DNA of 64,000 bases, taken from NCBI GenBank assembly GCA_965243135.1, contig OZ251539.1, positions 672,001 through 736,000 of the forward strand, given 5' to 3'. Shown here piece after piece: positions 1 through 64,000 of the stretch. Source of the stretch: Alphaproteobacteria bacterium (lineage in GTDB: Bacteria; Pseudomonadota; Alphaproteobacteria; MPNO01; UBA830). How positions within the stretch are numbered: the first letter of the stretch is position 1; every line of letters starts with the position of its first letter. The notes under the pieces are model-generated. The model was given only the letters and a program-made list of their open reading frames with translations. It made no database searches and had not been told where the DNA came from. The position numbers were made by a program, and so were the translations under genes.

Positions 1-137
1 GCTTCGACGAGCGCCTCGTCCCGACTGGCGCCGTCGGTTGCGCCCCAGCCGAAATCCGGAAACACGACCACATACCGGCCGTCCTCGTCGCGTTCGGTCT
101 CGGCGGGGTAGCCGTAGGCGTCAGGCGTGCTTTCCAT
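1..137 (-). CDS. hicB: HicB-family antitoxin, 5' part (runs off the window start)
   Basis: Not in the ORF track. Manual translation from ATG 137 gives MESTPDAYGYPAETERDEDGRYVVVFPDFGWGATDGASRDEALVE, the typical HicB N-terminus (Y..VxFPD..G..T.G....EA). Confidence 0.8.
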   Translation of the reverse strand, partial: MESTPDAYGYPAETERDEDGRYVVVFPDFGWGATDGASRDEALVE

Positions 138-169
138 CTTCCGGGGCCGTGACATTCCCAGCGCTCCGT

Positions 170-400
170 TCCCTGGAAATCGTCCATGTCGATCTCATGG
201 TTGGCGAGCGTCCGGTCGAGCGGTCACTTGCCAAGCTCCGTCGACTTCGAGGCGCAACGCGCATGATCGGAACTCCATGTTGCGGGCGCAGTATCGGGCA
301 GGCGGGCGGGCGGATCAAGGCGGGGGTCCGCACTGCGTCGACGCGGCAGGCCCTCCGCCGGCCAGCCTGCGAGACCGTCGAGAAAACGCCCGTCGGCGCT
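170..400 (-). pseudogene. Degraded HicA-like toxin remnant
   Basis: Directly upstream of hicB. Reads ...TELGK*PLDRTLANHEIDMDDF, resembling the HicA C-terminus (ELGxGLLxxML..LxI...DF), with an internal stop. Boundaries approximate. Confidence 0.4.
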
Positions 401-1020
401 CTTGGTTCTCGCCAGACGGCAACGTTGCTTACCGCCGCGCAGACCGGCCGATCCCGGAGGTTCGAGGGCGCCGTTGCCGGTCTTGCGGCTGAGCGATGCG
501 CCATCGGACGCGGCGCGTCGGTCCCGGCAGTTCCGCCAACGGCGCCGGACGGAAAGCAACTCATGATCGCGAAGCGCATCCGGTTCGCCCGTGACCGTTT
601 TCCCGTTCGCCGGTTCGGGCGGAGCCCACGGGCGTTTTCGGCAGGCGGGCGACGTTCGCCAACAGCCGGTCGCGCGAACTTCATGGAGGTGCCGCGAGCG
701 ACCGGGATGCGAAGATTCTTCGGTTCGGCGGCGTTCTCGAGGCCGAGCCCCGCCTCGGCTCGCGCCGCTCGCTGCGAAAGCGGCTTGACCCGTGTCGAAC
801 GGAGAATCGCTGAAAAATCGGTTCCCGACGGAAGACTATCGGCTCGTACGCGCTGCGACTCTCGCGCAGCCGCTTTCGAGCGGCGACGCGGCGACGCTGC
901 CCGGATTCTCGAAGCCGGCAGTTGAAGAAATTTGTCGTCGGCGGTATTCAACCCTCTTGCGACGAGGCGCAGGCCGGAAGGACGTTCGGGGCGGGCTCGT
1001 CGGCGGTTCGGGAAGGCATC

Positions 1021-2289
1021 GTGACGTCGTTTCGTTTTATCCACGCGGCCGACATTCATCTCGACAGCCCGTTGAGGGGACTTGCCGGGCAGGAGGGGAG
1101 CGCGGCGGAGAGCATTCGCACCGCGACGCGCCAGGCGTTCGAACGGCTCGTCGACGCGGCCGTCGAAGAGCGGGCGGACTTCCTCGTCATTGCGGGAGAC
1201 CTCTACGACGGCGACTGGCGCGACTACAGGACCGGTCTGTTTTTCGTCGCCCAAATGGGCCGCCTGAACCAGGCCGGCATCCCGGTTTACCTCCTCTACG
1301 GCAATCACGATGCGGAAAGCCAGATCACGAAACGTCTGCAACTGCCGCAAAACGTGCGCGTCTTCAAATCCGGAAAACCCGAATCCATGCGGCTCGACGA
1401 ACTGCAGGTCGTTCTGCACGGGCAGAGCTTCCGGCAGCGGGACGTTACCGACAATCTGGCCCGGAGCTATCCGGATCCGGTCGACGGCGCTTTCAACGTC
1501 GGCGTCCTGCACACGGGGCTCGGCGGCATGGGCGGACACGAGAACTATGCGCCGTGCTCGCTCGACGATCTCGTCAACAAGGGCTACGACTACTGGGCGC
1601 TGGGCCACGTGCATCGGACCGAAGTGCTCCATGAACGGCCGCATGTCGTCTTTCCCGGCAACCTGCAGGGGCGGCATATACGCGAAACCGGCGACAAGGG
1701 CGCTTTTCTCGTCGCCGTCGAGAACGGCGAAGTCGCCGCGCTCGACCCGTTGCGCTGCGACGTCGTGCTGTGGTCGGAATTGTCCGTCGACCTCGGCGGC
1801 GCGACGAGCGTCGGCGACGCGGTGGACGGCGTTCGCGACGCCATCGAGAAAGCCGTCGGGAACGCGGACCGGCTGCTGGCGTGCAGAATTCGTCTCGAGG
1901 GCCGCACGCGGGCGCACGGTCGGCTGTTGGCGGCCGGGGACCAACTCCTCGCCGAGGCGCGCGCGGTCGCCTTGGGTCAGGGCGAAGGGTTGGCCTGGAT
2001 CGAAAAGGTCGTCGTCGCGACCGGTCCGGTCGAGGAACCCGGAGCGTCACCGGAACGCGAGGACGCGGTCGACGACTTGCTGCGGATGCTGCGGGAGGCG
2101 CGTTCCGACGAGAGCCTGTTGCGCGACCTCGACGCGGATATCGGCGAACTGGTGCGGAGGTTGCCTCGCGAAGTCCGGGACGATACCGAAGACGCGATCC
2201 TGAAAGCGGCTGTCGACGGAGACCACGAGGCGCTGATCGGCGGCGTGACGCCTCTTCTCTCGGCGCGCCTGCTTGAAGAGGAGGACTGA
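1021..2289 (+). CDS. Mre11/SbcD-like metallophosphoesterase nuclease (YhaO family)
   Basis: Motifs HAADIHLD, AGDLYD, GNHD, LHT, ALGHVH, PGNLQGR; GTG start at 1021 after GGAAGG. Confidence 0.92.
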   Translation: MTSFRFIHAADIHLDSPLRGLAGQEGSAAESIRTATRQAFERLVDAAVEERADFLVIAGDLYDGDWRDYRTGLFFVAQMGRLNQAGIPVYLLYGNHDAESQITKRLQLPQNVRVFKSGKPESMRLDELQVVLHGQSFRQRDVTDNLARSYPDPVDGAFNVGVLHTGLGGMGGHENYAPCSLDDLVNKGYDYWALGHVHRTEVLHERPHVVFPGNLQGRHIRETGDKGAFLVAVENGEVAALDPLRCDVVLWSELSVDLGGATSVGDAVDGVRDAIEKAVGNADRLLACRIRLEGRTRAHGRLLAAGDQLLAEARAVALGQGEGLAWIEKVVVATGPVEEPGASPEREDAVDDLLRMLREARSDESLLRDLDADIGELVRRLPREVRDDTEDAILKAAVDGDHEALIGGVTPLLSARLLEEED

Positions 2290-2290
2290 G

Positions 2291-5200
2291 GTGCGGCTGC
2301 GGCGGCTGGATCTTGTGCGCTACGGACGATTCACCGATCGTTCGTTCGAACTGCCCGCAGGCGCGCCGGATCTCCATGTCCTGTTCGGCCCCAACGAAAC
2401 GGGCAAGTCCACGGCGTTGTCCGCGATCGAGGATCTGCTGTTCGGCGTTCCGGTCCATTCGCCTTACAATTTCCTTCACCCGTATTCCAGCATGCGCATC
2501 GGCGGCGTCGTCGAAAACGATCAAGGGTCGCTCGAGGCGATTCGCCGGAAGGGCGCGAAAGACACCTTGCTGGATTCCGGCGACGCGCCGTTTCCCGGGG
2601 GCGAAGCCGCGCTTCGGCCGTTTCTGGCCGGAGCCGACCGGCTTTTCTTCGAGCGAATGTTCAGTCTCGATCACGTTCGGCTGGAAAAAGGCGGCCGCGA
2701 AATCCTGCAGGCGAGGGACGAACTTGGCCAGACGCTCTTCTCCGCCGGAACCGGCGTCGAGGGGCTGCGAGGCCGGCTTGCGCGGCTCTCGGACGAAGCC
2801 GACGGATTGTGGGCGAAGAAGAAAGCCAGACACCGCGAATACTACCAGGCGGACGACAGGCGGAAGGAGGCCGAAAAGAGTCTCCGCGACAACGCGCTCT
2901 CGGCCAACCAATGGCTGGAAGCCAAAAAGGCCAGGGAAGAGGCAGAATCCGCGCATGACCGGATCAACTCGGAATTCGAGAGGATCTCGGCGGAGGGCGC
3001 GCGGCTCGCCCGCGTTCGCAGGGTATATCGCTACGTTCGCCGCAAGGCCGACCTGGAGCGCGAAATCGACGCCATGGGCGAGGTCGCGCTTCTCCCGGAA
3101 AACGCCCGGCAGGCGTTCGAGGAGGCCGGGCGCAGGGAAGCGGAGGCGTCCGCCCGGATCGAAACGCTTTCCGGAACGCTGGTCAGGGCGCGGAAAGAAC
3201 TGGAAGCGCTGTCCTGCGACGACCGGCTGATCCAGCGAGCCGACGAAATCAAGCATCTGGACGAGCAGCGGATTGCGATTCGCCCCGAACGGGTCGACCT
3301 CCCGAAGCGGCGCGCGGAGCTCGCGGCCGTGGAGGACGAGGTGCGCGCGCTGGCCGGCGAACTTGACTGGAACGAGACGGAAGTCGACGGGCTCGTCGCG
3401 CGCATTCCGGCTCGCGGAAAGGTCGCCGCCGCGCGATCCCTGTTCGGTCAGCACGGCGGGCTCGCCTCGGACCTTAGAAGCGGCGCCGCCGCGTTGGAAG
3501 AGGCGGAGGCGCAGCGGAACGGTTTGCAGGAACGCTTCGAAAATGCGTCCGAAACCGCTGATTTCTCCCGGCTGGACGCGGCGATCAGGGCGGTTCGGGC
3601 GCGCGGCGACCTGTCCGGACGGGTCGGCCTCGCGGAACAAGGGCTTCGGGAAGCGCAACGCCGGGTCGACCAGGTTCTCGGTTCTCTGCAGCCTGCCGTT
3701 CCGGACGACCAAGACGTCGTGAAGATGCCGACTCCTCCGCGGGCCGCCGTACAGAAGCATCGCGACAAGGTTCGGGATTGGGAGCGTCGAGTCGGCGAAA
3801 CGGATCGCGACAGGGAAAATCTGGAGCAAGAACAGCAACGCGCTCGCGCTGACCTGCAAAGGGTCAGGAGGGATACGCGCGCCGTCATGGCGGAAGAGCT
3901 TCGGGAAGCGCGACGCGGCAGAGATTCCCTCTGGGAAATCGTAAAGCGGGTGCATGTCGAGGGGATGGCTGTTTCCGAAGGGGACGAAGCGCCGGAGGAT
4001 CCTGCGGCGGAATTCGAGGTGGCCGTGCGCGAAGCCGACGAACTCGCCGACCGAAGGTTCGACAATGCCGAGGCTGCCGCGACGCTGGCGGAAATGTCCC
4101 GAAGCATCGACGAGCGTCAGGGACGTCTGGATCAACTGCGCAAGCGGAGGGAAGCGCTTTCCGGAGAAGGCGAACGGCTGGGTGCCGATTGGCGATCCCT
4201 TTGGGGCGGCGCGGCATTCGAACCGCTCGGCCCCGACGAGATGCTGGAATGGCTGGGCGGGCGCGACGAACTTCTGGAGGCGACCGAACGCCTCGGCGAG
4301 GCGGAGGGCGCGTTGCAACTTGAGCGGGAGAGCGAACGCGCCGCGCGAGAGAGCCTCCTGACGGAGCTGGGGGATCTTGGCGTCGACCGTTCGGAGCTGG
4401 AGAATGAGGCGCTGCCCGTCGTTCTGGAGCGCGCGGACGGCATGCGGACGGAACTTCTGGCCGGAGCGGAGGCAAGGACGCGTCTGGAGGAGGAACTTCG
4501 GGAAGCCGCGTCGGAAGCCGACCGCAAGCGCAGGGAACAGGCTCGCGCGAAACAGGCATGGGAGCAGTGGCGGGAAAATTGGTCGGAAGCGCTGAACGAT
4601 CTCGGCTTTTCCGCTTCGACGAATCCGGATGTCGTGTCGGCGCGGATCGACGTCATAGACCGGATGCGCGAGAAGGCGGCGCAGATCGAGGAACTGCGCG
4701 ATCGCCGCGTCGCCAAGATTGATCGCGACATCGAACAGTTCGAGGCCCTTGTGGAGCGCGTGGTTGGAAACCTGGACCCCGATCTTGCAGGCGGCGACGC
4801 CGAAAACGCGGTTCTCGAGATCGGAAGGCGCCTCGACGAGGCGCGGCGCATAAGCGACCTCCGGGCCGCCAAGAAAGAGGAAATCGAGAAAGTCGAGGAA
4901 AGCGCGCGCGGCCACGAAAGGGATCTTCAGGAAGCGCGCGAGTCCTTCGGCCATCTGCTGGAGTTAGCCGGCGTTTCCGGAAAGGACGAACTCGACGGCG
5001 CCATCGGGAAGTCCGACGAGTTCCGCCGGTTGCGGAACGAACTGAACGAGACGCTGCGGACGCTCAAGCAGGAAGGCGACGGCCTGTCGGCAGGCGACCT
5101 GGAGGTCGAATGCGCGGATGCGGATATCGACCGAATCCCTGCGCAGGAAGAAACCAACGCTGGCGAATTGAAAGCGCTGCAGGATCGGTTGACGACAGTG

Positions 5201-5809
5201 GCTGAACAGAGAGCGCAGGCCAGGGAGGGGTTCGACGCGATCGGCGGAGACGACGCGGCGGCGAGCGCCGAGGCGGCGCGGCAGGAAGCCTTGGCCGAGA
5301 TTCGCGACGTATCCGAACGCTACGTCCGTTTACGGACTTCGGCAACGTTGCTGCGCTGGGCGATCGACCGATACCGGCGCGAAAGGCAAACGCCGCTTCT
5401 CAAGCGCGCCGGGGAGCTCTTCTCGACGATTACCGGCAATTCGTTCAGCGAACTCGGGGTCGCGTACGACGATAAGGATCAGGCGCACTTGACGGGTCTG
5501 CGGCCGGACGGACAGGTCGTCGAAGTGCCCGGCATGAGCAGCGGAACGGCGGATCAGCTCTATCTGGCTCTTCGCATTGCGAGCGTGGAAGACTATCTGA
5601 ATCGGACCGAGCCCTTGCCGTTCGTCGCCGACGATCTGTTCGTAAACTTCGACGACGGCCGGGCGGCGGCCGGCTTCGAAATACTGGGAACGCTGGCGGG
5701 GAAGACTCAAGTGCTGTTCTTCACGCATCACGCGCATCTCGTCGAAATCGCGCGAAAGGCGCTCGGCGACTCGATTTCGGTGGTCGAACTGGATGCCGAA
5801 GGGGAATGA
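2291..5809 (+). CDS. Rad50/SbcC-like coiled-coil ABC ATPase (YhaN family)
   Basis: N-terminal Walker A GPNETGKST, long coiled coil, C-terminal signature MSSGTADQLYLALR and Walker B FVADDLFVNFDD; GTG start 1 nt after the upstream stop. Confidence 0.92.
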   Translation: MRLRRLDLVRYGRFTDRSFELPAGAPDLHVLFGPNETGKSTALSAIEDLLFGVPVHSPYNFLHPYSSMRIGGVVENDQGSLEAIRRKGAKDTLLDSGDAPFPGGEAALRPFLAGADRLFFERMFSLDHVRLEKGGREILQARDELGQTLFSAGTGVEGLRGRLARLSDEADGLWAKKKARHREYYQADDRRKEAEKSLRDNALSANQWLEAKKAREEAESAHDRINSEFERISAEGARLARVRRVYRYVRRKADLEREIDAMGEVALLPENARQAFEEAGRREAEASARIETLSGTLVRARKELEALSCDDRLIQRADEIKHLDEQRIAIRPERVDLPKRRAELAAVEDEVRALAGELDWNETEVDGLVARIPARGKVAAARSLFGQHGGLASDLRSGAAALEEAEAQRNGLQERFENASETADFSRLDAAIRAVRARGDLSGRVGLAEQGLREAQRRVDQVLGSLQPAVPDDQDVVKMPTPPRAAVQKHRDKVRDWERRVGETDRDRENLEQEQQRARADLQRVRRDTRAVMAEELREARRGRDSLWEIVKRVHVEGMAVSEGDEAPEDPAAEFEVAVREADELADRRFDNAEAAATLAEMSRSIDERQGRLDQLRKRREALSGEGERLGADWRSLWGGAAFEPLGPDEMLEWLGGRDELLEATERLGEAEGALQLERESERAARESLLTELGDLGVDRSELENEALPVVLERADGMRTELLAGAEARTRLEEELREAASEADRKRREQARAKQAWEQWRENWSEALNDLGFSASTNPDVVSARIDVIDRMREKAAQIEELRDRRVAKIDRDIEQFEALVERVVGNLDPDLAGGDAENAVLEIGRRLDEARRISDLRAAKKEEIEKVEESARGHERDLQEARESFGHLLELAGVSGKDELDGAIGKSDEFRRLRNELNETLRTLKQEGDGLSAGDLEVECADADIDRIPAQEETNAGELKALQDRLTTVAEQRAQAREGFDAIGGDDAAASAEAARQEALAEIRDVSERYVRLRTSATLLRWAIDRYRRERQTPLLKRAGELFSTITGNSFSELGVAYDDKDQAHLTGLRPDGQVVEVPGMSSGTADQLYLALRIASVEDYLNRTEPLPFVADDLFVNFDDGRAAAGFEILGTLAGKTQVLFFTHHAHLVEIARKALGDSISVVELDAEGE

Positions 5810-6070
5810 AGCGCCCGGCCGGGCGGCGTTCGCCGCTCCGCGCCGCCGAGGACGACGCTTCGGAAGAAGCTCCGGCGGCGATCGCGCAGGGAAATGGCCG
5901 CGAAGGCGGAGAAGACCGGTGAGGATTTCGAGCGTCGCGAACCGAACGGCGGCCGACGGGCCACGTCGCGCGGTATGCGGAGAGCGAACGGGGCCGAAGC
6001 TCCGCAGGTTTGCGAGGTTGCGCCCGCCGACGGAGCCCTTGCGCGGCCCGAGCGCGGTCGCTTCGACGCG

Positions 6071-7105
6071 ATGAACGAACGTCTGTCCCTGCGCCGGCCC
6101 GACGACTGGCACCTCCACCTTCGCGACGGCGATATGCTGCGCGCGGTGCTGCCGTTCTCCGCCGCCGTGTTCGGGCGCGCCATAGTCATGCCCAATCTGG
6201 TTCCGCCGGTGACGCGGGCGGCCGATGCGGAGGCCTATCGCCGGCGCATCCGCGACGCGCTTCCGGCCGGGGCTGCGTTCACGCCGCTCATGACGTGCTA
6301 CCTGACGGACAACACGGATCCCGACGACCTCGCCGAAGGCCATGCGGCAGGCGTCTTCACGGCCGCGAAGCTCTACCCGGCGGGCGCGACGACGAATTCG
6401 GACAACGGCGTAACCGACATGGCCGCGATTCGCGACGTTCTCGCCTGCATGGAACGGGTGGGCATGCCGCTTCTGGTGCACGGCGAAGTAACCGATGTCG
6501 ACGTTTTCGATCGGGAAGCGGAGTTCATCGAGCGCGTTCTGAAGCCGTTGCTCGACGCGCATCCCGACCTGCGCGTCGTTCTCGAGCACGCCACGACGTT
6601 GGAGGGCGTCGAGTTCGTCAGGTCCGCCTGGCCGCGCGTCGGCGCCACGATCACGCCGCATCATCTCGTCATCAACCGAAACGCGCTGTTCGCGGGCGGT
6701 TTGCGTCCGCACATGTACTGCCTTCCGGTCGCCAAGCGGGAGCATCATCGTCTCGCCTTGCGGGAGGCCGCGGCATCCGGCCATCCCGCCTTCTTTCTCG
6801 GCACCGATTCGGCGCCCCACCCGGTCGGCGACAAGGAATCGGATTGCGGCTGCGCCGGAATTTTCAATGCGCCTTCCGCCCTTGAGGTATATGCTCAGGC
6901 GTTCGACGAGGAAGGGGCGCTCGGCCGGTTGGAGGCGTTCGCGTCGCTCAACGGGCCTGCATTCTACGGTTTGCCCGGCAACGAAGACACGATCACGCTT
7001 GAACGCGGCGAGCGGCGACCGGGTCCTCCGGTGCGGGTCGGGGACGACGAGGTGAAGCCGTTCGACAGCGGCGGGATTCCGGGTTGGCGAATCGTTTCCT
7101 GCTGA
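6071..7105 (+). CDS. pyrC: Dihydroorotase (homodimeric type)
   Basis: [35 protein letters not shown] motifs. Confidence 0.95.
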
Positions 7106-7173
7106 CGCGAACCGGAGGAGAAGGAGGCGGAACGAGGCGCCGGTTCCGCCGGCGGGCGAACGAGGGGATCGAG

Positions 7174-8664
<1,491 letters not shown>

Positions 8665-8739
8665 ATCTGCCGGAGCGTGATTTTCGGAGATTGGGGGTAG
8701 CGAGGGTTCCAGACGCCGTAGATTTCGCCCGAAGCCGGG

Positions 8740-9262
8740 CTATCGCCTGATGCTTTCAATCATCGCGACATCGATATCAACTCGTTCATCAACGATCACT
8801 TCGCGGCTGGGTGACGAGCGGCCTTTCAGCGGTCCAAGCGTTATGACAACGCCCTCGGGCTTCATGGCCTCGACAGCTGGAATCGTGTCGCTGTCGCCGG
8901 TCAAGAGGACAATAACGCGGTGCTTTACAGCCAAGAGCGTCATGTCCACGCCGAGCATCATGTCGACGCGTTTCTGGATGAAGATCGGCTTTCCGCTCTC
9001 GGTCGTACCTTGGATCTGCAGCTTGCCGAGCCGAACTTGGAAGCGCGGAATATGGCTAATGGCGTCGATGAACCGGCGCTTGGAATCGAAGCGACCCTGT
9101 TCATCTGCGGTCGGTGGACGTAAGGCATGCAATGATAGGCTCGAAGCATCTCGTCTTGGCATGCCGTTACCTGTTCGAGCCTCTCCATATCGATGCGGGC
9201 TCCGTCGTGGTCTTGTTGCAAAACCTTAAGCCTCCGCCAATATAGATCGCACATGTTCCCAT
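8740..9262 (-). pseudogene. NYN/LabA (PIN-fold) RNase pseudogene
   Basis: Spread over three frames: MGTCAIYIGGG / KVLQQDHDGARIDMERL...MLRAYHC / ...QVRLGKLQ...QKRVDMMLGVDM...LLTGDSDTIPAVEA. These match the NYN motifs IDGG, QKxVD and GDSD. Confidence 0.8.
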
Positions 9263-9799
9263 TGCCGTTTCCGCATGTCGCAGGGCATTTTGAGACGACG
9301 ACGGGGCCGTACCATTCAGCACGGCCCCGTCTGAATAAAGCTCCTCGCATGCCATTGGGACGCGAGGGGAGTTCACTCCTTGCAGGATATATGCAGGGAA
9401 GGTGCAATGCAAACTACCCCTAGAAAAAATTTTTGGATGATACAACGCTGATTTTACATTATATTTTCACATTTTTCCATTGTGCTGAATTTCCTCCGGC
9501 ATTCGCGAACCGATTCGGTTACCCGCAGCCCATGGCTTCGAACGAACCTTGGAGGTTCGATGGCGGAAGTCCGCCTCGCTCGACCGGACGTCGCTCCCGT
9601 TCGACGGAACCGCAGCCTGGAGTTCAGGCGTTTTGCCGCTTGCGGATCGTCCTGCGCACCGCCCCTGCTGCCGCCCCGAGGACGGAGCCTGGCAATGAAC
9701 GTCACCGCCCCGTTCTCGCCCTGGCGCAAACGTCTCTCCCTTGTCTCTCTTGACGATCGGCGCCGCGGATACTGTCTCCCGTCTCCGGAAAGGACGCTC

Positions 9800-10075
9800 A
9801 TGAGTGCCTTCGCGATCGCTAACCTCTCCGTCGCTTCCGCCAACGCCGCCGCGGCCGTCGTCGTGGCCGTCGGCGTATGGCCGCGATGGTCCGCGCCAAC
9901 GACGAACGCGGGCAACAACAGTGCGCGACGACGCAGCAGCAGAGCGCAGCCATGCCGCAACAGCGCGAAGCCGAAGAACGCCGCCACGAGGAGAACATGA
10001 CGGCGCTCAAGGCGCTGATCCGCCAGACCGCCACGCCGGAAACCGTCGCCGAACGAACGACGCCGACGGGGCGGG
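9800..10075 (+). pseudogene. Small protein with one hydrophobic segment and a coiled tail, frameshifted
   Basis: RBS GGAAAGGA, ATG 9800 (MSAFAIANLSVASANAAAAVVVAVGVW), then a frame change to AAMVRANDER...RRHEENMTALKALIRQTA. 3' end approximate. Confidence 0.5.
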
Positions 10076-10797
10076 AACGAAGGGTGCCTGACGCCCTTCC
10101 CCGTCGGCGAGACCTCGAAGTCGAGCGACTGTCGCGGTCGTGCGGGGTGCAAGTACCGGCGCCGTCGTTCGCGGCCGACCGCGGCGCCGGCGCACCTCCC
10201 GCTTCGGCGATCATGTCGAACGGGGGCCGGCGACAACGCCGCGGCGCGAAACTCGACGACCGACCTTTTCTCCGTTTCTCGCGCAAGGTATGCCGCGGAC
10301 GGCGGCCGGGAACCCGGCAGGCACCGCGGGCGTTGCCGCGTTCGTCGAGTCGCTTCCTCGGCTTCGCCGTGGGCGGCCCGCTCAAGCTCGTTCGCCGAAG
10401 AGGCCGACTTCAGGCGTTTCAGCTCGTTGCGCGCCGCCTCGGCGCGCGCGCTGCGTTTTCCGGAACGTCGCCTGCCAACCTCTACCTCCGCGCGACATTT
10501 CCGCCTCTTGGCGCGCCTCGTCCCGCCGGGCCGTTGCCGGCGGCAAAGCCCCTCGTCCGTCGGTTGCGGCAAAAAACGAGAGGCGAAGGATCCCGTGTCC
10601 GGTCCGTGGACGAAATTTTTTCGTCCCCTGGGTAGCGAACGCTTACAGACTATCAATACGAGATTCGCGAGGAGGCCGATCGTCTTGACGCGCATAGTGC
10701 GGGCGTCCCGGAACCCGAACGCCGCGCAGCGGCCGATTGCCGGCCCCGCTTGCTTCCCGCAGCCGGGCGAGGTCGTTCCGAAGACTGCGGGTAACCT

Positions 10798-12411
10798 CAG
10801 CAATTCCCGCTAAGGCTCAAAACCCTTGGAAAATATGGGGTCGGGAAAAAATTTTTCGTGGACTTTTCGAGGTGATTCGGGGCTATTTGCCTTCAAGCGG
10901 AGCATTTTTCTCTGGAAAGTGGTCCGAAGGCGAGGCGGGATTGTACCAAAATGGCCAGAATGCCAGGCATGCGCAAGACGCTCAGCGCTCCGGGGTTGCT
11001 GAAGGAAGTGCGAGCTTGTTTCGACCGTATCGAAGATCCGATTGCCAGCCGGGGGCTGAACCAGACGGACTGTCTGATGTCGGGTTTGGCGGTGTTCGGT
11101 ATGAAGTATGCGTCGCTTCTCGACGATGCCGCGCACGCCGACGAAGCGGTTCGGCACAACCTCGCGAACTTGCGTCAAGCGTGTGCCGTCGGACTCTGCG
11201 ATGCGAGAACGGCTTGACGAAGTCTGTCCGCGGCAATTGCGGCGTTGTTTCACGAAGATGTTCCAAGTTTTGCAACGAGGCAAGGGGCTGGAACAATACA
11301 CTTGTCTGAACGGGTATTACGCTCTTTCGAGGAACGGGATACTTTTCGTCGGACAAGGTGCACTGTAAAAACTGCTGCGAGAAACATCACCGCGACGGTA
11401 CGATTACCTACTACCACCAGATGTTGGGAGCCGTTCTGGTGCACCCGGAACAGAAGGAGGTTTTTCCGTTTGCACCGGAATCGATCCTGAAGGGAGACGG
11501 CGCAAAAAAGAATGATTGCGAAGCGGCGAAACGGCTTTTGAAAGATGTGCGTCGTGAACACCCGCACCTGAAGTTGATCGTGTTGGAGGATGGGCTGGCC
11601 TCAAATGGACCGCATGTCAATCTTCTCAAGGAGTTAGACATGCGTTTCATACTGGGTGCAAAGCCTGGCGACCACAAGTTCCTGTGGGTCAACAACGCGC
11701 CGTCCGTGGAGCACCGGGAGTTCACGGACGAGGACAACATACGGCACGAATTCCGGTATCTCAACGGAGTGCCTCTGAACGATACGCACTTCGACCTCAA
11801 AGTGAACTTTCACTGGGAGAAGCTTCCAAACGGCAAGAAACAACGTTTCTCCTGGGTCACGGATCTGCCAATTGACGAAGAGAACCTGATGGAGTTGATG
11901 CGCACCGGGCGGGCGCGCTGGAAGATCGAGAACGAAACTTTCAACACCCTGAAGAACCAAGGCTACTGCTTTGAGCACAACTTCGGTCACGGTAACAACA
12001 ATCTGTCGACTGTTTTCGCGTTCCTGATGATGCTAGCGTTCCTGATTGACCAGATTCAACAGCGATGTTGCAAACTGTTCCAACAGGCGCAAACGAAGGC
12101 CAAGCGGCCCATTTACTTCTGGGAAAAAGTGCGGGCATTGTTTCTCGACTACTTCCTGAAGGACTGGGAGACGCTCTACCGAATGATCGCGTTTGGACAC
12201 CGGAAAGCAGTGGGAATTCCCTACGATACCTCCTGACCCAGCACCGTGTCCGAGTGTGCTAAAGCAGGTTTTTCAGGGGAAGCAGGGTAGTCAAGGCTAT
12301 GTCGGCGCCAGGCCGAAGCGGGAAAGGTGCGTCGCGACGGCTGGTCCCTCGGTAACGATGCTATCTCGACGCGCCTTTTGCAAAGGGCGGCCACCTTAGC
12401 GGGAATTTCTG
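10798..12411 (+). mobile_element. IS element copy 1 (1614 bp, degenerate; unclassified DDE/ISNCY-like)
   Basis: Terminal inverted repeats CAGCAATTCCCGCTAAGG / CCTTAGCGGGAATTTCTG; 9-bp target duplication GGGTAACCT at 10789-10797 and 12412-12420; near-identical to 45986-47633. Confidence 0.95.
10951..12236 (+). pseudogene. DDE transposase pseudogene
   Basis: Split across ORFs 10951/11108/11358; six 5-6 bp deletions relative to the intact 46139-47458. Confidence 0.93.
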
Positions 12412-12523
12412 GGGTAACCTGATCCTGAAACTCCATGCTGGCCGCCGTACCGAATCGGCTTCCCCGGTGCGGAGCGCAGGCGGACGTGGGGAGGTGCGCG
12501 GGGATTTTGGGCGTCCGCCTCGG

Positions 12524-13987
12524 CTAAAGGGCCGACGTCCGCCAGAGATCGATAGCGCGAATGATACTTTCTTCAAGCCAGGGAGAAAAGCGATTCTCCG
12601 CCTGCTGCCTCGGTTCCCTGTAGTTGATCTGGAATACGCTGTCCGTCACAGGCTTGATCGCCCCTATCTCGCGTTCCCCCTCTTCGGTTTCGACTCTCTG
12701 GAACCAGCAAGACGAACATGCGAGCACGCCCTGATATTCCGGTCCAATCCCGTGAAACGATATCAATAATTCGCTTTGGTCGGTATTTCTCATAACCAAC
12801 CTCGCCCAAGAGCGATATGTGTGGGTATTTGCAAAATAACCAAGTTCTTTCGCTGTCTGCACGATTTGAAAGCGATAATAATGGTCATTGCTTTCGCCGT
12901 GTACGGCGCCGCCCGAAAAGAAAGTCGCATTCGTTATCAGTCCCTGCGTTTCCCTCTTCATGGTTTCCGCTATTTCGCTCAGGCGTTGAACCGTAGATTC
13001 GTGAAGCGATTTGGCGAGGTCTCGCGCAGCTTGCCATTCTTTCGCTAAAGATTGCTTCTTTTTCTGTAATTCTTTCCGAACTGCCAGAATTGCGTCCTCG
13101 GCGCGAGCTGATTTGATAACATCTTGGGCAATGCTCAAGGCTCTTATGAATTCGTCCTTTTGCAATCTTGAAAAATACTCGACCAATTGTCCGAGATCGC
13201 CCGCATCCGCAGCCTCGAGAGCTCCAATGTAAATGCTGCGCTCCCGGTCACGAACGACTAGCGGAAACCAACCATGCTTCACGAAAACCAGCGTAGCCAG
13301 CGCTCTTGCCACGCGCCCGTTCCCATCCTGAAAGGGATGAATTTGAGTGAATCTGTGATGCAGCCATGCTGCTTCCACTTCAGGTTGGACGCTGCTCCTT
13401 TCGTGATCGAGATGCATATCGATCAAACGATCCATTTCGCCGGATACGTGAATAGGCGGGCAATACTCATGAACTGCGCCATTATGCCTTTGGGGATTGT
13501 TGGGTTGTTTTTTGTACTCTCCAGAAATCAACGGGACTTGAACGGTTCTTCCCAAATTATCGACGCCTTCCACCGTAGATTGATGATTGGTAAAACGACA
13601 ATGTATTTCCTTTATATAACTTGTCGATAAACTGCGTTCTCCTTTTATGAATTCAAAAATGCCGTCGACAACGGATTCGTGATCGTTGATCATGGAAACG
13701 ACGATTTCAGGGTTTCGTGCCGCATTATGTGGAATGAGTGATGCGTCAATACCGTGTTCGATCAACAGCTGAGTGATGCCTCTATCGAGAACGTATAGGC
13801 GTTCAACCAAACCGGTTTCTATAGCCCACTCGCGCTTCAATTTTTCGTTAAATTTTTGGAACGCGTCCAATCCTTGGAGTCGGTCTCGTTGTTCTTGCCA
13901 TACGCTTGCAAGCGTTCTGAGTTCGGGTTGCGACAGTTTTTCCGGGCTAACGGTATAGTCGTCAATCGGCGTCCATCCATGGTTCAT
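12524..13987 (-). CDS. Fic-domain protein with long C-terminal extension
   Basis: Canonical HPFQDGNGRVAR motif; visibly more AT-rich than the flanks. Confidence 0.9.
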   Translation of the reverse strand: MNHGWTPIDDYTVSPEKLSQPELRTLASVWQEQRDRLQGLDAFQKFNEKLKREWAIETGLVERLYVLDRGITQLLIEHGIDASLIPHNAARNPEIVVSMINDHESVVDGIFEFIKGERSLSTSYIKEIHCRFTNHQSTVEGVDNLGRTVQVPLISGEYKKQPNNPQRHNGAVHEYCPPIHVSGEMDRLIDMHLDHERSSVQPEVEAAWLHHRFTQIHPFQDGNGRVARALATLVFVKHGWFPLVVRDRERSIYIGALEAADAGDLGQLVEYFSRLQKDEFIRALSIAQDVIKSARAEDAILAVRKELQKKKQSLAKEWQAARDLAKSLHESTVQRLSEIAETMKRETQGLITNATFFSGGAVHGESNDHYYRFQIVQTAKELGYFANTHTYRSWARLVMRNTDQSELLISFHGIGPEYQGVLACSSCWFQRVETEEGEREIGAIKPVTDSVFQINYREPRQQAENRFSPWLEESIIRAIDLWRTSAL

Positions 13988-15413
13988 GGAAGGTTCTCCA
14001 GAACAGCCATCGTCCGGTGCAAGTTATCTCTCTTCGAATCTGGAGATGCGTATCGGACGAAGAATTTCGTGCAGAAGACAATATAGATGAGATGCTTGTC
14101 CGGTCAAGGTCGGACGCTCAAGCCTGCGTCACGCTCTTCGCCGCAGGCGAGCGTCGGTGCATTCTTTCGGTCAAGGCGTCCGAGGCCGATCAACTGTGAG
14201 CGCATGGCCATCCGCAAGACGCCGAAGTGGTTCGCGGATCTCCCTGTTTTCGGAATGGTCGCATGCTTCCATGCTGTCCACGGCGGGGAAAGGGCTGAGC
14301 AAATCCGCGCGAAGGCGCGCTGCGCCTTCCGACGGTAGCTGTAAGTGCGCATTGCGAGGTATGGCGCTTCTGAAACGCGGCGTCCGTCCGTCTTTCCCGA
14401 TCGAGGATCGCTTTGCGCCATGCCGTACCCCAACCGCCAGGCGTCGACGTACATCGTGCTTGGCGACCCCGGTTCGTCGAGTAACGCTACCCGTCCTTCG
14501 GAACGGTATGGAAGCCCTGCCGCCTCGCTGTTTCCGCAATCTCCTGCTCGGAAACCACATCGTCGAGGGCGCGTACGCGCAGGGCGGCGCCGACAGCCGC
14601 CCCGCGCCTGCTCTTCAAAATCATCCGCGCTGGCAAGATGCTGGCGGCTCAGACGCTCGTCGGCTTCATCGTGCCCGAACTGCGCTTCGGGCCAGCGGAA
14701 GCGCGCAAGTCGAGGTTCGCGACGCTCTATCGTCAGGTCGTTCCGCAGGTGATGAAGGTGTGTTTTCTTCCGCTCGTCGAGACAGGACAGCATTTCCTTC
14801 GCGAAACGTCAATAGCGCTTTCCGGACTTATGGCCGGAAGGGCTTTCCGCCGTGGCGAACCGAGGTAACGGAGCAAGGATCCGGAGACGGCTCGGAGATC
14901 ATGCAGGACATCGGCATAAAAATCGTTGATGCATGCATAACCATGGCCGACATGCAGTGCGTCAAGTCCCGGTCGAGCACAGCCTCCTATGGTCTCGGAC
15001 CGAGCCGCCGCCAATTCTACAGGAGCCGTTCAGCGAGCAGGTAGCTGGCAGCGGCCGACATCCACGCGCTCGACGTCTTTGACGACGGCCGGCAAGCTGT
15101 CGTTCGCCGTCATGGAGAGCAGGCCGAAGGTTGCCTCCGCTGGGCCCCGCCAAGGGATTCGCAGGACAGGGGATTTTCAGTTCGTTCGACCATCTCGCCA
15201 GCCCGCCGGCCCGTCTCGGCATGGCGTTGCCGCTGCCCGGTTCGTAGCCGCCTCCCGTCGCTCGCCGAGACGGCCTCGTCGGCTCGGCAGCGAGAATTGT
15301 CGACAGCTCGTTTTCTCCGAGGCTGCCGACCGGTCGATGCGTTCGGAACGAATTCGCCGGGCCGTCGGGCATACGGTATGCTGGAGCGTCCCGAGACGGA
15401 AGTGACGCTCTGC

Positions 15414-17600
15414 ATGAATTCTTCGATTCCTGCCGCCGACCGCGAAGTTCTTGCCGGCCCTGTCGAGCGGGTAACCTTTCACAACGAAGAGAACGGGTAC
15501 TGCGTACTGCGCGTCAGGGCGCGAGGGCAGCGCGAGCCGGTCGCCGTCATCGGTTACGCTGCGACCGTTTCCGAGGGCGAATGGATTACCGCTTCCGGCG
15601 ATTGGGAGGAGGATCGCAAATACGGTCGGCAGTTTCGCGCCGGGTTCATAAGGGTGTCCGAACCCACGTCCGCCGACGGGATCGAGAAATATCTCCGTTC
15701 GGGCATGATCCAGGGCATCGGGCCGATCTATGCGAAGAAACTGGTGCGCGCGTTCGGCGACCGCGTGTTCGAGGTGATCGAAGAGACGCCCGAGCGCCTT
15801 CGGGAAGTGGACGGCATCGGCCCCATGCGGGCGGAAAGAATAACGGCCGCCTGGGCCGAGCAGAAGGCGGTCCGCGAAATCATGATTTTTCTGCACGAGC
15901 ACGGGGTCGGGACGGCGCGCGCGGTCCGCATCTTCAAGACCTACGGCTCCGATGCGGTCCAGGTGATGACCGTCAACCCATATCGTCTGGCGCGCGACAT
16001 TCGCGGCATCGGATTCAAGATCGCCGACGCCATCGCCATGCGGCTCGGCATAGAAAAGACTGCCGAGGTGCGAATCCGGGCCGGGATTTCCCATGCGCTC
16101 GCCGAAGCGGTGGAGGAAGGACATTGCGGCTTGCCGAAGGACGAGCTTCTTCCCTTTGCTGCGGAGCTTCTGGACGTTCCGGCGACGCTTGTCCCTTCCG
16201 CCCTCGATCTGGAACTCGGGGATGGACATGTCGTCGCCGACGAGGCCGACGGGACGCCGTGCATTTTCCTGGCGAACCTTTACCGGGCCGAGCGGATTAT
16301 CGCCGGCAAATTGCGTTCGCTTTCCGCCGGCGCGCTTCCGTGGTCGCCGATCGATCCGCATCGAGCGTTGCCGTGGCTCGAACGGCAAACCGGGTTCAGG
16401 CTTGCGGATGGCCAGAAGGAGGCCGTCCGCATGGCGTTGGCGTCGAAGGTCATGGTGGTCACCGGCGGTCCGGGCGTCGGCAAAACGACGATCGTAAATT
16501 CCATTCTTCGCATTCTGTCGATCAGGAAGGTTCGCATCGTCTTGTGCGCTCCGACCGGCCGCGCGGCCAAGCGCATGAGCGAGGTCACCGGCAAGGAAGC
16601 CAAGACCATACATCGGCTTCTCGAAGTCAACCCCAGGTCGGGCGGCTTCAGGCGGAACGCCGATAACCCGCTCGACTGCGAACTCTTGGTGGTCGACGAG
16701 ACCTCGATGGTCGACGTTCCTCTCATGCTGGCGTTGGTGAACGCGGTTCCCGACAGCGCCGCGCTGTTGATGGTCGGCGACATCGACCAACTGCCCTCGG
16801 TCGGTCCGGGACAGGTGCTTGCCGACGTCATCGGTTCCTCGGTTCTCCCGGTCGCGCATCTTGCGGAGGTGTTCCGTCAGGCGGCTCGCAGCCGCATCGT
16901 CGAAAACGCGCACCGCATCAACGAAGGGATCGTTCCCGATCTCGGCAAGCCCGACCGCGAGAGCGACTTCTATTTCGTGCCGGCGGAAAACCCGGACGCC
17001 GCGGCGTCGAGGATCCTCGATCTCGTCCGCAACCGCATACCGCAGCGTTTCGGTTTCGATCCGGTGCGCGACATCCAGGTCCTGTGCCCCATGAACCGCG
17101 GCGGATTGGGGGCCCGCTCGCTCAACGTCGAGCTGCAGGCGGCCCTGAATCCGGCCGGCGACCGCAAGGTGGAGCGTTTCGGATGGACGTTCGCGCCCGG
17201 CGACAAGGTCATGCAGATCGAGAACGACTACGACAGGGACGTCTACAACGGCGATATCGGCTACGTCGTCGATGCCGATCCCGAACTCGGCGAGGTGACG
17301 GCTGAATTCGACGGCCGCAGGGTGGTCTATCGCTTCGGCGATCTCGACATGCTGGTGCCGGCCTACGCGGTCACCATCCACAAGAGTCAGGGTTCGGAAT
17401 ATCCCGCGGTCGTCATTCCGCTCATGACGCAGCATCACGTCATGCTGCAAAGAAACCTGCTCTACACGGGCGTCACCCGAGGCAAGCGGCTGGTGGTCCT
17501 CGCCGGTCAGAGAAGGGCCGTCGCCACCGCGGTGCAGAGCGTGTCCGGGCGCCGCAGGTGGTCGAGGCTCCGGGAATGGATGGGCGGAACGGCATCCTGA
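15414..17600 (+). CDS. recD2: RecD2/TraA-like SF1B DNA helicase
   Basis: N-terminal VERVTFHNEENGY OB-like region, HhH repeats (GIGP, GIGF), Walker A GGPGVGKTT, VDETSM, GDIDQLPSVGPG, YAVTIHKSQGSEY. Confidence 0.93.
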   Translation: MNSSIPAADREVLAGPVERVTFHNEENGYCVLRVRARGQREPVAVIGYAATVSEGEWITASGDWEEDRKYGRQFRAGFIRVSEPTSADGIEKYLRSGMIQGIGPIYAKKLVRAFGDRVFEVIEETPERLREVDGIGPMRAERITAAWAEQKAVREIMIFLHEHGVGTARAVRIFKTYGSDAVQVMTVNPYRLARDIRGIGFKIADAIAMRLGIEKTAEVRIRAGISHALAEAVEEGHCGLPKDELLPFAAELLDVPATLVPSALDLELGDGHVVADEADGTPCIFLANLYRAERIIAGKLRSLSAGALPWSPIDPHRALPWLERQTGFRLADGQKEAVRMALASKVMVVTGGPGVGKTTIVNSILRILSIRKVRIVLCAPTGRAAKRMSEVTGKEAKTIHRLLEVNPRSGGFRRNADNPLDCELLVVDETSMVDVPLMLALVNAVPDSAALLMVGDIDQLPSVGPGQVLADVIGSSVLPVAHLAEVFRQAARSRIVENAHRINEGIVPDLGKPDRESDFYFVPAENPDAAASRILDLVRNRIPQRFGFDPVRDIQVLCPMNRGGLGARSLNVELQAALNPAGDRKVERFGWTFAPGDKVMQIENDYDRDVYNGDIGYVVDADPELGEVTAEFDGRRVVYRFGDLDMLVPAYAVTIHKSQGSEYPAVVIPLMTQHHVMLQRNLLYTGVTRGKRLVVLAGQRRAVATAVQSVSGRRRWSRLREWMGGTAS

Positions 17601-17865
17601 ACGGCGACCTCTCCGGCCTGCCTCTTCCTGCCGGTCCCACTCCCTGCCGCCGAGCCTCCACGCCTCCGCCTCGTGTCCTGGCGACGACGTGGATTCCGCA
17701 GGGACGCGCTTCACGCTCCTGGCCCACCGGCAGGACAACCGAGGGAACGGACTGTACGCAAGCGCCAGGAGCCGTGGGAGGTGTCGGCGCGCGCGGCGGC
17801 ACGGAGTTCGGGGATCGCAGGGAGGTTGCCGAGGCTCGCGCCGTTCTTCCTCGCCATGCGCCGGT

Positions 17866-17894
17866 TTGACGGGCGGCGGCGATGCGCCTATAGT
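17866..17894 (+). promoter_or_regulatory. Sigma70-type promoter of the four-gene ATPase/helicase operon
   Basis: TTGACG (17866-17871), 17-bp spacer, TATAGT (17889-17894), 18 nt before GTG 17913. Confidence 0.75.
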
Positions 17895-17912
17895 GACCCC
17901 AACGAGAAAATC

Positions 17913-18731
17913 GTGGAAATCAATGAAGTGACCAGTTTCGAACAAGCGTTCGGCGATGCGGAAAACGCGGCCGAAGCGGCCCGAAAGTCCGCGTCCCAGG
18001 TGGTCTCGCAGGCCAAGGCCCTGACGAAAGCCGCGCAAAGCGGCAACATCGCCGCCATCAAACGCGGCCAGGAGAAACTCAAGGAAGCCTTGGCGGAGCT
18101 TGAGCAGGAGGTTTCCAACGCCAGCGCCTGTTGGCCGTTTACGGACGAGGAAGAGAAGCGGAAATTCGACGACGGATATGCCGCCGAGCTCCAGAACGCT
18201 GCCGACGGGATCGGCCTGAAAATCTACGAACGGGACGGACTTCTGATTTCCTATCCATCCATCGTGCGCACGTTGTCGGCGGACTGCGCCGTGAGGGTGG
18301 ACAGGAAGAAGGTTTCCACGATAAGGCCGTCGTATCTTGCCGATTTTCTGCTCAAAAATCAGAACAAATCCAGCGGGTTTCCGCCGGAACGTTTTCTTGA
18401 GACGTTGCATGCCGTTTACAAGGAAGTGGTTTCCGAAGGGGCTTCGGGTCTTGCGCAGGGCAGCGGCGGCCGCGTCGTTCCGCTGGCCAGAATTTACAGG
18501 CTGATAACGGCCCTGCCGGGCGGTTCGCGGGAATACGATCGCGCGGATTTCGCTCGGGATCTGTACAAGCTCGACTCGGAGGGGATCGACCGCACCAAAA
18601 GCGGAGCCGCGGTCTCCTTTCCGTCTTCGACGGGAACCCGCCGGCGTTCGAGCGACCTGTTTTCGTTCGTCGGACCGGACGGCAATAACGTCGAGTACTA
18701 CGGCATCCGCTTCAGTGAGAACGACGCATGA
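17913..18731 (+). CDS. Hypothetical protein (N-terminal coiled coil; possible C-terminal winged-helix-like region)
   Basis: Clean ORF. Start placed at in-frame GTG 17913 because of the promoter; the stop overlaps the next start (ATGA). Confidence 0.8.
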   Translation: MEINEVTSFEQAFGDAENAAEAARKSASQVVSQAKALTKAAQSGNIAAIKRGQEKLKEALAELEQEVSNASACWPFTDEEEKRKFDDGYAAELQNAADGIGLKIYERDGLLISYPSIVRTLSADCAVRVDRKKVSTIRPSYLADFLLKNQNKSSGFPPERFLETLHAVYKEVVSEGASGLAQGSGGRVVPLARIYRLITALPGGSREYDRADFARDLYKLDSEGIDRTKSGAAVSFPSSTGTRRRSSDLFSFVGPDGNNVEYYGIRFSENDA

Positions 18732-19687
18732 ACAACGCGATATCCGGCGACGAGTGGCTTGACGTCATTGATGCGGAATATCTTTCCACCTTCGTCAGGG
18801 ACGGCGGATCCGCCGTCAAATTCGCGGTGACGGGAGAGGAACGAAGACCGTCCATATCGGAAAAGATAAAACTCAAATGCGAGGCGTCGAATTACGTTTT
18901 TGCGCAACTGAACGCCGTCGACAGCCGCATGCATATGCCGCAGGACATTTTTTTCGGACTGGCGTCCCGGATCGACTGGCGGCTATTGGCGCGCCGCGTC
19001 GTCTTGCGCCTTCTTTCGGAGACGAAGTATCGCGTCGACGGCATCGATCCCGGCGGGGCCGGCAACGTCGTCGACGCCGTAGCTTACGCCAACGGGCTTG
19101 AATCTCAAACCGTTGTCTTCGAACTTAGGAGGGCCTTGGAGAGGGAGGTATTGAAAAATCCCAATCTGGCGAAGGCGTTTCGCGGGGCCATGCATCATCT
19201 CTGCCTGATCGAGTGCGATAGCGCTGCGCCCGGGGAGTATGCCGGGCAGCCGTTGCTGGATTGGCTCACGGGCGTCAACATCCGCGTCGGCAACGTGCGC
19301 CAGTTCGGGATACATACCGGCATAAATCGAACGACGGCGCGCTATTTCGTGGAGTCGGCCTTTCACTGGGTGCGTCAGGCGGAATATTCCGGAACGGTCA
19401 TTTTTTTGGACAACAGCCGCGTGCTCTTGGCTCGCAACCCGAGAGACGGCCGACGATACTATACCAGGGCGATGACGATGGATCATTACGAATTGCTGCG
19501 CGAGTTTATCGACGACGTGGATCGATTGTCGGGAGCGTTGCTGATCGTTGCGACCGATTACGATTTCGTGGACGAGCAAGCGCCGAGGGGGTGGAGCGTC
19601 TACGACGCGCTTCGGACGAGAGTGATGGACGACGTGCGGGACAGGAACCTGGTCAATCCAGCGGCCGCGCTGGTGAGGCTTTCATAG
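18728..19687 (+). CDS. DUF2791/BrxD-like P-loop protein with degenerate Walker motifs
   Basis: GGSAVKF strand, LLDWLTG, YSGTVIFLD, YELLREFIDD, YDALRTRV resemble BrxD/DUF2791; no GxxxxGK[ST], and Walker B reads LDN. Confidence 0.72.
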   Translation: MNNAISGDEWLDVIDAEYLSTFVRDGGSAVKFAVTGEERRPSISEKIKLKCEASNYVFAQLNAVDSRMHMPQDIFFGLASRIDWRLLARRVVLRLLSETKYRVDGIDPGGAGNVVDAVAYANGLESQTVVFELRRALEREVLKNPNLAKAFRGAMHHLCLIECDSAAPGEYAGQPLLDWLTGVNIRVGNVRQFGIHTGINRTTARYFVESAFHWVRQAEYSGTVIFLDNSRVLLARNPRDGRRYYTRAMTMDHYELLREFIDDVDRLSGALLIVATDYDFVDEQAPRGWSVYDALRTRVMDDVRDRNLVNPAAALVRLS

Positions 19688-19699
19688 GGGGCCGGTCGG

Positions 19700-20962
19700 A
19701 TGCCGAACCAGGAAAACGCGACGCTGGATTCCCGTCGGGCGATCGAAGCTTTGCGCAACGGCGTTCCGAACCGGGAAGCCGTGCGCCAGTTGGGCTGCAA
19801 TCAGCCGCAGGCGATCGCCCGTTTCCGCGAGATGCTGGATCATGCTGTCGAGCGTCGCGAGTCTCCGGACCGGGGCATGGTGATTTCGGGAGATTTCGGT
19901 GCGGGAAAGTCGCACCTTCTGGGTTATCTGGAACACATGGCGCTGTCCCGGAACTTCGTTTGCAGCAGGGTGGCGATCAGCAAGGAAACGCCGTTCTACG
20001 ATCTCGGAAAGGTGTTCGCGTCCGCCGTCGAGAACGGTCGCCTGCCCGACCGGGGCGGACGCTTCGTCGAAGAGTTGGCGGCGGCTTTGAAAAGCGACCC
20101 GGACGCATGCGGGGATTTCCTCAGGTGGGCCGAGGTTGCCGCCGACGACGGACTCTTGAATCAAGTCTTTGCCGCGAGCCTGCGAGTATACGATAGAACT
20201 CAGGATTCCGAATTGAGTCACGATATCGAATCCTTTTGGGCCGGAGACAGAATGCGGACTGCGAGCATACGCGGCGGGCTCAGGCAGATCGGGGAGTCGA
20301 AAAAGTACAAGTTCCGGGCTCCGAAGGTTTCGGAACTCCCGCCTCAGCGGCTTCGGTTCGCGATCGAGCTCGTCAAATACGCAGGTTACAATGGCTGGGT
20401 CATTTTGCTGGACGAAATCGAACTTATGGGTTCGTATTCGATATTGCAGCGCGGACGTTCCTATGCGGAGGTGGCGCGATGGATGGGACTCGCCGAAGGC
20501 GAGGCGTACCCCGGGATGATCGCGGTCGGCGCGGTAACGGCGGATTTCGCGTCCGTCATCATCAGTCCCGACGGGCAGAAGAGGGACCGGGACTACATCC
20601 GTCCGAAGCTGGAAGGCAACCCCAGATTCAACGTGATTTGCGGACGGGCGGAAGCCGGCATGCGAGTGCTGGAGGACGACTGCCTGGCCTTGGAATCGCC
20701 CAGCGAAGCGGACTTGAATCAAACCGTGGAGAAGTTGCGGCTGTTGTACGAAAACGCCTATGGGTGGTCGCCGCCTATGCAGAATGCGACCATCGGAGGC
20801 GCGGGATTCCAGAGACGAATGCGACACAAGGTGCGCGCCGCGATCAACGAATGGGATTTGATCCGGCTGCATCCTGATTACGGACCGGATACGGAGGTCG
20901 ATCCTTATTCTACAGGATACGAGGAAAATTCCGATCTGGAGCGCGAATCCCGGGACGGGTAG
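19700..20962 (+). CDS. DUF2791/BrxD-like P-loop ATPase
   Basis: AIEALRNGVP N-terminus, Walker A GDFGAGKS, Walker B GWVILLDEIE. Confidence 0.82.
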   Translation: MPNQENATLDSRRAIEALRNGVPNREAVRQLGCNQPQAIARFREMLDHAVERRESPDRGMVISGDFGAGKSHLLGYLEHMALSRNFVCSRVAISKETPFYDLGKVFASAVENGRLPDRGGRFVEELAAALKSDPDACGDFLRWAEVAADDGLLNQVFAASLRVYDRTQDSELSHDIESFWAGDRMRTASIRGGLRQIGESKKYKFRAPKVSELPPQRLRFAIELVKYAGYNGWVILLDEIELMGSYSILQRGRSYAEVARWMGLAEGEAYPGMIAVGAVTADFASVIISPDGQKRDRDYIRPKLEGNPRFNVICGRAEAGMRVLEDDCLALESPSEADLNQTVEKLRLLYENAYGWSPPMQNATIGGAGFQRRMRHKVRAAINEWDLIRLHPDYGPDTEVDPYSTGYEENSDLERESRDG

Positions 20963-20985
20963 CTTCCGGCCGGCCGGAACGCAGC

Positions 20986-23013
20986 GTGCCCATACCCTTC
21001 CGCGAGGAAAGCGAGTCCGCCGGCGTCGTGGCGTGGCTGCGGGTCGTCGAAGACGGGCGCGGCGTTCGGGCCGCTCTTTTCGAAACTACGGTCGCCGGGG
21101 AGCCGCTGGGGTATTGTTTCGCCGGGGCGGGAGAAGACCGGCTGGATGACCGCGCCGCGGCCGGCGCAAGATTGGCGAAATCGCTGTTCCGCGCGTCCCC
21201 GAATTCGCCGGTTCTGCTGCTGGGATCGGCGGACGATCCGCTTCCAGGGGCGGACGAGATAGGCGTGCCGTTCGGTCGCGTTCGACCGGCATGGCCGCCG
21301 CCCGCGGTCGCCGCCCCTGCGAACTGCGCCGACGGCCTGTCGTGGTCGACGGAGCCGCCGCGACCGGCATCGGAGGCCGCCGGAGCGCTTCGCGAAATCG
21401 GGAAGCGGGCCGATCCGTTCGAACCGCTCGAGCGGACGGCCAAGGGGCTCGAAGAGGCGTTCGGCGATCCGCAAGTTCGGACCCTGACCGGCCTTCAGGG
21501 CCTGACGACGGTCATTTCGTTGCCGCCGCCCCCTGAAGCCCCGGGAGCGCCGGATACCTTCGGGGAATCGTCTTTCCGATTTCCGCCGGAGAGCGCGGTC
21601 GGCCGCGGCCTGGCGGAACGGTTGTGGAGGATTCTGGCCAAGCCCCGGAGAATCCCGCTCTTGGATACGCGCCTGGAATGGCCGGCGACCCTTATGCCGT
21701 TTCAGCTCGACGGAGTGCGCGCGTTGATCGAGATGGATCGCCTGCTTCTGTCGGACGACATGGGGCTGGGCAAGACCGTGCAAGCCGTGGCGGCGTTACG
21801 GCTTCTCAAGCTGGGCGGACGGATCCGGTCGAGCCTTGTGGTCGCTCCCGCGAGCGTGCTCGATCAGTGGAGGCGGGAGATCGCGAAGTGGGCGCCGGAA
21901 CTGTCGGCGATCATCGTCCGAGGCTCGGCCGAGGATCGAGCTTGGCAATGGAAGGCCGCGACCGATTGTACGCTGACGAGTTACGAAGTCTTGCGTTTCG
22001 ACGCGGGCGATCTGCGCAAGCTCAGGGCAACGCCGTGGGACGTCGTCGTGTTGGACGAGGCGCAGCGGATCAAGAACCGAAACGACACCAGCGAAGCCGT
22101 GAAGAACGTTCCGAGGCGCCGTTCGTGGGCGTTGACGGGCACTCCCATCGAGAATCACGAGGACGACCTGGCTTCCATCATGGAGTTCGTCGACTGCGAC
22201 GGAAAAACGCCGCCCAAGCGTTACTTTCCCGGCGCGGCGCTGCTGACGCGGCATCGGGAAGTGCAGCTCCGGCGAAAGAAGAGCGACGTATTGAAGGAGC
22301 TGCCTCCCAAACTGGAGACCAAATTGGCGATTGCGTTGCATCGGGAGCAGTGGGCCAGTTACGAAAAGGCGGAACGCGAAGGGATCGTATTTCTCAAGTC
22401 GCTCGGAAAAGAAGTCGGCATCGGCCACATGCTCGAACTGATTACCCGCCTGAAGCAGATTTGCAACGCCGATCCCAGAACGGGAGCCTCAAGCAAGCTG
22501 GACAATATACACGACAGACTGCGGGAGTTGACGGCGCAAGGCCACAAGGCTCTGGTTTTTTCTCAATACGTCGGCGACATTTCGGGCGTGGCCGCCGCCG
22601 CCAGGCGCCTGCGCGAGTTCAATCCGCTCGTTCTGACGGGCGACACTCCTCTGGAGGAGCGTTCGTCCCTATTGGATCGATTCAAGACCCGGGACGAGCA
22701 CAAGGCGATCGTCATATCGTTGCGGGCGGGCGGCCTCGGGCTTAATTTGCAGGAGGCCTCCTACGTTTTCCATCTGGATCGCTGGTGGAATCCCGCCGTC
22801 GAACGACAGGCGGAGGACAGGAGCCATCGTCTCGGGCAGAAGGTCAAGGTGAACGTGATCAAGTACTCCTGCGTCGGCACGATCGAGGAACGCATAGACC
22901 GAATTCTGGAGCAAAAGCAGAAGTTGTTCGAGAAGGTCGTCGACGACGTCTCGCTGGACCTGTCTGCGCGACTCAGCCGGGAGGAAATGCTGGAATTGTT
23001 TGGACTGCGTTAG
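20986..23013 (+). CDS. SNF2-family helicase/translocase with unknown N-terminal region
   Basis: DDMGLGKT, LDEAQRIKN, LTGTPIEN, ALVFSQY, GGLGLNLQ, DRWWNPAVERQAEDRSHRLGQ. Confidence 0.92.
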   Translation: MPIPFREESESAGVVAWLRVVEDGRGVRAALFETTVAGEPLGYCFAGAGEDRLDDRAAAGARLAKSLFRASPNSPVLLLGSADDPLPGADEIGVPFGRVRPAWPPPAVAAPANCADGLSWSTEPPRPASEAAGALREIGKRADPFEPLERTAKGLEEAFGDPQVRTLTGLQGLTTVISLPPPPEAPGAPDTFGESSFRFPPESAVGRGLAERLWRILAKPRRIPLLDTRLEWPATLMPFQLDGVRALIEMDRLLLSDDMGLGKTVQAVAALRLLKLGGRIRSSLVVAPASVLDQWRREIAKWAPELSAIIVRGSAEDRAWQWKAATDCTLTSYEVLRFDAGDLRKLRATPWDVVVLDEAQRIKNRNDTSEAVKNVPRRRSWALTGTPIENHEDDLASIMEFVDCDGKTPPKRYFPGAALLTRHREVQLRRKKSDVLKELPPKLETKLAIALHREQWASYEKAEREGIVFLKSLGKEVGIGHMLELITRLKQICNADPRTGASSKLDNIHDRLRELTAQGHKALVFSQYVGDISGVAAAARRLREFNPLVLTGDTPLEERSSLLDRFKTRDEHKAIVISLRAGGLGLNLQEASYVFHLDRWWNPAVERQAEDRSHRLGQKVKVNVIKYSCVGTIEERIDRILEQKQKLFEKVVDDVSLDLSARLSREEMLELFGLR

Positions 23014-23106
23014 CGTGGAAGGCGTCGCCGCCGACTTGGCCCGCAGGCGGGCGGACGCTCCGATGGCGGGTTGCCGCGGCGCGGGGCACCTTTCGTCAAA
23101 TAATAG

Positions 23107-23135
23107 TTGATTCCGCGAATCGGCGAGGCTACTAT
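23107..23135 (+). promoter_or_regulatory. Sigma70-type promoter, probably giving a leaderless transposase mRNA
   Basis: TTGATT (23107-23112), 17-bp spacer, TACTAT (23130-23135), then 6 nt before ATG 23142; no Shine-Dalgarno. Confidence 0.65.
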
Positions 23136-23141
23136 CGGCGT

Positions 23142-25300
23142 ATGCAAGTTGGACTTCACCGTTTCCATGCGGACAGCATCGAGTGGCTCCGAACTGCGGT
23201 CGCCGAAGGCGGTCGCACCCGGCGTCAGCTGGCGCAAGAGCTGTGCGAGCGCGAGAACTGGCGCAACGAGAAGGGCGAACTTTGCCTCGCCTCGGCGCGG
23301 CGCGTTCTGCCGAAGCTCGCCGGGAAACTCGGGATCGCGTTGCCGCCGCCGCGGGAGCGCCTGCCGCAGAAGGCGCCGACCCGGGATTTTCCGGATCTGC
23401 CGCTTCGCTGCAGTCTGACGGAGATCGGCGAGGTCGCGCTGGAGCCGGTTTCGGGGAGCGCCGACAGGCAACGGTGGCGTTCGATGATGGAGACCCATCA
23501 TCCGCAGCGCTGGATGCGTCCGCCGGGCGCGCAAAGGTGTTACTGGATCGCGTCGTCCCGCCATGGCCGGCTGGGCGGCATCGGTTTCTGCGCCGCCGGC
23601 TGGCACCAGAAAGCGCGCGACGAGTTCGTCGGCTGGTCGGCGGACGCGCGGGTCGCCAACCTTCAGCGGATGGTCAACAACAACCGATTTCTCCTGTTGC
23701 CGGGGGTGCGCGTGCACGGGCTTGCGTCGCGCGTTCTCGACCTCGCGGCGGCGCAATTGCCCGGCGACTGGGAAGCCGCCTACGGCGTGCGTCCGCTGAT
23801 GGCTTACACTTACGTCTCTCCCGACCATTCGGGCGCCTGCTATCGCGCGGCAGGGTGGGAGCGCTGCGGCAGACCGACTTCGGGGCTGCCGCCGGGCGCC
23901 GAGGCGAGGGGCGTCGGGCGGTCGGTCTGGATGAAGCCGTTGGCCGCCGACTGGAAGGAGCGGCTGCGCCGGAAGCCGGAGCGGACGCTCGGCCTCGCCC
24001 CCGAGGCACCTCCGTCCGACGATTGGGCGGAACGGGAATACGGTCGCGGAACGCACCCGGACGGACGCATTCGCGGTCGCATGGTACGAATGGGGCGCGC
24101 GTGGGAGGAACGTCCCGGCCAGCCGGTACCGGTAATCTTCCCGGACAAGGAAGATCAGGACGCGGCCTACCGGCTGCTGTCGAACCCGAGGGTGAACGTG
24201 GAGCACGTTCTCGAGTCGCACGAGGAATGCATGGTCGAGCGCTGCCGCAGGGAACGCGTGGTTCTGGCGGTTCAGGATACGACGATCCTGAACTGCAACG
24301 GCCTGCAAGCCGCCGCCGGTCTGGCGCCGCTTGGCGGCGGCGGGTCGGGAACCAAAGGCGTCGCCGCCCATTTCGGACTTGCGATCACGACCGCAGGACG
24401 CCCGCTCGGGGTCTTCGAGGCCGCCGTGCGCGACGACAAGGACGAAAGCGTCCGCTGGCTCAAGCACTTCGACAAGGCGCAGGAGATTGCGCGCGCCTGT
24501 CCCGGCACGCGGGTCGTTGCCGTGTGCGACCGGGAAGGAGACATCTGGGAACTGCTGTCGAGGGCGGTCGCGGCGGGCGCCGGCCTGGTGGTGCGCACCT
24601 GCCGCTCGAAGCGGCGGCGCGTGCTGTGCGAGGACGGCGGCAAAAAGGGTCTTTGGGACTACATGGCGGAACGGCCGGTGCTGAGATCGCTGAACCTCGC
24701 CGCCTGCGGCGGCGGGAAAACGCGCAAGAAACGCGAGGCGACGCTCGACATCCGCGCCGCCCGCGTCCGGCTCGCGCCGCCCGGCGACAGGACCGGCGAC
24801 GCGCCTCTCTCCATGCTCGCCGTGTCGGTCGCAGGACCGCAAGATCGGCTGTTGCTCGCCACCGAGGGAAAGACCGAAAACGCGATACGCATTGTCGAAT
24901 GGTACGAACGGCGCTGGACGCTTGAAGAATACTTCAAGACCCTCAAGTCCGGCATGGGCGTCGAAGACCGGCGATTCGACGACGCCGACGACCTTCGAAA
25001 GTGCCTCGCCTTCGACGCGGTCACCGCATGCCGGGTCTTCGACCTCCGGGCGCGGGACAGGCCGGACGCTCCCGCCGCCGAAGTCCGCGGACGAAGATGA
25101 AATCGCGGCGCTTCGCCCCGCCGAACGAGGCATGGTCAAGAGCGGGAAGCCGGCCGAAAACCTCGACGGCCGAACCTTCGTGGTCGGCGCAGGACGGGCT
25201 TTCGTCTCAACGCCGGCCGTTGCCCGGAACCATCCGGCGAGGCCGCGGCTGCCTTGAGGCCTGCGTTCCGCCAAGCGCCGCGGAACGACGACATGCCCGA
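23142..25300 (+). pseudogene. DUF4338 (DruA-like) domain fused to IS4/Tn5-like transposase, degenerate
   Basis: N-half has RDEFVGWS...NNNRFLLLP..V..LASRVL...YRAAGW (DUF4338). C-half has AAYRLLSN, VLAVQDTT, VCDREGD, WYERRWTLEEYFKTLKSG (IS4 DDE/YREK). The 3' end is frameshifted over three frames; right end not found. Confidence 0.85.
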
Positions 25301-25608
25301 GGATTCGACGATGGGGCGTTGAAAGGCCGGGCATCGCCGCGGCTTTGGCTCGGCATCTGACCGGCCGGCGTTCGAAGACGGAAATTGCGGAGGGCGGGGC
25401 GGCTTCGTTCGTCCGGCGGCGAGCGACGGAGCGTCAACCGAATGGATGATTCCCGGAAAACGGACGACGGATTCTTTCGGGTCCGCGCCGCAGGTTTCGG
25501 ACGACGGAGCGTTGCGGCCGCGGGACCAGGCCGTTGCGGACCGGTCGACGTCTTTACGCTTGGAGATTTCGCGTCCGGTCCGCGCCGTTCGGCGGCGAAC
25601 CGATCGTA

Positions 25609-26520
25609 ATGGGCGGGGATTCTTCGTTGCAGGTCTCGGCGCGCCGCCTCAGATCCGTCTGGACGGGGCTGCCGGCGAATCTCAGAGGCATTCTGTGGCT
25701 GAGCGCCGGCGCGCTGTTCTTCGCCGTCGTCGACGTGTTCGTGAAGACGCTCGGGCGCAAGTTCGACGCGATCGAGATCACGTTCTTTCGCTACGCCACC
25801 GGACTGATCGTTCTCGCCCCGGTGTTTCTGAGAATGACTCGGGCGGATTTCAGGACTCGAAAAATCGGCTTGCACATCATGCGCATGGGATGCGCGTTCG
25901 CGGCGCAACTGATGGTCATCGTTTCGGTCATTTATCTTCCGCTCGCGGACGCGACCGCGTTCATGTTTTCGAAGCCGATCTTCACCACGGTGGTGGCCGT
26001 CATTCTTCTGCGCGAACTCGTCGGTGCCCGGCGCTGGATAGCGACGGTCACGGGATTCGCGGGCGTTCTCGTGATGTTGCGTCCCGGCTCCGGGGGAGTC
26101 GACGTCATCGCGGTCGTCGCGGTGGCGGCGGCGTTGACCTTCGCCGTCGCCAACGTCTTGATCCGCATACTTGCGCGGACCGAGTCGACGAAACGCATCC
26201 TGTTCTACTATCATGTAGGCGGCGTCGCCCTGTTCACTGGACCCGCCGCGTGGGTCTGGAGCGGTCCGGTCGGAATCGAATGGCTTTTGCTCGCCTGCGT
26301 CGGCGGGCTGACGACAGCGGGAATGGTGTGTTTCGTGCGGGCCTTCTCCGTGGGCGAGGCGAACGCTGTCGGGCCAGCCGAAAACATGCGGTTGATCTAC
26401 GCCGCGCTCTTCGGGTTTCTTCTGTTTTCCGAAGTGCCCTCGGCGTGGAGCGTCGCGGGCGTCCTCATCATCGCCGGGAGCACGTTCTACATCGCGCGGG
26501 ACGAAGCGCGGAAGAAGTAG
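25609..26520 (+). CDS. DMT/EamA-family transporter
   Basis: About ten hydrophobic segments; LPLADATA...LLRELVGARRW motif. Confidence 0.88.
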   Translation: MGGDSSLQVSARRLRSVWTGLPANLRGILWLSAGALFFAVVDVFVKTLGRKFDAIEITFFRYATGLIVLAPVFLRMTRADFRTRKIGLHIMRMGCAFAAQLMVIVSVIYLPLADATAFMFSKPIFTTVVAVILLRELVGARRWIATVTGFAGVLVMLRPGSGGVDVIAVVAVAAALTFAVANVLIRILARTESTKRILFYYHVGGVALFTGPAAWVWSGPVGIEWLLLACVGGLTTAGMVCFVRAFSVGEANAVGPAENMRLIYAALFGFLLFSEVPSAWSVAGVLIIAGSTFYIARDEARKK

Positions 26521-26527
26521 GAGCGGT

Positions 26528-27709
26528 TCAACGCGCCGGCGTCAGGCGCAGGATCTTTCCGTTCCGTTCGTCGGTGACCGCATAGACCGCGCCCTCCGGA
26601 CCGACGGCCACGTCGCGGATGCGGCGACCGAGGGATTCCAGAAGGCGTTCTTCGCGCACGACTTTGCGTCCGGCAAGTTCCAGCCGGACCAGCGCCCGCG
26701 AGCGCAATCCGCTGATCAGAAGATTGCCTTTCCACCCGGAGAACAGATCGCCTCGGTAGAACGCCATGCCGCCGGGAGCGATTACCGGCGTCCAGACCGC
26801 GATCGGATCTTCCATCCCCGCCATTCGTTTCTGGCCGCTGCCGACCAGTTCGCCCGAGTATTCGAGTCCGTGGGACACGACCGGCCAGCCGTAGTTTCGT
26901 CCGGGTTCCGGAACGTTGAGCTCGTCTCCGCCGCGCGGACCGTGCTCGATCGTCCACAACTTGCCGGTGACCGGATGAATGGCCGCCCCCTGAATGTTGC
27001 GGTGGCCGTAGGACCAGATTTCCGGCAACGCTCCGGAGCGGTTCGCGAAAGGGTTGTCGGCGGGCACGGAACCGTCGGGCCGGAGGCGAACGACCTTGCC
27101 GAGATGGGACGTGAGGTCTTGGGCGCGCACGCGGTAGGAACGGCGCGCGCGGTCCCCCAGCGTCACGAACATCGCGCCGTCCGGCGCGAACGCGATGCGC
27201 GAGCCGTAATGACGGACTCCCCGAAGTCTTGGCATCTGCCGAAAGACGACTTCGACGTCGGAAAGCGCCGATCCCTCCCTGTCCAGCCTGCCGCGCGCGA
27301 CCGCGGTCGTGTTGGCGCCGTCGGTTCCCGGCTCCGTATAGGAGATGTAGACGAGGCGGTTCTCGCCGAAGTCAGGATGCAGCGTCACGTCCAGCAATCC
27401 GCCCTGACCGGCGTCGCGCACCCGGGGGACGCCGGCTACCGGTTCCGACAGCTTGCCGTCGCCGGTGACGATTCTGAGGCGGCCCGGCTTTTCCGTCACG
27501 ATCATCCGGCCGTCGGGAAGGAAGTCGAGGCCCCACGGCTGGTTCAGTTCGTCCGTCAGCGCGACGACCTCGATTCGGCCTTTTTCCGTGTCCAGGACGC
27601 TGCCGGAGGCGGGCGTCGCCGCCAGCAGCGCCGCAGCGAAGAGCGCCGGAAAGAACGCGTTCCTCGCGCTGTCGCCACGCGGGGCAAAATGCCGGATTAT
27701 GGAAGGCAT
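26528..27709 (-). CDS. PQQ-dependent soluble aldose sugar dehydrogenase (YliI-like)
   Basis: Signal peptide; PWGLDFLPDG, GQGGLLDV, HYGSRI, IWSYGHRNIQG, EHGPRGGDELN. Start uncertain. Confidence 0.88.
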   Translation of the reverse strand: MPSIIRHFAPRGDSARNAFFPALFAAALLAATPASGSVLDTEKGRIEVVALTDELNQPWGLDFLPDGRMIVTEKPGRLRIVTGDGKLSEPVAGVPRVRDAGQGGLLDVTLHPDFGENRLVYISYTEPGTDGANTTAVARGRLDREGSALSDVEVVFRQMPRLRGVRHYGSRIAFAPDGAMFVTLGDRARRSYRVRAQDLTSHLGKVVRLRPDGSVPADNPFANRSGALPEIWSYGHRNIQGAAIHPVTGKLWTIEHGPRGGDELNVPEPGRNYGWPVVSHGLEYSGELVGSGQKRMAGMEDPIAVWTPVIAPGGMAFYRGDLFSGWKGNLLISGLRSRALVRLELAGRKVVREERLLESLGRRIRDVAVGPEGAVYAVTDERNGKILRLTPAR

Positions 27710-27734
27710 CCGAAACCTCTTGCCGGAGATCCTC

Positions 27735-28031
27735 ATGAGCGCCATTGTCTTACATGTCCAACTCGTCATCGTCGAGGGCCGCCGCGATGAATTCCTCGAC
27801 CTTGTGCGGGCGCACAGGAAAAGAGTGCTCGCCCGCGAGCCGGCGTGCCAGCGTTTCGACGTTTCCGTTCCCGACGACGAAGCCGATATGGTCCGCCTCT
27901 ACGAAGTGTACGACGACAGGGCGGCGGTCGACCATCACATGCAGACGGACTACATGCTCGCCTACCGCGAGGAGACGATGCCGCTGATCTCCGAGCGAAC
28001 GCTGACCATGGCGGTCATGGCGAACGAATAG
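27735..28031 (+). CDS. Antibiotic biosynthesis monooxygenase (ABM/LsrG-like)
   Basis: EPACQRFDV, LYEVYDDRAAVDHH; RBS GGAG. Confidence 0.85.
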   Translation: MSAIVLHVQLVIVEGRRDEFLDLVRAHRKRVLAREPACQRFDVSVPDDEADMVRLYEVYDDRAAVDHHMQTDYMLAYREETMPLISERTLTMAVMANE

Positions 28032-28037
28032 TTCCGG

Positions 28038-29078
28038 TCACAAGACCTCTTTCGCGACGACGCGAAGCGCATCGACTGTCGCGCCGCCCAGCAGCAGGGC
28101 GCTGACTTCCCCGCGCTTCGCCGCTTGTTTCCATGCGGAAAGCCTGTCGGCGATCCGCTCCGGCGGACCGACGAGGGCGACTTCGTCGACCAGCGCGTCC
28201 GGGACGGCCTGAGCCGCCTCTTCCTGACGGCCGTCCAAAAAGGCGCTCTGGACGGCCGCGGCGGCCTCTTCGTATCCCATGCGCCTTACATACGCGTTGT
28301 AGAAGTTCCGGTCGCGGGAGCCCATCCCGCCGACATAGAGAGCCAGATACCGCTTTATCGGCCAGCGGCAGGCGTCGAGATCGTCGCCGACCACGATCTG
28401 CACGAATGGCGCGATCTCGAAATTTTCAAGGCTCTTGCCGTTGCCCGCCGCGGCGAAGCCTTCCTCGAGGGCTCCGGCGAAAAGGTCGAACCGTTCGGGG
28501 CTCATCCAGACGGGAAAGAAACCGTCGGCGATTTCGCCCGCGGTCTTCACTCCGGCGGGAGAGATCGTTCCCGTGAAGATCTTGAGCGAGGGATCGCCGT
28601 GAAGGATGCTCTTGAGCGGCTTTCCCAGACCGGTGCTGTCCTCTCCGTCGTAGGGAATCCGGTAATGGAATCCCTTGTGGGCGAGCGGCTCCTCGCGGGC
28701 GAGAATCTTGCGCACGATCGCGACGTACTCGCGGGTCCGGGTCATCGGCTTTCCGTAGGGTTCTCCGTACCAACCCTCTACGACCTGCGGACCGGAGGGC
28801 CCGAGTCCCAGCATGAAACGTCCGCCCGAAAGGGAATGCAGGGTCATTGCGGTCATCGCCGTCATGGCCGGCGTCCGCGCCGGCATTTGCATGATCGCGG
28901 TGCCGACCTTCAGCGTCGCGGTCTGCGCAAGCACCCATGTCGCCGGGGTTACGGCGTCGGAACCGTAGGCTTCCGAAGTCCAGGCGGAATCGTAGCCCAG
29001 GCGCTCCGCCTCCCGAACCAGATCCATGTCGACCCGGAAGGACTTGCCCGAGTATCCGATGGTCAATCCAAGTTTCAC
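28038..29078 (-). CDS. LLM-class (F420-dependent type) oxidoreductase
   Basis: [38 protein letters not shown]. Confidence 0.9.
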
Positions 29079-29107
29079 GTTCCCTGTCCTCGCTCAGGTT
29101 CTTTGCG

Positions 29108-30079
29108 TCAGGCCGCAGGCGTCGTCGTGTCCACGGCGGCGTGGATCTTCCGAATGTAGTGCTCGCCCAAAGTGACGCGTTCCGAAGAGCCCGCGCCGAT
29201 GCCGCCGATAACCGTGTCGTAGTTGGGCTGATGGAAGAATACGAGCGAGATCCGTCCTTGCGGCGCCGTTCCCGGCGGCGGATTTCCCACGCGGTGAAGC
29301 GTGGAAGCCCATCCCGTCCAGCGCGCCATCGCGTCGCCGAGATTGCAGACGAAGGCGTCCAGCGGCGGGCGAACCTCGGTCCAGCCGCCGCGCGGCAGCC
29401 GAACCTGGAGCGTTCCCGGCACGTCGTCGCTGCGAAGCAGGGTGACCGCCCCGTAGTCCGTGTGAGCGCCGGCCCGGAGTTGTCCGGGCGCCGGGCTGGT
29501 TTCCTGCGGCGGATAGTGGATGAAGCGCAGTTGATTGGTCGCCTTGTCGAACTTGTCGACGAAATAGCCTTCGTCGAGATCCAGCGCCAGCGCGAGGCCG
29601 CTCATCACGCGCTGCCCGAGTCGGGACATCGCCTCGAAATAACGGAGCGCGGTATCGCGGAACGTCGGCAATCCATCGGGCCAACGATTGGGTCCGAAGA
29701 AGTACGCCGCGACCTCGCCGCGATAGTAGGGGTGATCCGGCAGGTTTTCCGGCGTCATCACCCACGCCTCCTGAAGGTCGGGAGGAGTGTCCTCGCCGAG
29801 CGTTTTCGCGAGCGCGCGGTCGGCGGGCGGGTAATAGCCCCGGCCGGTTCTGCTCGCGTCGCGAAGGATCAGGCGTTTCCGGTTCGCCGGCAGCGCGAAG
29901 AAGTCCGCCGCCGCTTGCCTCGTCCGCGCGATCAGATCCTCGTCCACGCCGTGTCCGACGACGCTGAAGAAGCCCGTCTCTTCGCAGGCCGCGGCGAGGG
30001 CGCGGGCGACGCTCCGCTTTCCCTCCTCCCCGGTCGCGCGAAGGGGAGATATGTCGATGACGGGAACCTGATCCTTCAT
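29108..30079 (-). CDS. 2OG-Fe(II) oxygenase, isopenicillin N synthase family
   Basis: VPVIDI, GFFSVVGHGV, HTDYG...HRV...RIS motifs. Confidence 0.9.
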   Translation of the reverse strand: MKDQVPVIDISPLRATGEEGKRSVARALAAACEETGFFSVVGHGVDEDLIARTRQAAADFFALPANRKRLILRDASRTGRGYYPPADRALAKTLGEDTPPDLQEAWVMTPENLPDHPYYRGEVAAYFFGPNRWPDGLPTFRDTALRYFEAMSRLGQRVMSGLALALDLDEGYFVDKFDKATNQLRFIHYPPQETSPAPGQLRAGAHTDYGAVTLLRSDDVPGTLQVRLPRGGWTEVRPPLDAFVCNLGDAMARWTGWASTLHRVGNPPPGTAPQGRISLVFFHQPNYDTVIGGIGAGSSERVTLGEHYIRKIHAAVDTTTPAA

Positions 30080-30272
30080 CGCGTTCCGCCGATTCTCGCT
30101 CCATTGGGCGAATTGCTGCGGGACGATAGCAGCCCTCCGCCGGAACCGCCAGATCCCGCTCCGGACGGCGAAGGCCGGCGCTTCCCGGCCGGCGATTGAA
30201 CGGACTGGCCGGCTCGTGCTTCAATTCGAAGGATCCGGCGCCGCTGCCGGACGCAACATGGAGGTTATCGAA

Positions 30273-31415
30273 ATGTCGATGCCAACCGAACCTGTCGGGT
30301 CGCTGCCTCGTCCGTCGAGGCTTCAGGCTGCCTACGCCGATTACGACGCCGGCAAGATCGCCTTCGAACAGCTCGAAGCCGAGCAGGACGAGGCATGCCG
30401 GGATTCGATACAACGCATGGAGGCCACGGGTTCGCCGATCGTGTGCGACGGCGAACAACGCGCGTCGAGTTTTGCGACCTATCCTCTGACCGACACCCTC
30501 GCCGGAACGGGGCTTGCCGACAATCTCGCGGCGGACGGCCAGTACTTCGCCATTTTCGAGGACGGACATCACAGGCAGCTGCCGCGTCTGACGGGCGGGC
30601 CGTTCCGTTACAAGACCTACGCGGCGCAGTATTTCGAACGGTCGAAGAAGATGGCGACCAAGCCGATGAAGCAGGCGGTCATCGCGCCGTCGATGCTCGC
30701 CTTGCTCTATCCCCTGGACGGGCAGGTGCCGGATTATCCCCGCGAGCGGTTCCTTTCCGACCTCTGCGACGAGTGCGAGAAGGACATCCGCACGTGCTTC
30801 GACGCCGGCGCGGTCCGCGTCTCGATCGACTTTACCGAGGGACGGCTCGCCTGCAAGAACGATCCGAGGAACCCGTGGACGGGCAGGGGGATGCTCGAAG
30901 AATTCATCGAGCTGAACAACCGCGTGATCGATCGCTTCACCGCCGAGGAGCGCAGGAACATCGGCGTTCACACCTGTCCGGGCGGCGACTGCGATTCGAC
31001 CCACAGCGCCGACGTGGACTACGCCGAGCTGCTGCCGAGCATGTTCAGGCTGAACGCCGGCTATTTCCTGATGCAGTTGGCGAGCGAGCGCGACAGGGAG
31101 CACATATACGACCTCTGCGGCAAGCACAGCCGAGAGGACGCGAACGGCGTTCCGCAGGTCTGCTTCGTAGGCGTCATCAATCCGCAGAACCCTCGGGTGG
31201 AGACGCCGGAGCAGGTGCGCGACGCTCTCGTGAGCGCATCGAACTACGTTCCCCGGGAACGCCTCGCGTCGACCGACGATTGCGGGTTTTCGCCGTTCAG
31301 CATCGACGTGAAGCCGAAGCACGGTTCGCCGGACGCGGCTCGCGACATTGCGTTCCGGAAGATTGCCGCCCGGGTTCAGGGCACGGAAATGGCTTCCGAG
31401 CGGCTCGGCCTCTGA
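30273..31415 (+). CDS. Cobalamin-independent methionine synthase, catalytic-domain type
   Basis: EPVGSLPRP, DGEQ, Zn ligands VHTCPGG and DDCGFSP; RBS GGAGG. Confidence 0.88.
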   Translation: MSMPTEPVGSLPRPSRLQAAYADYDAGKIAFEQLEAEQDEACRDSIQRMEATGSPIVCDGEQRASSFATYPLTDTLAGTGLADNLAADGQYFAIFEDGHHRQLPRLTGGPFRYKTYAAQYFERSKKMATKPMKQAVIAPSMLALLYPLDGQVPDYPRERFLSDLCDECEKDIRTCFDAGAVRVSIDFTEGRLACKNDPRNPWTGRGMLEEFIELNNRVIDRFTAEERRNIGVHTCPGGDCDSTHSADVDYAELLPSMFRLNAGYFLMQLASERDREHIYDLCGKHSREDANGVPQVCFVGVINPQNPRVETPEQVRDALVSASNYVPRERLASTDDCGFSPFSIDVKPKHGSPDAARDIAFRKIAARVQGTEMASERLGL

Positions 31416-31422
31416 AGCCCTC

Positions 31423-31450
31423 GACGGCGCCGCGCGGGCGCGGCGCCGTC
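31423..31450. terminator. Perfect GC hairpin after the metE-like gene
   Basis: GACGGCGCCGCGC-GG-GCGCGGCGCCGTC; weak U-tract. Confidence 0.4.
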
Positions 31451-31711
31451 CTTCCCGCGGCGAGATGGCGGTTATCCCCAGGAAAATGCGCGATTTGTGA
31501 ATAACCGCGATTTTTTCGTTGCGGCCGGGCAGCGGAGCGTGGCATGTTCGTCCTGTCAGCGCGATGGAACTACGCAGTTGATGGGTGGGTGGCCCGCTGA
31601 ATGCTGGACGAGCCGGTTCCACGGCGTCGGAAGTCCAGGAAACAGCCGGGTCGGGCCAAAGCCGGGGGCGGCTGCGGCCATTTTTTTTGCCCGAACGGGC
31701 GGAGCTTCGGC

Positions 31712-32731
31712 ATGACGGACGCCTTCCTGCGCAATGCATGGTACGTCGCCGCGTGGAGCCACGAGATCGCACGGCCTCTCTCGCGATCGTTGTTGCGGCA
31801 ACCCGTCGTGCTGTGGCGCACCGGCAGCGGTCTCGCCGTCGCCCTGGAAGACCGGTGCTGCCATCGCCACGCGCCATTGTCGGCAGGGACCGTGATCGGC
31901 GACAATATCAGGTGCGGCTATCACGGCCTTTCCTTCGACTCCTCGGGAAACTGCGTCGACGTACCGAGCCAGAACAGGATTCCGCCGGGCGCGCGCGTCC
32001 GTCGATACCCGCTGATCGAAAAGCATGGCTGGATATGGGTCTGGATGGGCGATCCGGAGGAGGCGGACGAGGCTCTGGTCGCGGACACCTTCTGGCACGA
32101 CTCTCCCGACTGGCGGTCCGTCGGCGACCGGTTTCTCGTAAATTGCCACTACCAGTCGTTGATCGACATCCAGCTCGACAATACCCATTCCCGGTTCGTT
32201 CATCCCGATACCTTGGGGAACGACGGTTCCCTGCGTCACTCCCCGAAAGTAACGCGCGACGGCGACGTCGTCCGCAATCATCGCCGCATGCGCGACAGCG
32301 ATCCGCCGCCGTTGTTTACGCAAGCGACCGGCCTTGCCGGCAAGGCCGACGTATGGGTGGAATGGGAATATTCGCCTCGCGCCGGGATCGTCACGTTCGA
32401 TGCGGGAGTCGCGCCGCCGGGCAGCGGCGTCTTCGAAGGCGACCGCAGCAAGGCGTTCAGCATGTTCAATACCCACGGCATTACGCCCGAAACGGAACGC
32501 ACCTGCCATCATTTCTGGGTTTCGGCGCGGGATTTCGCGCTGGAGGACGAGGAGACGGACCGGACGATGACCGGCATTCGCGACACGTTTCTGGAAGACG
32601 TGGCGATGGTGGAGGCGCAGCAACGCATTCTGGATCTGGATCCCGATGCGCCCCGAATCGACGTGAACGCCGATATTCCGACGATCAGGGCGCGGGAGCT
32701 CGTGGCGAGGCTGATCGCGGAAGAACGGTGA
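31712..32731 (+). CDS. Rieske oxygenase alpha subunit (VanA/O-demethylase-like)
   Basis: FLRNAWYVAAW, CCHRHAPLS...CGYHG, DNTHSRFVH, FLED. Confidence 0.9.
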   Translation: MTDAFLRNAWYVAAWSHEIARPLSRSLLRQPVVLWRTGSGLAVALEDRCCHRHAPLSAGTVIGDNIRCGYHGLSFDSSGNCVDVPSQNRIPPGARVRRYPLIEKHGWIWVWMGDPEEADEALVADTFWHDSPDWRSVGDRFLVNCHYQSLIDIQLDNTHSRFVHPDTLGNDGSLRHSPKVTRDGDVVRNHRRMRDSDPPPLFTQATGLAGKADVWVEWEYSPRAGIVTFDAGVAPPGSGVFEGDRSKAFSMFNTHGITPETERTCHHFWVSARDFALEDEETDRTMTGIRDTFLEDVAMVEAQQRILDLDPDAPRIDVNADIPTIRARELVARLIAEER

Positions 32732-32766
32732 AAGTCGCCGCCGTTCGACTTGCCGACGAAAAATGC

Positions 32767-32800
32767 GCACCGACCGGGACGGGGCACCGACCGGGACGGG
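32767..32800. repeat. 17-bp tandem duplication
   Basis: GCACCGACCGGGACGGG twice, exact. Confidence 0.85.
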
Positions 32801-32806
32801 CCAGCC

Positions 32807-32995
32807 TGCCGACGGCTTCCGGAGTTGCGCCGACCGCTCGCCGCCCGTCAAAAGAGTCGAACGCGACTCCCAAATTGTCGGCAAAGGCAGTCCGCCGCCC
32901 CGCCGGGCGTCGAAGCGGCCGCATGCGGGACGCGAGCTCAGCTCGCGACGCGAAAAGCCGCGGCCGTCCCTCGCCAGTTCGGGGAGGGGCGGCGT
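32807..32995. repeat. Diverged intergenic repeat, copy A
   Basis: Shares the blocks GTTGCGCCGA.CGCTCGC...AAAGAGTCGA and CTCGCGACG.GAAAAGCCGC.GCCGTCCCTC with 34661-34850. Confidence 0.7.
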
Positions 32996-32996
32996 C

Positions 32997-34013
32997 CTAC
33001 TTCTTTCCGGGCGGCTTTATCTTCACCATTTCGCGGAACGCCGCCAGCAGCGGCTCGGGGGTCGCCATCGCGCGCCCTATCACGGCTTCGATCTTCTCCG
33101 CCGCCACGGGGTTGACGACCATCCGCCGCTTGGCCGCTTCGGCGCGGAACGCGGGGTCGTCGAGCATGTCCGTAAAGGCCTTCCTGAGCGCCGCGACCCG
33201 GTCGGCAGGCACGCCGGGCGGCGCGAAGAAGCCGTGGCCGACATAGGCAGGCGCCTCCATGAAGTCGACCATTCGCCGTTGCTCGTCCGTCTTCACGAGG
33301 TCGCGCATGTTCGGGACGCCCTCCAGTTCCTTCTCGCCCGGACCGACCTGGACCAGTTGTATGATCTTGCGATCCCGCAGCCAGTCCGGCTTGGTCGTGA
33401 GGTAGCTGTTGTAGAAGCTGCCCCGGCCGTGGACTTCCCCCGCTTCCATCGCCTTGTTCATCGGGCCGGCGCCGCGATAGCCGTGCACCATCTTGAACTT
33501 GGTCCCGATCACCGCGTTCATGAACGCCGGGATCAGATAGGCCGACGAGAGCTTGTTCGAAGTCGCCATGATGAGTTCGGTCTTCTTCGCGCCCTCCAGC
33601 GTCGTCGCCGGCGCGGTGTGCCAGACAGTGCTCACTTCGGTCATCGACGTGGTCGAACCCAGCCAATGGAATTTCGCGGGATCGAATCTGACCTTGCGCA
33701 GCAGCGGCGCGTTGACCGCGATGGGCAGCGCCGCGCCGAGCGCAGTGCCGTCCTGCGGCGCGGCGTTCGCCATGTAGGCCATCATGCGGGCTCCTCCGCC
33801 TCCCGGCATCGCCTCGACCACCATCGCCGGCCGGCCGGGCACGCGCTTCGACATATGCTTGACGACCACGCGCGCGACCGTCGAAAAGCCGCCGCCGGCG
33901 CTGCCGCCGGAAATGAACTTCACCGTCTTGCCGCGGTAGAAATCCGCGACAGGGTCGGCGGCGGCGCTACCCACCGCCGCTGTCAAGGCTGCGATCACGA
34001 TCAAGTGCTTCAT
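32997..34013 (-). CDS. Bug/TctC tripartite tricarboxylate transporter substrate-binding protein
   Basis: Signal peptide, FYRGKTV, GGG, MPGGGG, GYRG, APPGVPADRV. Confidence 0.88.
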   Translation of the reverse strand: MKHLIVIAALTAAVGSAAADPVADFYRGKTVKFISGGSAGGGFSTVARVVVKHMSKRVPGRPAMVVEAMPGGGGARMMAYMANAAPQDGTALGAALPIAVNAPLLRKVRFDPAKFHWLGSTTSMTEVSTVWHTAPATTLEGAKKTELIMATSNKLSSAYLIPAFMNAVIGTKFKMVHGYRGAGPMNKAMEAGEVHGRGSFYNSYLTTKPDWLRDRKIIQLVQVGPGEKELEGVPNMRDLVKTDEQRRMVDFMEAPAYVGHGFFAPPGVPADRVAALRKAFTDMLDDPAFRAEAAKRRMVVNPVAAEKIEAVIGRAMATPEPLLAAFREMVKIKPPGKK

Positions 34014-34660
34014 GGTTTCCGTTTCCTCCCTGCAGGTCCGGCGCCGTCATCGGGCCCGAGCGTCGGCGCGGGCGCTTTTTCGGTCCGGACGCCCTTTTCC
34101 CGCAGAACGGCGGGACAATAGCGGCAGACTACTCGCCGCTGAACCTCCGCGGCGAGAAATGCGCCTTGTTCAGCTCCTTCGCGTTGTCCGGCAAGGCGAT
34201 CGGCAACGCCTTTACGGTCCCTGTCTCGCGCGCAACATGACCAAGTGTCGAACGTCGCGAGCGCCGCCGCCCGCGAAAGAGCCTTGCGCGCATCTTATCA
34301 CAATGTTCACTGTGCACGCCCGGGAAGCCCGGGCCGTCCTTTTTTCGCAGGAACGGCCAAGGCGACAGCCGGAGAGGGACCCCGCACGGGCCGAGGCGAC
34401 GGCAAGGATCGCCGACGATTTACCGCGTCCGCTGACGCCCGGCCGCGGCGTCGCGGAGAACGACGATCCCGGCGGCGGACCTGACCTCTGCAAGCTCGCC
34501 CTCGAAAACCGGCGCGAGACAACGGACGAACGCGAACGGCACGATGCAGGCGACGAAGCCGAGGCGCGCCGAGAGCCGGGATCTCCGTTCGCCGATTTCC
34601 GCGCCGGCTTGCAAGAGCGTCCGCTGCGGACGCCGCCGCATCGAGACATTCTCCGAGAAA

Positions 34661-34850
34661 GCCGGCGGTTTCCGAAGTTGCGCCGATCGCTCGCAGCGCG
34701 TCGAAAGAGTCGAGTGGACGTTCCTCGTTTGCGAACTCAAGGCGGTCGGTAGCCGCTTGGCGCGGACGCGCGGGTATGAGGCACGCAGGAAAACCCAACT
34801 CGCGACGTGAAAAGCCGCAGCCGTCCCTCCGGTCCGGAAAGGAGCGCCGC
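34661..34850. repeat. Diverged intergenic repeat, copy B
   Basis: Same-orientation homolog of 32807-32995. Confidence 0.7.
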
Positions 34851-34852
34851 GC

Positions 34853-35692
34853 TCAGGGGGCGCGCGTCATCGACTCCAGTTCGGCAAGGAGGTACGGGCG
34901 AAAACGTTCGTAGTTCTCGACCATGGGAAAATGTCCGATGCCCTCCATCACCGTGAAGCGCGCGCCGGCGATCGCGTCCGCAACCGCGCGGGTCATGTCC
35001 GGCGTCGCGGAATAGTCGTATTCGCCGGTCAAAAGCGAAACCTTGCAGCGGGAAGTGTCGATTCCCTTGACGTCTTCGCGACCGTCCCAATCCTCGCAAT
35101 AGAAATGGACGTCGCCCTTGTAGATGCCGGGACCGGACTGGCTGTAATACCACCAGTTTTCGCGGCGTCCCGCCTCGGGCGAGGACGGCGCGTTGAGTCC
35201 GTAAGTGTAGGACGCGGCGAGCTCGCCGCCGTGGATCGCCGGGTGATGCAGAAAGTCGTTGTCGCGGCCTTCGGCGAAGGCCGCGCTTTCCAGGCCGACA
35301 ATGCCGGCGATCTCGTCCTGGTAGTCGGCGGCGACCTTGAGAACGACGGCGCCGCCCATCGAGCAGCCCATCACCACCGGCTTTTCGAGGCCGAGCGCGC
35401 GCCAGAAATCGCGGACGATGCCGACATAGGTTTCGGTCGTCAGCCGGTATTTCTTCAGCCACCAGCGATCCGGAGGGTTCGACTTTCCGTGATACGGAAG
35501 GTCGAAAGCGACGACGCGGAACTTCGCGGCGATGTCGGGATCGTTCAGGACGTGGCGGAACTGGCGGCTGTCCGCGCCTGCGGTATGCAGGCAGACGAGC
35601 GGAACGCCCCGGCCGGACTCCTCATAGAAGATGCGGTACTCCTCGCCGCCGCTCGTCAGGTTCAGGTAGCGGCCGACGATCGGTTCATGCAT
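34853..35692 (-). CDS. Alpha/beta hydrolase
   Basis: LHTAG oxyanion motif, GCSMGG nucleophile elbow, GEYD, GHFP. Confidence 0.88.
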   Translation of the reverse strand: MHEPIVGRYLNLTSGGEEYRIFYEESGRGVPLVCLHTAGADSRQFRHVLNDPDIAAKFRVVAFDLPYHGKSNPPDRWWLKKYRLTTETYVGIVRDFWRALGLEKPVVMGCSMGGAVVLKVAADYQDEIAGIVGLESAAFAEGRDNDFLHHPAIHGGELAASYTYGLNAPSSPEAGRRENWWYYSQSGPGIYKGDVHFYCEDWDGREDVKGIDTSRCKVSLLTGEYDYSATPDMTRAVADAIAGARFTVMEGIGHFPMVENYERFRPYLLAELESMTRAP

Positions 35693-36077
35693 CGATCGGC
35701 TCCATTCGCCTGAGGATGTTCATCATGCGGTGCAACGCTCTTGCGTTTTGCATGGCCGCGAGCGTGTCGCCGTCGAGTTCGAACTCGTCGACTCGCATCA
35801 GCATCGCGAAGAAGTCGTGGTAGAGCGGCGGCGGGTTCGGACTGACGAACTTGTTCCAGACCGACATGGGCGCGCGCATCGTGAACGCCGCGGGCCGGTC
35901 GAAGCGGGGCTTCGGTACGATATCGACGATCCGGCCCGAGCGGACCGAAAGCAGAAAATCGCTCCCCCCGAACGATATCTTGAAATCGACGGTGAGCCAG
36001 TCTCCCACCACCGCCATTTCCGGGTCGGCGTTGACCGCATCCCGGTATTTTTCCATCCATTCGAGGGAAGGCGCCAT
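35685..36077 (-). CDS. Small SCP2-like hypothetical protein
   Basis: SLEWMEKYRDAVNADPE N-terminus; overlaps the hydrolase start. Confidence 0.65.
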   Translation of the reverse strand: MAPSLEWMEKYRDAVNADPEMAVVGDWLTVDFKISFGGSDFLLSVRSGRIVDIVPKPRFDRPAAFTMRAPMSVWNKFVSPNPPPLYHDFFAMLMRVDEFELDGDTLAAMQNARALHRMMNILRRMEPIDA

Positions 36078-36138
36078 CGGGTAGCCTCGCGTTTTGCCGG
36101 AGGGGCATCCCGGCCGCGCGGCCGGGATGCCGACTCCG

Positions 36139-37137
36139 TTACTTGCGGGTGGCCGCCACGGCCTCCTTGAGCAGGGCGAACATGTCCCGGGTCTTCGGGT
36201 TGTTGCCGAGGATCTCGTCGGCGATCGGCGCGACGCGCTTGCGGAACTCCTTCTGGTCGGCTTCGGACAAGCGATGGATCGTCGCGTCCTTGGCCCAGTT
36301 TTCCTCCGCCTTCACCGTCAATTCGTGTCCCCATTTGCCGACCATCGGCGTGACCTCGCGCCCGGCCTGGAGCACCATCTCGCGCAGATCGTTCGGCAGG
36401 GATTTCAGCCATGAGACGCTCAGCCATTGGCCGCAGGAGATATGGCCCATGCCGGTAAGGGTCAGATGTTTCGCCACGGTCCAGAATTTGGACGGGAACA
36501 TCACGATGACGGCGCTGCGCACTCCGTCGATCACCTTGCGCTGCATCGCCGGCAGCACTTCGGTATAGGGCATGGGAACGCCGGTCGCGCCGAGCTTCTC
36601 GATCACCGCGCGCTCGAGCGGCGTGGCGAGGACGCGAATCTTGCGGCCCTTCATGTCCTCGAGCGTCTTGAACGGCTTGAGCGTCGCGATGGAGGTGTCG
36701 CCGCACGACCATACGAAGTTGCCGACGAAGCCCTTCTTTTCCGCGAGCTTCATGAACTTGTCGCGGAAACTCGGGTGATTCACCGCGCGGTGCTGGTGAA
36801 GGATGTCGTCGAAAACTCCGGGCGCGTCAGTGACCATGAACGCCTGGTCGATGCCGATGAAGAAGCCGGGAGGGATATTGAAGGCTTCCTGCGTGCCGAG
36901 CTGGATGCCCTCGATCTGGCGCGGAATCTTGCCGAGCTGACCCGCTGGAAAGACTCCTACCTTGAGGCGCCCGCCGGATTTCTCCTCCAGGTGCTTCTTG
37001 AGCCAGTCGGCGGCGAAGTGATTGGAATCGTTGATCGTTACGAAACCGATCTTCATCGTGTAGGTCTTTTGCGCGCTGGCGGGCGCGACCGCGAACGCGG
37101 CCGCAAGGACGGCGCATGTAGTCAGGATGCGTTTCAC
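36139..37137 (-). CDS. dctP: TRAP transporter substrate-binding protein
   Basis: Signal peptide, FPAGQLG, EGIQLGT, DMKGRKIRV, LGATGVPMPYTEV; GTG start after AGGAG. Confidence 0.9.
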   Translation of the reverse strand: MKRILTTCAVLAAAFAVAPASAQKTYTMKIGFVTINDSNHFAADWLKKHLEEKSGGRLKVGVFPAGQLGKIPRQIEGIQLGTQEAFNIPPGFFIGIDQAFMVTDAPGVFDDILHQHRAVNHPSFRDKFMKLAEKKGFVGNFVWSCGDTSIATLKPFKTLEDMKGRKIRVLATPLERAVIEKLGATGVPMPYTEVLPAMQRKVIDGVRSAVIVMFPSKFWTVAKHLTLTGMGHISCGQWLSVSWLKSLPNDLREMVLQAGREVTPMVGKWGHELTVKAEENWAKDATIHRLSEADQKEFRKRVAPIADEILGNNPKTRDMFALLKEAVAATRK

Positions 37138-37675
37138 CGGTGCTTCTCCTTCGGTTTGTTCCGTTTCTCGCAAGCTGCCGCGACCGCTGCGGGCCAAGCA
37201 TGCCTCATCCGTCGCTCTCTCCAACCTTCCTGCTTGTCGGGCAACTCGATGGCCGAAATGGTATCACGCCGCGGCAAGGTCGGCAATCCTGTCGAGCGAC
37301 ATTTTGCTTGCCGCAGGAGGACGGCCGCGATTTCCTCGGCGACGAGGGCCGGCCGGCTTCGAGGTCCAGCGGGCGTTTGGGCTGAAAGCCGCCTGAAGAT
37401 CGGCGCGAAAACTACCGGAACGCTTCGGACAATCGAGCCTTGCAACCATACCTCCTCGGAACAAACATGCCGAGCATTTTGAACACGCAGGCAAATCCAG
37501 AATTTCTGCAGAGCAGCAACTGTGCTGATCTTTCCTGCGAAACTCACAGGGCAAGAACGTTCACTTTCCTCGGCTACGTCGACTAAGAGATGGACGCTCG
37601 CGAAAGACTTCCAGAGATCATTCAAGAAGGTTTCGGAACGGAACCACGACAGTCTTCAGCGATGGTTCGAGACAG

Positions 37676-38761
37676 TCACAAAAGAGCGCTTTTTCCTTGA
37701 TCTGTGGCATATTCTTGTTCTTTTTTCTCCTTCATTTCGAGCTGTCGGCGGTGATTTCGTGCCGGACTCCCGCGGCTGACAGGATCCTCCATTCCAAAAA
37801 CGCGGTGGACAAGACGGATTATGCTAAGGTCGTGAGTCAACGTCTTGGCTCTCATCGCAGGCCATTCGTGAGCGATCCAGTTCTTCACATGCTCAGGTTC
37901 CGCCGGTAGCCAGTTCGCGCCGCGTTCCGTCGACCATTTGGCGAAGGCAAGCCAGCGTTTCTTATATATTAGCTTGGTTTTTGGAGATTTAGGCTTGTAC
38001 AATTCGGTTGCGACCGCTTTCTCAAACGCTTGATCCGGATCGTTCGGGGCTCTTTTCGCAATTTGGAAAGAACCGGTCTTCCTGGTTTCGGTCGTTACGG
38101 TTGCAGGGGTATTTTTCAGAACAGATTCAAGGAAACTCCGAACGTCTTCCCCTGAGGGCGTGACGCTTGTTTCTTCCTCCACCGCTTCGACCAGGCATTC
38201 AGAAATCAAACCGTCAGGCTCTTTCAACAACCTAGTCCACGCTTTCGGAATAGCGTCTTTTGCTCGTTGCCGCCGTGCGTTTTTATGCAAATCTTTGTGT
38301 GCGTTTTCCAGATAAGCGCCGCTGGCGACTTCTTTTTTGTCGAGGTACCGGCGAAGGATTTTCTCCACATCTTGGACGGACCTTTCAACTACGTCCACAA
38401 GGTCAACACGGCGTTCCATATAGCTTCCCTGTTCGCCAGGCAGATAAACGCTCCATCGGCGCCCGTCGGAAAGCACCGCCATTGATACCCCTTCGGTGGA
38501 AGCGTATTGAAGGAGTTGTTCTATCCTGCTTTCAAACGTGCCTGGTTGCTTGACCTCCAAGAATACCTTCGGTGTTCTTCCGAGGCAGAGAGCATACCGT
38601 CCTTTCACGGTTCTCCATTCGGGCGCCACCTCGTCCGGATCCTCTGTATCCCAGCCGAGCGCGCCAACGACGGGGAGCACCGCTCCTTGGCTTATCGCCG
38701 CCTCGCGGACGAAAATATTCGCTTCCAGCCTCCTTTTGATATTTTCCAGTTTTTCCCGCAT
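37676..38761 (-). CDS. HsdR-N-like PD-(D/E)xK domain fused to an integrase core-binding-like domain
   Basis: EAAISQGAVLPVVGALGWD...EVAPEW...YAL...FLEVK...QLLQYA...LSDGRRW; the C-terminus resembles a Cre-like N-terminal domain; AT-rich. Confidence 0.7.
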   Translation of the reverse strand: MREKLENIKRRLEANIFVREAAISQGAVLPVVGALGWDTEDPDEVAPEWRTVKGRYALCLGRTPKVFLEVKQPGTFESRIEQLLQYASTEGVSMAVLSDGRRWSVYLPGEQGSYMERRVDLVDVVERSVQDVEKILRRYLDKKEVASGAYLENAHKDLHKNARRQRAKDAIPKAWTRLLKEPDGLISECLVEAVEEETSVTPSGEDVRSFLESVLKNTPATVTTETRKTGSFQIAKRAPNDPDQAFEKAVATELYKPKSPKTKLIYKKRWLAFAKWSTERGANWLPAEPEHVKNWIAHEWPAMRAKTLTHDLSIIRLVHRVFGMEDPVSRGSPARNHRRQLEMKEKKEQEYATDQGKSALL

Positions 38762-39199
38762 CGCTCTTTACCCCACGACGTCACCCCACAATGGTACCGC
38801 AGAGTAAATTGCCCGGTCGATGAGTCAATGGGCGGTTGACGCCTGATCATAAAGTAGCCGTTCGGATGCGGGGTATCTGCAACCGCGATTCCGTATGGGC
38901 GGGCATTCGGCCGGAAATCGCAGGACGTTTGGTGGCCGGAACGGAGCGCGTCGCTCAGCGCCGCGGGACGAACCGCGAGGACGCCGACGAGTTGTTGAAG
39001 ACCGTCGGGGGGCGTGCAAGTCGGCCTGTCGCCGGTGCGCCCGTCGCGCAACGGGCCCCTCATACAACGGCAGAAGCGACCTCCGGTGATTTCCTCGCAG
39101 ATCGAGAACCTCGTTTGAGAAACGTTCGAGCGGACAGCGGCAATGTACGCGCCGCTGCGCTATCATATGCGCGATAAATCCAAAACCGGAGCAGAGCCC

Positions 39200-41512
39200 A
39201 TGCCCGACGGCGGCGGAAAATTCGTTTCGATGACCCAGTGGGGCGCGCTCGACGTGAGCGTGCGCGACGGCCGCGTGGTCGGCGTGTCTCCTTTCGAAGG
39301 CGACCCTGACCCGTCTCCCATCCTGAACGCGGTTCCCGAGTCGCTCTATCACGAGAGCAGAATCGCGCGACCGGCCGTGCGACGCGGATTCCTCGAGAAG
39401 ACCGCCGGCGGAACCGCGCGCGGCGCCGAACCCTTCGTCGATGTTTCATGGGACGAGGCGCTCGATCTCGTCGCGAACGAGCTCGCCCGCGTCAAGGCCG
39501 AACGGGGCAACGAGGCGATCTTCGCGAGCTCGGGCTGGGCGAGCGCAGGCGTCTTCCACGAGGCCCGGCCGCAACTCGGCCGTTTTCTCAAGGGGTTCGG
39601 CGGCTTCGTGGACCAGGTGACCAATTACAGTTTCGGCGCCGCGTCCGTGATCGTGCCGCACGTCGTCGGCACGATGCTGCCGGTGAACCACCCGACCGCG
39701 TGGCCGGTGATCGCGCGGCATACCGAACTGATGGTGATGTTCGGCGGCGCTGCGCCCAAGAACGGTCAGGTCAACAAGTCCGGCGTCGGAGCGCACGATA
39801 CCTCGTCGTGGCTGCGGACGGCGCGCCGGAACGGCGTCCGTTTCGTCAACGTCAGCCCGCGCCGCGACGACGCGGCGGATTTTCTCGACGCCGAATGGCT
39901 GCCCGTCCGGCCCAACGCCGACATGGCGCTGATGCTCGGCCTTGCGCACACGCTGCTTGTCGAGGGCCTTGCCGATCTCGATTTCCTCGCGCGCTACACG
40001 ACAGGCTTCGAGCGCTTTCGCGCCTATCTGGAGGCGGAAGACGCGCCTCGGGACGCTGATTGGGCGGCCTCCATTACCGACATCGATGCGGAGACGATCC
40101 GCAGTCTCGCTCGCCGCATGGCGGCGGCGCGCACGATGATCGCCGTGAGCTGGTCGGTGCAGCGCGGCGACCACGGGGAGCAGCCCTACTGGATGGCCAT
40201 TGCGCTGGCCGCGATGCTTGGCCAGATCGGCCTTCCCGGCGGCGGCTTCGGGTTCGGATACGGCTCGCAGGCCGGGATCGGCCTCGACCGGCCGCCGCTG
40301 CCGCTTCCGGGCGTTCCGACCGGCGCCAATCCGGTCAAGACCTACATACCGGTGGCGCGTTTCGCCGACATGCTGCTCGAACCCGGCGGGGAGATCGATT
40401 TCAACGGCGAGCGCATCGCCTATCCCGACATCCGCCTCGTCTACTGGTGCGGCGGCAACCCGTTCCACAAGCACCAGGACATCAATCGGCTGCTCGAAGC
40501 GTGGTCCAAACCCGAGACCGTCATCGTTCACGAGCCGTGGTGGACGCCTGCGGCGCGCCGGGCAGACATCGTCCTCCCGGTCACGACGACGCTGGAACGC
40601 AACGACATCGGCGCCTCCCACTACGACCGCTACTTCTTCGCGATGCACAAGGCTGTCGATCCCGTGGGCGAGGCGCGCAACGAATACGACATCTATGCCG
40701 CGCTCGCCGGACGCCTCGGCTTCCGCGAGGAATTCACCGAAGGCCGCGCGGAAATGGAGTGGCTGCGCCACATCTACGACGTGGCGCGCCAGAAGGCGTC
40801 GCGCAAGCGGATCGAGATGCCCGGCTTCGACGAGTTCTGGGAGACCGGCCACATCGCTTTCGAGCCGCACGGAGAGCCGGAACCCCTGTTCGCCGATTTC
40901 CGCGCCGACCCGCAAAAGCATCCGCTGCGGACGCCATCCGGCCGCATCGAGATATTCTCCGAGAAAATCGAAGGTTTCGGCTACGACGACTGTCCGGGTC
41001 ATCCGACCTGGATGCCGCCCTACGAATGGCTGGGATCGGAGGCCGCCGAAACCTGGCCGCTGCATCTCGTGTCGAATGCGCCGAGCCACCGTCTTCACGG
41101 CCAGCTCGATTTCGGCTCCCACAGCCGGAGCCAGAAAATCGCGGATCGCGAACCGGTCTGGATCAATCCCGTCGATGCCGATCCGCGAGGGATATCCGAA
41201 GGCGATGTCGTTCGCGTTTTCAACGACAGGGGCGAGTGTCTCGCGGGCGCACGCGTCACGGACGCCATACGGCCGGGAGTCGTGCAGCTGTCGACCGGCG
41301 CCTGGTTCGATCCGCTCGACCCCTCCTGTCCCGGCGCGCTCGAGAAGCACGGCAATCCGAACGTGCTGACGCGCGACCGCGGCACTTCGCGGCTGGCGCA
41401 GGCCTGCACCGCGCAATCGACGCTGATCGAAGTGGAGCGCTATTCAGGGGACGCGCCCGGAATTACCGCTTTCGACCGGCCGGAAACCGTCGTTCAAGCC
41501 TCGCATGGGTAA
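39200..41512 (+). CDS. Molybdopterin oxidoreductase, BisC/TorA family (no Tat signal)
   Basis: SRIARPAVRRG, GWASAG, NYSFGAA, QRGDHGEQ, GGNPFH, RLHGQLD, HGNPNVLTRD. Confidence 0.9.
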   Translation: MPDGGGKFVSMTQWGALDVSVRDGRVVGVSPFEGDPDPSPILNAVPESLYHESRIARPAVRRGFLEKTAGGTARGAEPFVDVSWDEALDLVANELARVKAERGNEAIFASSGWASAGVFHEARPQLGRFLKGFGGFVDQVTNYSFGAASVIVPHVVGTMLPVNHPTAWPVIARHTELMVMFGGAAPKNGQVNKSGVGAHDTSSWLRTARRNGVRFVNVSPRRDDAADFLDAEWLPVRPNADMALMLGLAHTLLVEGLADLDFLARYTTGFERFRAYLEAEDAPRDADWAASITDIDAETIRSLARRMAAARTMIAVSWSVQRGDHGEQPYWMAIALAAMLGQIGLPGGGFGFGYGSQAGIGLDRPPLPLPGVPTGANPVKTYIPVARFADMLLEPGGEIDFNGERIAYPDIRLVYWCGGNPFHKHQDINRLLEAWSKPETVIVHEPWWTPAARRADIVLPVTTTLERNDIGASHYDRYFFAMHKAVDPVGEARNEYDIYAALAGRLGFREEFTEGRAEMEWLRHIYDVARQKASRKRIEMPGFDEFWETGHIAFEPHGEPEPLFADFRADPQKHPLRTPSGRIEIFSEKIEGFGYDDCPGHPTWMPPYEWLGSEAAETWPLHLVSNAPSHRLHGQLDFGSHSRSQKIADREPVWINPVDADPRGISEGDVVRVFNDRGECLAGARVTDAIRPGVVQLSTGAWFDPLDPSCPGALEKHGNPNVLTRDRGTSRLAQACTAQSTLIEVERYSGDAPGITAFDRPETVVQASHG

Positions 41513-41617
41513 CGGCCGGTCCGACATCGGCTTTCAACGGACCGCCGGCCGCCTGCGCAACCGCCGAGGGAGCGCTTTCCGGTCGGGACAAGCCCGTCCG
41601 CATGCCGGGCGCAGTCG

Positions 41618-42358
41618 GTGATCGATCAACTGATCGCCGTCGCCGCCGTTTTCCTGCTGGCAGGTCTGGTGAAAGGCGCGATCGGGCTCGGTCTGCCGAC
41701 CGTGTCGATGGGCCTGATGGGGGCCTGGATGCCGTTGGCGGACGCCGCGGCGATTCTCGTGCTTCCGGCAGTGCTTACGAACGTCTGGCAAACCCTCGAC
41801 GGGCCCTATCTCGCGCGCATCTGGCGCCGTTTGTGGCCTATGATGGCCGCGCTCGCGGCTTGCGCCGTGCTCGGCGCCGCCGTCATCACCGGCGCGCGCA
41901 GCGCGCTGACCGTGTCCCTTCTCGGCGGCGTGCTGATTCTGTTCGCGGTTCTGGGGCTGACCGGTTTTCGCTTCAACGTTCCGGCGCGCGCCGAGGCTGC
42001 GTTGGGTCCCGCAGTGGGAGCGGCCACCGGCCTGATCACCGGTTCCACCGCCATATTCGTCATCCCGTCCGTTCCCTACATACAGTCGCTCGATCTGGCC
42101 AAGACGGAATTCACGCAGGCGTTCGGGCTGACGGCGCTGACGGCGTCGATCGGCCTTGCGCTCGGCCTCGGCGTCCACGGCGGCCTGGCGCCGTCCCAGG
42201 CGGTCCTTCCCGGCGTCGCCGCGACGCTGACGGCGTTCGCCGGCATGGCCGTGGGCCGGGTCGTGCGCAACCGCTTGCCGGTCGAAACGTTTCGCCATTG
42301 CGTATTGGTCGCGTTGATGGCGCTCGGCGGCTCGATGATCGTTCGCGCGTTGATCTGA
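41618..42358 (+). CDS. Sulfite exporter TauE/SafE family
   Basis: AGLVKGAIGLGLPTV; hydrophobic throughout. Confidence 0.85.
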   Translation: MIDQLIAVAAVFLLAGLVKGAIGLGLPTVSMGLMGAWMPLADAAAILVLPAVLTNVWQTLDGPYLARIWRRLWPMMAALAACAVLGAAVITGARSALTVSLLGGVLILFAVLGLTGFRFNVPARAEAALGPAVGAATGLITGSTAIFVIPSVPYIQSLDLAKTEFTQAFGLTALTASIGLALGLGVHGGLAPSQAVLPGVAATLTAFAGMAVGRVVRNRLPVETFRHCVLVALMALGGSMIVRALI

Positions 42359-42901
42359 AACAGGCGCGGATCGCCGAACGTTGCGGCCTCCGACTTGCGT
42401 CGGTCCGGAGAGGGCCGCGCGCTCGCCATCGTCGAGGCGACCGTCGCCGATATCGGTGCGCTCTTTTTTGGGGTCAAGCTTGCCCTGTGCTACCCGGTCC
42501 GTCGGACCGCCGCTGAGCCTTCGGCCCGCTGCAACGCGGCACCGGATATGTTGGCCGTTCGGGCAGACAGGGACTTCTGTCGGCGGCTCTCGACGTTGCG
42601 CTGGGGCTCCGGTTAGGCCAGTCCGCCTCAACCCCGGGTTTTCAGCGTGGTTTTCGGCGGCGGATGCCGGCTTGGCGCTCGAAGAAGCGGTCGAGTGCGC
42701 ACTTTCCGGGACCGGGTCGACGGTCTGCGGCGAGACTCTGGCTGCGGCTCCGTCGCTGCCGGGAAGGCCGTCGGGCGACGCGGGCGGTCGCGTCGGCCTT
42801 CCCGGCGACGTTTTCCGGCGTTCAGGGGCATTGCCACCGGGGACGACGGATCGTCGTCGCCGTCCTCGTAGCCGTCGACGACCAGGCCGCCGGGACACGG
42901 A

Positions 42902-44671
42902 TCATCTCTCCGCCGCCGATTTCTTTTCTCTTTCTGAGTACGGGCGATGCTCCACCAGCGCCGACCGGCCTTCGATGGCCACGATGCGCGCCCATAACTC
43001 GTTCCCGTCGGCGTCGGTCAGGCGCAGGTCTTCGCCGAGCGCGAAGTGGACAGGTTGGGGCCGCCCCTGATTTATCGCCACATTCGAGGCGTAGAGATAG
43101 GTCCGGTTCAGGGCGTCGAGAACGGGGTTCAGACGGCCTCGGAGACCGGGAAGGCAACCGGTCGACTCAGGGAAGATGACGCCCCCGCCTCCCGGCAGAT
43201 CGCGCAACTCGATCGCGAGCCCGCCCCGGTTCGGGATCCATTCTCGCTCTACGTGCGCCGCGCGTCCGGGGGCGGCGGCGAATACGGTCATCGGGAGGTC
43301 GGTCGTGTACAGATCGACGGCCGCCTCGCCGTTTTCGTCCGTCGTCGCTTGTTTCCAGGTCTTGTTCGGGAACAGCGCCAATAGACCGGCGCCGGACATC
43401 GGACTGCCGTCGGACCGCACGGAGACGACGGCGCGCGCGGGGCTCGGTTCCTGCGGCGCGGCGGGGATGGCGAGAAGAACTTCCGAGTCGTCGATCACGC
43501 GGTATTCAGGCGGCTTGCCGCAGAGCGCCCGCGTTTCGCGCAGAATGATCGGGACTCCGTCGCCGCGGCGCTCCATGAAATACCGCCGGTCCTCGGAACC
43601 ACGAACTCCGCCCACCGACATGCGCCCGAGCGCCGACGCCAACGTTTGATTGCGGGTGGCCTGCCGCACTTCCATGCCGCCTACCGTCAAGTTGTTCGGA
43701 AGCGCGCCCGGCGACTGGATCTCCAGACGATCCTCGAACATGGAGAGGCGAATCCGGCTGCCCCTGATCGAATAGTCGCGATGCGCCACGGCGTTGACCA
43801 CTGCCTCGAACAACGCCTTGTCGCTGTATTGCGGCATGTCCACCCGTGCCGGCTCCTTTCGCGCCGCGACCTGCATATTGCGGACCGCGAAGGCTACCGC
43901 GTCGGCGATCTGCCGGTTCAGCGGGCCGGCAATCTCCTGCGCGTCGATCTGACCGGAGGCGCGATCCTTTCCCCTGTAACGGGTCGCCGCGATGCTTGCG
44001 TTGGGCAGCCATGTCTCGGGATTCCGGGTGCACAACAAAACGCCGGCCACCGTGGCGCGCACGACGCCAGCTTCGTCGGGCGCCAGAAGCGCCAGCTTCG
44101 CGAGCGCCGTCTCGGGGTCCGCCGCGCCCTCGGCGCTCAACAACGGTTTCCATAGCGTTTCGTCCAGCGTTCCGAACCCAGTATCCGGCACGGTCCGCTC
44201 GTCGAACCAACGGTAGCGCGCCTGCCCACGCCGCTGCGCTAGACGCAGCCGCTCGTCGTCCGTCATTCGACGCTTCGATCCGCCCATCCGGACGTAGCTT
44301 CCTCCCGGACTGTCATGCTGCGAATCGCTTCTGGGAATTTCGAGAAGCAGGATTCGCTCGCCGCCGGGGAGGCCCACATGGCGGGTGCGTATGCGCACGG
44401 ACGGCTTGATGGAGTCGGCGCACGTCTCGACCAGGAAGGAGTCCAACGCGACAATCTGTTTGCGGGACATGCCTTGCGGCGTCCCATCGTCGTCGACGCC
44501 GCAGATCATGGTGCCGCCGTCCGTATTGGCGAACGCCGCGATCTCGTCCGCCCAATCGTTCCGTTTCGGGCCGGTCGGCCGGTCTCCGCGGAACTCGATT
44601 CGTTTGAACTCCCAATGGCTGTCTTCGCCCAATTGCAGTTGGCGCGCGATGTCCGTGACGCTGTGGCTCAC
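42902..44671 (-). CDS. Schlafen/AlbA_2 + RecG C-terminal (HATPase_c_4) protein with beta-rich C-terminal domain
   Basis: GEDSHWEFK, IAAFANTDGG...GVDD, EAVVNAVAHRDYS, RLEIQSPG, MERRGDG; GTG start 44671 after GGAG. Confidence 0.85.
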   Translation of the reverse strand: MSHSVTDIARQLQLGEDSHWEFKRIEFRGDRPTGPKRNDWADEIAAFANTDGGTMICGVDDDGTPQGMSRKQIVALDSFLVETCADSIKPSVRIRTRHVGLPGGERILLLEIPRSDSQHDSPGGSYVRMGGSKRRMTDDERLRLAQRRGQARYRWFDERTVPDTGFGTLDETLWKPLLSAEGAADPETALAKLALLAPDEAGVVRATVAGVLLCTRNPETWLPNASIAATRYRGKDRASGQIDAQEIAGPLNRQIADAVAFAVRNMQVAARKEPARVDMPQYSDKALFEAVVNAVAHRDYSIRGSRIRLSMFEDRLEIQSPGALPNNLTVGGMEVRQATRNQTLASALGRMSVGGVRGSEDRRYFMERRGDGVPIILRETRALCGKPPEYRVIDDSEVLLAIPAAPQEPSPARAVVSVRSDGSPMSGAGLLALFPNKTWKQATTDENGEAAVDLYTTDLPMTVFAAAPGRAAHVEREWIPNRGGLAIELRDLPGGGGVIFPESTGCLPGLRGRLNPVLDALNRTYLYASNVAINQGRPQPVHFALGEDLRLTDADGNELWARIVAIEGRSALVEHRPYSEREKKSAAER

Positions 44672-44689
44672 GAGTTGTCTCCGAACCAT

Positions 44690-45281
44690 GGCGCCCTGGC
44701 GTCGAGCCTCGCGCCCTCGGTGCCCGCGAACCGCGACAGGAAGCAATCGCAGTCGTGGTCTGGCGGATCCCGCCAACGGGCGTGCCGGTGGCCCATGCCG
44801 GTATCGGCGATCATGTCGACGAGCCGGCCGAGTCGCCGCCCGTCGATGGTCGGGCGGGCATAGTCCTTTGGTCGTGTATCCGCGAGTGCCCGATTATCGC
44901 GCTCGACCCCCGCATCGTCGGCCGATAGCAGGCTGTCGGGCCTTGAGACGAGTTCAGCGGGCCTCGGGCGGCGCACGGAAAATGCTGTCGGCGTGGCGTT
45001 CACCCTCGGCGCTCCGCGCCCGCTCCGCCTATGAGCGGATGGGCCTTTCCGTACACGCATTCGAAGCGGGTCGGCAGGGGATGACCTGCCCCAGCGCTCG
45101 GCCGTTCAAGGCGCGCAGGACATCTCCCGCAACCCGGCCTCGCGGGCAGTCGTGTCATCGCTGGGCTTCGTCCCCCAAGCGCTGCGCCGCTTCTCTGCCT
45201 TCCCGGCGCCATGGCCCTTGTCTTTCGATCAAAACCTGCGCCGCCGACGCGAGCCGGAGGCCCCATGAGGATCCATAACAT
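44690..45281 (-). pseudogene. hsdM: Type I R-M methyltransferase N-terminal remnant
   Basis: VERDNRALADTRPKDYARPTIDGRRLGRLVDMI...FLSRFAGTEG matches the HsdM pattern IERDNPxLxxVLPKDYARP.LD..RLG.LID...YFL..FA.AEG; heavily frameshifted. Confidence 0.72.
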
Positions 45282-45394
45282 ATTACTCGGGCAGTTTGCG
45301 CTTCGATACGGTCTCCATCGCCCCGCAACGCTAGGGATTCAGCTCGCGACGCGGTTCGTAGCGGCTTCGAGGAGAACGTCGGCGAGGCGACGAT

Positions 45395-45964
45395 TCACGC
45401 GGCCGCCCTGTTCGCGAGATCGGGATTGAGCTGGCAGGCTTCGTCCCAGCCGACGATGTCGAAGGACTTGACGAGCTTGCCGACGCCGTCGGTCTGCGCG
45501 CAAAGCTGGCCGAGCTCGATGATCTCCTCTTCCGAGAAATGCCTTCGCAGTTCGTCGTAAACGGCATCGTCCGAATGCTCGTCTTTCTTGAACAGCATGG
45601 CGAAGCGCAGCGCGGCCCGTTCCCGTTCGTCGTACAGGTCGCTCGTCTCGAACAGCGGCAACGCCTTCACCTTCTCTTCGTCGAGCCCCTGTTCCTGCGC
45701 CACTTTCGAGCGGACGGTGGAGCAATAACCGCATTCGTGCTCCATGGAGATCAGAAGGCGGCACATTTCCTTCATGACGTGCGGCAACAGGCCCTCGTAA
45801 AGCAGGGAATTCCAGTACCTCACCCATCCCGTCCCCGCGGTGGGGTGGCGCGTCATGATGCCGACGACGCGGGGATCGGGCGCGCCGGTGCGCTCGGCCG
45901 ATGAGATCAACTCGGCAATCTCTTCGGTTTTCTCGTGGTCTGCGATGAAACGGATGCGTGGCAT
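45395..45964 (-). CDS. Carboxymuconolactone decarboxylase/AhpD-like protein
   Basis: KEMCRLLIS..HECGYC, ERERAAL.FA, LRRHFSEEEIIEL; RBS GGAGG. Confidence 0.85.
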   Translation of the reverse strand: MPRIRFIADHEKTEEIAELISSAERTGAPDPRVVGIMTRHPTAGTGWVRYWNSLLYEGLLPHVMKEMCRLLISMEHECGYCSTVRSKVAQEQGLDEEKVKALPLFETSDLYDERERAALRFAMLFKKDEHSDDAVYDELRRHFSEEEIIELGQLCAQTDGVGKLVKSFDIVGWDEACQLNPDLANRAAA

Positions 45965-45985
45965 GGAACCTCCTCCAGCTTGGTA

Positions 45986-47633
45986 CAGCAATTCCCGCTA
46001 AGGCTCGAAACCCTTGAAAAATATGGGGCCGGAAAAAAGTCTTTCGTGGACTTTTCGAGGTGATTCGGGGCTATTTGCCTTCGAGCGGAGCATTTTTCTC
46101 TGGAAAGTGGTCCGAAGGCGAGGCGGGATTGTACCAAAATGGCCAGAATGCCAGGCATGCGCAAGACGCTCAGCGCTCCGGGATTGCTGAAGGAAGTGCG
46201 AGCTTGTTTCGACCGTATTGAAGATCCGATCGCGAGCCGGGGGCTGAACCAGACGGACTGTCTGATGTCGGGTCTAGCGGTGTTCGGTATGAAGTATGCG
46301 TCGCTTCTGCAATTCGACGAAGCCGCGCACGCCGACGAAGCGGTTCGGCACAACCTCGCGACCTTATACGGCGTCAAGCGCGTGCCGTCGGACACTGCGA
46401 TGCGCGAACGGCTTGACGAAGTCTGTCCGCGGCAATTGCGGCGTTGTTTCACGAAGATGTTCCAGGTTTTGCAACGAGGCAAGGGGTTGGAACAATACAC
46501 TTGTCTGAACGGGCATTACGCTCTTTCGATCGATGGAACGGGATACTTCTCGTCGAACAAGGTGCACTGTAAAAATTGCTGCGAGAAACACCACCGCGAC
46601 GGTACGATTACCTACTACCACCAGATGTTGGGGGCCGTTCTGGTGCATCCGGAACAAAAGGAGGTTTTTCCGTTTGCACCGGAACCGATCCTGAAGGAAG
46701 ACGGCGCAAAAAAGAACGATTGCGAACGCAACGCAGCGAAACGGCTTCTGGAAGATGTGCGTCGTGAACACCCGCACCTGAAGCTAGTTGTGTTGGAAGA
46801 TGGGCTGGCCTCGAACGGACCACATGTCAATCTTCTCAAGGAGTTAGACATGCGTTTCATACTGGGGGCGAAGCCCGGCGACCACAAATTCCTGTTCGAG
46901 TGGGTCAACAACGCGCCGTCCGTGGAGCGCCGGGAGTTCACGGACGGTGACAACATACGGCACGAATTCCGGTATCTCAACGGAGTGCCTCTGAACGATA
47001 CGCACTTCGACCTCAAAGTGAACTTTCTCGAATACTGGGAGAAGCTCCCAAACGGTAAGAAACAACGTTTCTCCTGGGTCACGGATCTGCCAATTGACGA
47101 AGGGAACCTGATGGAGTTGATGCGCACCGGGCGGGCGCGCTGGAAGATCGAGAACGAAACTTTCAACACCCTGAAGAACCAAGGCTACTGCTTTGAGCAC
47201 AACTTCGGTCACGGTAACAAGAATCTGTCGACGGTCTTTGCGTTCCTGATGATGCTGGCGTTCCTGATTGACCAGATTCAACAGCGATGTTGCAAACTGT
47301 TCCAACAGGCACAAACGAAGGCCAAGCGGCCCATTTACTTCTGGGAAAAGGCGCGGGGATTGTTTCTCGAATACTTCTTGAAGGACTGGGAAACACTCTA
47401 CCGAATGATCGCGTTTGGATACCGGAAAGCAGAGGGAATTCCCTACGACACCTCCTGACCTGGCACCGTGACCGAATGTGCTAAAGCAAGTTTTTCAGGG
47501 GAAACAGGATGGTCAAGGCTAAGTCGGCACCAAGCCGAAGCGGGGAAGGTGCGTCGCGGCGGCTGATCCCTCGGTAACGACGCTATCTCGACGCGCCTTT
47601 CGCAAAGGGCGGCCACCTTAGCGGGAATTTCTG
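45986..47633 (+). mobile_element. IS element copy 2 (1648 bp, intact)
   Basis: Same terminal inverted repeats as copy 1; 9-bp target duplication AGCTTGGTA at 45977-45985 and 47634-47642. Confidence 0.96.
46139..47458 (+). CDS. DDE transposase (unclassified/ISNCY-like)
   Basis: SIDGT, LEDGL, RARWKIENETFNTLK. Confidence 0.93.
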   Translation: MARMPGMRKTLSAPGLLKEVRACFDRIEDPIASRGLNQTDCLMSGLAVFGMKYASLLQFDEAAHADEAVRHNLATLYGVKRVPSDTAMRERLDEVCPRQLRRCFTKMFQVLQRGKGLEQYTCLNGHYALSIDGTGYFSSNKVHCKNCCEKHHRDGTITYYHQMLGAVLVHPEQKEVFPFAPEPILKEDGAKKNDCERNAAKRLLEDVRREHPHLKLVVLEDGLASNGPHVNLLKELDMRFILGAKPGDHKFLFEWVNNAPSVERREFTDGDNIRHEFRYLNGVPLNDTHFDLKVNFLEYWEKLPNGKKQRFSWVTDLPIDEGNLMELMRTGRARWKIENETFNTLKNQGYCFEHNFGHGNKNLSTVFAFLMMLAFLIDQIQQRCCKLFQQAQTKAKRPIYFWEKARGLFLEYFLKDWETLYRMIAFGYRKAEGIPYDTS

Positions 47634-47942
47634 AGCTTGGTATGTCGAGCAAACCGGCTGATCGCTCGTATTCTCCTTTTAGCATAGAAGTGCGAGCGGG
47701 TATACCTCCGGGAGCCAAATCGCAACGCTGGCGGAGTTCTTTTTGGACGCCATCCGCCGCCGGAATGCATCATCATGCGTCACATAAATCCCAAGAAGCA
47801 TCGGTCTATGTTTCTGGTTTTGCCTCCTCAGGGAACGATGCACCGAGTATATTGAGCAATAGGACGACCTCGGTTTTGTACTCTGCCATATTCGTGAAGA
47901 TCGAGATTTTATTCTACTATATCCTCTATTCAAGAAGTTGAG

Positions 47943-48420
47943 CTAAGATCGGAAACGCCGAATTATACAGAGAGAAAAGGCTCCGTCAAGGCCATTGTAG
48001 ACCAGCATGCAATTGGCCAGTATATCCTGCCCGATCAATGCAATTAACCCTTGTAATTTAAGATTCGCCCCATAGGCGGTATATGTCTCCACGTTCGTTG
48101 AAAGACCTGTGATGGCCAATCGGCCCGCAGGTGCCATCTCATTTTCGTGAGTGGCTGAACTCATCGGTCCGCTGCCAACGATGGCCAACCCTGCTTCCTT
48201 GACTGACACCTGATCTATGCAGGTTGTACTGGTGCCCAATCAAAGCCCAGCCTGAGACCGGAGTGGGCGGAGTTTGGGCGTTGTCGATCAGTGCTTGATG
48301 TTGAGCGTCCAAGCAGGGTTACTTGTAGTCGCGGGCCAAATTGTTGAAGACCCACGGACTGACGAATAGTTGACCCATCTTCTTCTGAAGTTGTGCGTTA
48401 ATACGAGTATTAAGAATAGG
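47943..48420 (-). pseudogene. Retropepsin-like aspartyl protease pseudogene
   Basis: PTPVSGWALI|GTSTTCID across a frameshift (expected ALIDTGxxxTCID); C-terminal ALIGQDIL...YNG; further frameshifts upstream. Confidence 0.72.
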
Positions 48421-48673
48421 AAACGGTCGAAATTCCTGTAGTTAGAGTGGGAATATTTAGAGGTTCCGGATCATCGGGTTTCAATACCGAGCGAACCAAA
48501 AATGGACCGGAACCGAACTGTTTCGCTCCTTCGACAACCCCTTGCTCATTGGTCTCGAAAGCTCCGTGCACCTGGTCTCCCTTAATCAACAGAAACTTGC
48601 CCGGATGAGCCGAGGCAAGTTCATTTAGATTGTTTCTCAGGTAGGTTTTCTCTGTCGCAAGAGGATCCATCAT
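48410..48673 (-). CDS. DUF5678-like small protein
   Basis: ELASAHPGKFLLIKGDQVHGAFET...G...FG.GPFLV pattern; abuts the protease gene. Confidence 0.7.
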   Translation of the reverse strand: MMDPLATEKTYLRNNLNELASAHPGKFLLIKGDQVHGAFETNEQGVVEGAKQFGSGPFLVRSVLKPDDPEPLNIPTLTTGISTVSYS

Positions 48674-48997
48674 CGGTCGTTCTCTCCCGATTTACACGCA
48701 TTCGCCACCGAACTTCGAAAGCTACTTTCGTGGAGCCAAGCTCCACGGTGTCGCCGCTTGCGAACGGCAACGGCCCAAAACCCCGCATCGGATGTCACAG
48801 GACGCCTCCAACCGACGGAGAGATTGGCGCTTCGCATCTCTCTGCGCTGTCGATCGCAAAAGCGATCATAGCGAACATACGAAGGGATATTCTATAGTCA
48901 AGATACTGTTGGCGGTCCGGTTTGACTTGCCTGTCTCCGCGGGACTATCCTCGCATCGTCTCTCGCAGAGCTCCGCGGGACGGAGGGGAGGAACAGA

Positions 48998-50299
48998 ATG
49001 CCGCAGGATCTTCCGAGCGTCGCCCGTCAGGCCGACGACGCCTTGGACCCGTGCTATCGCTGGGACAGGGCCATTCCGGCCCCCGGACATTCGGGGGTGG
49101 ATTTCGAGCAGCGCGTCGATTTCGGGCGTTTGCACCGCTACCGGCTCGCCCGCGCCCGCGAAGCGCTTGGCAACTCGGATCTCGGATCGCTGCTCTGTTT
49201 CGACAACAACAATATCCGCTACCTGACCTCGACGGTGATCGGCGAGTGGTCGCGCGACAAGATGTGCCGCTATGCGTTGCTGACCGGCGACGGCGATCCC
49301 CATCTCTGGGACTTCGGGTCGGCCGCCGCGCATCACAGGTTGCACGCTCCGTGGCTGCCCAACGAGCATTGTCACGCCGGCATGCTGGGGCTGCGCGGGA
49401 CGGTGCCGCCCGCGGCCGGGCTGATGAAGCGGGCCGCGGCGGAAATCGCGTCGATGCTCGGGGAAGCCGGTGTCGCGGGCATGCCGGTCGGAGTCGATAT
49501 TTGCGAGCCGCCGATGATGCTTGCGCTCCAGGAGGCCGGCCTCGAAATCCGCGACGGCCAGCAGGTGATGCTCGACGCGCGCGAGATCAAGAACATCGAC
49601 GAGATCGTGCTTCTCAATCAGGCTGCCGGCATGGTCGACGCCGTCTATCACATGATCGGCGAGGAGCTTAAGCCGGGGGTGCGCGAAAACGACATCGTCG
49701 CCAAGGCGAACGAGATGCTCTACGAGATGGGATCGGACGACGTAGAGGCGATCAACGCGATTTCCGGCGAGCGCTGCAGCCCGCATCCGCACAATTTCAC
49801 CGACCGCATGGTGCGTCCCGGCGACCAGGCGTTCTTCGACGTGCTGCACGCCTATTCCGGCTACCGGACCTGCTACTACCGGACCTTCAATGTCGGCCGC
49901 GCGACGCCGGTGCAGGAAGACGCCTACAAGCAGTGCCGGGAGTGGCTCGACGCAGCCATCGAGCTGGTGCGGCCCGGCGTGTCGACCGACGAGATCGCGG
50001 CGGTCTGGCCGAAGGCCGAGGAGTTCGGCTTCTCCGACGAAATGGAGGCGTTCGCGTTGCAGTTCGGCCACGGCCTCGGCGTCGCCATCCACGAACGCCC
50101 GATCATCTCGCGGCTGTGCTCCATGGACGACCCCAAGGAAATCAAGGAAGGCATGGTCTTCGCGCTGGAGACCTACTGTCCGGCGAGCGACGGGTTCTCG
50201 GCCGCTCGCATCGAAGAGGAAATGGTCGTCACTCCCGACGGTCCGCAGGTCATCAGCCTGTACCCGGCGGAAGACCTGCCGATTTCCAACAAATACTGA
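48998..50299 (+). CDS. M24 family (Xaa-Pro/creatinase-like) hydrolase
   Basis: NIRYLT, AREIKN.DEI, GHGLG..IHERP, GMVFALET, RIEE; RBS GAGGA. Confidence 0.88.
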   Translation: MPQDLPSVARQADDALDPCYRWDRAIPAPGHSGVDFEQRVDFGRLHRYRLARAREALGNSDLGSLLCFDNNNIRYLTSTVIGEWSRDKMCRYALLTGDGDPHLWDFGSAAAHHRLHAPWLPNEHCHAGMLGLRGTVPPAAGLMKRAAAEIASMLGEAGVAGMPVGVDICEPPMMLALQEAGLEIRDGQQVMLDAREIKNIDEIVLLNQAAGMVDAVYHMIGEELKPGVRENDIVAKANEMLYEMGSDDVEAINAISGERCSPHPHNFTDRMVRPGDQAFFDVLHAYSGYRTCYYRTFNVGRATPVQEDAYKQCREWLDAAIELVRPGVSTDEIAAVWPKAEEFGFSDEMEAFALQFGHGLGVAIHERPIISRLCSMDDPKEIKEGMVFALETYCPASDGFSAARIEEEMVVTPDGPQVISLYPAEDLPISNKY

Positions 50300-50318
50300 G
50301 GTCGCCCAGGAGGAGAAC

Positions 50319-51359
50319 TTGACGACGGATCCGGAAACGGTCGCCGGAACGGGGACGGCCGGCGCGTCGCTCAACGACGATATCGGCGAAAGAACGCGGC
50401 TGGAACTGTGGCGTTCGCTGCTTGAAATCCGTCATCTCGAACAACGCGCCTACGATCTGTTTCTGCAGAACCTCGTCAAGGGCACGAGCCACCTCGCGCT
50501 GGGCCAGGAGGCGGTAGCCGCCGGTTTCGCGACCGCCATGCAGGAGAAAGACTGGAGCTTCTGCACCTACCGCGGACATCACCACACGCTGGCGCGCGGC
50601 GCTTCGATGACGGGCATGCTTGGCGAGCTCATGGGCCGGGAATGCGGATTGCTGCAGGGCAAGGGCGGCTCCATGCACCTCACCTCCGTGGAGCATGGCG
50701 CCATGGGTTCCTACGCCATCATCGGCGCGCATCTTCCCATCGCTCTCGGGGCGGCATGGACGGCGCAATACAAGGGCACCGGGCAGGTTTCCGTCTGTTT
50801 CTTCGGCGACGGCACCACCAATATCGGCGCCTTCCACGAAGCGCTCAACATGGCCGCCGTCTGGAAGTTGCCCGTCGTGTTCGTCTGCGAAAACAACCTG
50901 TACATGGAGTACACGCCGATCCGCGACGTCACGGCGGTGGAGAGTCCGGCCGGCGATCGCGCCGCCGCCTACGGCCTGCCCAAGATCGTGATCGACGGCA
51001 ACGACGCGGATACGGTCTACCGCACCGCGCGGGAAGCCTGCGCCGCGGCGCGGGCCGGCGAGGGACCCTCGCTGATCGAATGCCTGACCTATCGTCATTC
51101 CGGCCACAGCCGAGCCGACCCGGCCAAGTACCGGCCGCCGGGCGAGCTCGAGGCGTGGCTGGAGAAGGATCCGATCAAGCGGTACCGGGAACGCCTGATC
51201 GAGTTCGGAATTCCGACGGATACGGTCGAGAGCGTCGACAAGGCCGTTCTGACGGAAGTCGACCGGGCGACCGAGACCGCTCTCGCCTCGCCGCCGCCGT
51301 CGCTGGACCTGATCGAGAAGGACGTCTGGGCGGACGGGGGAGTCGGATGGCGGAACTGA
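50319..51359 (+). CDS. TPP-dependent dehydrogenase E1 alpha (acetoin/pyruvate type)
   Basis: GQEA, YRGH, GKGGSMH, GDG...ENN, TYRHSGHS; TTG start after AGGAG. Confidence 0.92.
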   Translation: MTTDPETVAGTGTAGASLNDDIGERTRLELWRSLLEIRHLEQRAYDLFLQNLVKGTSHLALGQEAVAAGFATAMQEKDWSFCTYRGHHHTLARGASMTGMLGELMGRECGLLQGKGGSMHLTSVEHGAMGSYAIIGAHLPIALGAAWTAQYKGTGQVSVCFFGDGTTNIGAFHEALNMAAVWKLPVVFVCENNLYMEYTPIRDVTAVESPAGDRAAAYGLPKIVIDGNDADTVYRTAREACAAARAGEGPSLIECLTYRHSGHSRADPAKYRPPGELEAWLEKDPIKRYRERLIEFGIPTDTVESVDKAVLTEVDRATETALASPPPSLDLIEKDVWADGGVGWRN

Positions 51360-52324
51360 CCTATCGCGAGGCGGTCGCCGCCGCTATCGCCCAGGAAATG
51401 CGCCGCGACGACGACGTGGTCTTTCTGGGCGAAGACGTCGCCGCGGCGGGAGGCGTGTTCAAGGCGACCGAGGGACTTCTGGACGAATTCGGACCGCGGC
51501 GCGTGCGCGATACGCCGATTTCCGAACAGGCGATTCTCGGGGCGGCGATGGGAGCCGCCATGACCGGACTGCGTCCGGTTGCGGAGATCATGTTCTCGGA
51601 TTTTCTGGCGGTATGCTGGGACATTGTCGCCAACGAGATCGCCAAGGCGCGCTACATGACGGGCGGCCAGATGTCGATGCCGCTGGTCGTGCGCACCGCC
51701 AACGGGGGCGGCTCCCGTTTCGGCGCTCAGCATTCCCAGTCGGTCGAGAACTGGGCGATGATGGTGCCCGGCCTCAAGGTCGTCGCGCCCGCGACGCCGG
51801 CCGACGTGAAAGGCCTGTTGGCGGCCGCCATACGGGATCCCGATCCTGTCCTGTTCTTCGAACAGAAATCGCTTTACCCGGTCAAGGGGGAGGTGCCGGA
51901 CGGCGAGCATGTCGACGAGTTGGGCGCCGCCAGGGTGCTCCGCCAGGGCGGCGACGTCACGATCTGCGCATTGGCCGCCATGACGCCGCGGGCGATGAAG
52001 GCGGCGGAAGAACTGTCCTCGGCGCACGGCATCGAGGCGACGGTGATCGATCTTCGCTCGCTCGTTCCGCTCGATACCCGGACGATCCTTTCCGAAGTGG
52101 CGAAGACCGGGCGACTGGTGACGGTGGAGGAGAATCCCCGCCTCTGCGGCTGGGGAGCGGAGATCGCGTCGCTCGTTGCCGACGAGATATTCTGGGAACT
52201 CGACGGGCCGGTGCTGCGCATCACCACCCCTCACGTACCGCTGCCGGCGGCGGACGCGCTGGAGGACGCCGCGATGCCCTCGGTCGAACGAATCGTGCGG
52301 GATATCGCGGCGCGAGTCGACTGA
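51347..52324 (+). CDS. TPP-dependent dehydrogenase E1 beta
   Basis: GEDV, DTPISEQ, AQHSQ, IDLRSLVPLD. Confidence 0.92.
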   Translation: MAELTYREAVAAAIAQEMRRDDDVVFLGEDVAAAGGVFKATEGLLDEFGPRRVRDTPISEQAILGAAMGAAMTGLRPVAEIMFSDFLAVCWDIVANEIAKARYMTGGQMSMPLVVRTANGGGSRFGAQHSQSVENWAMMVPGLKVVAPATPADVKGLLAAAIRDPDPVLFFEQKSLYPVKGEVPDGEHVDELGAARVLRQGGDVTICALAAMTPRAMKAAEELSSAHGIEATVIDLRSLVPLDTRTILSEVAKTGRLVTVEENPRLCGWGAEIASLVADEIFWELDGPVLRITTPHVPLPAADALEDAAMPSVERIVRDIAARVD

Positions 52325-53454
52325 TGGACGTGATCATGCCCCAGCTCGGCGAGACCGTGTCGGAGGGCACGGTTTCCGCCTGGCACAGGAAGGTGGGCGA
52401 TACCGTATCGGTCAAGGAAGCGTTGTTCGACGTTTCTTCCGACAAGGCGGAAATGGAGGTTCCTGCGCCGGCGGACGGAGTTCTGGCCGAAATCCGCATC
52501 GCGGAGGGCGAGACCGCGCCCGTGGGCGAGGTCGTGGCCGTTATCCAGCCGGAAGGAAAGGCGAAAGAAGAGCCTCCGCCGCAAGCCGGGCGCGGCGGTC
52601 CTTTGTCCCCGGCGGTTCGCCGCCTGCTGGAGAAGCACGGCCTCGACGCGGCGAGCATAGCCGGGACCGGAGCCGGAGGGCGGATCAAGAAGAAGGACGT
52701 TCTCGCCCGCCTCGCGATCTCGGCGCCGGCGTCGGACGATATCGAAATCATTCCGTTCGACAACCTGCGAAAACGCACCGCCGAGCATATGGTGCGCTCC
52801 AAGGCGACGAGTCCGCACGTGCTTCAGGCGGTCGAGGCGGATTTCCGCAAGGTGGCGCTCGCCCGCGCGGAGCGGGGCGAGGAATGGGCCGCGCGCGAAG
52901 GCTTTTCGCTGACGTGGTTGCCGTTCGTGGCGCGCGCGGTCTGCGCCGCGATCGGCGATTACCCGCGCGTAAACGGTTTCATCGAGGGGGAAGCGCTTGC
53001 GGTGCATCGCCGAATCCATCTCGCGATCGCGGTGGACCTCGATTTCGGCGGGCTGGTGGCGCCGGTCGTCCGCGATGCGCAGGACTTGTCGGTGGCGGCG
53101 CTGGCGCGAGCGTTCCGCGACGTTGCGACGCGCGCGCGGTCGCGACAGCTCGCGGCGGAGGAGTTCTCCGGGGGCACTTACACGATTTCCAACTCCGGGA
53201 TTTTCGGCACCTTGATCACCGCGCCGGTGATCAACCAGCCGCAGGTCGCGATCCTGTCGACCGACGGCGTATCGAGGAAGCCGGCGGTCGTGGAAAACGA
53301 TGGAAGCGAGGCCATCGGCATACGTCCGATCGGGGTGCTGGCGCAAAGCTTCGATCACCGCGCATTCGACGGCGCCTATTCCGCGGCGTTTCTCGCGCGG
53401 CTGCGCGAGACGATCGAGACGACGGACTGGACGGCGGCTCTCGACGAACTATAG
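52324..53454 (+). CDS. Dihydrolipoamide acyltransferase E2
   Basis: MPQLGETV, lipoyl site SDKA, SPAVRRL/GTGAGGRI, FDHRAFDG. Confidence 0.92.
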   Translation: MDVIMPQLGETVSEGTVSAWHRKVGDTVSVKEALFDVSSDKAEMEVPAPADGVLAEIRIAEGETAPVGEVVAVIQPEGKAKEEPPPQAGRGGPLSPAVRRLLEKHGLDAASIAGTGAGGRIKKKDVLARLAISAPASDDIEIIPFDNLRKRTAEHMVRSKATSPHVLQAVEADFRKVALARAERGEEWAAREGFSLTWLPFVARAVCAAIGDYPRVNGFIEGEALAVHRRIHLAIAVDLDFGGLVAPVVRDAQDLSVAALARAFRDVATRARSRQLAAEEFSGGTYTISNSGIFGTLITAPVINQPQVAILSTDGVSRKPAVVENDGSEAIGIRPIGVLAQSFDHRAFDGAYSAAFLARLRETIETTDWTAALDEL

Positions 53455-54699
53455 AAGCGCGGCGCGATGTCTCCCGCGCCGTCAATTTCATGGCAGTGTG
53501 AGCCGCAAAGCTCTGGAGCGCCGATTTGCTATTGATGCGCGATTTATCCGAGCCGCCGGTCGCAAATGCCGTTCCGCGAATCAAGGAGTTTCAGGCGGCG
53601 GCGCCTCTTCGGGAGTTCGGGCGCGCAACGCCGAGGACCGTCCTGCATCGCCGCGATGCCCGAACCCGGAACGGTTACGTTGCAGCATGATGCGGCGCGG
53701 GGGACCCATGCCCAAGGTCGCCTGCGCGCGGGCCGGGCGTTCGTTTGCGCACGTTCCCGCTGGAACGCCGACCGCGCCGTTCGCCCTCTTGGCCGTGGGG
53801 CTGAGGAGGAAACCGGGCGGTTCACGTCGCGCTCGACGCACCCGGCTGGCGGCCTGTCCGGCGGCTGGCCGTTTCCGCCGTCAGCCTGCCCTTTCCGAAT
53901 GCCGCTCCTGGCATGCTCTGATTCCATAACCGCCGCCAACACCGGCAGCGAATATGCCAATGACTTCGAGTATCTCAAGGTAATGGGCCGGATAAGCGGG
54001 CAATGGAAGCCATGCGAGAAATACGAAGACGAGAACACCGAGTAACCAAGTCGAAACCATCGGTCGCTTTTGCGAATCTATCGTTCTTGTTGGTCTTCGC
54101 CGTGCGTTTATCCGAGAAACTGAGCGATGCGTTCGCTCTCGAACTTGTCGAGAAGAGGATGGTAAGCGGGGCCGATCAAACCCTGCCGTTCGCTCAATCG
54201 ATATTGAGGACTGAGCGTCCGCTCCTTCCCGTTCAGGATCAGTCGTATTTCCGATCCCCGACCTCAGCGCAACTTGCGCTCGAAGGATTTAACCGACTTG
54301 CGGAGTCGGCGAACAAATCTGGGCGCCAGCCCTTCTTGCGGATCAAGCATGCGCCGCTCCATGGCGCCGAGAATCAAACCACAGGCCCATGCATTGGCGA
54401 TTTTCGTCTTTGTTTCTTCATCGCATTCTTCGATCCTGAGCGAACCCTTGGCAAGAGCCGCCCGTTCTTTTTCCCGCAAAGGGCGGCGGAGCGCCTTAAG
54501 CGAAGGAATTGACGCTGCGACTCTATCCTCAGAAGGAATGTAACTCATCCAGCGTGCTTTCCGCATTGATCATTCGCCTCATCTTGCCACAGTTTCAAAT
54601 TCGGACAGCCAAGGATCGCTTCTTAACATATCCACTCTTCCAAGCGAACGCCCATATCGCTCGCCGTGCGCGCGGCGACCACGGACAGAAGCCTGCCCA

Positions 54700-55110
54700 C
54701 GACCTCTGTCTCGCCCCTGATTGCAAGTGCCTGGAAATGCTGTCCTGCGGAATCCGCCAGACCGGGTTCATGGCCGCGCACGAAGTCGGATCGTTCGCGC
54801 CCTCGATAGCCCCGGAGACGCTGAAATTGAGGAACGGTTGGCGAAATGCCGGGCCGGCAACGGTCTTGTGCGCATGCAGCGGGCTGCCGAATACGCCCGG
54901 AGCCTCGAGGATCTGGTACCCTTGAGGAAGCCTGCCGAAAAATTCCACCGCACCGAGTTGCAGGCCCTCAATCAGGCGCGGAATCTTGCCGGGCGGCGCT
55001 GACGGGTCGAATTCCGTTCCGATCGCGCCATCCGGCTTCTCCTCGACCTTTCTTGCCATTTCCTGAATGAACTCGTGCAGCGGGTTACTGACGACCGCCA
55101 GTATCATCAT
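54700..55110 (-). pseudogene. DctP paralog remnant
   Basis: GKIPRLIEGLQLG...APGVF...H...AFR parallels GKIPRQIEGIQLG...APGVF in 36139-37137, but is gapped and truncated. Confidence 0.7.
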
Positions 55111-55256
55111 GCGGCTTTCGCTCCCGCTGGAGACGCGGCGGCGCTCGCCGTCGCCGCCGCGAAGGCTGTAGAGCCTGCCAATACGCGACTCGACATGATT
55201 CTTCTCCTCCTCGAACTGGCCTGACCATAGAACAAGTCGGCCTTCTCGCCCACCGT

Positions 55257-56660
55257 TCAGGTGTCAAGGTAATCCTCTAGCCGGATGCGATTCCATGCCT
55301 CTTCGGGCGGACGAATCCGTTCCGCGAAGGGCAGGGTGACGGGGCGCGTCGCATCGATGATCAACTTGGTCTGCATCGGTCCCTTGCTGGTGCGCACTTC
55401 GCCATAAGCTGACGGGTCGAGATGGGCGCCCATGGCATAAGGAATGGTCGTCACGCCGCGGTCGGCCTGGAGATGGGTCGAGATCGCCCACCACATCTCG
55501 CGTTCGTCGTAGATGTTCACGTCCTCGTCGACCACGACGGCGATCTTGAGATTGGGTTCCGCCGCGATGGCGGCGATGCCCGCGGATTTTCCTTCGCCCT
55601 GCACGCGTTTTCGGATCGAGATGAAGGCGGTGAAGATGCAGGTGCCGCAAGGGGGCAGGTGAACCGCCGTCACCGAGGGCACCAGCTTTGCAACGGAGTT
55701 GTATACCGTGCTCTCGTGGCTCAGCGCGCCCGCGAGATTATGTTCCCGGTGCGCGGGATCGAGATCGTGATAGATCGCATCCTTGCGCATGGTGATCGCG
55801 CGAACCTGAAGCAAGCCGACGGGATCCTTTTCGGGTCCGTAGAACCCCGTGAATTCCGAGAAAGGACCGTCGCTGGTTTCCCTGGCGGGATCGAGTACGC
55901 CCTCGATCGCGATCTCCGCCCACGCCGGAACCGGGATATCCACGGATTCGCCCGCGACGACTTCCAGAGGTTCTCCCATCAACCCGCCCATGACGCGATA
56001 CTCGTCGCTGTCCATGGGTTGCTTGGAGAGCGCGCCGAGAATGGCGGCCGGGTGGTGGCCGATGAAAAGCACCGCTTCCATCGGCTTCTTCAGTTCCTTG
56101 TATTTCCGATAGATGTAGCCCGCGTGGTGCGCCGGGTTGAACATGCAGGCGATTTCGTTGCGGCCCTTGATCTCGTGGCGGTAGACGCCTGCGTTCAGGA
56201 TTCCGGTCTCCGGGTCCCTGACCACGAGAACGCCGATCGAGATGTACTTGCCGGAGTTCTTCTCCGCGTGCTTGACGACCGGGATCCTGGAGAGATCGAT
56301 GTCCGCTCCCTCGATCACGGTCTGTTTGACCGGGGCGTCGCCGCGGTCGATGGCGACGGAGTCTACGGGCTGGGCAATGCGTTCGCGGAACGTGGAGAGA
56401 ATGGCGCTTCTGGGCTCCCCGGGGTCGACGCCGAGAGCGAGACCGAGAAGGTCGTAGCTGCCGAAAAGATTGGTGACCAGCGGCATGTCCGCACCGGCGA
56501 GGTTCTCGAACCGGATAACGGGATACCGGTCCTGCGCCGCCAACTTCTGCTGAATGACCGGCGGTTCGTAGACCGGCTCGACCCGGCGCGACACCGTCGC
56601 GAAATAATCCGGTCCTTTTTGCCGCATTTCTGCGAGAAACTGATGGAGGTCCTTGTTCAT
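55257..56660 (-). CDS. UbiD-family (de)carboxylase
   Basis: TNLFGS, GVYR, EIAIEG, DGPFSEFTGFY, VVVDEDV, KLIIDAT. Confidence 0.9.
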   Translation of the reverse strand: MNKDLHQFLAEMRQKGPDYFATVSRRVEPVYEPPVIQQKLAAQDRYPVIRFENLAGADMPLVTNLFGSYDLLGLALGVDPGEPRSAILSTFRERIAQPVDSVAIDRGDAPVKQTVIEGADIDLSRIPVVKHAEKNSGKYISIGVLVVRDPETGILNAGVYRHEIKGRNEIACMFNPAHHAGYIYRKYKELKKPMEAVLFIGHHPAAILGALSKQPMDSDEYRVMGGLMGEPLEVVAGESVDIPVPAWAEIAIEGVLDPARETSDGPFSEFTGFYGPEKDPVGLLQVRAITMRKDAIYHDLDPAHREHNLAGALSHESTVYNSVAKLVPSVTAVHLPPCGTCIFTAFISIRKRVQGEGKSAGIAAIAAEPNLKIAVVVDEDVNIYDEREMWWAISTHLQADRGVTTIPYAMGAHLDPSAYGEVRTSKGPMQTKLIIDATRPVTLPFAERIRPPEEAWNRIRLEDYLDT

Positions 56661-56799
56661 GCGTCGATGTCCTTCCGTATCTGCGTTGTCGCGGAGGCGT
56701 TGGCGGGCATTATACAGGTTGATTCTCCGCTTCAGACTGCAATGAAGCCTGGGCAGCGAGAGCCAGCCCGTGTTTCTTCCGTCGGGATGTTCGGTCGGG

Positions 56800-57250
56800 C
56801 CGACCGGCCGCCGACATGGGTAGGACGCATCATGCCGGTCCGGAAAAGGCGGTAGCGCAAGAGACCGCCGAACGACGAACCGGCCGGCGCTCTCGGTGAG
56901 CATCCTGCGTTGTTCGCTGGATGCGTACGACCGTAGGGCCAGCATCAAGCCGACTGTGCATCGTCATGTACCGCGCTGTCCAGCTGTTGGGGCGAACGGG
57001 AAGCAGATGCGGCATTCATTGCTTCACGGACCATCGCGACTGCGGCGTTTGCGAGAGGCACAGGAACGCCATCGGCGATTCTTATGTCGACCGCGCTGCC
57101 CGAGCCGGAATTCCTGACGCTCGGAAGTGGTCAGGCTCTGCGACCCTCGCAGAAAGGAATGAAACCCGGTTTTGGATTCAGACTGGCTCGGCGGCGTTTC
57201 AGGGATCGTGCAACGCGGTTGCTATTGCGACGCGCAATGGATCGAAACCA
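56800..57250 (-). pseudogene. RloB-like remnant
   Basis: Overlaps the end of the ATPase gene. SLKRRRASLNPKPGFIPFCEG resembles the basic N-terminus and Toprim-like CEG motif of RloB, followed by a stop/frameshift. Boundaries approximate. Confidence 0.55.
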
Positions 57251-58496
57251 GTTCATCGCGGGGCGTGGCTCCGTAACGGCCTTCCAGGTACCATCGCTCG
57301 ATATTTTCGCCCTTCCGGACCCTGTAATCGGTAAGCGGGTATAGACGCGTGGCACCGCTGGAATCTTTCTCGACGAACCAGAGTTGATCTCGTCGCAAAT
57401 ACGGCAGGTTCATCAAGTTGGTGTCGTGGGTGGTTGCCACGACCTGCGCGCCGTTCGGATTGGTTTCGGGCGATCCGAACAGGTCCAGCACCGACTTGCA
57501 TGCATGCGCATGCAGGCTGGCGTCCAGTTCGTCGATAAACAGCGGCGCACCATTGTCCAGCGCGCGAAATGCTTGAGCGAGCAAAACCAGCAACCGCCGC
57601 GTTCCGGCGCTTTCCCTGTCCAGTTCGAAATAGACCGTCTCGCCGCTGCGGTCGCGGTGAGCGAGTTCGATAGCGACATTTTTGTCCGCATTTCCTTCGA
57701 CCGCCAAATCGCCTTCGGAAAATCTCCGAATCGTCGCAGTGATTTCCCGGTCGAGCTTTCTTTCCATATCGGACATCGCCGTTTCGTTCTTCCGATAACC
57801 AACGACGCCGGTATTTAATTCCTTAAGGAAGCGGATTGCGCGTGGATCCGGTTCTTCTTCAGCTAATTTGGCCGACGCCATCGAACCCGGAACCGAGATA
57901 TTTCGAACGACTCGAATGGACCTGAAATATTCGTATACCATTGAAAGGTATTCGTGTCGGTTCTGGGCCGCAGCAGATAGGTAAAGGCTGTTGGATCGCG
58001 TCAACGCGGCTATGGTGTCGTTTTTTCCTTTCAACCAGCGGCCGAAACGGTATTCGCCGCATTGGCGCTCGAACAGCGTCCTCCGGTACGACTTGGGAAA
58101 GGCGTACAGCCACTCGGACTCGAAGGTCTCGTCCGACGCTTCGAAACCGTATCGATGGTGGACGTCGTCGAGAAGGAAGTCGATTTCGAAGTGCGAGCGA
58201 GTCCGGAGGCTGGCCGGATCAAGTTTGAAGGGACTGCGCGGAACCCCGCCGCTCGGCTCTCCCCGCGTATGCGAATGCAGCACCATCGCGCGCATGGCCT
58301 CAATTGCATCCACCAGATTGCTCTTGCCGGATGCATTGGCGCCGTACAGTACGACCGTCGGCACGACGAGGCCGTTCGGAACCGTTTCGCACGGTATCAG
58401 CCCGTCCGTTCGATCTTTCAAGGACGACGCCGAGAGCAGCAGTTCCTGAGAGTCGCGTATCGACAGATGGTTCGATACGCAGAAACGTAGCATCAT
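57222..58496 (-). CDS. AAA_21 / RloA / AbiEii-like ABC ATPase
   Basis: YGANASGKSN, ESAGT, FIDELDASLH, ATTHDT, RRDQLWFVEK, YLEGRYGA. Confidence 0.9.
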   Translation of the reverse strand: MMLRFCVSNHLSIRDSQELLLSASSLKDRTDGLIPCETVPNGLVVPTVVLYGANASGKSNLVDAIEAMRAMVLHSHTRGEPSGGVPRSPFKLDPASLRTRSHFEIDFLLDDVHHRYGFEASDETFESEWLYAFPKSYRRTLFERQCGEYRFGRWLKGKNDTIAALTRSNSLYLSAAAQNRHEYLSMVYEYFRSIRVVRNISVPGSMASAKLAEEEPDPRAIRFLKELNTGVVGYRKNETAMSDMERKLDREITATIRRFSEGDLAVEGNADKNVAIELAHRDRSGETVYFELDRESAGTRRLLVLLAQAFRALDNGAPLFIDELDASLHAHACKSVLDLFGSPETNPNGAQVVATTHDTNLMNLPYLRRDQLWFVEKDSSGATRLYPLTDYRVRKGENIERWYLEGRYGATPRDELVSIHCASQ

Positions 58497-58913
58497 GGGA
58501 TTGCACCCTGGCCAGCGCAAGAACCGAACAAATATGCTCAAATTCGGCGTATTTTTGAAGTAATTGCAAATTTCGCAACGGAACGGCGTCGCAAGCATGA
58601 CGGGAAGCGAGCGGGGACAGGCCGAAAATTCCAGCCCAGACCCGGCAAAATTCCGTGATGCGCCAGGCTATGGAATACAGGCATGTTCCCGGTGGGCGCG
58701 CGTGCGGCGGTTTCGTCGCGGCGCGCCTTTTCGCTCGATGGCGCACAGGCTCTCGCAGGCTGGCACTGCCCGCGACGCTCGACGCGGATCGTCCGGAGCT
58801 TGTCGCCGATCTGCGGTCTGGGAGCGATATGATAGTCTGAAGCGCGCTTGAAGAATCTGGCCGCCGCCGATGACCGGAAATCGGCGAACCGCCCGGAACG
58901 CCTCGGAAATGCA

Positions 58914-60536
58914 ATGGATCGTTACGAAGACAATCTGGGTTACTTCAATCGGAGAGCGGCGCGCGAACACCCGGACCGCATCGCTGTCGTCGATCTGTCG
59001 CGGCCCGAGCCGCTGGAAATTTCCCACGCCGCCCTCGATGCGCGCATGGACCGCGTCGCGGCGGCGCTTCAGCGCTTCGGAATGCGATGCGGCGACCGGC
59101 TGCTCCTCGCCATGGAAAACCGGTCGGAGTTCATCGAAGCGTTCTTCGGCGCGATGCGGGCCGGCGTGGTGCCGATTCCGCTGAATCACAGGCTTGGCGC
59201 GGACACCATCCGGTTCATCGTCCGGGATTCGGGCGCCCGGGCCGCGATCGTCGAATGCCGCGAAGAGATCCGGATGATCGTCGAGGAAAGCGGCCTGACT
59301 CCTCGCGTCGCCACTGCGCCGGCGCCCGACGGGTGGCAGGACTACGAAACCGTTCTGAGCGGCGGATCGGAGGCGGTCCCGCCGGAAATCTCCCCGCGGC
59401 AGGTCGCGTTTCTGCCCTATACGTCGGGTTCGACCGGCCGGCCCAAGGGCGTGATGCTGCCGCACGACGGCATGCTTTGGGGAATTCGGGCGGCCCAGAA
59501 GTACTGGCCTGCGTCTCCCGACGATCGCGCTCTGATCGCCGGGCCGCTGTTCCACAAGAATGCGATGCGGGTATCGGTCAAGCCCAAGCTGCGGGTCGGC
59601 GGTTCGGTTGTGATCCTGCCGCGTTTCGAGCCGCGCATGTTTTTGCGGGCGCTCGCCGAATGCGGATGCACCCATGCAGGAGGGGTGCCGGCGATGTACC
59701 GCTTGGCCCTCGCAGAGCGGGAACTGCTTGCGGGATTGCGCTTTCCGCGCCTGCGCAGTCTCGAAATGGGCTCCGCCGTCGTCGGAGCCGATCTGATTCG
59801 CGACGTGGAGACGGCGTTCGGCGCGCCGGTTCACGAGGCTTACGGATTGACGGAAGGCGGCGGACCGTTGCGCGAGCCGGTCGATGGCGGAGCCGCGCCG
59901 AGAGGGAGTTGCGGATTGGCCGCGCCGGAAGTCGAGGTCAGGCTGGTTGGCGAGGACGGGCGCGAGAATCCTCGTCATGGCGAGCTCTGGGTGCGGTCTC
60001 CGGCAGTGCTTGTCGGTTACAACAACCGCCCCGAACTCGATGCCGAACGTTTGGTGGACGGTTTCTTGCGCACCGGCGACGTCTTCCGGCGCGACGAGAA
60101 CGGTTTCTTCTATTTCATGGGCCGCATCGACGACCAGTTTTCCTGCGGCGGCGAGAACATCTACCCCAAGGAAGTGGAGTTGCTGCTGGCGCAGCACCCG
60201 GACGTGATCGATGCGGTGGTCGCGCCGGTTCCGCACGCGGTCAAGGGTCTGGCTCCCGCCGCGCTCGTCGTGCTGCGCGAGGCGCCGGGTCCGGGCGAGG
60301 AGGAACTTCGGCGCTTTGCGCTGGAACGCGGTCCGGCCTACGCGCATCCGCGCAGAATCTTTTCTGTCGCCGAACTGCCGCTCAACGGCGCCGGCAAGAT
60401 CGATCGCGCGGCGGCGCGGGCGCAGATAAAAGCGCGCATCGGCGGCGTTCTCGGCGCGCAGGTTGTTGATCGAGGTTTACCGCCTCCTGCGTTGGACGCG
60501 GCCCTCCGGCGCGACGACGGAAATGGATCCGGCTGA
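58914..60536 (+). CDS. Acyl-CoA synthetase (AMP-binding)
   Basis: YTSGSTGRPKG, YGLTE, RTGD, GGENIYP.EVE, GKID. Confidence 0.92.
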   Translation: MDRYEDNLGYFNRRAAREHPDRIAVVDLSRPEPLEISHAALDARMDRVAAALQRFGMRCGDRLLLAMENRSEFIEAFFGAMRAGVVPIPLNHRLGADTIRFIVRDSGARAAIVECREEIRMIVEESGLTPRVATAPAPDGWQDYETVLSGGSEAVPPEISPRQVAFLPYTSGSTGRPKGVMLPHDGMLWGIRAAQKYWPASPDDRALIAGPLFHKNAMRVSVKPKLRVGGSVVILPRFEPRMFLRALAECGCTHAGGVPAMYRLALAERELLAGLRFPRLRSLEMGSAVVGADLIRDVETAFGAPVHEAYGLTEGGGPLREPVDGGAAPRGSCGLAAPEVEVRLVGEDGRENPRHGELWVRSPAVLVGYNNRPELDAERLVDGFLRTGDVFRRDENGFFYFMGRIDDQFSCGGENIYPKEVELLLAQHPDVIDAVVAPVPHAVKGLAPAALVVLREAPGPGEEELRRFALERGPAYAHPRRIFSVAELPLNGAGKIDRAAARAQIKARIGGVLGAQVVDRGLPPPALDAALRRDDGNGSG

Positions 60537-60664
60537 CGCCGAAGCCTGCGGCACGAGAGAGCCCGCGCGGCGGCGGCGATTCGTCCGCGAGCGCACCGGC
60601 CCGCTTCACCAGCCTTTCGCCGGCAAGTTCAGCGAGCCGCGACCGCCCTGTTTCTCGCTTCGCG

Positions 60665-61642
60665 TCAGGGGATAAGGACGATCTTTCCGAAGAAGCCGCG
60701 GTCTTCCATCAGCGTTTCCGCCGCGGCGAGTTCGCGGAGCGGGAACGCGCGGCCGACGACCGGCTTCAACCGACCGGCCGCGACATGCGCGACGCATTGC
60801 GCCACGTCTTCCTGCGAGTAGGAATTCGATCCCAGGACGTCGAGTTCGCGTACCCACAGGAACCGGAGATCGGTGTGCGGATCGTGGCCCGCGGTCGCGC
60901 CGCAGGTCAGCACCCGTCCGCCTTTTCTTGCCGCCCGCAGCGACGCCGCCCACGTGTCGCCGCCCGTGAAGTTGACCACCACGTCGCAACCGGTCTTCCC
61001 GGTCAGCGTCCAGGCGGCCCGGCTGAAATCCTCGTCGGCGTAGTTGATCGCATGGTCGGCGCCGAGCTCGATAAGACGGTCGCATTTTTCCCGCGAGCCG
61101 GCGGCGGCGATCACGCGCGCTCCGGCCATCTTGCCGAGCTGCAGGCAGGCGATCCCGACTCCGCCGCTGGCGCCGAGGACCAGCATGGTCTCGCCCGCCT
61201 CGAGCCGGCCGCGCGCGAACAGCATGCGTTGCGCGGTGCCGTAATTGATCGGTATCGCCGCCGCAGTCTCGAACGGGACGTTGCCGGGCAGGGCGACGAG
61301 ATTGGAGGCCGGGACGCGAACCAGTTCGGCGAGGCCGCCGATCAATTCCTCGCCGATCATGCCCTCGTCGGTCTGCGGATTGACCGTCACGCGGTCGCCT
61401 TCGGACCAGCCGCGGACGTTTTCGCCCAGCCGGTCCACGGTGCCCGCGATGTCGCCCCCGGAAATGAACGGCATCGGCACCGGGAAGCCCGGCATGCCGC
61501 GGCGCACGAAGATATCGAGATGGTTGAGTCCGCACGCGGCCACCCGGACGATCGCGTCGTCCGGACCGGGAACCGGGTCGTCCCAGTCGCGGTAGACGAT
61601 GTTTTCCGCGCCGCCCTGCCTTTCGATAACCGCCGCCTTCAT
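60665..61642 (-). CDS. MDR/quinone oxidoreductase-like dehydrogenase
   Basis: GLNHLD, GASGGVG, CGATAG, FGKIVL. Confidence 0.9.
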   Translation of the reverse strand: MKAAVIERQGGAENIVYRDWDDPVPGPDDAIVRVAACGLNHLDIFVRRGMPGFPVPMPFISGGDIAGTVDRLGENVRGWSEGDRVTVNPQTDEGMIGEELIGGLAELVRVPASNLVALPGNVPFETAAAIPINYGTAQRMLFARGRLEAGETMLVLGASGGVGIACLQLGKMAGARVIAAAGSREKCDRLIELGADHAINYADEDFSRAAWTLTGKTGCDVVVNFTGGDTWAASLRAARKGGRVLTCGATAGHDPHTDLRFLWVRELDVLGSNSYSQEDVAQCVAHVAAGRLKPVVGRAFPLRELAAAETLMEDRGFFGKIVLIP

Positions 61643-62778
61643 TCTTTTTCCTCCAGCGCCCGCCTGATCAGCGCCCTGTAGACCCGCGCCATCGCGACCA
61701 GATCGGAAATCAGAACGCGCTCCTCGTTCGAGTGGAACTGGCCGACCTCGCCCGGTCCGAGCATGACGGACTCGATCCCGAGACGGCCGAAATATCCCGC
61801 GTCGAGAGCGAAGCTGCAGGCTCTGGTTTCGGCGACGCCCAGCCCGGCGTCGGCATACGCCTGGTCGAGCAGGGTCATCAGCGGTCCGTTGTCCGCGACT
61901 TCGTTGGGATACATGAACGCTCCGCATCGGCACGACACTTCCCACGGACCGTCCGACGGCAACGCCGCGGCTACGGTCCGGAAGACGGATTCGGGATTCT
62001 CGCCCGGCAGCAGCCGCCGGTCGAACGTCATCTCGACCAGATCCTGGACGGTATGGGTCGCTTCCGGGAAGCTGCGGATGGAAGTCGGAGTGAGGGTGGC
62101 CGAGCCGAGGACGAGATCCTCGGCGGTTTCGAGAGCCAGCAGCGCCTCGAGACATTGTTGCGCGCCCTCGATGGCGTCGACGCCGTTCCACGGCATGCTG
62201 GAATGGCTCGATTTGCCGCGCACGGAGACTTCTATGTCGATCCGGCCCTTGTTGCTCGATCCCACCTTGTTTCCGGTGCCGAGGCACACGATCGCGTAGT
62301 CGGGCTTGCGGCCGATGCCCTTCATCACGCGCGCGGCCGCGTCGTGGCGTCCGGTCTCTCCCGCGGTCAGCAGCGCGAATATCAAACGGCCCGGCAGATC
62401 GCCTTTCGCCGCGTCGGCGACCGCGCCGAGCGCCGCGGCGAGGGCCGTCTTCTGTTCCGCCACGCCGCGACCGCGCACGGCCGGACCGTTTTTGGTCTTG
62501 ACGAGCGCGGCCGCGAACGGATCGGTCATGCCCGCCGCAGGATGGGTCATGGCGTAGGTCGCGAACATGATCGAGCGTTTCGCGTCTCGCGGTCCGAGAT
62601 CGAGGATCAGGTTTCCCATCCTGTCGAGCCGAACCGGTCCGATCTCGCGAGCCAGCGGCGCGACGCATTCGCTGACGAAGGCCCTGACCTCGGGATCCTT
62701 TTCCTGCAGCTCCGTCTGTTGACTCGGGTAGCGCACGAAGCGTTGCAGCCACGAGACCAGCGTCCGTTCGGAAATCAA
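61639..62778 (-). CDS. M20 family peptidase/deacylase-like protein (atypical metal ligands)
   Basis: GNLI, GRGVAEQK, AGET, GKSSHSS.PW.G.DAI, DRRLLPGE, GPG...H..EE; the usual GHxD reads YAMTH. TTG start. Confidence 0.82.
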   Translation of the reverse strand: MISERTLVSWLQRFVRYPSQQTELQEKDPEVRAFVSECVAPLAREIGPVRLDRMGNLILDLGPRDAKRSIMFATYAMTHPAAGMTDPFAAALVKTKNGPAVRGRGVAEQKTALAAALGAVADAAKGDLPGRLIFALLTAGETGRHDAAARVMKGIGRKPDYAIVCLGTGNKVGSSNKGRIDIEVSVRGKSSHSSMPWNGVDAIEGAQQCLEALLALETAEDLVLGSATLTPTSIRSFPEATHTVQDLVEMTFDRRLLPGENPESVFRTVAAALPSDGPWEVSCRCGAFMYPNEVADNGPLMTLLDQAYADAGLGVAETRACSFALDAGYFGRLGIESVMLGPGEVGQFHSNEERVLISDLVAMARVYRALIRRALEEKE

Positions 62779-62792
62779 GGCGGCGTCTCCCG

Positions 62793-64000
62793 TCAGAAGC
62801 CGAACAGCACGTCCGGCAGCCAGGTCGCGGCTTTCGGATACAGCGCGACCAGCGCGAGCGTCAGCAGCTGCGCGACGACGTAGGGCGCCACGCCGCGGTA
62901 CATGTCGCCGTAGGTGATTTCCCGGGGCGCGATGGAACGGAGATAGAAGATCGAAGGCGCCATCGGCGGCGTCAGGTAGGACGTCTGGAGAATGATGCAC
63001 ACCATGACGCCGAACCAGAGCGGGTCGATCTCCGCGCCCCTGATGATCGGATCGGCGATCGGCAGCACGATGATGAGGACGGAAATCCAGTCCAGAATGA
63101 AGCCCAGAATGAAGACCACCACCAGGAAGGCGATGACGATTTCCACCTGGCCGAATCCCTGGCCCTCGATGATGCCGGAAACCAGTTCGTCGCCGCCTTG
63201 AACGATGAACGCGCTGGCGAACAGGACGCCGCCCACCACGATCAGCATCACCATGGACGTGATCTTGATGGTCTGGGTCAGCGCCTCTTTCAGAACGGAA
63301 AAGGAGAAACCGCCGTAGGCGACGCTGAGCAGGACGGAGCCGAAAGCGCCGACGGCCGCCGCTTCGGTCGGCGCGGCGATACCGGCGAAGATGCTGCCGA
63401 GCACTGCGAGGACGAGGAGGGCGGCGGGCAGCAGCGCGGTGGCCGCCAGACGGAGTTTTTCTCCCAGGGAGTAGGAGATTTCCGACGGTTCGAGGCCCGG
63501 GCCGGCGTCCGGCTGCAGCGTGCAGCGCCCCACGATGTAGAGGAGAAAGAGGGCGACCATGACGCCCGCCGGGATCACGATGCCGGCGAACAGGTCGCCA
63601 ACCGACATTTCCGTGATCGAGGCGTAGACGATGATCACCACCGAAGGCGGAATGGTCGTGCCGAGCGACCCGCCCGCGCAGACCGTGCCGGCCGCGAGAT
63701 CCTTGCGGTACCCCGCTCCGAGCATCGCCGGTATCGCCATGATGCCGACCACGATCTCCACTGCGCCGACAACGCCGGACGAAGCCGCGAAGATCCCGCA
63801 CATGACGATGGTGGTGATCCCGAGGCCGCCGCGAAGCGGACCGAACCAGATCTTGATGGCCTCGAACAGCCTGGCGGCGATGCCCGCCCGTTCCAGCATC
63901 GCGCCCATGAAGACGAAGAGCGGTATCGCGGCAAGGATGAAGTTCGACGAGACGTCGAACAGGCGGCTGTGAAACTGGGTCGGCAGCGTCATGCCGAATT
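62793..64000 (-). CDS. dctM: TRAP transporter large permease (5' truncated by the window end)
   Basis: LAAIPLFVFMG, GGSLG..IPPS, PTEAAAVG, LTPP. Confidence 0.92.
   Translation of the reverse strand, partial: FGMTLPTQFHSRLFDVSSNFILAAIPLFVFMGAMLERAGIAARLFEAIKIWFGPLRGGLGITTIVMCGIFAASSGVVGAVEIVVGIMAIPAMLGAGYRKDLAAGTVCAGGSLGTTIPPSVVIIVYASITEMSVGDLFAGIVIPAGVMVALFLLYIVGRCTLQPDAGPGLEPSEISYSLGEKLRLAATALLPAALLVLAVLGSIFAGIAAPTEAAAVGAFGSVLLSVAYGGFSFSVLKEALTQTIKITSMVMLIVVGGVLFASAFIVQGGDELVSGIIEGQGFGQVEIVIAFLVVVFILGFILDWISVLIIVLPIADPIIRGAEIDPLWFGVMVCIILQTSYLTPPMAPSIFYLRSIAPREITYGDMYRGVAPYVVAQLLTLALVALYPKAATWLPDVLFGF

Follow-up and report, generated by a model that had tools for sequence, protein, structure and literature searches.

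Recurrent 5- to 6-bp deletions across the repeat families of a sponge-associated alphaproteobacterial genome

Deletion of DNA in pieces of fixed length is a real process, present across the repeat families of a 6.1-Mb, 98.8% complete genome of a sponge-associated member of the Alphaproteobacteria. In a survey of 25 repeat families comprising 246 copies, in which minority gaps were counted, 305 of the 434 gaps were 5 or 6 bp long (143 and 162, respectively), and the remainder measured 1 to 4 bp (51 gaps), 7 bp (33 gaps), or at least 8 bp (45 gaps). At least one 5- to 6-bp gap was present in 22 of the 25 families, and the five largest families contributed 184 minority gaps, 148 of them of these two sizes. 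Because only repeats could be examined, genome-wide refers here to all repeat families and not to all DNA. No 5- to 6-bp insertions were seen, the majority-gap events of the large families being of 1, 2, 3, and 12 bp; among repeats, the process makes deletions only, without microhomology, wherever selection is relaxed. Many insertion sequence (IS) families show the losses in their decayed copies, as do pseudogenized paralogues; in a 103-copy family encoding an AAA-ATPase and a PD-(D/E)XK nuclease, they are mostly in-frame losses of 6 bp. A process of this kind had been proposed in the initial annotation of a 64-kb window (the whole stretch of DNA that was analyzed; positions below refer to it unless given as genome positions), and alignment of repeat copies genome-wide recovered both the 5- to 6-bp peak and an enrichment of motifs at the breakpoints.

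Six deletions in a decayed insertion sequence

The proposal arose from copy 1 (positions 10798 to 12411, forward strand), a decayed, 1614-bp IS4-like insertion sequence of lineage C2 with intact terminal inverted repeats. The 9-bp target-site duplication GGGTAACCT flanks it on the left (10789 to 10797) and on the right (12412 to 12420), and a contig from run X1 that joins 10788 to 12412, with 9 letters shared, represents the empty-site allele. Copy 2 (45986 to 47633, forward strand) is the intact, 1648-bp master, with a transposase open reading frame (ORF) of 439 amino acids (46139 to 47458, forward strand), a left 9-bp target-site duplication (AGCTTGGTA, 45977 to 45985), and a right one at 47634 to 47642. 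It belongs to subfamily A, which has eight copies in the genome; seven of them, copy 2 included, are 100% or 99.94% identical, and the eighth is 99.76% identical.

The element resembles the IS4 family in its single DDE-type transposase ORF, its terminal inverted repeats (CAGCAATTCCCGCTAAGG and CCTTAGCGGGAATTTCTG, pairing in 17 of 18 positions), and its 9-bp target duplication. A target-site duplication of 9 bp is typical of the IS10 and IS50 groups; in this element, a duplication of at least 9 bp surrounds all 27 of 27 copies, with 9 bp in 11 copies and 10 to 12 bp in 16, the latter values including chance extension. It differs from the IS4 family in that the copy 2 transposase matched zero Pfam families at an E value of ≤0.01 and fell far below the cutoff of the NCBIfam IS4 model NF033591 (20.8 bits versus 152, over residues 312 to 376 only). 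Relatives of the transposase with 61 to 73% identity are found in other sponge-symbiont genomes, and by its sequence the element is best described as a distant, unnamed group common to sponge symbionts.

When positions 10780 to 12430 were aligned with 45968 to 47660 using MAFFT, copy 1 differed from the master by 84 substitutions and six gaps of 5 or 6 bp, with zero further indels, and an affine-gap global alignment gave the same six gaps. Their lengths sum to 34 bp, which is 1648 minus 1614, and they agree with the offsets of repeat matches between the two copies, which climb through 35188, 35199, 35204, 35210, 35216, and 35222. All six lie inside the ORF, and both alignments thus reproduce what had been read from the sequence by eye, including the lack of any 1-bp indel. 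At the junction of deletion 1 (11119/11120; this and the following junctions are on the forward strand), 6 bp, TGCAAT or GCAATT, have been lost (46308/46309 to 46313/46314 in copy 2); the loss is common to copy 1 and a sister copy at genome position 5977956, and contigs from undeleted copies end at 11120. Deletion 2 (11171/11172; 5 bp, ATACG, 46366 to 46370 in copy 2) is the first frameshift of copy 1, from which the transposase frame is lost onward, the longest surviving ORF being 11358 to 12236; it is also present in the copies at genome positions 5977956 and 376974. Deletion 3 (11330/11331; 5 bp, TCGAT, 46530 to 46534 in copy 2) takes the Asp codon of the SIDGT motif, as originally noted, and is carried by the copy at 376974 and not by the sister copy at 5977956. 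Deletion 4 (11522/11523; 6 bp, CGCAAC, 46727 to 46732 in copy 2) lies in a tandem AACGC AACGC, from which 5 bp are gone in two other copies. Deletion 5 (11683/11684; 6 bp, GTTCGA or TTCGAG, 46894/46895 to 46899/46900 in copy 2) is carried by four of the six decayed copies, and deletion 6 (11811/11812; 6 bp, TCGAAT, 47028 to 47033 in copy 2) is missing from the sister copy.

Sliding ambiguity at the six sites is 0 to 1 bp, within the microhomology of at most about 2 bp first estimated. Four deletions overlap a TCGA or lie directly beside one, again as first described; the ORF holds 12 such sites (about a dozen by the earlier count), and of six deletions placed at random a mean of 0.55 would do so (P for four or more, 0.0009). 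The claim that the six deletions were independent had to be abandoned: the sister copy at 5977956 already has four of them and only two are specific to copy 1 relative to that sister, so they do not represent six events at this locus.

The six decayed copies of this IS carry 3, 3, 4, 6, 11, and 18 gaps, a load that ranges from 3 to 18 among copies at similar substitution distance. All of these gaps are 5 or 6 bp long except for one 1-bp gap adjoining a 5-bp gap, and insertions number zero. The 21 young identical copies of subfamilies A and B contain no such deletions. All 22 deletion sites of this IS fall within the ORF, though 20% of the element is noncoding; a related IS, family 2, has two events in its 3' noncoding part. 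Within lineages, substitutions and deletions accumulate at a roughly equal pace (2/2, 8/9, and 39/15, respectively). The deletions are nested and inherited between copies sitting at different loci, and lineages 6% apart have lost the same sites, with gene-conversion patches accounting for part of the site sharing between copies. One site can lose either 5 or 6 bp, one boundary staying fixed.

Ends of the deleted pieces and control genomes

For 148 events, sliding ambiguity was 0, 1, 2, and at least 3 bp in 69, 48, 23, and 8 cases, respectively, which is about the chance level as estimated from base composition, not by shuffling. Because microhomology is at chance, the deletions are not slippage products, a point on which the initial annotation was correct. 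The ends of the deleted pieces are biased in sequence. Of 375 events, 202 have a terminal AT, where 33.7 would be expected, and 173 have none; AT is enriched 6.3-fold as the 5' dinucleotide, and ATC/GAT, ATCG, and GATC are enriched too. TCGA lies within ±1 bp in 47 of 375 events (13.2 expected) and at an end in 39 (8.4 expected), and GATC lies at an end in 19 (5.2 expected). The TCGA bias first reported is therefore real, at 3.6- to 4.6-fold, yet it concerns only 47 of the 375 events and is one part of a wider end preference that takes in AT, ATC, and GATC.

When pieces were oriented by AT, C at +2 (P = 1e-7) and G at +5 (P = 2e-6) exceeded the values at all AT sites. The strand-symmetrized boundary profile reads C/A-T, the slash marking the boundary (C at −1, 0.39 to 0.45; A at 0, 0.27 to 0.33; T at +1, 0.32 to 0.42), and six-mers favor T as their second and A as their fifth base. 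The GC content of deleted pieces is 53% versus 64%. A 4-bp palindrome is held by 114 of 375 events (77 expected), and most of the hit pieces (such as ATCAG, ATTCG, ATACG, and CTGAT) hold none. Extending the search to ±20/25 bp revealed no motif past the deleted piece and the first flanking base. The motif is weak, with 13 of the 68 AT sites of this IS hit, and many TCGA sites persist in decayed copies. AT occurs at both ends in 18 events, below the expectation under independence (odds ratio, 0.37; P = 4e-4), and, with one boundary able to stay fixed, the deletions appear one-ended rather than two-ended. The two ends would also be negatively associated if a single good half-site were enough.

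Independent DNA bears on the junctions themselves. Logan contigs from two studies run through the deletion 5 junction with 0 gaps (X1 record 4, positions 11627 to 11743; X6 record 19, positions 11627 to 11712), and among the pieces listed at least one of the six copy 1 junctions is spanned by outside contigs, those stretches of copy 1 that no contig covers in runs X1, X2, and X9 having been left out of the evidence. For the four runs compared with the window, no inserted or omitted letters were reported. Decayed homologous IS copies from four other long-read sponge-symbiont genomes served as controls; only 2 of their 46 indels were 5 to 6 bp, and these genomes had 593 substitutions versus 40 indels. 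With such ordinary indels in the controls, the signature is neither made by the pipeline nor intrinsic to the IS, and the fixed-length process first proposed from one element stands. Intact homologous IS copies in six other genomes showed no 5- to 6-bp pattern, a comparison limited to best-scoring copies and not a fair test.

The signature is partly present in a same-genus genome, G002, where an AAA-ATPase pseudogene family has 6 gaps at 5 sites, all of 5 to 6 bp; the gaps in a decayed IS copy of that genome measure 1, 1, 2, and 7 bp, none in that range. In genome G004, where the AAA-ATPase and the IS copies alike look functional and so carry no weight for or against the signature, 17 AAA-ATPase copies gave one 6-bp gap, and the IS copies gave gaps of 6 bp and of 10, 1, 11, 4, and 1 bp. 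Same-genus genomes are 63 to 91% identical in pieces, mostly about 70%. Contigs span one junction, the controls have ordinary indels, and the signature is partly shared by a same-genus genome, which makes an assembly artifact unlikely.

Possible mechanisms

The gene content of the genome fits a pathway without end joining. Ku (PF02735) had 0 matches in the 98.8% complete genome (G000), the control in Bacillus subtilis being detected, and ATP-dependent DNA ligase of the LigD/LigC type (PF01068) had 0 matches in G000, G002, and G004; the trimming and end joining initially suggested thus find no counterpart in these searches. Type IB topoisomerase (PF01028; control in Deinococcus detected) and the Piwi domain of prokaryotic Argonaute (pAgo; PF02171) likewise had 0 matches in G000, G002, and G004. 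UvdE was not found in the genome. MutS and RNase HII are present.

We consider the best explanation, at a probability of roughly 40%, to be a process particular to this lineage that takes 5 to 6 nucleotides (nt) from one strand and is sealed unfilled. One strand would be nicked 5' of A, or at TCGA, and a tract of fixed length, 5 to 6 nt, would then be taken from the nicked strand, with a putative enzyme setting the ruler. The gap might occasionally be sealed by the ordinary NAD-dependent ligase without refilling. MutS-dependent mismatch repair handles loops of about 1 to 4 nt; a loop of 5 to 6 nt on the opposite strand would evade it, and subsequent replication would fix the deletion. Transposition of defective copies and patchy gene conversion spread deletions between copies, and some sites are hit repeatedly. 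Copy 1 would then be a dead IS4-like copy, yet one that was still mobilized in trans.

A tentative alternative that we hold to be less probable is a staggered double-strand cut, 5 to 6 bp apart, by a twofold symmetric enzyme of the nuclease or the transposase/integrase type acting at weakly palindromic (A)TCGA(T)-like sites, after which the overhangs would be lost and the blunt ends rejoined, removing exactly the staggered segment. Many DDE integrases have a stagger of 5 to 6 bp, and the symmetrized C/A-T profile at each boundary, the enrichment of the TCGA and GATC palindromes at ends, and the T at 2 and A at 5 of six-mers would agree with such cuts, a possible ATCGAT-like quasi-palindromic consensus being suited to a dimeric double-strand cutter. 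However, Ku and ATP-dependent ligase were not found, cohesive 5' overhangs would mostly religate or give +5/+6 duplications, of which none were seen, the clear IS families here duplicate 8 to 9 bp rather than 5 to 6 bp, and AT at both ends is less frequent than independence predicts. Restriction self-damage, in which resident restriction enzymes would now and then cleave unmethylated TCGA/ATCGAT/GATC-type sites and imprecise repair would eliminate those sites, was the model of the initial annotation and appears quite improbable. The enrichment of TCGA and GATC at deleted ends, the four of six copy 1 deletions that touch TCGA, and a defense island within the 64-kb window would be in its favor. 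Known enzymes for such sites leave overhangs of 2 or 4 nt, which do not match 5 to 6, and end-joining genes were not found; moreover, TCGA lies within ±1 bp in only 47 of 375 events, most of the hit pieces lack a 4-bp palindrome (114 of 375 hold one versus 77 expected), and many TCGA sites survive in decayed copies.

Fungal repeat-induced point mutation (RIP) introduces C-to-T transitions in repeats, and a repeat-directed defense of that kind, in which guides or pairing would direct the erosion of multicopy DNA in 5- to 6-bp bites while unique DNA is spared, is decidedly unlikely. All events seen lie in repeated DNA, but since only repeats were examined, this confinement counts for now as an ascertainment effect. 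The location of all 22 sites of this IS in the ORF despite 20% noncoding sequence would point the same way, but family 2 has two events in its 3' noncoding part; the hitting of identical sites in lineages 6% apart and loads varying from 3 to 18 are further points for it, and gene-conversion patches explain some of the shared sites. The 21 young identical copies of subfamilies A and B carry no deletions, pAgo was not found, the substitution spectrum is ordinary, and the lack of enrichment of polymorphic columns speaks against sensing of heteroduplexes or mismatches. Also unlikely is a dedicated ruler activity that would recognize A-T/TCGA-type sites and excise exactly 5 to 6 bp, preferring repeated or foreign AT-richer DNA. 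By analogy with RIP and its point mutations, it might act in prokaryotic genome defense or streamlining, inactivating transposases by frameshift bites, and the 103-copy AAA-ATPase and PD-(D/E)XK nuclease family is a conceivable candidate for its source. Least probable is a sequencing or assembly artifact, or ordinary pseudogene decay that is regular by chance. The sequence is probably a long-read metagenome assembly, in which repeats are hardest to polish, and confirmation by outside contigs stands at no fewer than one of the six copy 1 junctions among the pieces listed. Against this, two studies' contigs span junction 5 without gaps, four runs show no indel relative to the window, deletions are inherited in a nested fashion between copies at different loci, and four genomes of like assembly type have normal indel spectra. 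Motif-dependent read error is ruled out because 21 copies with identical local sequence are intact, and 305 of 434 gaps in two adjacent size classes are far from the smooth spectrum expected of chance decay.

Several further candidates were rejected. Cuts at mismatches by NucS/EndoMS would place variable columns in the deleted intervals, whose frequencies were 0.45 versus 0.45 and 0.43 versus 0.42 at random in two IS families; a NucS_C-like match is weak (33.8 bits; open frame listed as 424 amino acids, longest ORF over the match 407 amino acids). Abortive attack by resident transposases with 5- to 6-bp target duplications does not fit the clear IS families, which give 8 to 9 bp in a scan that allowed offsets of ±10 bp and in which short values are noise. 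Loss of Okazaki primers or some other process on the lagging strand was set aside in view of the lack of replication-strand bias (14 versus 8 private events, P = 0.29, few events). Deaminase-triggered excision at TC is contradicted by C-to-T changes without TC context: of 861 private substitutions, 481 are C to T, at 47.6 to 60.3 per 1000 in all four 5'-base contexts, with no context effect. UVDE-type incision and routes through TopIB or pAgo were dismissed, as the respective genes were not found.

Relation to known systems

Mira, Ochman and Moran reportedly described, in 2001, a bias toward deletion in the pseudogenes and dead mobile DNA of bacteria. The present process is similar in that deletions outnumber insertions in unselected DNA and dead IS copies shrink. 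It differs in that the known spectrum is broad and dominated by 1-bp events, as in the four control genomes, whereas here 70% of gaps fall in two adjacent sizes, gaps of 1 to 4 bp are few (51 of 434), and the ends carry a motif. The TOP1/ribonucleotide signature of yeast and human cells (ID4/ID-TOP1) consists of 2- to 5-bp deletions made by a type IB topoisomerase at short tandem repeats. It shares with our data short deletions of narrow size and no insertions, and with the proposed model an oligonucleotide that leaves one strand before resealing; unlike it, the deletions here are of 5 to 6 bp, have no repeat context and another motif, and occur where TopIB was not found and RNase HII is present.

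The scars of Ku/LigD nonhomologous end joining (NHEJ) are likewise small deletions, located at breaks and lacking long homology. Such scars vary in size and include insertions, and Ku and ATP-dependent ligase were not found here. Replication slippage and microhomology-mediated end joining (MMEJ) also give short deletions, the known ones arising in DNA synthesis, whereas here the slide is 0 to 2 bp in 140 of 148 events and tandem sites such as AACGC AACGC are few. RIP resembles our observations in that repeated mobile DNA is progressively inactivated while host genes stay intact; it differs in that the substitution spectrum here is ordinary and the lesions are 5- to 6-bp deletions.

In bacteria, 1-bp slips and deletions of broad size are generally held to make up most spontaneous indels. 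The portions of the literature covered by our search held no description of such a deletion spectrum, and in them the phrase "5-6 bp deletions" matched only a Cas9/NHEJ profiling paper. About 70% of neutral indels at 5 or 6 bp, an end motif, and the lack of both microhomology and end-joining genes together imply an undescribed DNA transaction. Were it a by-product of repair, it would constitute a new mutational signature and would offer a natural readout of how large a loop mismatch repair can handle; were it aimed at repeats instead, bacteria would have a first counterpart of RIP, and with it a new means of taming transposons. Gaps of 5 to 6 bp with AT or TCGA ends offer a simple marker for screening other genomes. 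The genome is full of frameshifted transposases, an abundance that results from the 5- to 6-bp deletion process.

Copies of the insertion sequence in the window and the genome

In the window, an IS4-like insertion sequence (IS) is present as copy 1 (10798-12411; 1614 bp) and the intact copy 2 (45986-47633; 1648 bp), between which MAFFT and an affine-gap global alignment both find 84 substitutions and just six gaps. The gaps in copy 1 are 6, 5, 5, 6, 6, and 6 bp long (34 bp in total), and there are no other indels relative to copy 2. All six fall within the transposase ORF of copy 2 (46139-47458; 439 amino acids [aa]), and the third, a loss of TCGAT, removes the Asp codon of the SIDGT motif. 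This ORF contains 12 TCGA sites; of the six deletions, four overlap such a site or lie directly beside it (P[at least 4 of 6] = 0.0009 under random placement). The initial annotation, which had noted the six deletions, the lost Asp, and roughly a dozen TCGA sites with four deletions at them, is correct in every checkable particular of its description.

The IS ends are inverted repeats matching at 17 of 18 positions, and 9-bp target duplications flank both copies (GGGTAACCT for copy 1 and AGCTTGGTA for copy 2). The copy 2 transposase has no Pfam match and scores weakly against the NCBIfam IS4 model (20.8 bits versus a cutoff of 152), and other sponge-associated bacteria with long-read genomes carry many copies of relatives at 61 to 73% amino acid identity. 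This unnamed IS group reaches up to ~57 matches per genome in sponge-associated Gammaproteobacteria, Rhodobacterales, and Thermodesulfobacteriota, a distribution that suggests horizontal spread within sponge microbiomes. Both copies in the window are surrounded by defense-type genes (2273-5809, 12524-13987, 18728-25100, 42902-44776, and 57222-58598), comprising AAA_27, Fic, two BrxC/BrxD-like ORFs, an SNF2/ResIII helicase, a DruA-like protein, Schlafen AlbA_2 with HATPase_c_4, and an AbiEii-like AAA_21 ATPase.

The source genome, G000, is a single 6.10-Mb contig with 65% GC (the window is G000:C1:672001-736000) and holds three groups of the IS. Subfamily A has 8 copies with 99.8 to 100% identity to copy 2 (six at 100%, copy 2 included), and subfamily B has 13 copies with 98.85% identity. 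The remaining six copies are decayed and form two lineages, here called C1 (G000 positions 3067512, 278286, and 1361200) and C2 (376974, 682798 [copy 1], and 5977956), which are ~6% apart and each ~5% from subfamilies A and B. Subfamily B (236300-237948 and 12 others) carries a 1-bp insertion relative to copy 2 at element position 148, which places an upstream start in frame and extends the ORF from 439 to 478 aa.

Deletion sizes and breakpoints across repeat families

By self-comparison, repeats of at least 300 bp make up 1.15 Mb (19%) of G000. Elements of at least 600 bp were clustered into 25 families with at least three copies each (246 copies), each family was aligned, and distinct gaps present in a minority of a family's copies were counted as events. 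Among these 434 events, 143 were 5 bp and 162 were 6 bp long, compared to 51 of 1 to 4 bp, 33 of 7 bp, and 45 of at least 8 bp, several of the last being 11 to 12 bp, the size expected for two adjacent events. The fixed-length deletion process proposed from copy 1 therefore extends well beyond it, with 305 of the 434 minority gaps at 5 to 6 bp and the pattern visible in 22 of 25 families. In families 5, 13, and 14, any gap present is a 3n gap, and these families resemble genes under selection. A further 119 gaps were carried by the majority of copies; 76 of these were 5 to 6 bp, falling in small, wholly decayed families in which polarity is ambiguous. Since majority-carried gaps in large families were 1, 2, 3, and 12 bp, no true 5- to 6-bp insertions were seen among them.

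The largest repeat family is not an IS but a 103-copy gene of ~1.58 kb encoding AAA-ATPase_like (PF09820) and PD-(D/E)XK (PDDEXK_9, PF08011) domains (for example, G000:C1:1213872-1215456). Its ORF is intact in 87 of the 103 copies, and in this family in-frame 6-bp losses outnumber 5-bp losses (22 versus 9). Of two other genomes of the genus, G004 has 22 matches to the family (20 strong) and G002 has frameshifted copies only; another genome, G003, has one split copy.

Microhomology of 0, 1, 2, and at least 3 bp was found at the breakpoints of 69, 48, 23, and 8 of 148 events, respectively, about the level given by base composition alone, which rules out slippage and microhomology-mediated joining. 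The deleted pieces have 53% GC, versus 64% in their surroundings. Across 375 events of 5 to 6 bp, AT stood at the beginning or end of the piece in 202 (33.7 expected) and was 6.3-fold enriched as the 5' dinucleotide on either strand, and GATC was at an end in 19 (5.2 expected). The suspected TCGA bias persists as an enrichment (39 at an end versus 8.4 expected; 47 anywhere within ±1 bp versus 13.2 expected), although AT ends are far more common. GC-only palindromes are depleted at piece ends. Set against all 2,619 AT sites in the consensus sequences of the families, AT-oriented events prefer C at +2 (p = 1e-7) and G at +5 (p = 2e-6), giving ATC-N-R-G, and no further motif stands out to ±20 to 25 bp. 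The end motif is a preference rather than a recognition site, as just 13 of 68 AT dinucleotides in the IS are hit.

The loss at a given site can be 5 bp in one copy and 6 bp in another with one boundary held constant, and 18 events have AT at both ends, fewer than independent ends predict (odds ratio, 0.37; p = 4e-4). The 22 private events showed no replication-strand bias (14 versus 8). Substitutions in the same copies are ordinary, with 861 private changes dominated by C>T and no sequence context. The replichores of G000 are unequal, as cumulative GC skew places its origin near 5.15 Mb and its terminus near 1.7 Mb.

Inheritance of the deletions and the artifact question

The six decayed IS copies carry 3, 3, 4, 6, 11, and 18 gaps, all of 5 or 6 bp except for one 1-bp gap adjoining a 5-bp gap, and their alignment contains no insertions. 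The deletions in copy 1 did not arise as six independent events at its locus, as had been proposed, because the sister copy at 5977956, only 2 substitutions away, already has four of them; only the TCGAT and TCGAAT deletions are newer in copy 1. A 749-nt contig from run X1 of an independent 2022 sponge metagenome represents the empty site: window position 10788 is joined to 12412, and 9 bases are shared. The copy 1 insertion is thus polymorphic and recent, and an already-broken element must have been moved there by transposase from another copy, which implies mobilization in trans.

Identical deletions are found in both lineages, and copies 3067512 (C1) and 376974 (C2) have 8 deletion sites in common despite 89 substitutions between them. 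Part of this sharing is patchy gene conversion between diverged copies: the C1 copy at 3065958-3067512 has three consecutive C2-derived alleles in columns 380 to 440, adjoining two shared deletions at columns 383 and 436. Another part looks independent, as at column 898, where lineage-specific alleles flank the gap at a distance of 13 to 18 bp and the two lineages have lost 5 and 6 bp, respectively. Given these two sources of sharing, we do not claim strict hot spots.

An assembly or sequencing artifact is unlikely for several reasons. Among the pieces listed, at least junction 5 of copy 1 (11683..11684) is crossed without a gap by contigs of two different studies. Motif-dependent read error is excluded by 21 intact IS copies with the same local sequence, and inheritance of the deletions among copies at different loci is nested. 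Four other sponge-symbiont genomes assembled in the same style contain decayed copies of the homologous IS (3.6 to 9.2% divergence) with 46 indel events, of which only 2 are 5 to 6 bp, the spectrum being made up of 1- to 3-bp indels of both kinds and a few large deletions. Finally, four pseudogenized copies of the AAA-ATPase family in G002 have six gaps at five sites, all of 5 to 6 bp. No indels relative to the window were reported in four sequencing runs. A decayed IS copy in G002 (G002:C2:2087567-2090287), which is split by ~1.2 kb of inserted DNA, lacks the pattern (gaps of 1, 1, 2, and 7 bp) and speaks against a simple genus-wide rule. The repeats of G004 appear functional and therefore say nothing either way.

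Candidate mechanisms

These results support the core inference of the initial annotation, an undescribed fixed-length deletion process, and extend it greatly. Its particulars on TCGA and end-joining hold only in part: canonical end-joining is unavailable, judging from gene content, because neither Ku nor an ATP-dependent ligase was found in G000. Searches for a type IB topoisomerase, pAgo, and UvdE also found none, and MutS and RNase HII are present. The occurrence of deletions only, the lack of microhomology, the one-ended motif, the 5-or-6 ruler, the rarity of 1- to 4-bp events, and the missing end-joining genes together suggest, as the favored model, a single-strand route. One strand would be nicked at an A-T/TCGA-type end, a tract of 5 to 6 nt would be taken out, and the gap would sometimes be sealed without refilling, leaving a loop presumably too large for MutS-dependent repair. 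In Escherichia coli, such repair has a loop-size limit.

The leading alternative is a dimeric enzyme that would cut the two strands 5 to 6 bp apart at ATCGAT-like quasi-palindromes, which would account for the strand-symmetrized breakpoint profile, but the +5/+6 duplications and the joining machinery are both missing. A mismatch-endonuclease model was rejected when its own prediction failed. The deletions may also be aimed at repeated DNA as a form of defense, because the analysis covered repeated DNA, the same-genus genomes being ~70% identical.

At the level of literature listings and abstracts, we found no description of a 5- to 6-bp deletion spectrum in bacteria. The nearest known mechanism in kind is the eukaryotic TOP1/ribonucleotide signature of 2 to 5 bp, whose defining features (TopIB and a tandem-repeat context) were tested in G000 and are both absent. 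The nearest concept is the deletional bias of bacterial pseudogenes, the spectrum of which is broad, like that of the control genomes here.

Follow-up and report, generated by a model that had tools for sequence, protein, structure and literature searches.

Within the window, this being the whole stretch of 64,000 nucleotides that was analysed, four adjacent genes designated g1 to g4 probably constitute an undescribed anti-phage or anti-plasmid system. The reading preferred in the current work, which we regard as somewhat probable, is that a core of g1, g2 and g3 acts together with the SNF2 protein g4 in defence against phages or plasmids, in an assembly whose design resembles that of Shango and of the BrxD-BrxHI pair in type 2 BREX. 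It draws on the genes and motifs present, their predicted folds, their conserved synteny, their patchy occurrence and their location in an island, all of which were shown here, and is favoured by a conserved unit with a deep core, a patchy and mobile distribution, an insertion shared with IS elements and a SoFic-like Fic gene, parts of defence type (BrxD/SngB for g3, and ZorD/DpdE/DrmD for g4), one apparently live and one apparently dead ATPase, uneven evolutionary rates, independence of BREX and a sister module elsewhere in the genome.

Layout of the cassette and the proteins g1 to g3

The initial annotation had described four tightly packed, uninterrupted genes, and ORF calling returned the same coordinates and spacing: the genes are intact, lie on the plus strand between positions 17928 and 23013, and are separated by a 4-nt overlap (g1/g2) and by gaps of 12 nt (g2-g3) and 23 nt (g3-g4). 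The start of g1 is most likely the GTG at 17928, giving 267 aa, since its homologues begin with M-x-SFEQ (Table 1). Position 17866, at which the interval had been made to begin, belongs to the -35 hexamer of a promoter-like motif and is no codon. This motif, TTGACG-17-TATAGT, matches at 10 of 12 positions and is the sole such site between 17400 and 23400; however, shuffled sequence yields 1.0 +/- 0.9 promoter-like sites per region of this extent, so that by count one site is no more than expected by chance. The promoter announced earlier is present as a motif, and it is only its position, on the right strand and in a 330-nt gap just 5' of g1, that suggests a role in transcription.

Table 1 Features of the cassette and its surroundings (positions in the window, except for the sister module)
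Feature	Position	Strand	Basis or remark
Strain-specific insertion with cassette, about 16.9 kb	8665..25533	.	Comparison with three same-genus genomes
SoFic-like Fic gene in insertion	12524-13987	-	SoFic match, E 1.5e-20
RecD2, directly upstream of cassette	15297-17600		TIGR01448, E 1e-260
g1 open frame	17673-18731	+	ORF calling
Sigma-70-like promoter motif	17866..17894	+	Read in sequence
g1, 267-aa protein, unnamed family	17928..18731	+	Alternative start GTG 17913
g2, 319-aa degenerate paralogue of BrxD-type AAA+ ATPases (pseudo-ATPase)	18728..19687	+	PF10923, motif loss
g3, 420-aa BrxD/PF10923-family AAA+ ATPase, acidic C-terminal tail	19700..20962	+	PF10923, motifs
g4, whole ORF	20986-23013	+	ORF calling
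g4 N-terminal domain, aa 1-232	20986..21681	+	AF2 model, fold searches
g4 SNF2 helicase core, aa about 233-675	21682..23013	+	Pfam, motifs in translation
IS4 transposase in insertion	about 23100-25100
Sister module, same genome: three BrxD-like genes, then BrxHI/SngC-like helicase	G000:C1 about 3304170-3310490

The domain calls of the initial annotation also held. Both g2 (35.6 bits, E 6.7e-9, profile positions 191-332 only) and g3 (61.1 bits, E 1.2e-16) exceed the PF10923 cut-off of 22.2 bits, and in PADLOC g3 matches BrxD (6.6e-14) and SngB (2.2e-6). In g3 the Walker A (GDFGxGKSH) and Walker B (LLDEIEL) motifs are intact and invariant in 32 sequences, which points to a live ATPase of the ORC/Cdc6 type. 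In g2 a GK[ST] P-loop is missing and Walker B has D-N in place of D-E, the corresponding stretch being VILLDN across 32 aligned sequences; this segment aligns to Walker B of g3, and where a BrxD-like protein has its P-loop, the aligned stretch of g2 is devoid of GK[ST]. Judged by its motifs, g2 is a non-working ATPase whose P-loop has been lost, and thus the "two BrxD/DUF2791-like ATPases" of the initial annotation both belong to PF10923 but would include one live enzyme only.

No Pfam family above cut-off and no match in PADLOC, NCBIfam or PHROGs was obtained for g1, which has 517 relatives in a 90%-clustered database and is matched by 792 clusters at 50% identity (E<=1e-3). Its AF2 model (pLDDT 76, pTM 0.61) shows a helical hairpin at the N-terminus and a basic alpha/beta portion at the C-terminus, with the matches from fold searches confined to the hairpin; that g1 binds DNA is a guess.

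The SNF2 protein g4 and its N-terminal domain

The core of g4 matches SNF2-rel_dom (E 7.2e-45) and Helicase_C (E 6.4e-19), and motifs I (DDMGLGKT), II (DEAQ) and VI are intact as read in the translation. Its best PADLOC matches are ZorD of Zorya I (2.5e-76), DpdE of Dpd (1.3e-62) and DrmD of DISARM (6.5e-41), which can be grouped with BrxHII of BREX type 3 as defence SNF2 helicases comparable to g4. These matches concern the helicase core only, the NCBIfam scores amounting to 150 of the 1500 required for ZorD, 71-79 of 610-950 for DrmD and 64 of 500 for DpdE; moreover, the partner genes of these helicases are not linked to the cassette, and the N-terminal domain of g4 differs from theirs.

This domain (AF2 model, pLDDT 83, pTM 0.81) is predicted to adopt an RNase H-like fold of the type found in Endonuclease V (EndoV), Argonaute PIWI and the C-terminal half of UvrC. 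VIA-align retrieved EndoV (3goc_B, Z 10.6, rmsd 4.1, 150 aligned), Argonaute PIWI (Z 8.5-10) and UvrC (Z 8.9), and Foldseek retrieved EndoV and UvrC (E 1e-3 to 2e-2, prob about 1); the match spans residues about 10-170 at 6-15% sequence identity to these structures. Within this group the g4 domain stands apart in that strand 1 lacks a conserved Asp, that neither a MID nor a PAZ domain is present, and that it is fused to a SNF2 motor.

Such a fold raises the prospect of a restriction-like system with a nuclease of its own, in which the domain would be an active non-canonical nickase carried along foreign DNA by the SNF2 motor. Acidic residues at positions 84 (40 of 40 sequences), 146 (39/40) and 39 (35/40) are near-invariant, and R19 and R150 are also conserved, as a nickase might demand. 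In active RNase H-like nucleases, however, the first catalytic Asp sits in strand 1, and strand 1 of the g4 model (residues 14-23) holds no conserved acidic residue, the conserved positions being W17, L18 and R19. Canonical nuclease activity is for this reason probably absent. Since, in addition, a more distant branch of the family does not share the domain (one SNF2 gene there begins directly at the helicase core) and a linked self-protecting modification gene was not found, we consider a nickase very unlikely. The earlier statement that the cassette contains "no recognisable nuclease" is thus sustained as regards the catalytic residue but has to accommodate a nuclease-like predicted fold; the lack of a toxin or clear nuclease effector in the cassette counts against a defence role.

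Mean pairwise identity of the N-terminal domain is 0.35, versus 0.71 for the SNF2 core and 0.57-0.71 for the other parts of the cassette. In short prokaryotic Argonautes a PIWI domain that is inactive serves for sensing, and of the two roles previously offered for the SNF2 N-terminus, effector or sensor, the latter suits a fast-evolving domain of EndoV/PIWI type better.

Conservation, spread and genomic surroundings

Of the 80 loci fetched, which represent six named phyla, 71 show the order g1-g2-g3-g4, and in 70 of these the spacing is nearly identical as well (one of the nine remaining loci ends at a contig end), an arrangement far beyond chance which confirms conserved synteny. Inter-protein distances correlate over 40 rows (Spearman 0.63-0.85). 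Within +/-10 kb no fifth conserved gene was detected, the top flank cluster being a solute-binding protein in 15 of 78 loci, and, as initially annotated, neither TerB nor a methylase is linked to the cassette. In the distant branch (g1 at about 35% identity) g2 comes next in 51/51 loci and g3 is present in 35/35 loci with enough room, whereas of the 23 informative loci just 12 have a SNF2 gene after the triad and the other 11 lack it. The invariant core is therefore the g1-g2-g3 triad, and since 7 of the 80 close loci likewise have no SNF2 gene, the motor step is not universal, which counts against the defence reading.

The cassette is a self-contained, horizontally spread and patchy module: g1 occurs in one of 60 related genomes and in none of 400 in a phylum sample, and phylum labels on the tree require 8 changes where the minimum is 4. 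Cross-phylum identity of its proteins (55-75%) is high for a defence gene, a point against that role unless transfer was recent, perhaps within one habitat. In three same-genus genomes an aldehyde dehydrogenase gene (window 7084-8664) adjoins EamA (window 25534 onward) at a distance of 40-70 bp; here the insertion lies between them and carries, besides the cassette, an NYN fragment, IS/transposase genes and the SoFic-like gene. For the defence-island enrichment that the initial annotation had proposed to test, this location in one genome is suggestive; elsewhere, among the two nearest genes per side in 34 loci (136 flank proteins, raw counts) most are metabolic, the commonest families being SBP_bac_5 and SDR with 3 each, while PIN, HNH_2 and DDE transposases number 2-3 each and RM genes are few. 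The defence signal in the flanks is consequently modest.

Mostly housekeeping flanks would also befit an accessory module for DNA repair or genome maintenance, akin to Mfd/RapA-type remodelling, in which the EndoV/UvrC-like domain would read lesions or forks that have stalled, with the AAA+ pair as loader of the motor. In fold that domain comes nearest to EndoV and UvrC, both repair enzymes, conservation of the proteins is strong, and a RecD2 helicase gene lies directly upstream in this genome. Yet RecD2 is unlinked elsewhere (tblastn gave weak partial downstream matches only, in 2 of 80 loci), the supposed lesion-reading domain is the least conserved part, is not found in the distant branch and has no first catalytic Asp, and so patchy a module crossing phyla is not what repair would predict; we judge this explanation rather unlikely. 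The IS elements flanking the cassette here, together with a faint match of the g3 profile to the TnsC P-loop (E 0.033), might instead indicate machinery of a mobile element, such as an AAA+ target selector resembling TnsC or an initiator of replication. This is hardly credible, given that no conserved adjacent transposase, integrase or replication gene was found (DDE families account for 3 of 136 flank proteins) and that plasmids, phages and viral contigs yielded no copy, although the latter result also weighs against defence.

Relation to known systems and proposed mode of action

PADLOC 2.0 (PADLOC-DB 2.0) returned no full-system match for the cassette, in line with the self-contained module initially proposed. 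Among known systems, Shango and the BrxD-BrxHI pair come nearest. Shango (bioRxiv 10.1101/2022.11.11.516204) consists of the TerB-like SngA, the ATPase SngB and the DEAD/DEAH helicase SngC, and thus shares with the cassette the succession of a small non-enzymatic protein, an ATPase and an SF2 helicase without nuclease or methylase. A further likeness is the weak SngB match of g3. The differences are that g3 scores higher with BrxD, that g1 has no TerB match, that the pseudo-ATPase g2 is added, and that the helicase is of SNF2 type with an RNase H-like N-terminal domain.

With type 2 BREX (Pgl) the cassette shares a PF10923 ATPase of ORC/Cdc6 type tightly linked to an SF2 helicase. It differs in the absence of PglZ, PglX, PglW and BrxC, in the scores of g2 and g3 (33 and 52.5 bits, far under the cut-off of 350 of the NCBIfam BrxD equivalog model) and in its helicase, BrxHI being Lhr/Ski2-like. 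In a BREX survey (PMC12839542), BrxD is proposed as a loader or activator of the linked helicase, and BrxD with BrxHI is accessory to the BREX core. By analogy, the cassette could be a helper without activity of its own, serving another system in trans or regulating a restriction system; the dispensability of SNF2 in many loci and an AspBHI-N/HNH restriction-type gene situated 240-280 bp upstream on the same strand in 12 Caldilineaceae loci would agree with this. That neighbour is limited to one clade of kin, however, and no adjacent partner gene is conserved across lineages. PglZ, reported missing in the initial annotation, is indeed lacking in this genome and in 4 of the 5 other carrier genomes covered, making the cassette independent of BREX. 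A helper role thus seems quite unlikely.

For the preferred reading, a defence module, we infer complex formation and an order of events as well as defence itself. The g2 and g3 proteins would form a hetero-oligomer which, with g1 as adaptor or DNA binder, would recognise invading or replicating foreign DNA, and this assembly would spend ATP on loading or activating the SNF2 motor, whose N-terminal domain might then grip a DNA feature (a nick, flap, lesion or modified base), and translocation could strip or block the replication or transcription machinery of the invader, or pass its DNA to host nucleases, so that cutting would not be performed by the cassette itself.

Like the cassette, the sister module stands alone, with several PF10923 paralogues in a row and an SF2 helicase gene after them, in a genome from which PglZ is missing. 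Nothing resembling g1 belongs to it, the helicase it encodes is of DEAD/DEAH type (PADLOC BrxHI 5.6e-69, SngC 1.9e-54), and all three of its ATPase genes match the P-loop region of PF10923; the middle one aligns to the g3 profile with a probability of 95% (E 3.9e-8).

Layout and conservation of the g1-g4 cassette

Considering that the window has a G+C content of approximately 63% and that long spurious ORFs are therefore abundant, it is homology that sets apart four consecutive ORFs on the + strand, which specify an unnamed protein (g1), a putative pseudo-ATPase (g2), a BrxD-like ATPase (g3) and an SNF2 helicase (g4), and which together are referred to as the cassette. The four-gene unit described in the initial annotation was re-found with the same coordinates and spacing, its tight packing being measured once more as a 4-nt overlap followed by gaps of 12 nt and 23 nt. 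The start at 17866 given in that annotation does correspond to a promoter motif, TTGACG-17-TATAGT, but the position is that of the -35 hexamer rather than of a gene; the start of g1 was placed at the GTG at 17928, since its homologues open with M-x-SFEQ. The motif is the sole sigma-70-like site in 17400-23400, a count at chance level (shuffled sequence yields 1.0 +/- 0.9), and only its placement just upstream of g1 speaks for a promoter-like site.

Coordinates of the cassette and of neighbouring or related features (counted from the window start unless indicated)
Feature	Position	Strand	Length	Remarks
SbcCD-like pair	922-5809	+		Metallophos phosphoesterase and 1178-aa AAA_27 ATPase
Aldehyde dehydrogenase	7084-8664			Left border of insertion
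NYN ORF	8740-9162	-	140 aa	Insertion cargo; partial match to Pfam profile, probably a fragment
Unknown ORF			449 aa	Insertion cargo
DDE_Tnp_1 transposase ORF	11358-12236	+		Insertion cargo
Fic/DOC protein	12524-13987	-	487 aa	Insertion cargo; PADLOC SoFic 1.5e-20, PDC-S04 1.6e-22
RecD2 helicase gene				Insertion cargo
g1	17928-18731	+	267 aa	Frame open from 17673
g2	18728-19687	+	319 aa	
g3	19700-20962	+	420 aa	
g4	20986-23013	+	675 aa	
IS4-family transposase	~23100-25100	+		Insertion cargo; NF033590 E 1.9e-54
EamA	25534 onward			Right border of insertion
Second PF10923 module	G000:C1 ~3304170-3310490 (L084 7170-13491)	+		Host genome, beyond the window

A survey in which one genome per species was scanned yielded 232 relatives of g1, and 80 loci were kept, belonging to Pseudomonadota (32), Chloroflexota (27), Acidobacteriota (11), Binatota (7), Thermodesulfobacteriota (1) and Gemmatimonadota (1), with one unplaced. 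The conservation of synteny, for which the initial annotation had proposed a check, is borne out, as the order g1-g2-g3-g4 is the same in 71 of the 80 loci, with near-constant spacing in 70. Among the exceptions, the cassette of L064 is cut by a contig end, while L079 (11765-16221) departs in spacing, being a decayed copy with a split g3 and a pair of 441-aa ORFs inserted among g2, g3 and g4. Another decayed copy, L013 (10939-12638), has g2 and g3 replaced and g4 truncated, and g4 is missing from seven loci, namely L015, L058 and five related Vicinamibacteria loci. Three g4 genes as translated contain an in-frame stop (L030 at codon 529, L050 and L070), those of L050 and L070 probably being an artefact of starts set too far upstream. 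No fifth conserved gene was found among 962 flank ORFs of 78 loci, where the largest cluster was a solute-binding protein present in 15 loci. Pairwise distances of the five parts of the cassette correlate (Spearman 0.63-0.85), and a concatenated tree with 40 rows requires 8 changes of phylum label, the minimum being 4, and has a gammaproteobacterial row nested, with support, in Vicinamibacterales. This pattern suggests horizontal transfer; since bins can be mixed, the tree is a hint of such transfer and not a proof.

In metagenome contigs a distant branch of g1 (~35% identity) was followed through 404 relatives; 80 loci were kept and searched with the proteins of the window as queries. In this branch g2 follows g1 in all 51 loci whose contig extends 1.1 kb or more downstream. 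g3 comes next in every one of the 35 that extend 2.4 kb or more, and an SNF2 core in just 12 of the 23 that extend 4.6 kb or more. Because g2 and g3 always follow g1 here and the SNF2 gene does so only in part, g1-g2-g3 (the triad) is the invariant core, which the SNF2 motor often accompanies. A conserved substitute for the fourth gene was sought in the 11 SNF2-less loci and rejected, none being common beyond close kin. The SNF2 matches of the distant branch begin at residue 190-230, and hence the N-terminal domain of g4 (its first 232 residues, ahead of the SNF2 core) is not common to this branch; in L147 the helicase frame opens directly after g3, which leaves no space for such a domain.

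Features of the encoded proteins

The g1 family is a large set of stand-alone proteins of ~265 aa. With g1 as query, 792 matches at E<=1e-3 and 559 at E<=1e-10 were obtained among 50%-identity clusters, and a 90%-clustered database contained 517 relatives, all without a Pfam domain and, where named, called 'hypothetical protein'. g1 itself reaches the cut-off of no Pfam family and has no match in PADLOC, NCBIfam or PHROGs; for TerB specifically, neither a Pfam match at E<=0.01 nor a PADLOC match was obtained, and a remote TerB-like fold may be present in its helical N-terminus. The AF2 model (pLDDT 76, pTM 0.61) comprises an extended helical hairpin at residues 4-67, two further helices and an alpha/beta part with many conserved basic stretches (RVDRKK, TGTRRR). 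A Foldseek search with this model returned nothing at E<=1e-3, VIA-align matched the hairpin alone, which is a common arrangement, and the ESM Atlas gave unnamed clusters only, the C-terminal part being without a match among named clusters. Profiles of g1, g2 and g3 compared by sequence with solved structures gave nothing below E 0.01. Kinship of g1 to the g4 N-domain was also considered and rejected, the comparison having shown no relation.

The claim of two BrxD/DUF2791-like ATPases in the initial annotation stands insofar as both g2 and g3 exceed the gathering cut-off (22.2 bits) of PF10923 (BrxC_BrxD, the former DUF2791), g2 with 35.6 bits over profile positions 191-332 only and g3 with 61.1 bits (E 1.2e-16), the motifs of g3 being intact; it does not stand for g2 as an ATPase, given the lack of a P-loop and a D-N Walker B. 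An active AAA+ protein of the ORC/Cdc6 type carries a Walker A GxxxxGK[ST] and a Walker B hhhhDE, a combination found in g3 and missing from g2. In 32 sequences the Walker A (GDFGxGKSH) and Walker B (LLDEIEL) of g3 are invariant and followed by an acidic tail; PADLOC matches of g3 are to BrxD (6.6e-14) and, over the N-terminal 80 residues only, SngB (2.2e-6, 25 bits). An alignment of 32 g2 sequences lacks a GK[ST] P-loop and has VILLDN as its Walker-B-like segment, which pairs with the Walker B of g3 in a profile comparison (E 1e-3); where a BrxD-like protein has its P-loop, the weakly but collinearly aligned g2 stretch contains no GK[ST]. On account of the missing P-loop, the LLDN Walker B and these alignments, g2 is classed, as far as its sequence allows, as a degenerate paralogue of the BrxD-type ATPases.

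The assignment of g4 as an SNF2 helicase was upheld by a complete SNF2 core (SNF2-rel_dom, 153.7 bits; Helicase_C, 68.7 bits) with DDMGLGKT (motif I), DEAQ (motif II) and QAEDRSHRLGQ (motif VI stretch) in the translation. The model of the N-domain (pLDDT 83, pTM 0.81) shows a predicted beta-beta-beta-alpha-beta RNase H-like fold that resembles endonuclease V (Z 10.6, rmsd 4.1, 150 aligned), Argonaute PIWI domains (Z 8.5-10) and the C-terminal half of UvrC (Z 8.9), and Foldseek agreed on an EndoV/PIWI/UvrC-type fold at marginal E values (1e-3 to 2e-2; prob ~1). That the cassette would be an accessory to DNA repair, for which the likenesses to UvrC and endonuclease V could be cited, is regarded as unlikely. 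Acidic residues are kept in 40 sequences of the N-domain at position 84 (40/40), 146 (39/40) and 39 (35/40), and strand 1 (residues 14-23) retains W17, L18 and R19 and no conserved acidic residue, so that the canonical first catalytic Asp is missing. The domain thus has the fold of an RNase H-like nuclease in its predicted model and lacks the strand-1 catalytic Asp; an active nickase, for which the fold and the kept acids could be cited, is accordingly considered quite improbable, and the model is better read as that of a putative nucleic-acid reader than of a nuclease. The N-domain, a fast-evolving and clade-specific addition to the SNF2 motor, has a mean identity of 0.35; the values are 0.57-0.61 in g1-g3 and 0.71 in the SNF2 core.

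Relation to described defence systems

A BREX locus of whichever type unites genes for a PglZ phosphatase, BrxC and modification. The cassette does not qualify as BREX: PglZ (PF08665) has 0 matches in the whole host genome and is absent from four of five other carrier genomes. In the fifth it lies more than 1.6 Mb from the cassette, and no PglZ, BrxC or modification gene was found in the conserved flanks. That the cassette is a helper serving another system in trans is, in view of the carriers that lack PglZ altogether, held to be rather unlikely. The BrxD equivalog NF033438 (cut-off 350 bits) scores 33.4 bits for g2 and 52.5 for g3. Scores of g4 are 150 bits for ZorD (cut-off 1500), 70.6 and 78.8 bits for DrmD (cut-offs 610 and 950) and 64.1 bits for DpdE (cut-off 500), matches which concern the helicase core alone and lie far under the curated cut-offs; linked ZorA/B/C of Zorya type I and a dpd cluster are absent from the common flanks, where DrmA/B/C with a methylase, as in DISARM, are not found either.

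Shango, described as consisting of a TerB-like protein, an ATPase and a DEAD/DEAH helicase (bioRxiv 10.1101/2022.11.11.516204, 10.1101/2022.05.11.491447), has an SngA with a TerB domain, which g1 does not show; g4 is SNF2-type, and SngC is absent among the best 25 of its 44 PADLOC families. The host genome also carries a second PF10923 module, in which three tandem BrxD-like genes (481, 436 and 497 aa) precede a 737-aa DEAD/DEAH helicase matching BrxHI (5.6e-69) and SngC (1.9e-54) in PADLOC, the g3 profile aligning to its middle ATPase with a probability of 95%. From the cassette and this module it follows that runs of BrxD-type ATPases with an SF2 helicase form a wider class, known members of which are Shango and the BrxD-BrxHI pair, a tightly linked dyad for which a BREX survey proposes a loader role (PMC12839542). 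The cassette differs from Shango in having g1 in place of the TerB-like protein, and from both in the presence of the pseudo-ATPase g2, in an SNF2-type motor, where the Shango helicase is DEAD/DEAH, and in the RNase H-like domain on this motor.

The literature covered, as main texts and apart from the work of Anantharaman et al. (2012) on Ter-dependent systems, gives no description of this gene set and mentions neither 'BrxD-like' nor the combination of 'DUF2791' with 'SNF2'; 'DUF2791' alone appears only in an unrelated context, and SCO6262, SCO1167 and their neighbours occur in gene lists only. BrxD-helicase pairs outside BREX may be listed in Supplementary Data S1 of PMC12839542.

Genomic setting and proposed role

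Among relatives of the host the cassette is rare: of 60 related genomes a single one has g1, and of 400 genomes sampled across the phylum none does. Since the aldehyde dehydrogenase and EamA genes adjoin in three same-genus genomes, 40-70 bp apart, the region ~8665-25533 is a 16.9-kb insertion. One metagenome run contains a contig joining 8732 to 12412, which suggests a related strain without the IS-rich part of the insertion, and in four metagenome runs contig depth over 9.3-12.4 kb is far above the remainder, a pattern of a repeated element. The Fic gene region has a lower G+C content (0.51 for 12001-14000), and the IS4 transposase has an N-domain matching Pfam DruA/DUF4338 (E ~2e-19) ahead of Tnp_DNA_bind and DDE domains. 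RecD2 was rejected as part of the system, its gene having no linkage to the cassette at other loci. Further upstream in the window, the ATPase of the SbcCD-like pair shows a weak PADLOC LmuB match (4.1e-12).

Elsewhere, the 136 nearest neighbours (two genes each side) of 34 of the 44 dereplicated loci fall, in raw counts, mostly into metabolic families; defence- or mobile-type proteins in the same raw counts are PIN (3), HNH_2 (3), DDE transposases (3) and Xre/MbcA antitoxins (2), with RM and candidate-system matches as singletons. For the defence-island enrichment that the initial annotation proposed to test, the signal is modest: the present insertion bears IS elements and a SoFic-like gene, and the signal is weaker at the other loci. 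In 12 Caldilineaceae loci (L024-L047) g1 is preceded at 240-280 bp, on the same strand, by a gene with an AspBHI N-terminal and an HNH_2 domain, full length (~630 aa) in L028 and L029 and ~295 aa in most others; these loci are related, so this neighbour is seen among kin only. No g1 relatives were found in the plasmid, phage and viral-contig collections searched, and the notion that the cassette is machinery of a mobile element, in spite of the IS copies around it, is given very little credence.

We lean towards reading the cassette as a module for anti-phage and anti-plasmid defence that is independent of BREX and has spread horizontally. In it the live/dead AAA+ pair (g3/g2), together with g1, would load or activate the SNF2 translocase g4, which would bear an EndoV/PIWI-like reader domain, probably non-catalytic. 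Of the anti-phage or anti-plasmid machine proposed in the initial annotation, the conserved, BREX-independent module is retained, while the defence role, as well as complex formation and the order of steps, is what we infer. More tentatively, and rather doubtful as it is, the triad could be an unnamed widespread loader/sensor core (at least 792 clusters at 50% identity) that recruits interchangeable SF2 motors, here an SNF2 motor with a dead EndoV/PIWI-like reader of invader DNA; if true, this would represent a new class of non-cutting, exclusion-type immunity, and BrxD-type ATPases would gain a role as helicase loaders that is general and open to test. The pairing of such ATPases with linked helicases, known from type 2 BREX and Shango, recurs in the cassette in a minimal form free of BREX, whose features are convenient for testing, namely naturally paired live and dead ATPases, a new partner protein (g1) and an SNF2 motor with an RNase H-like reader. 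If defensive, it would add a system that is common in uncultured bacteria and of which the searched collections of plasmids, phages and viral contigs gave no copy, an absence which may explain how island-based screens could have missed it, and would be a case of a PIWI/EndoV-type fold coupled to a chromatin-remodeller-type motor.

RNA data covering this stretch were found in none of the 12 runs listed. When 8000-27000 was compared with fragmentary contigs of four metagenome runs, parts of the cassette were met again at 97-100% identity. One study supplied four runs labelled sponge metagenome, which contain 26-49% of the sampled words of the stretch; of these, X5 alone entered the contig comparison. 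A 2016 survey of sponge metagenomes included PF10923 in its counts of Pgl genes and reported its absence from seawater (PMC5099237); cassettes such as g1-g4 could be adding to its PF10923 counts.
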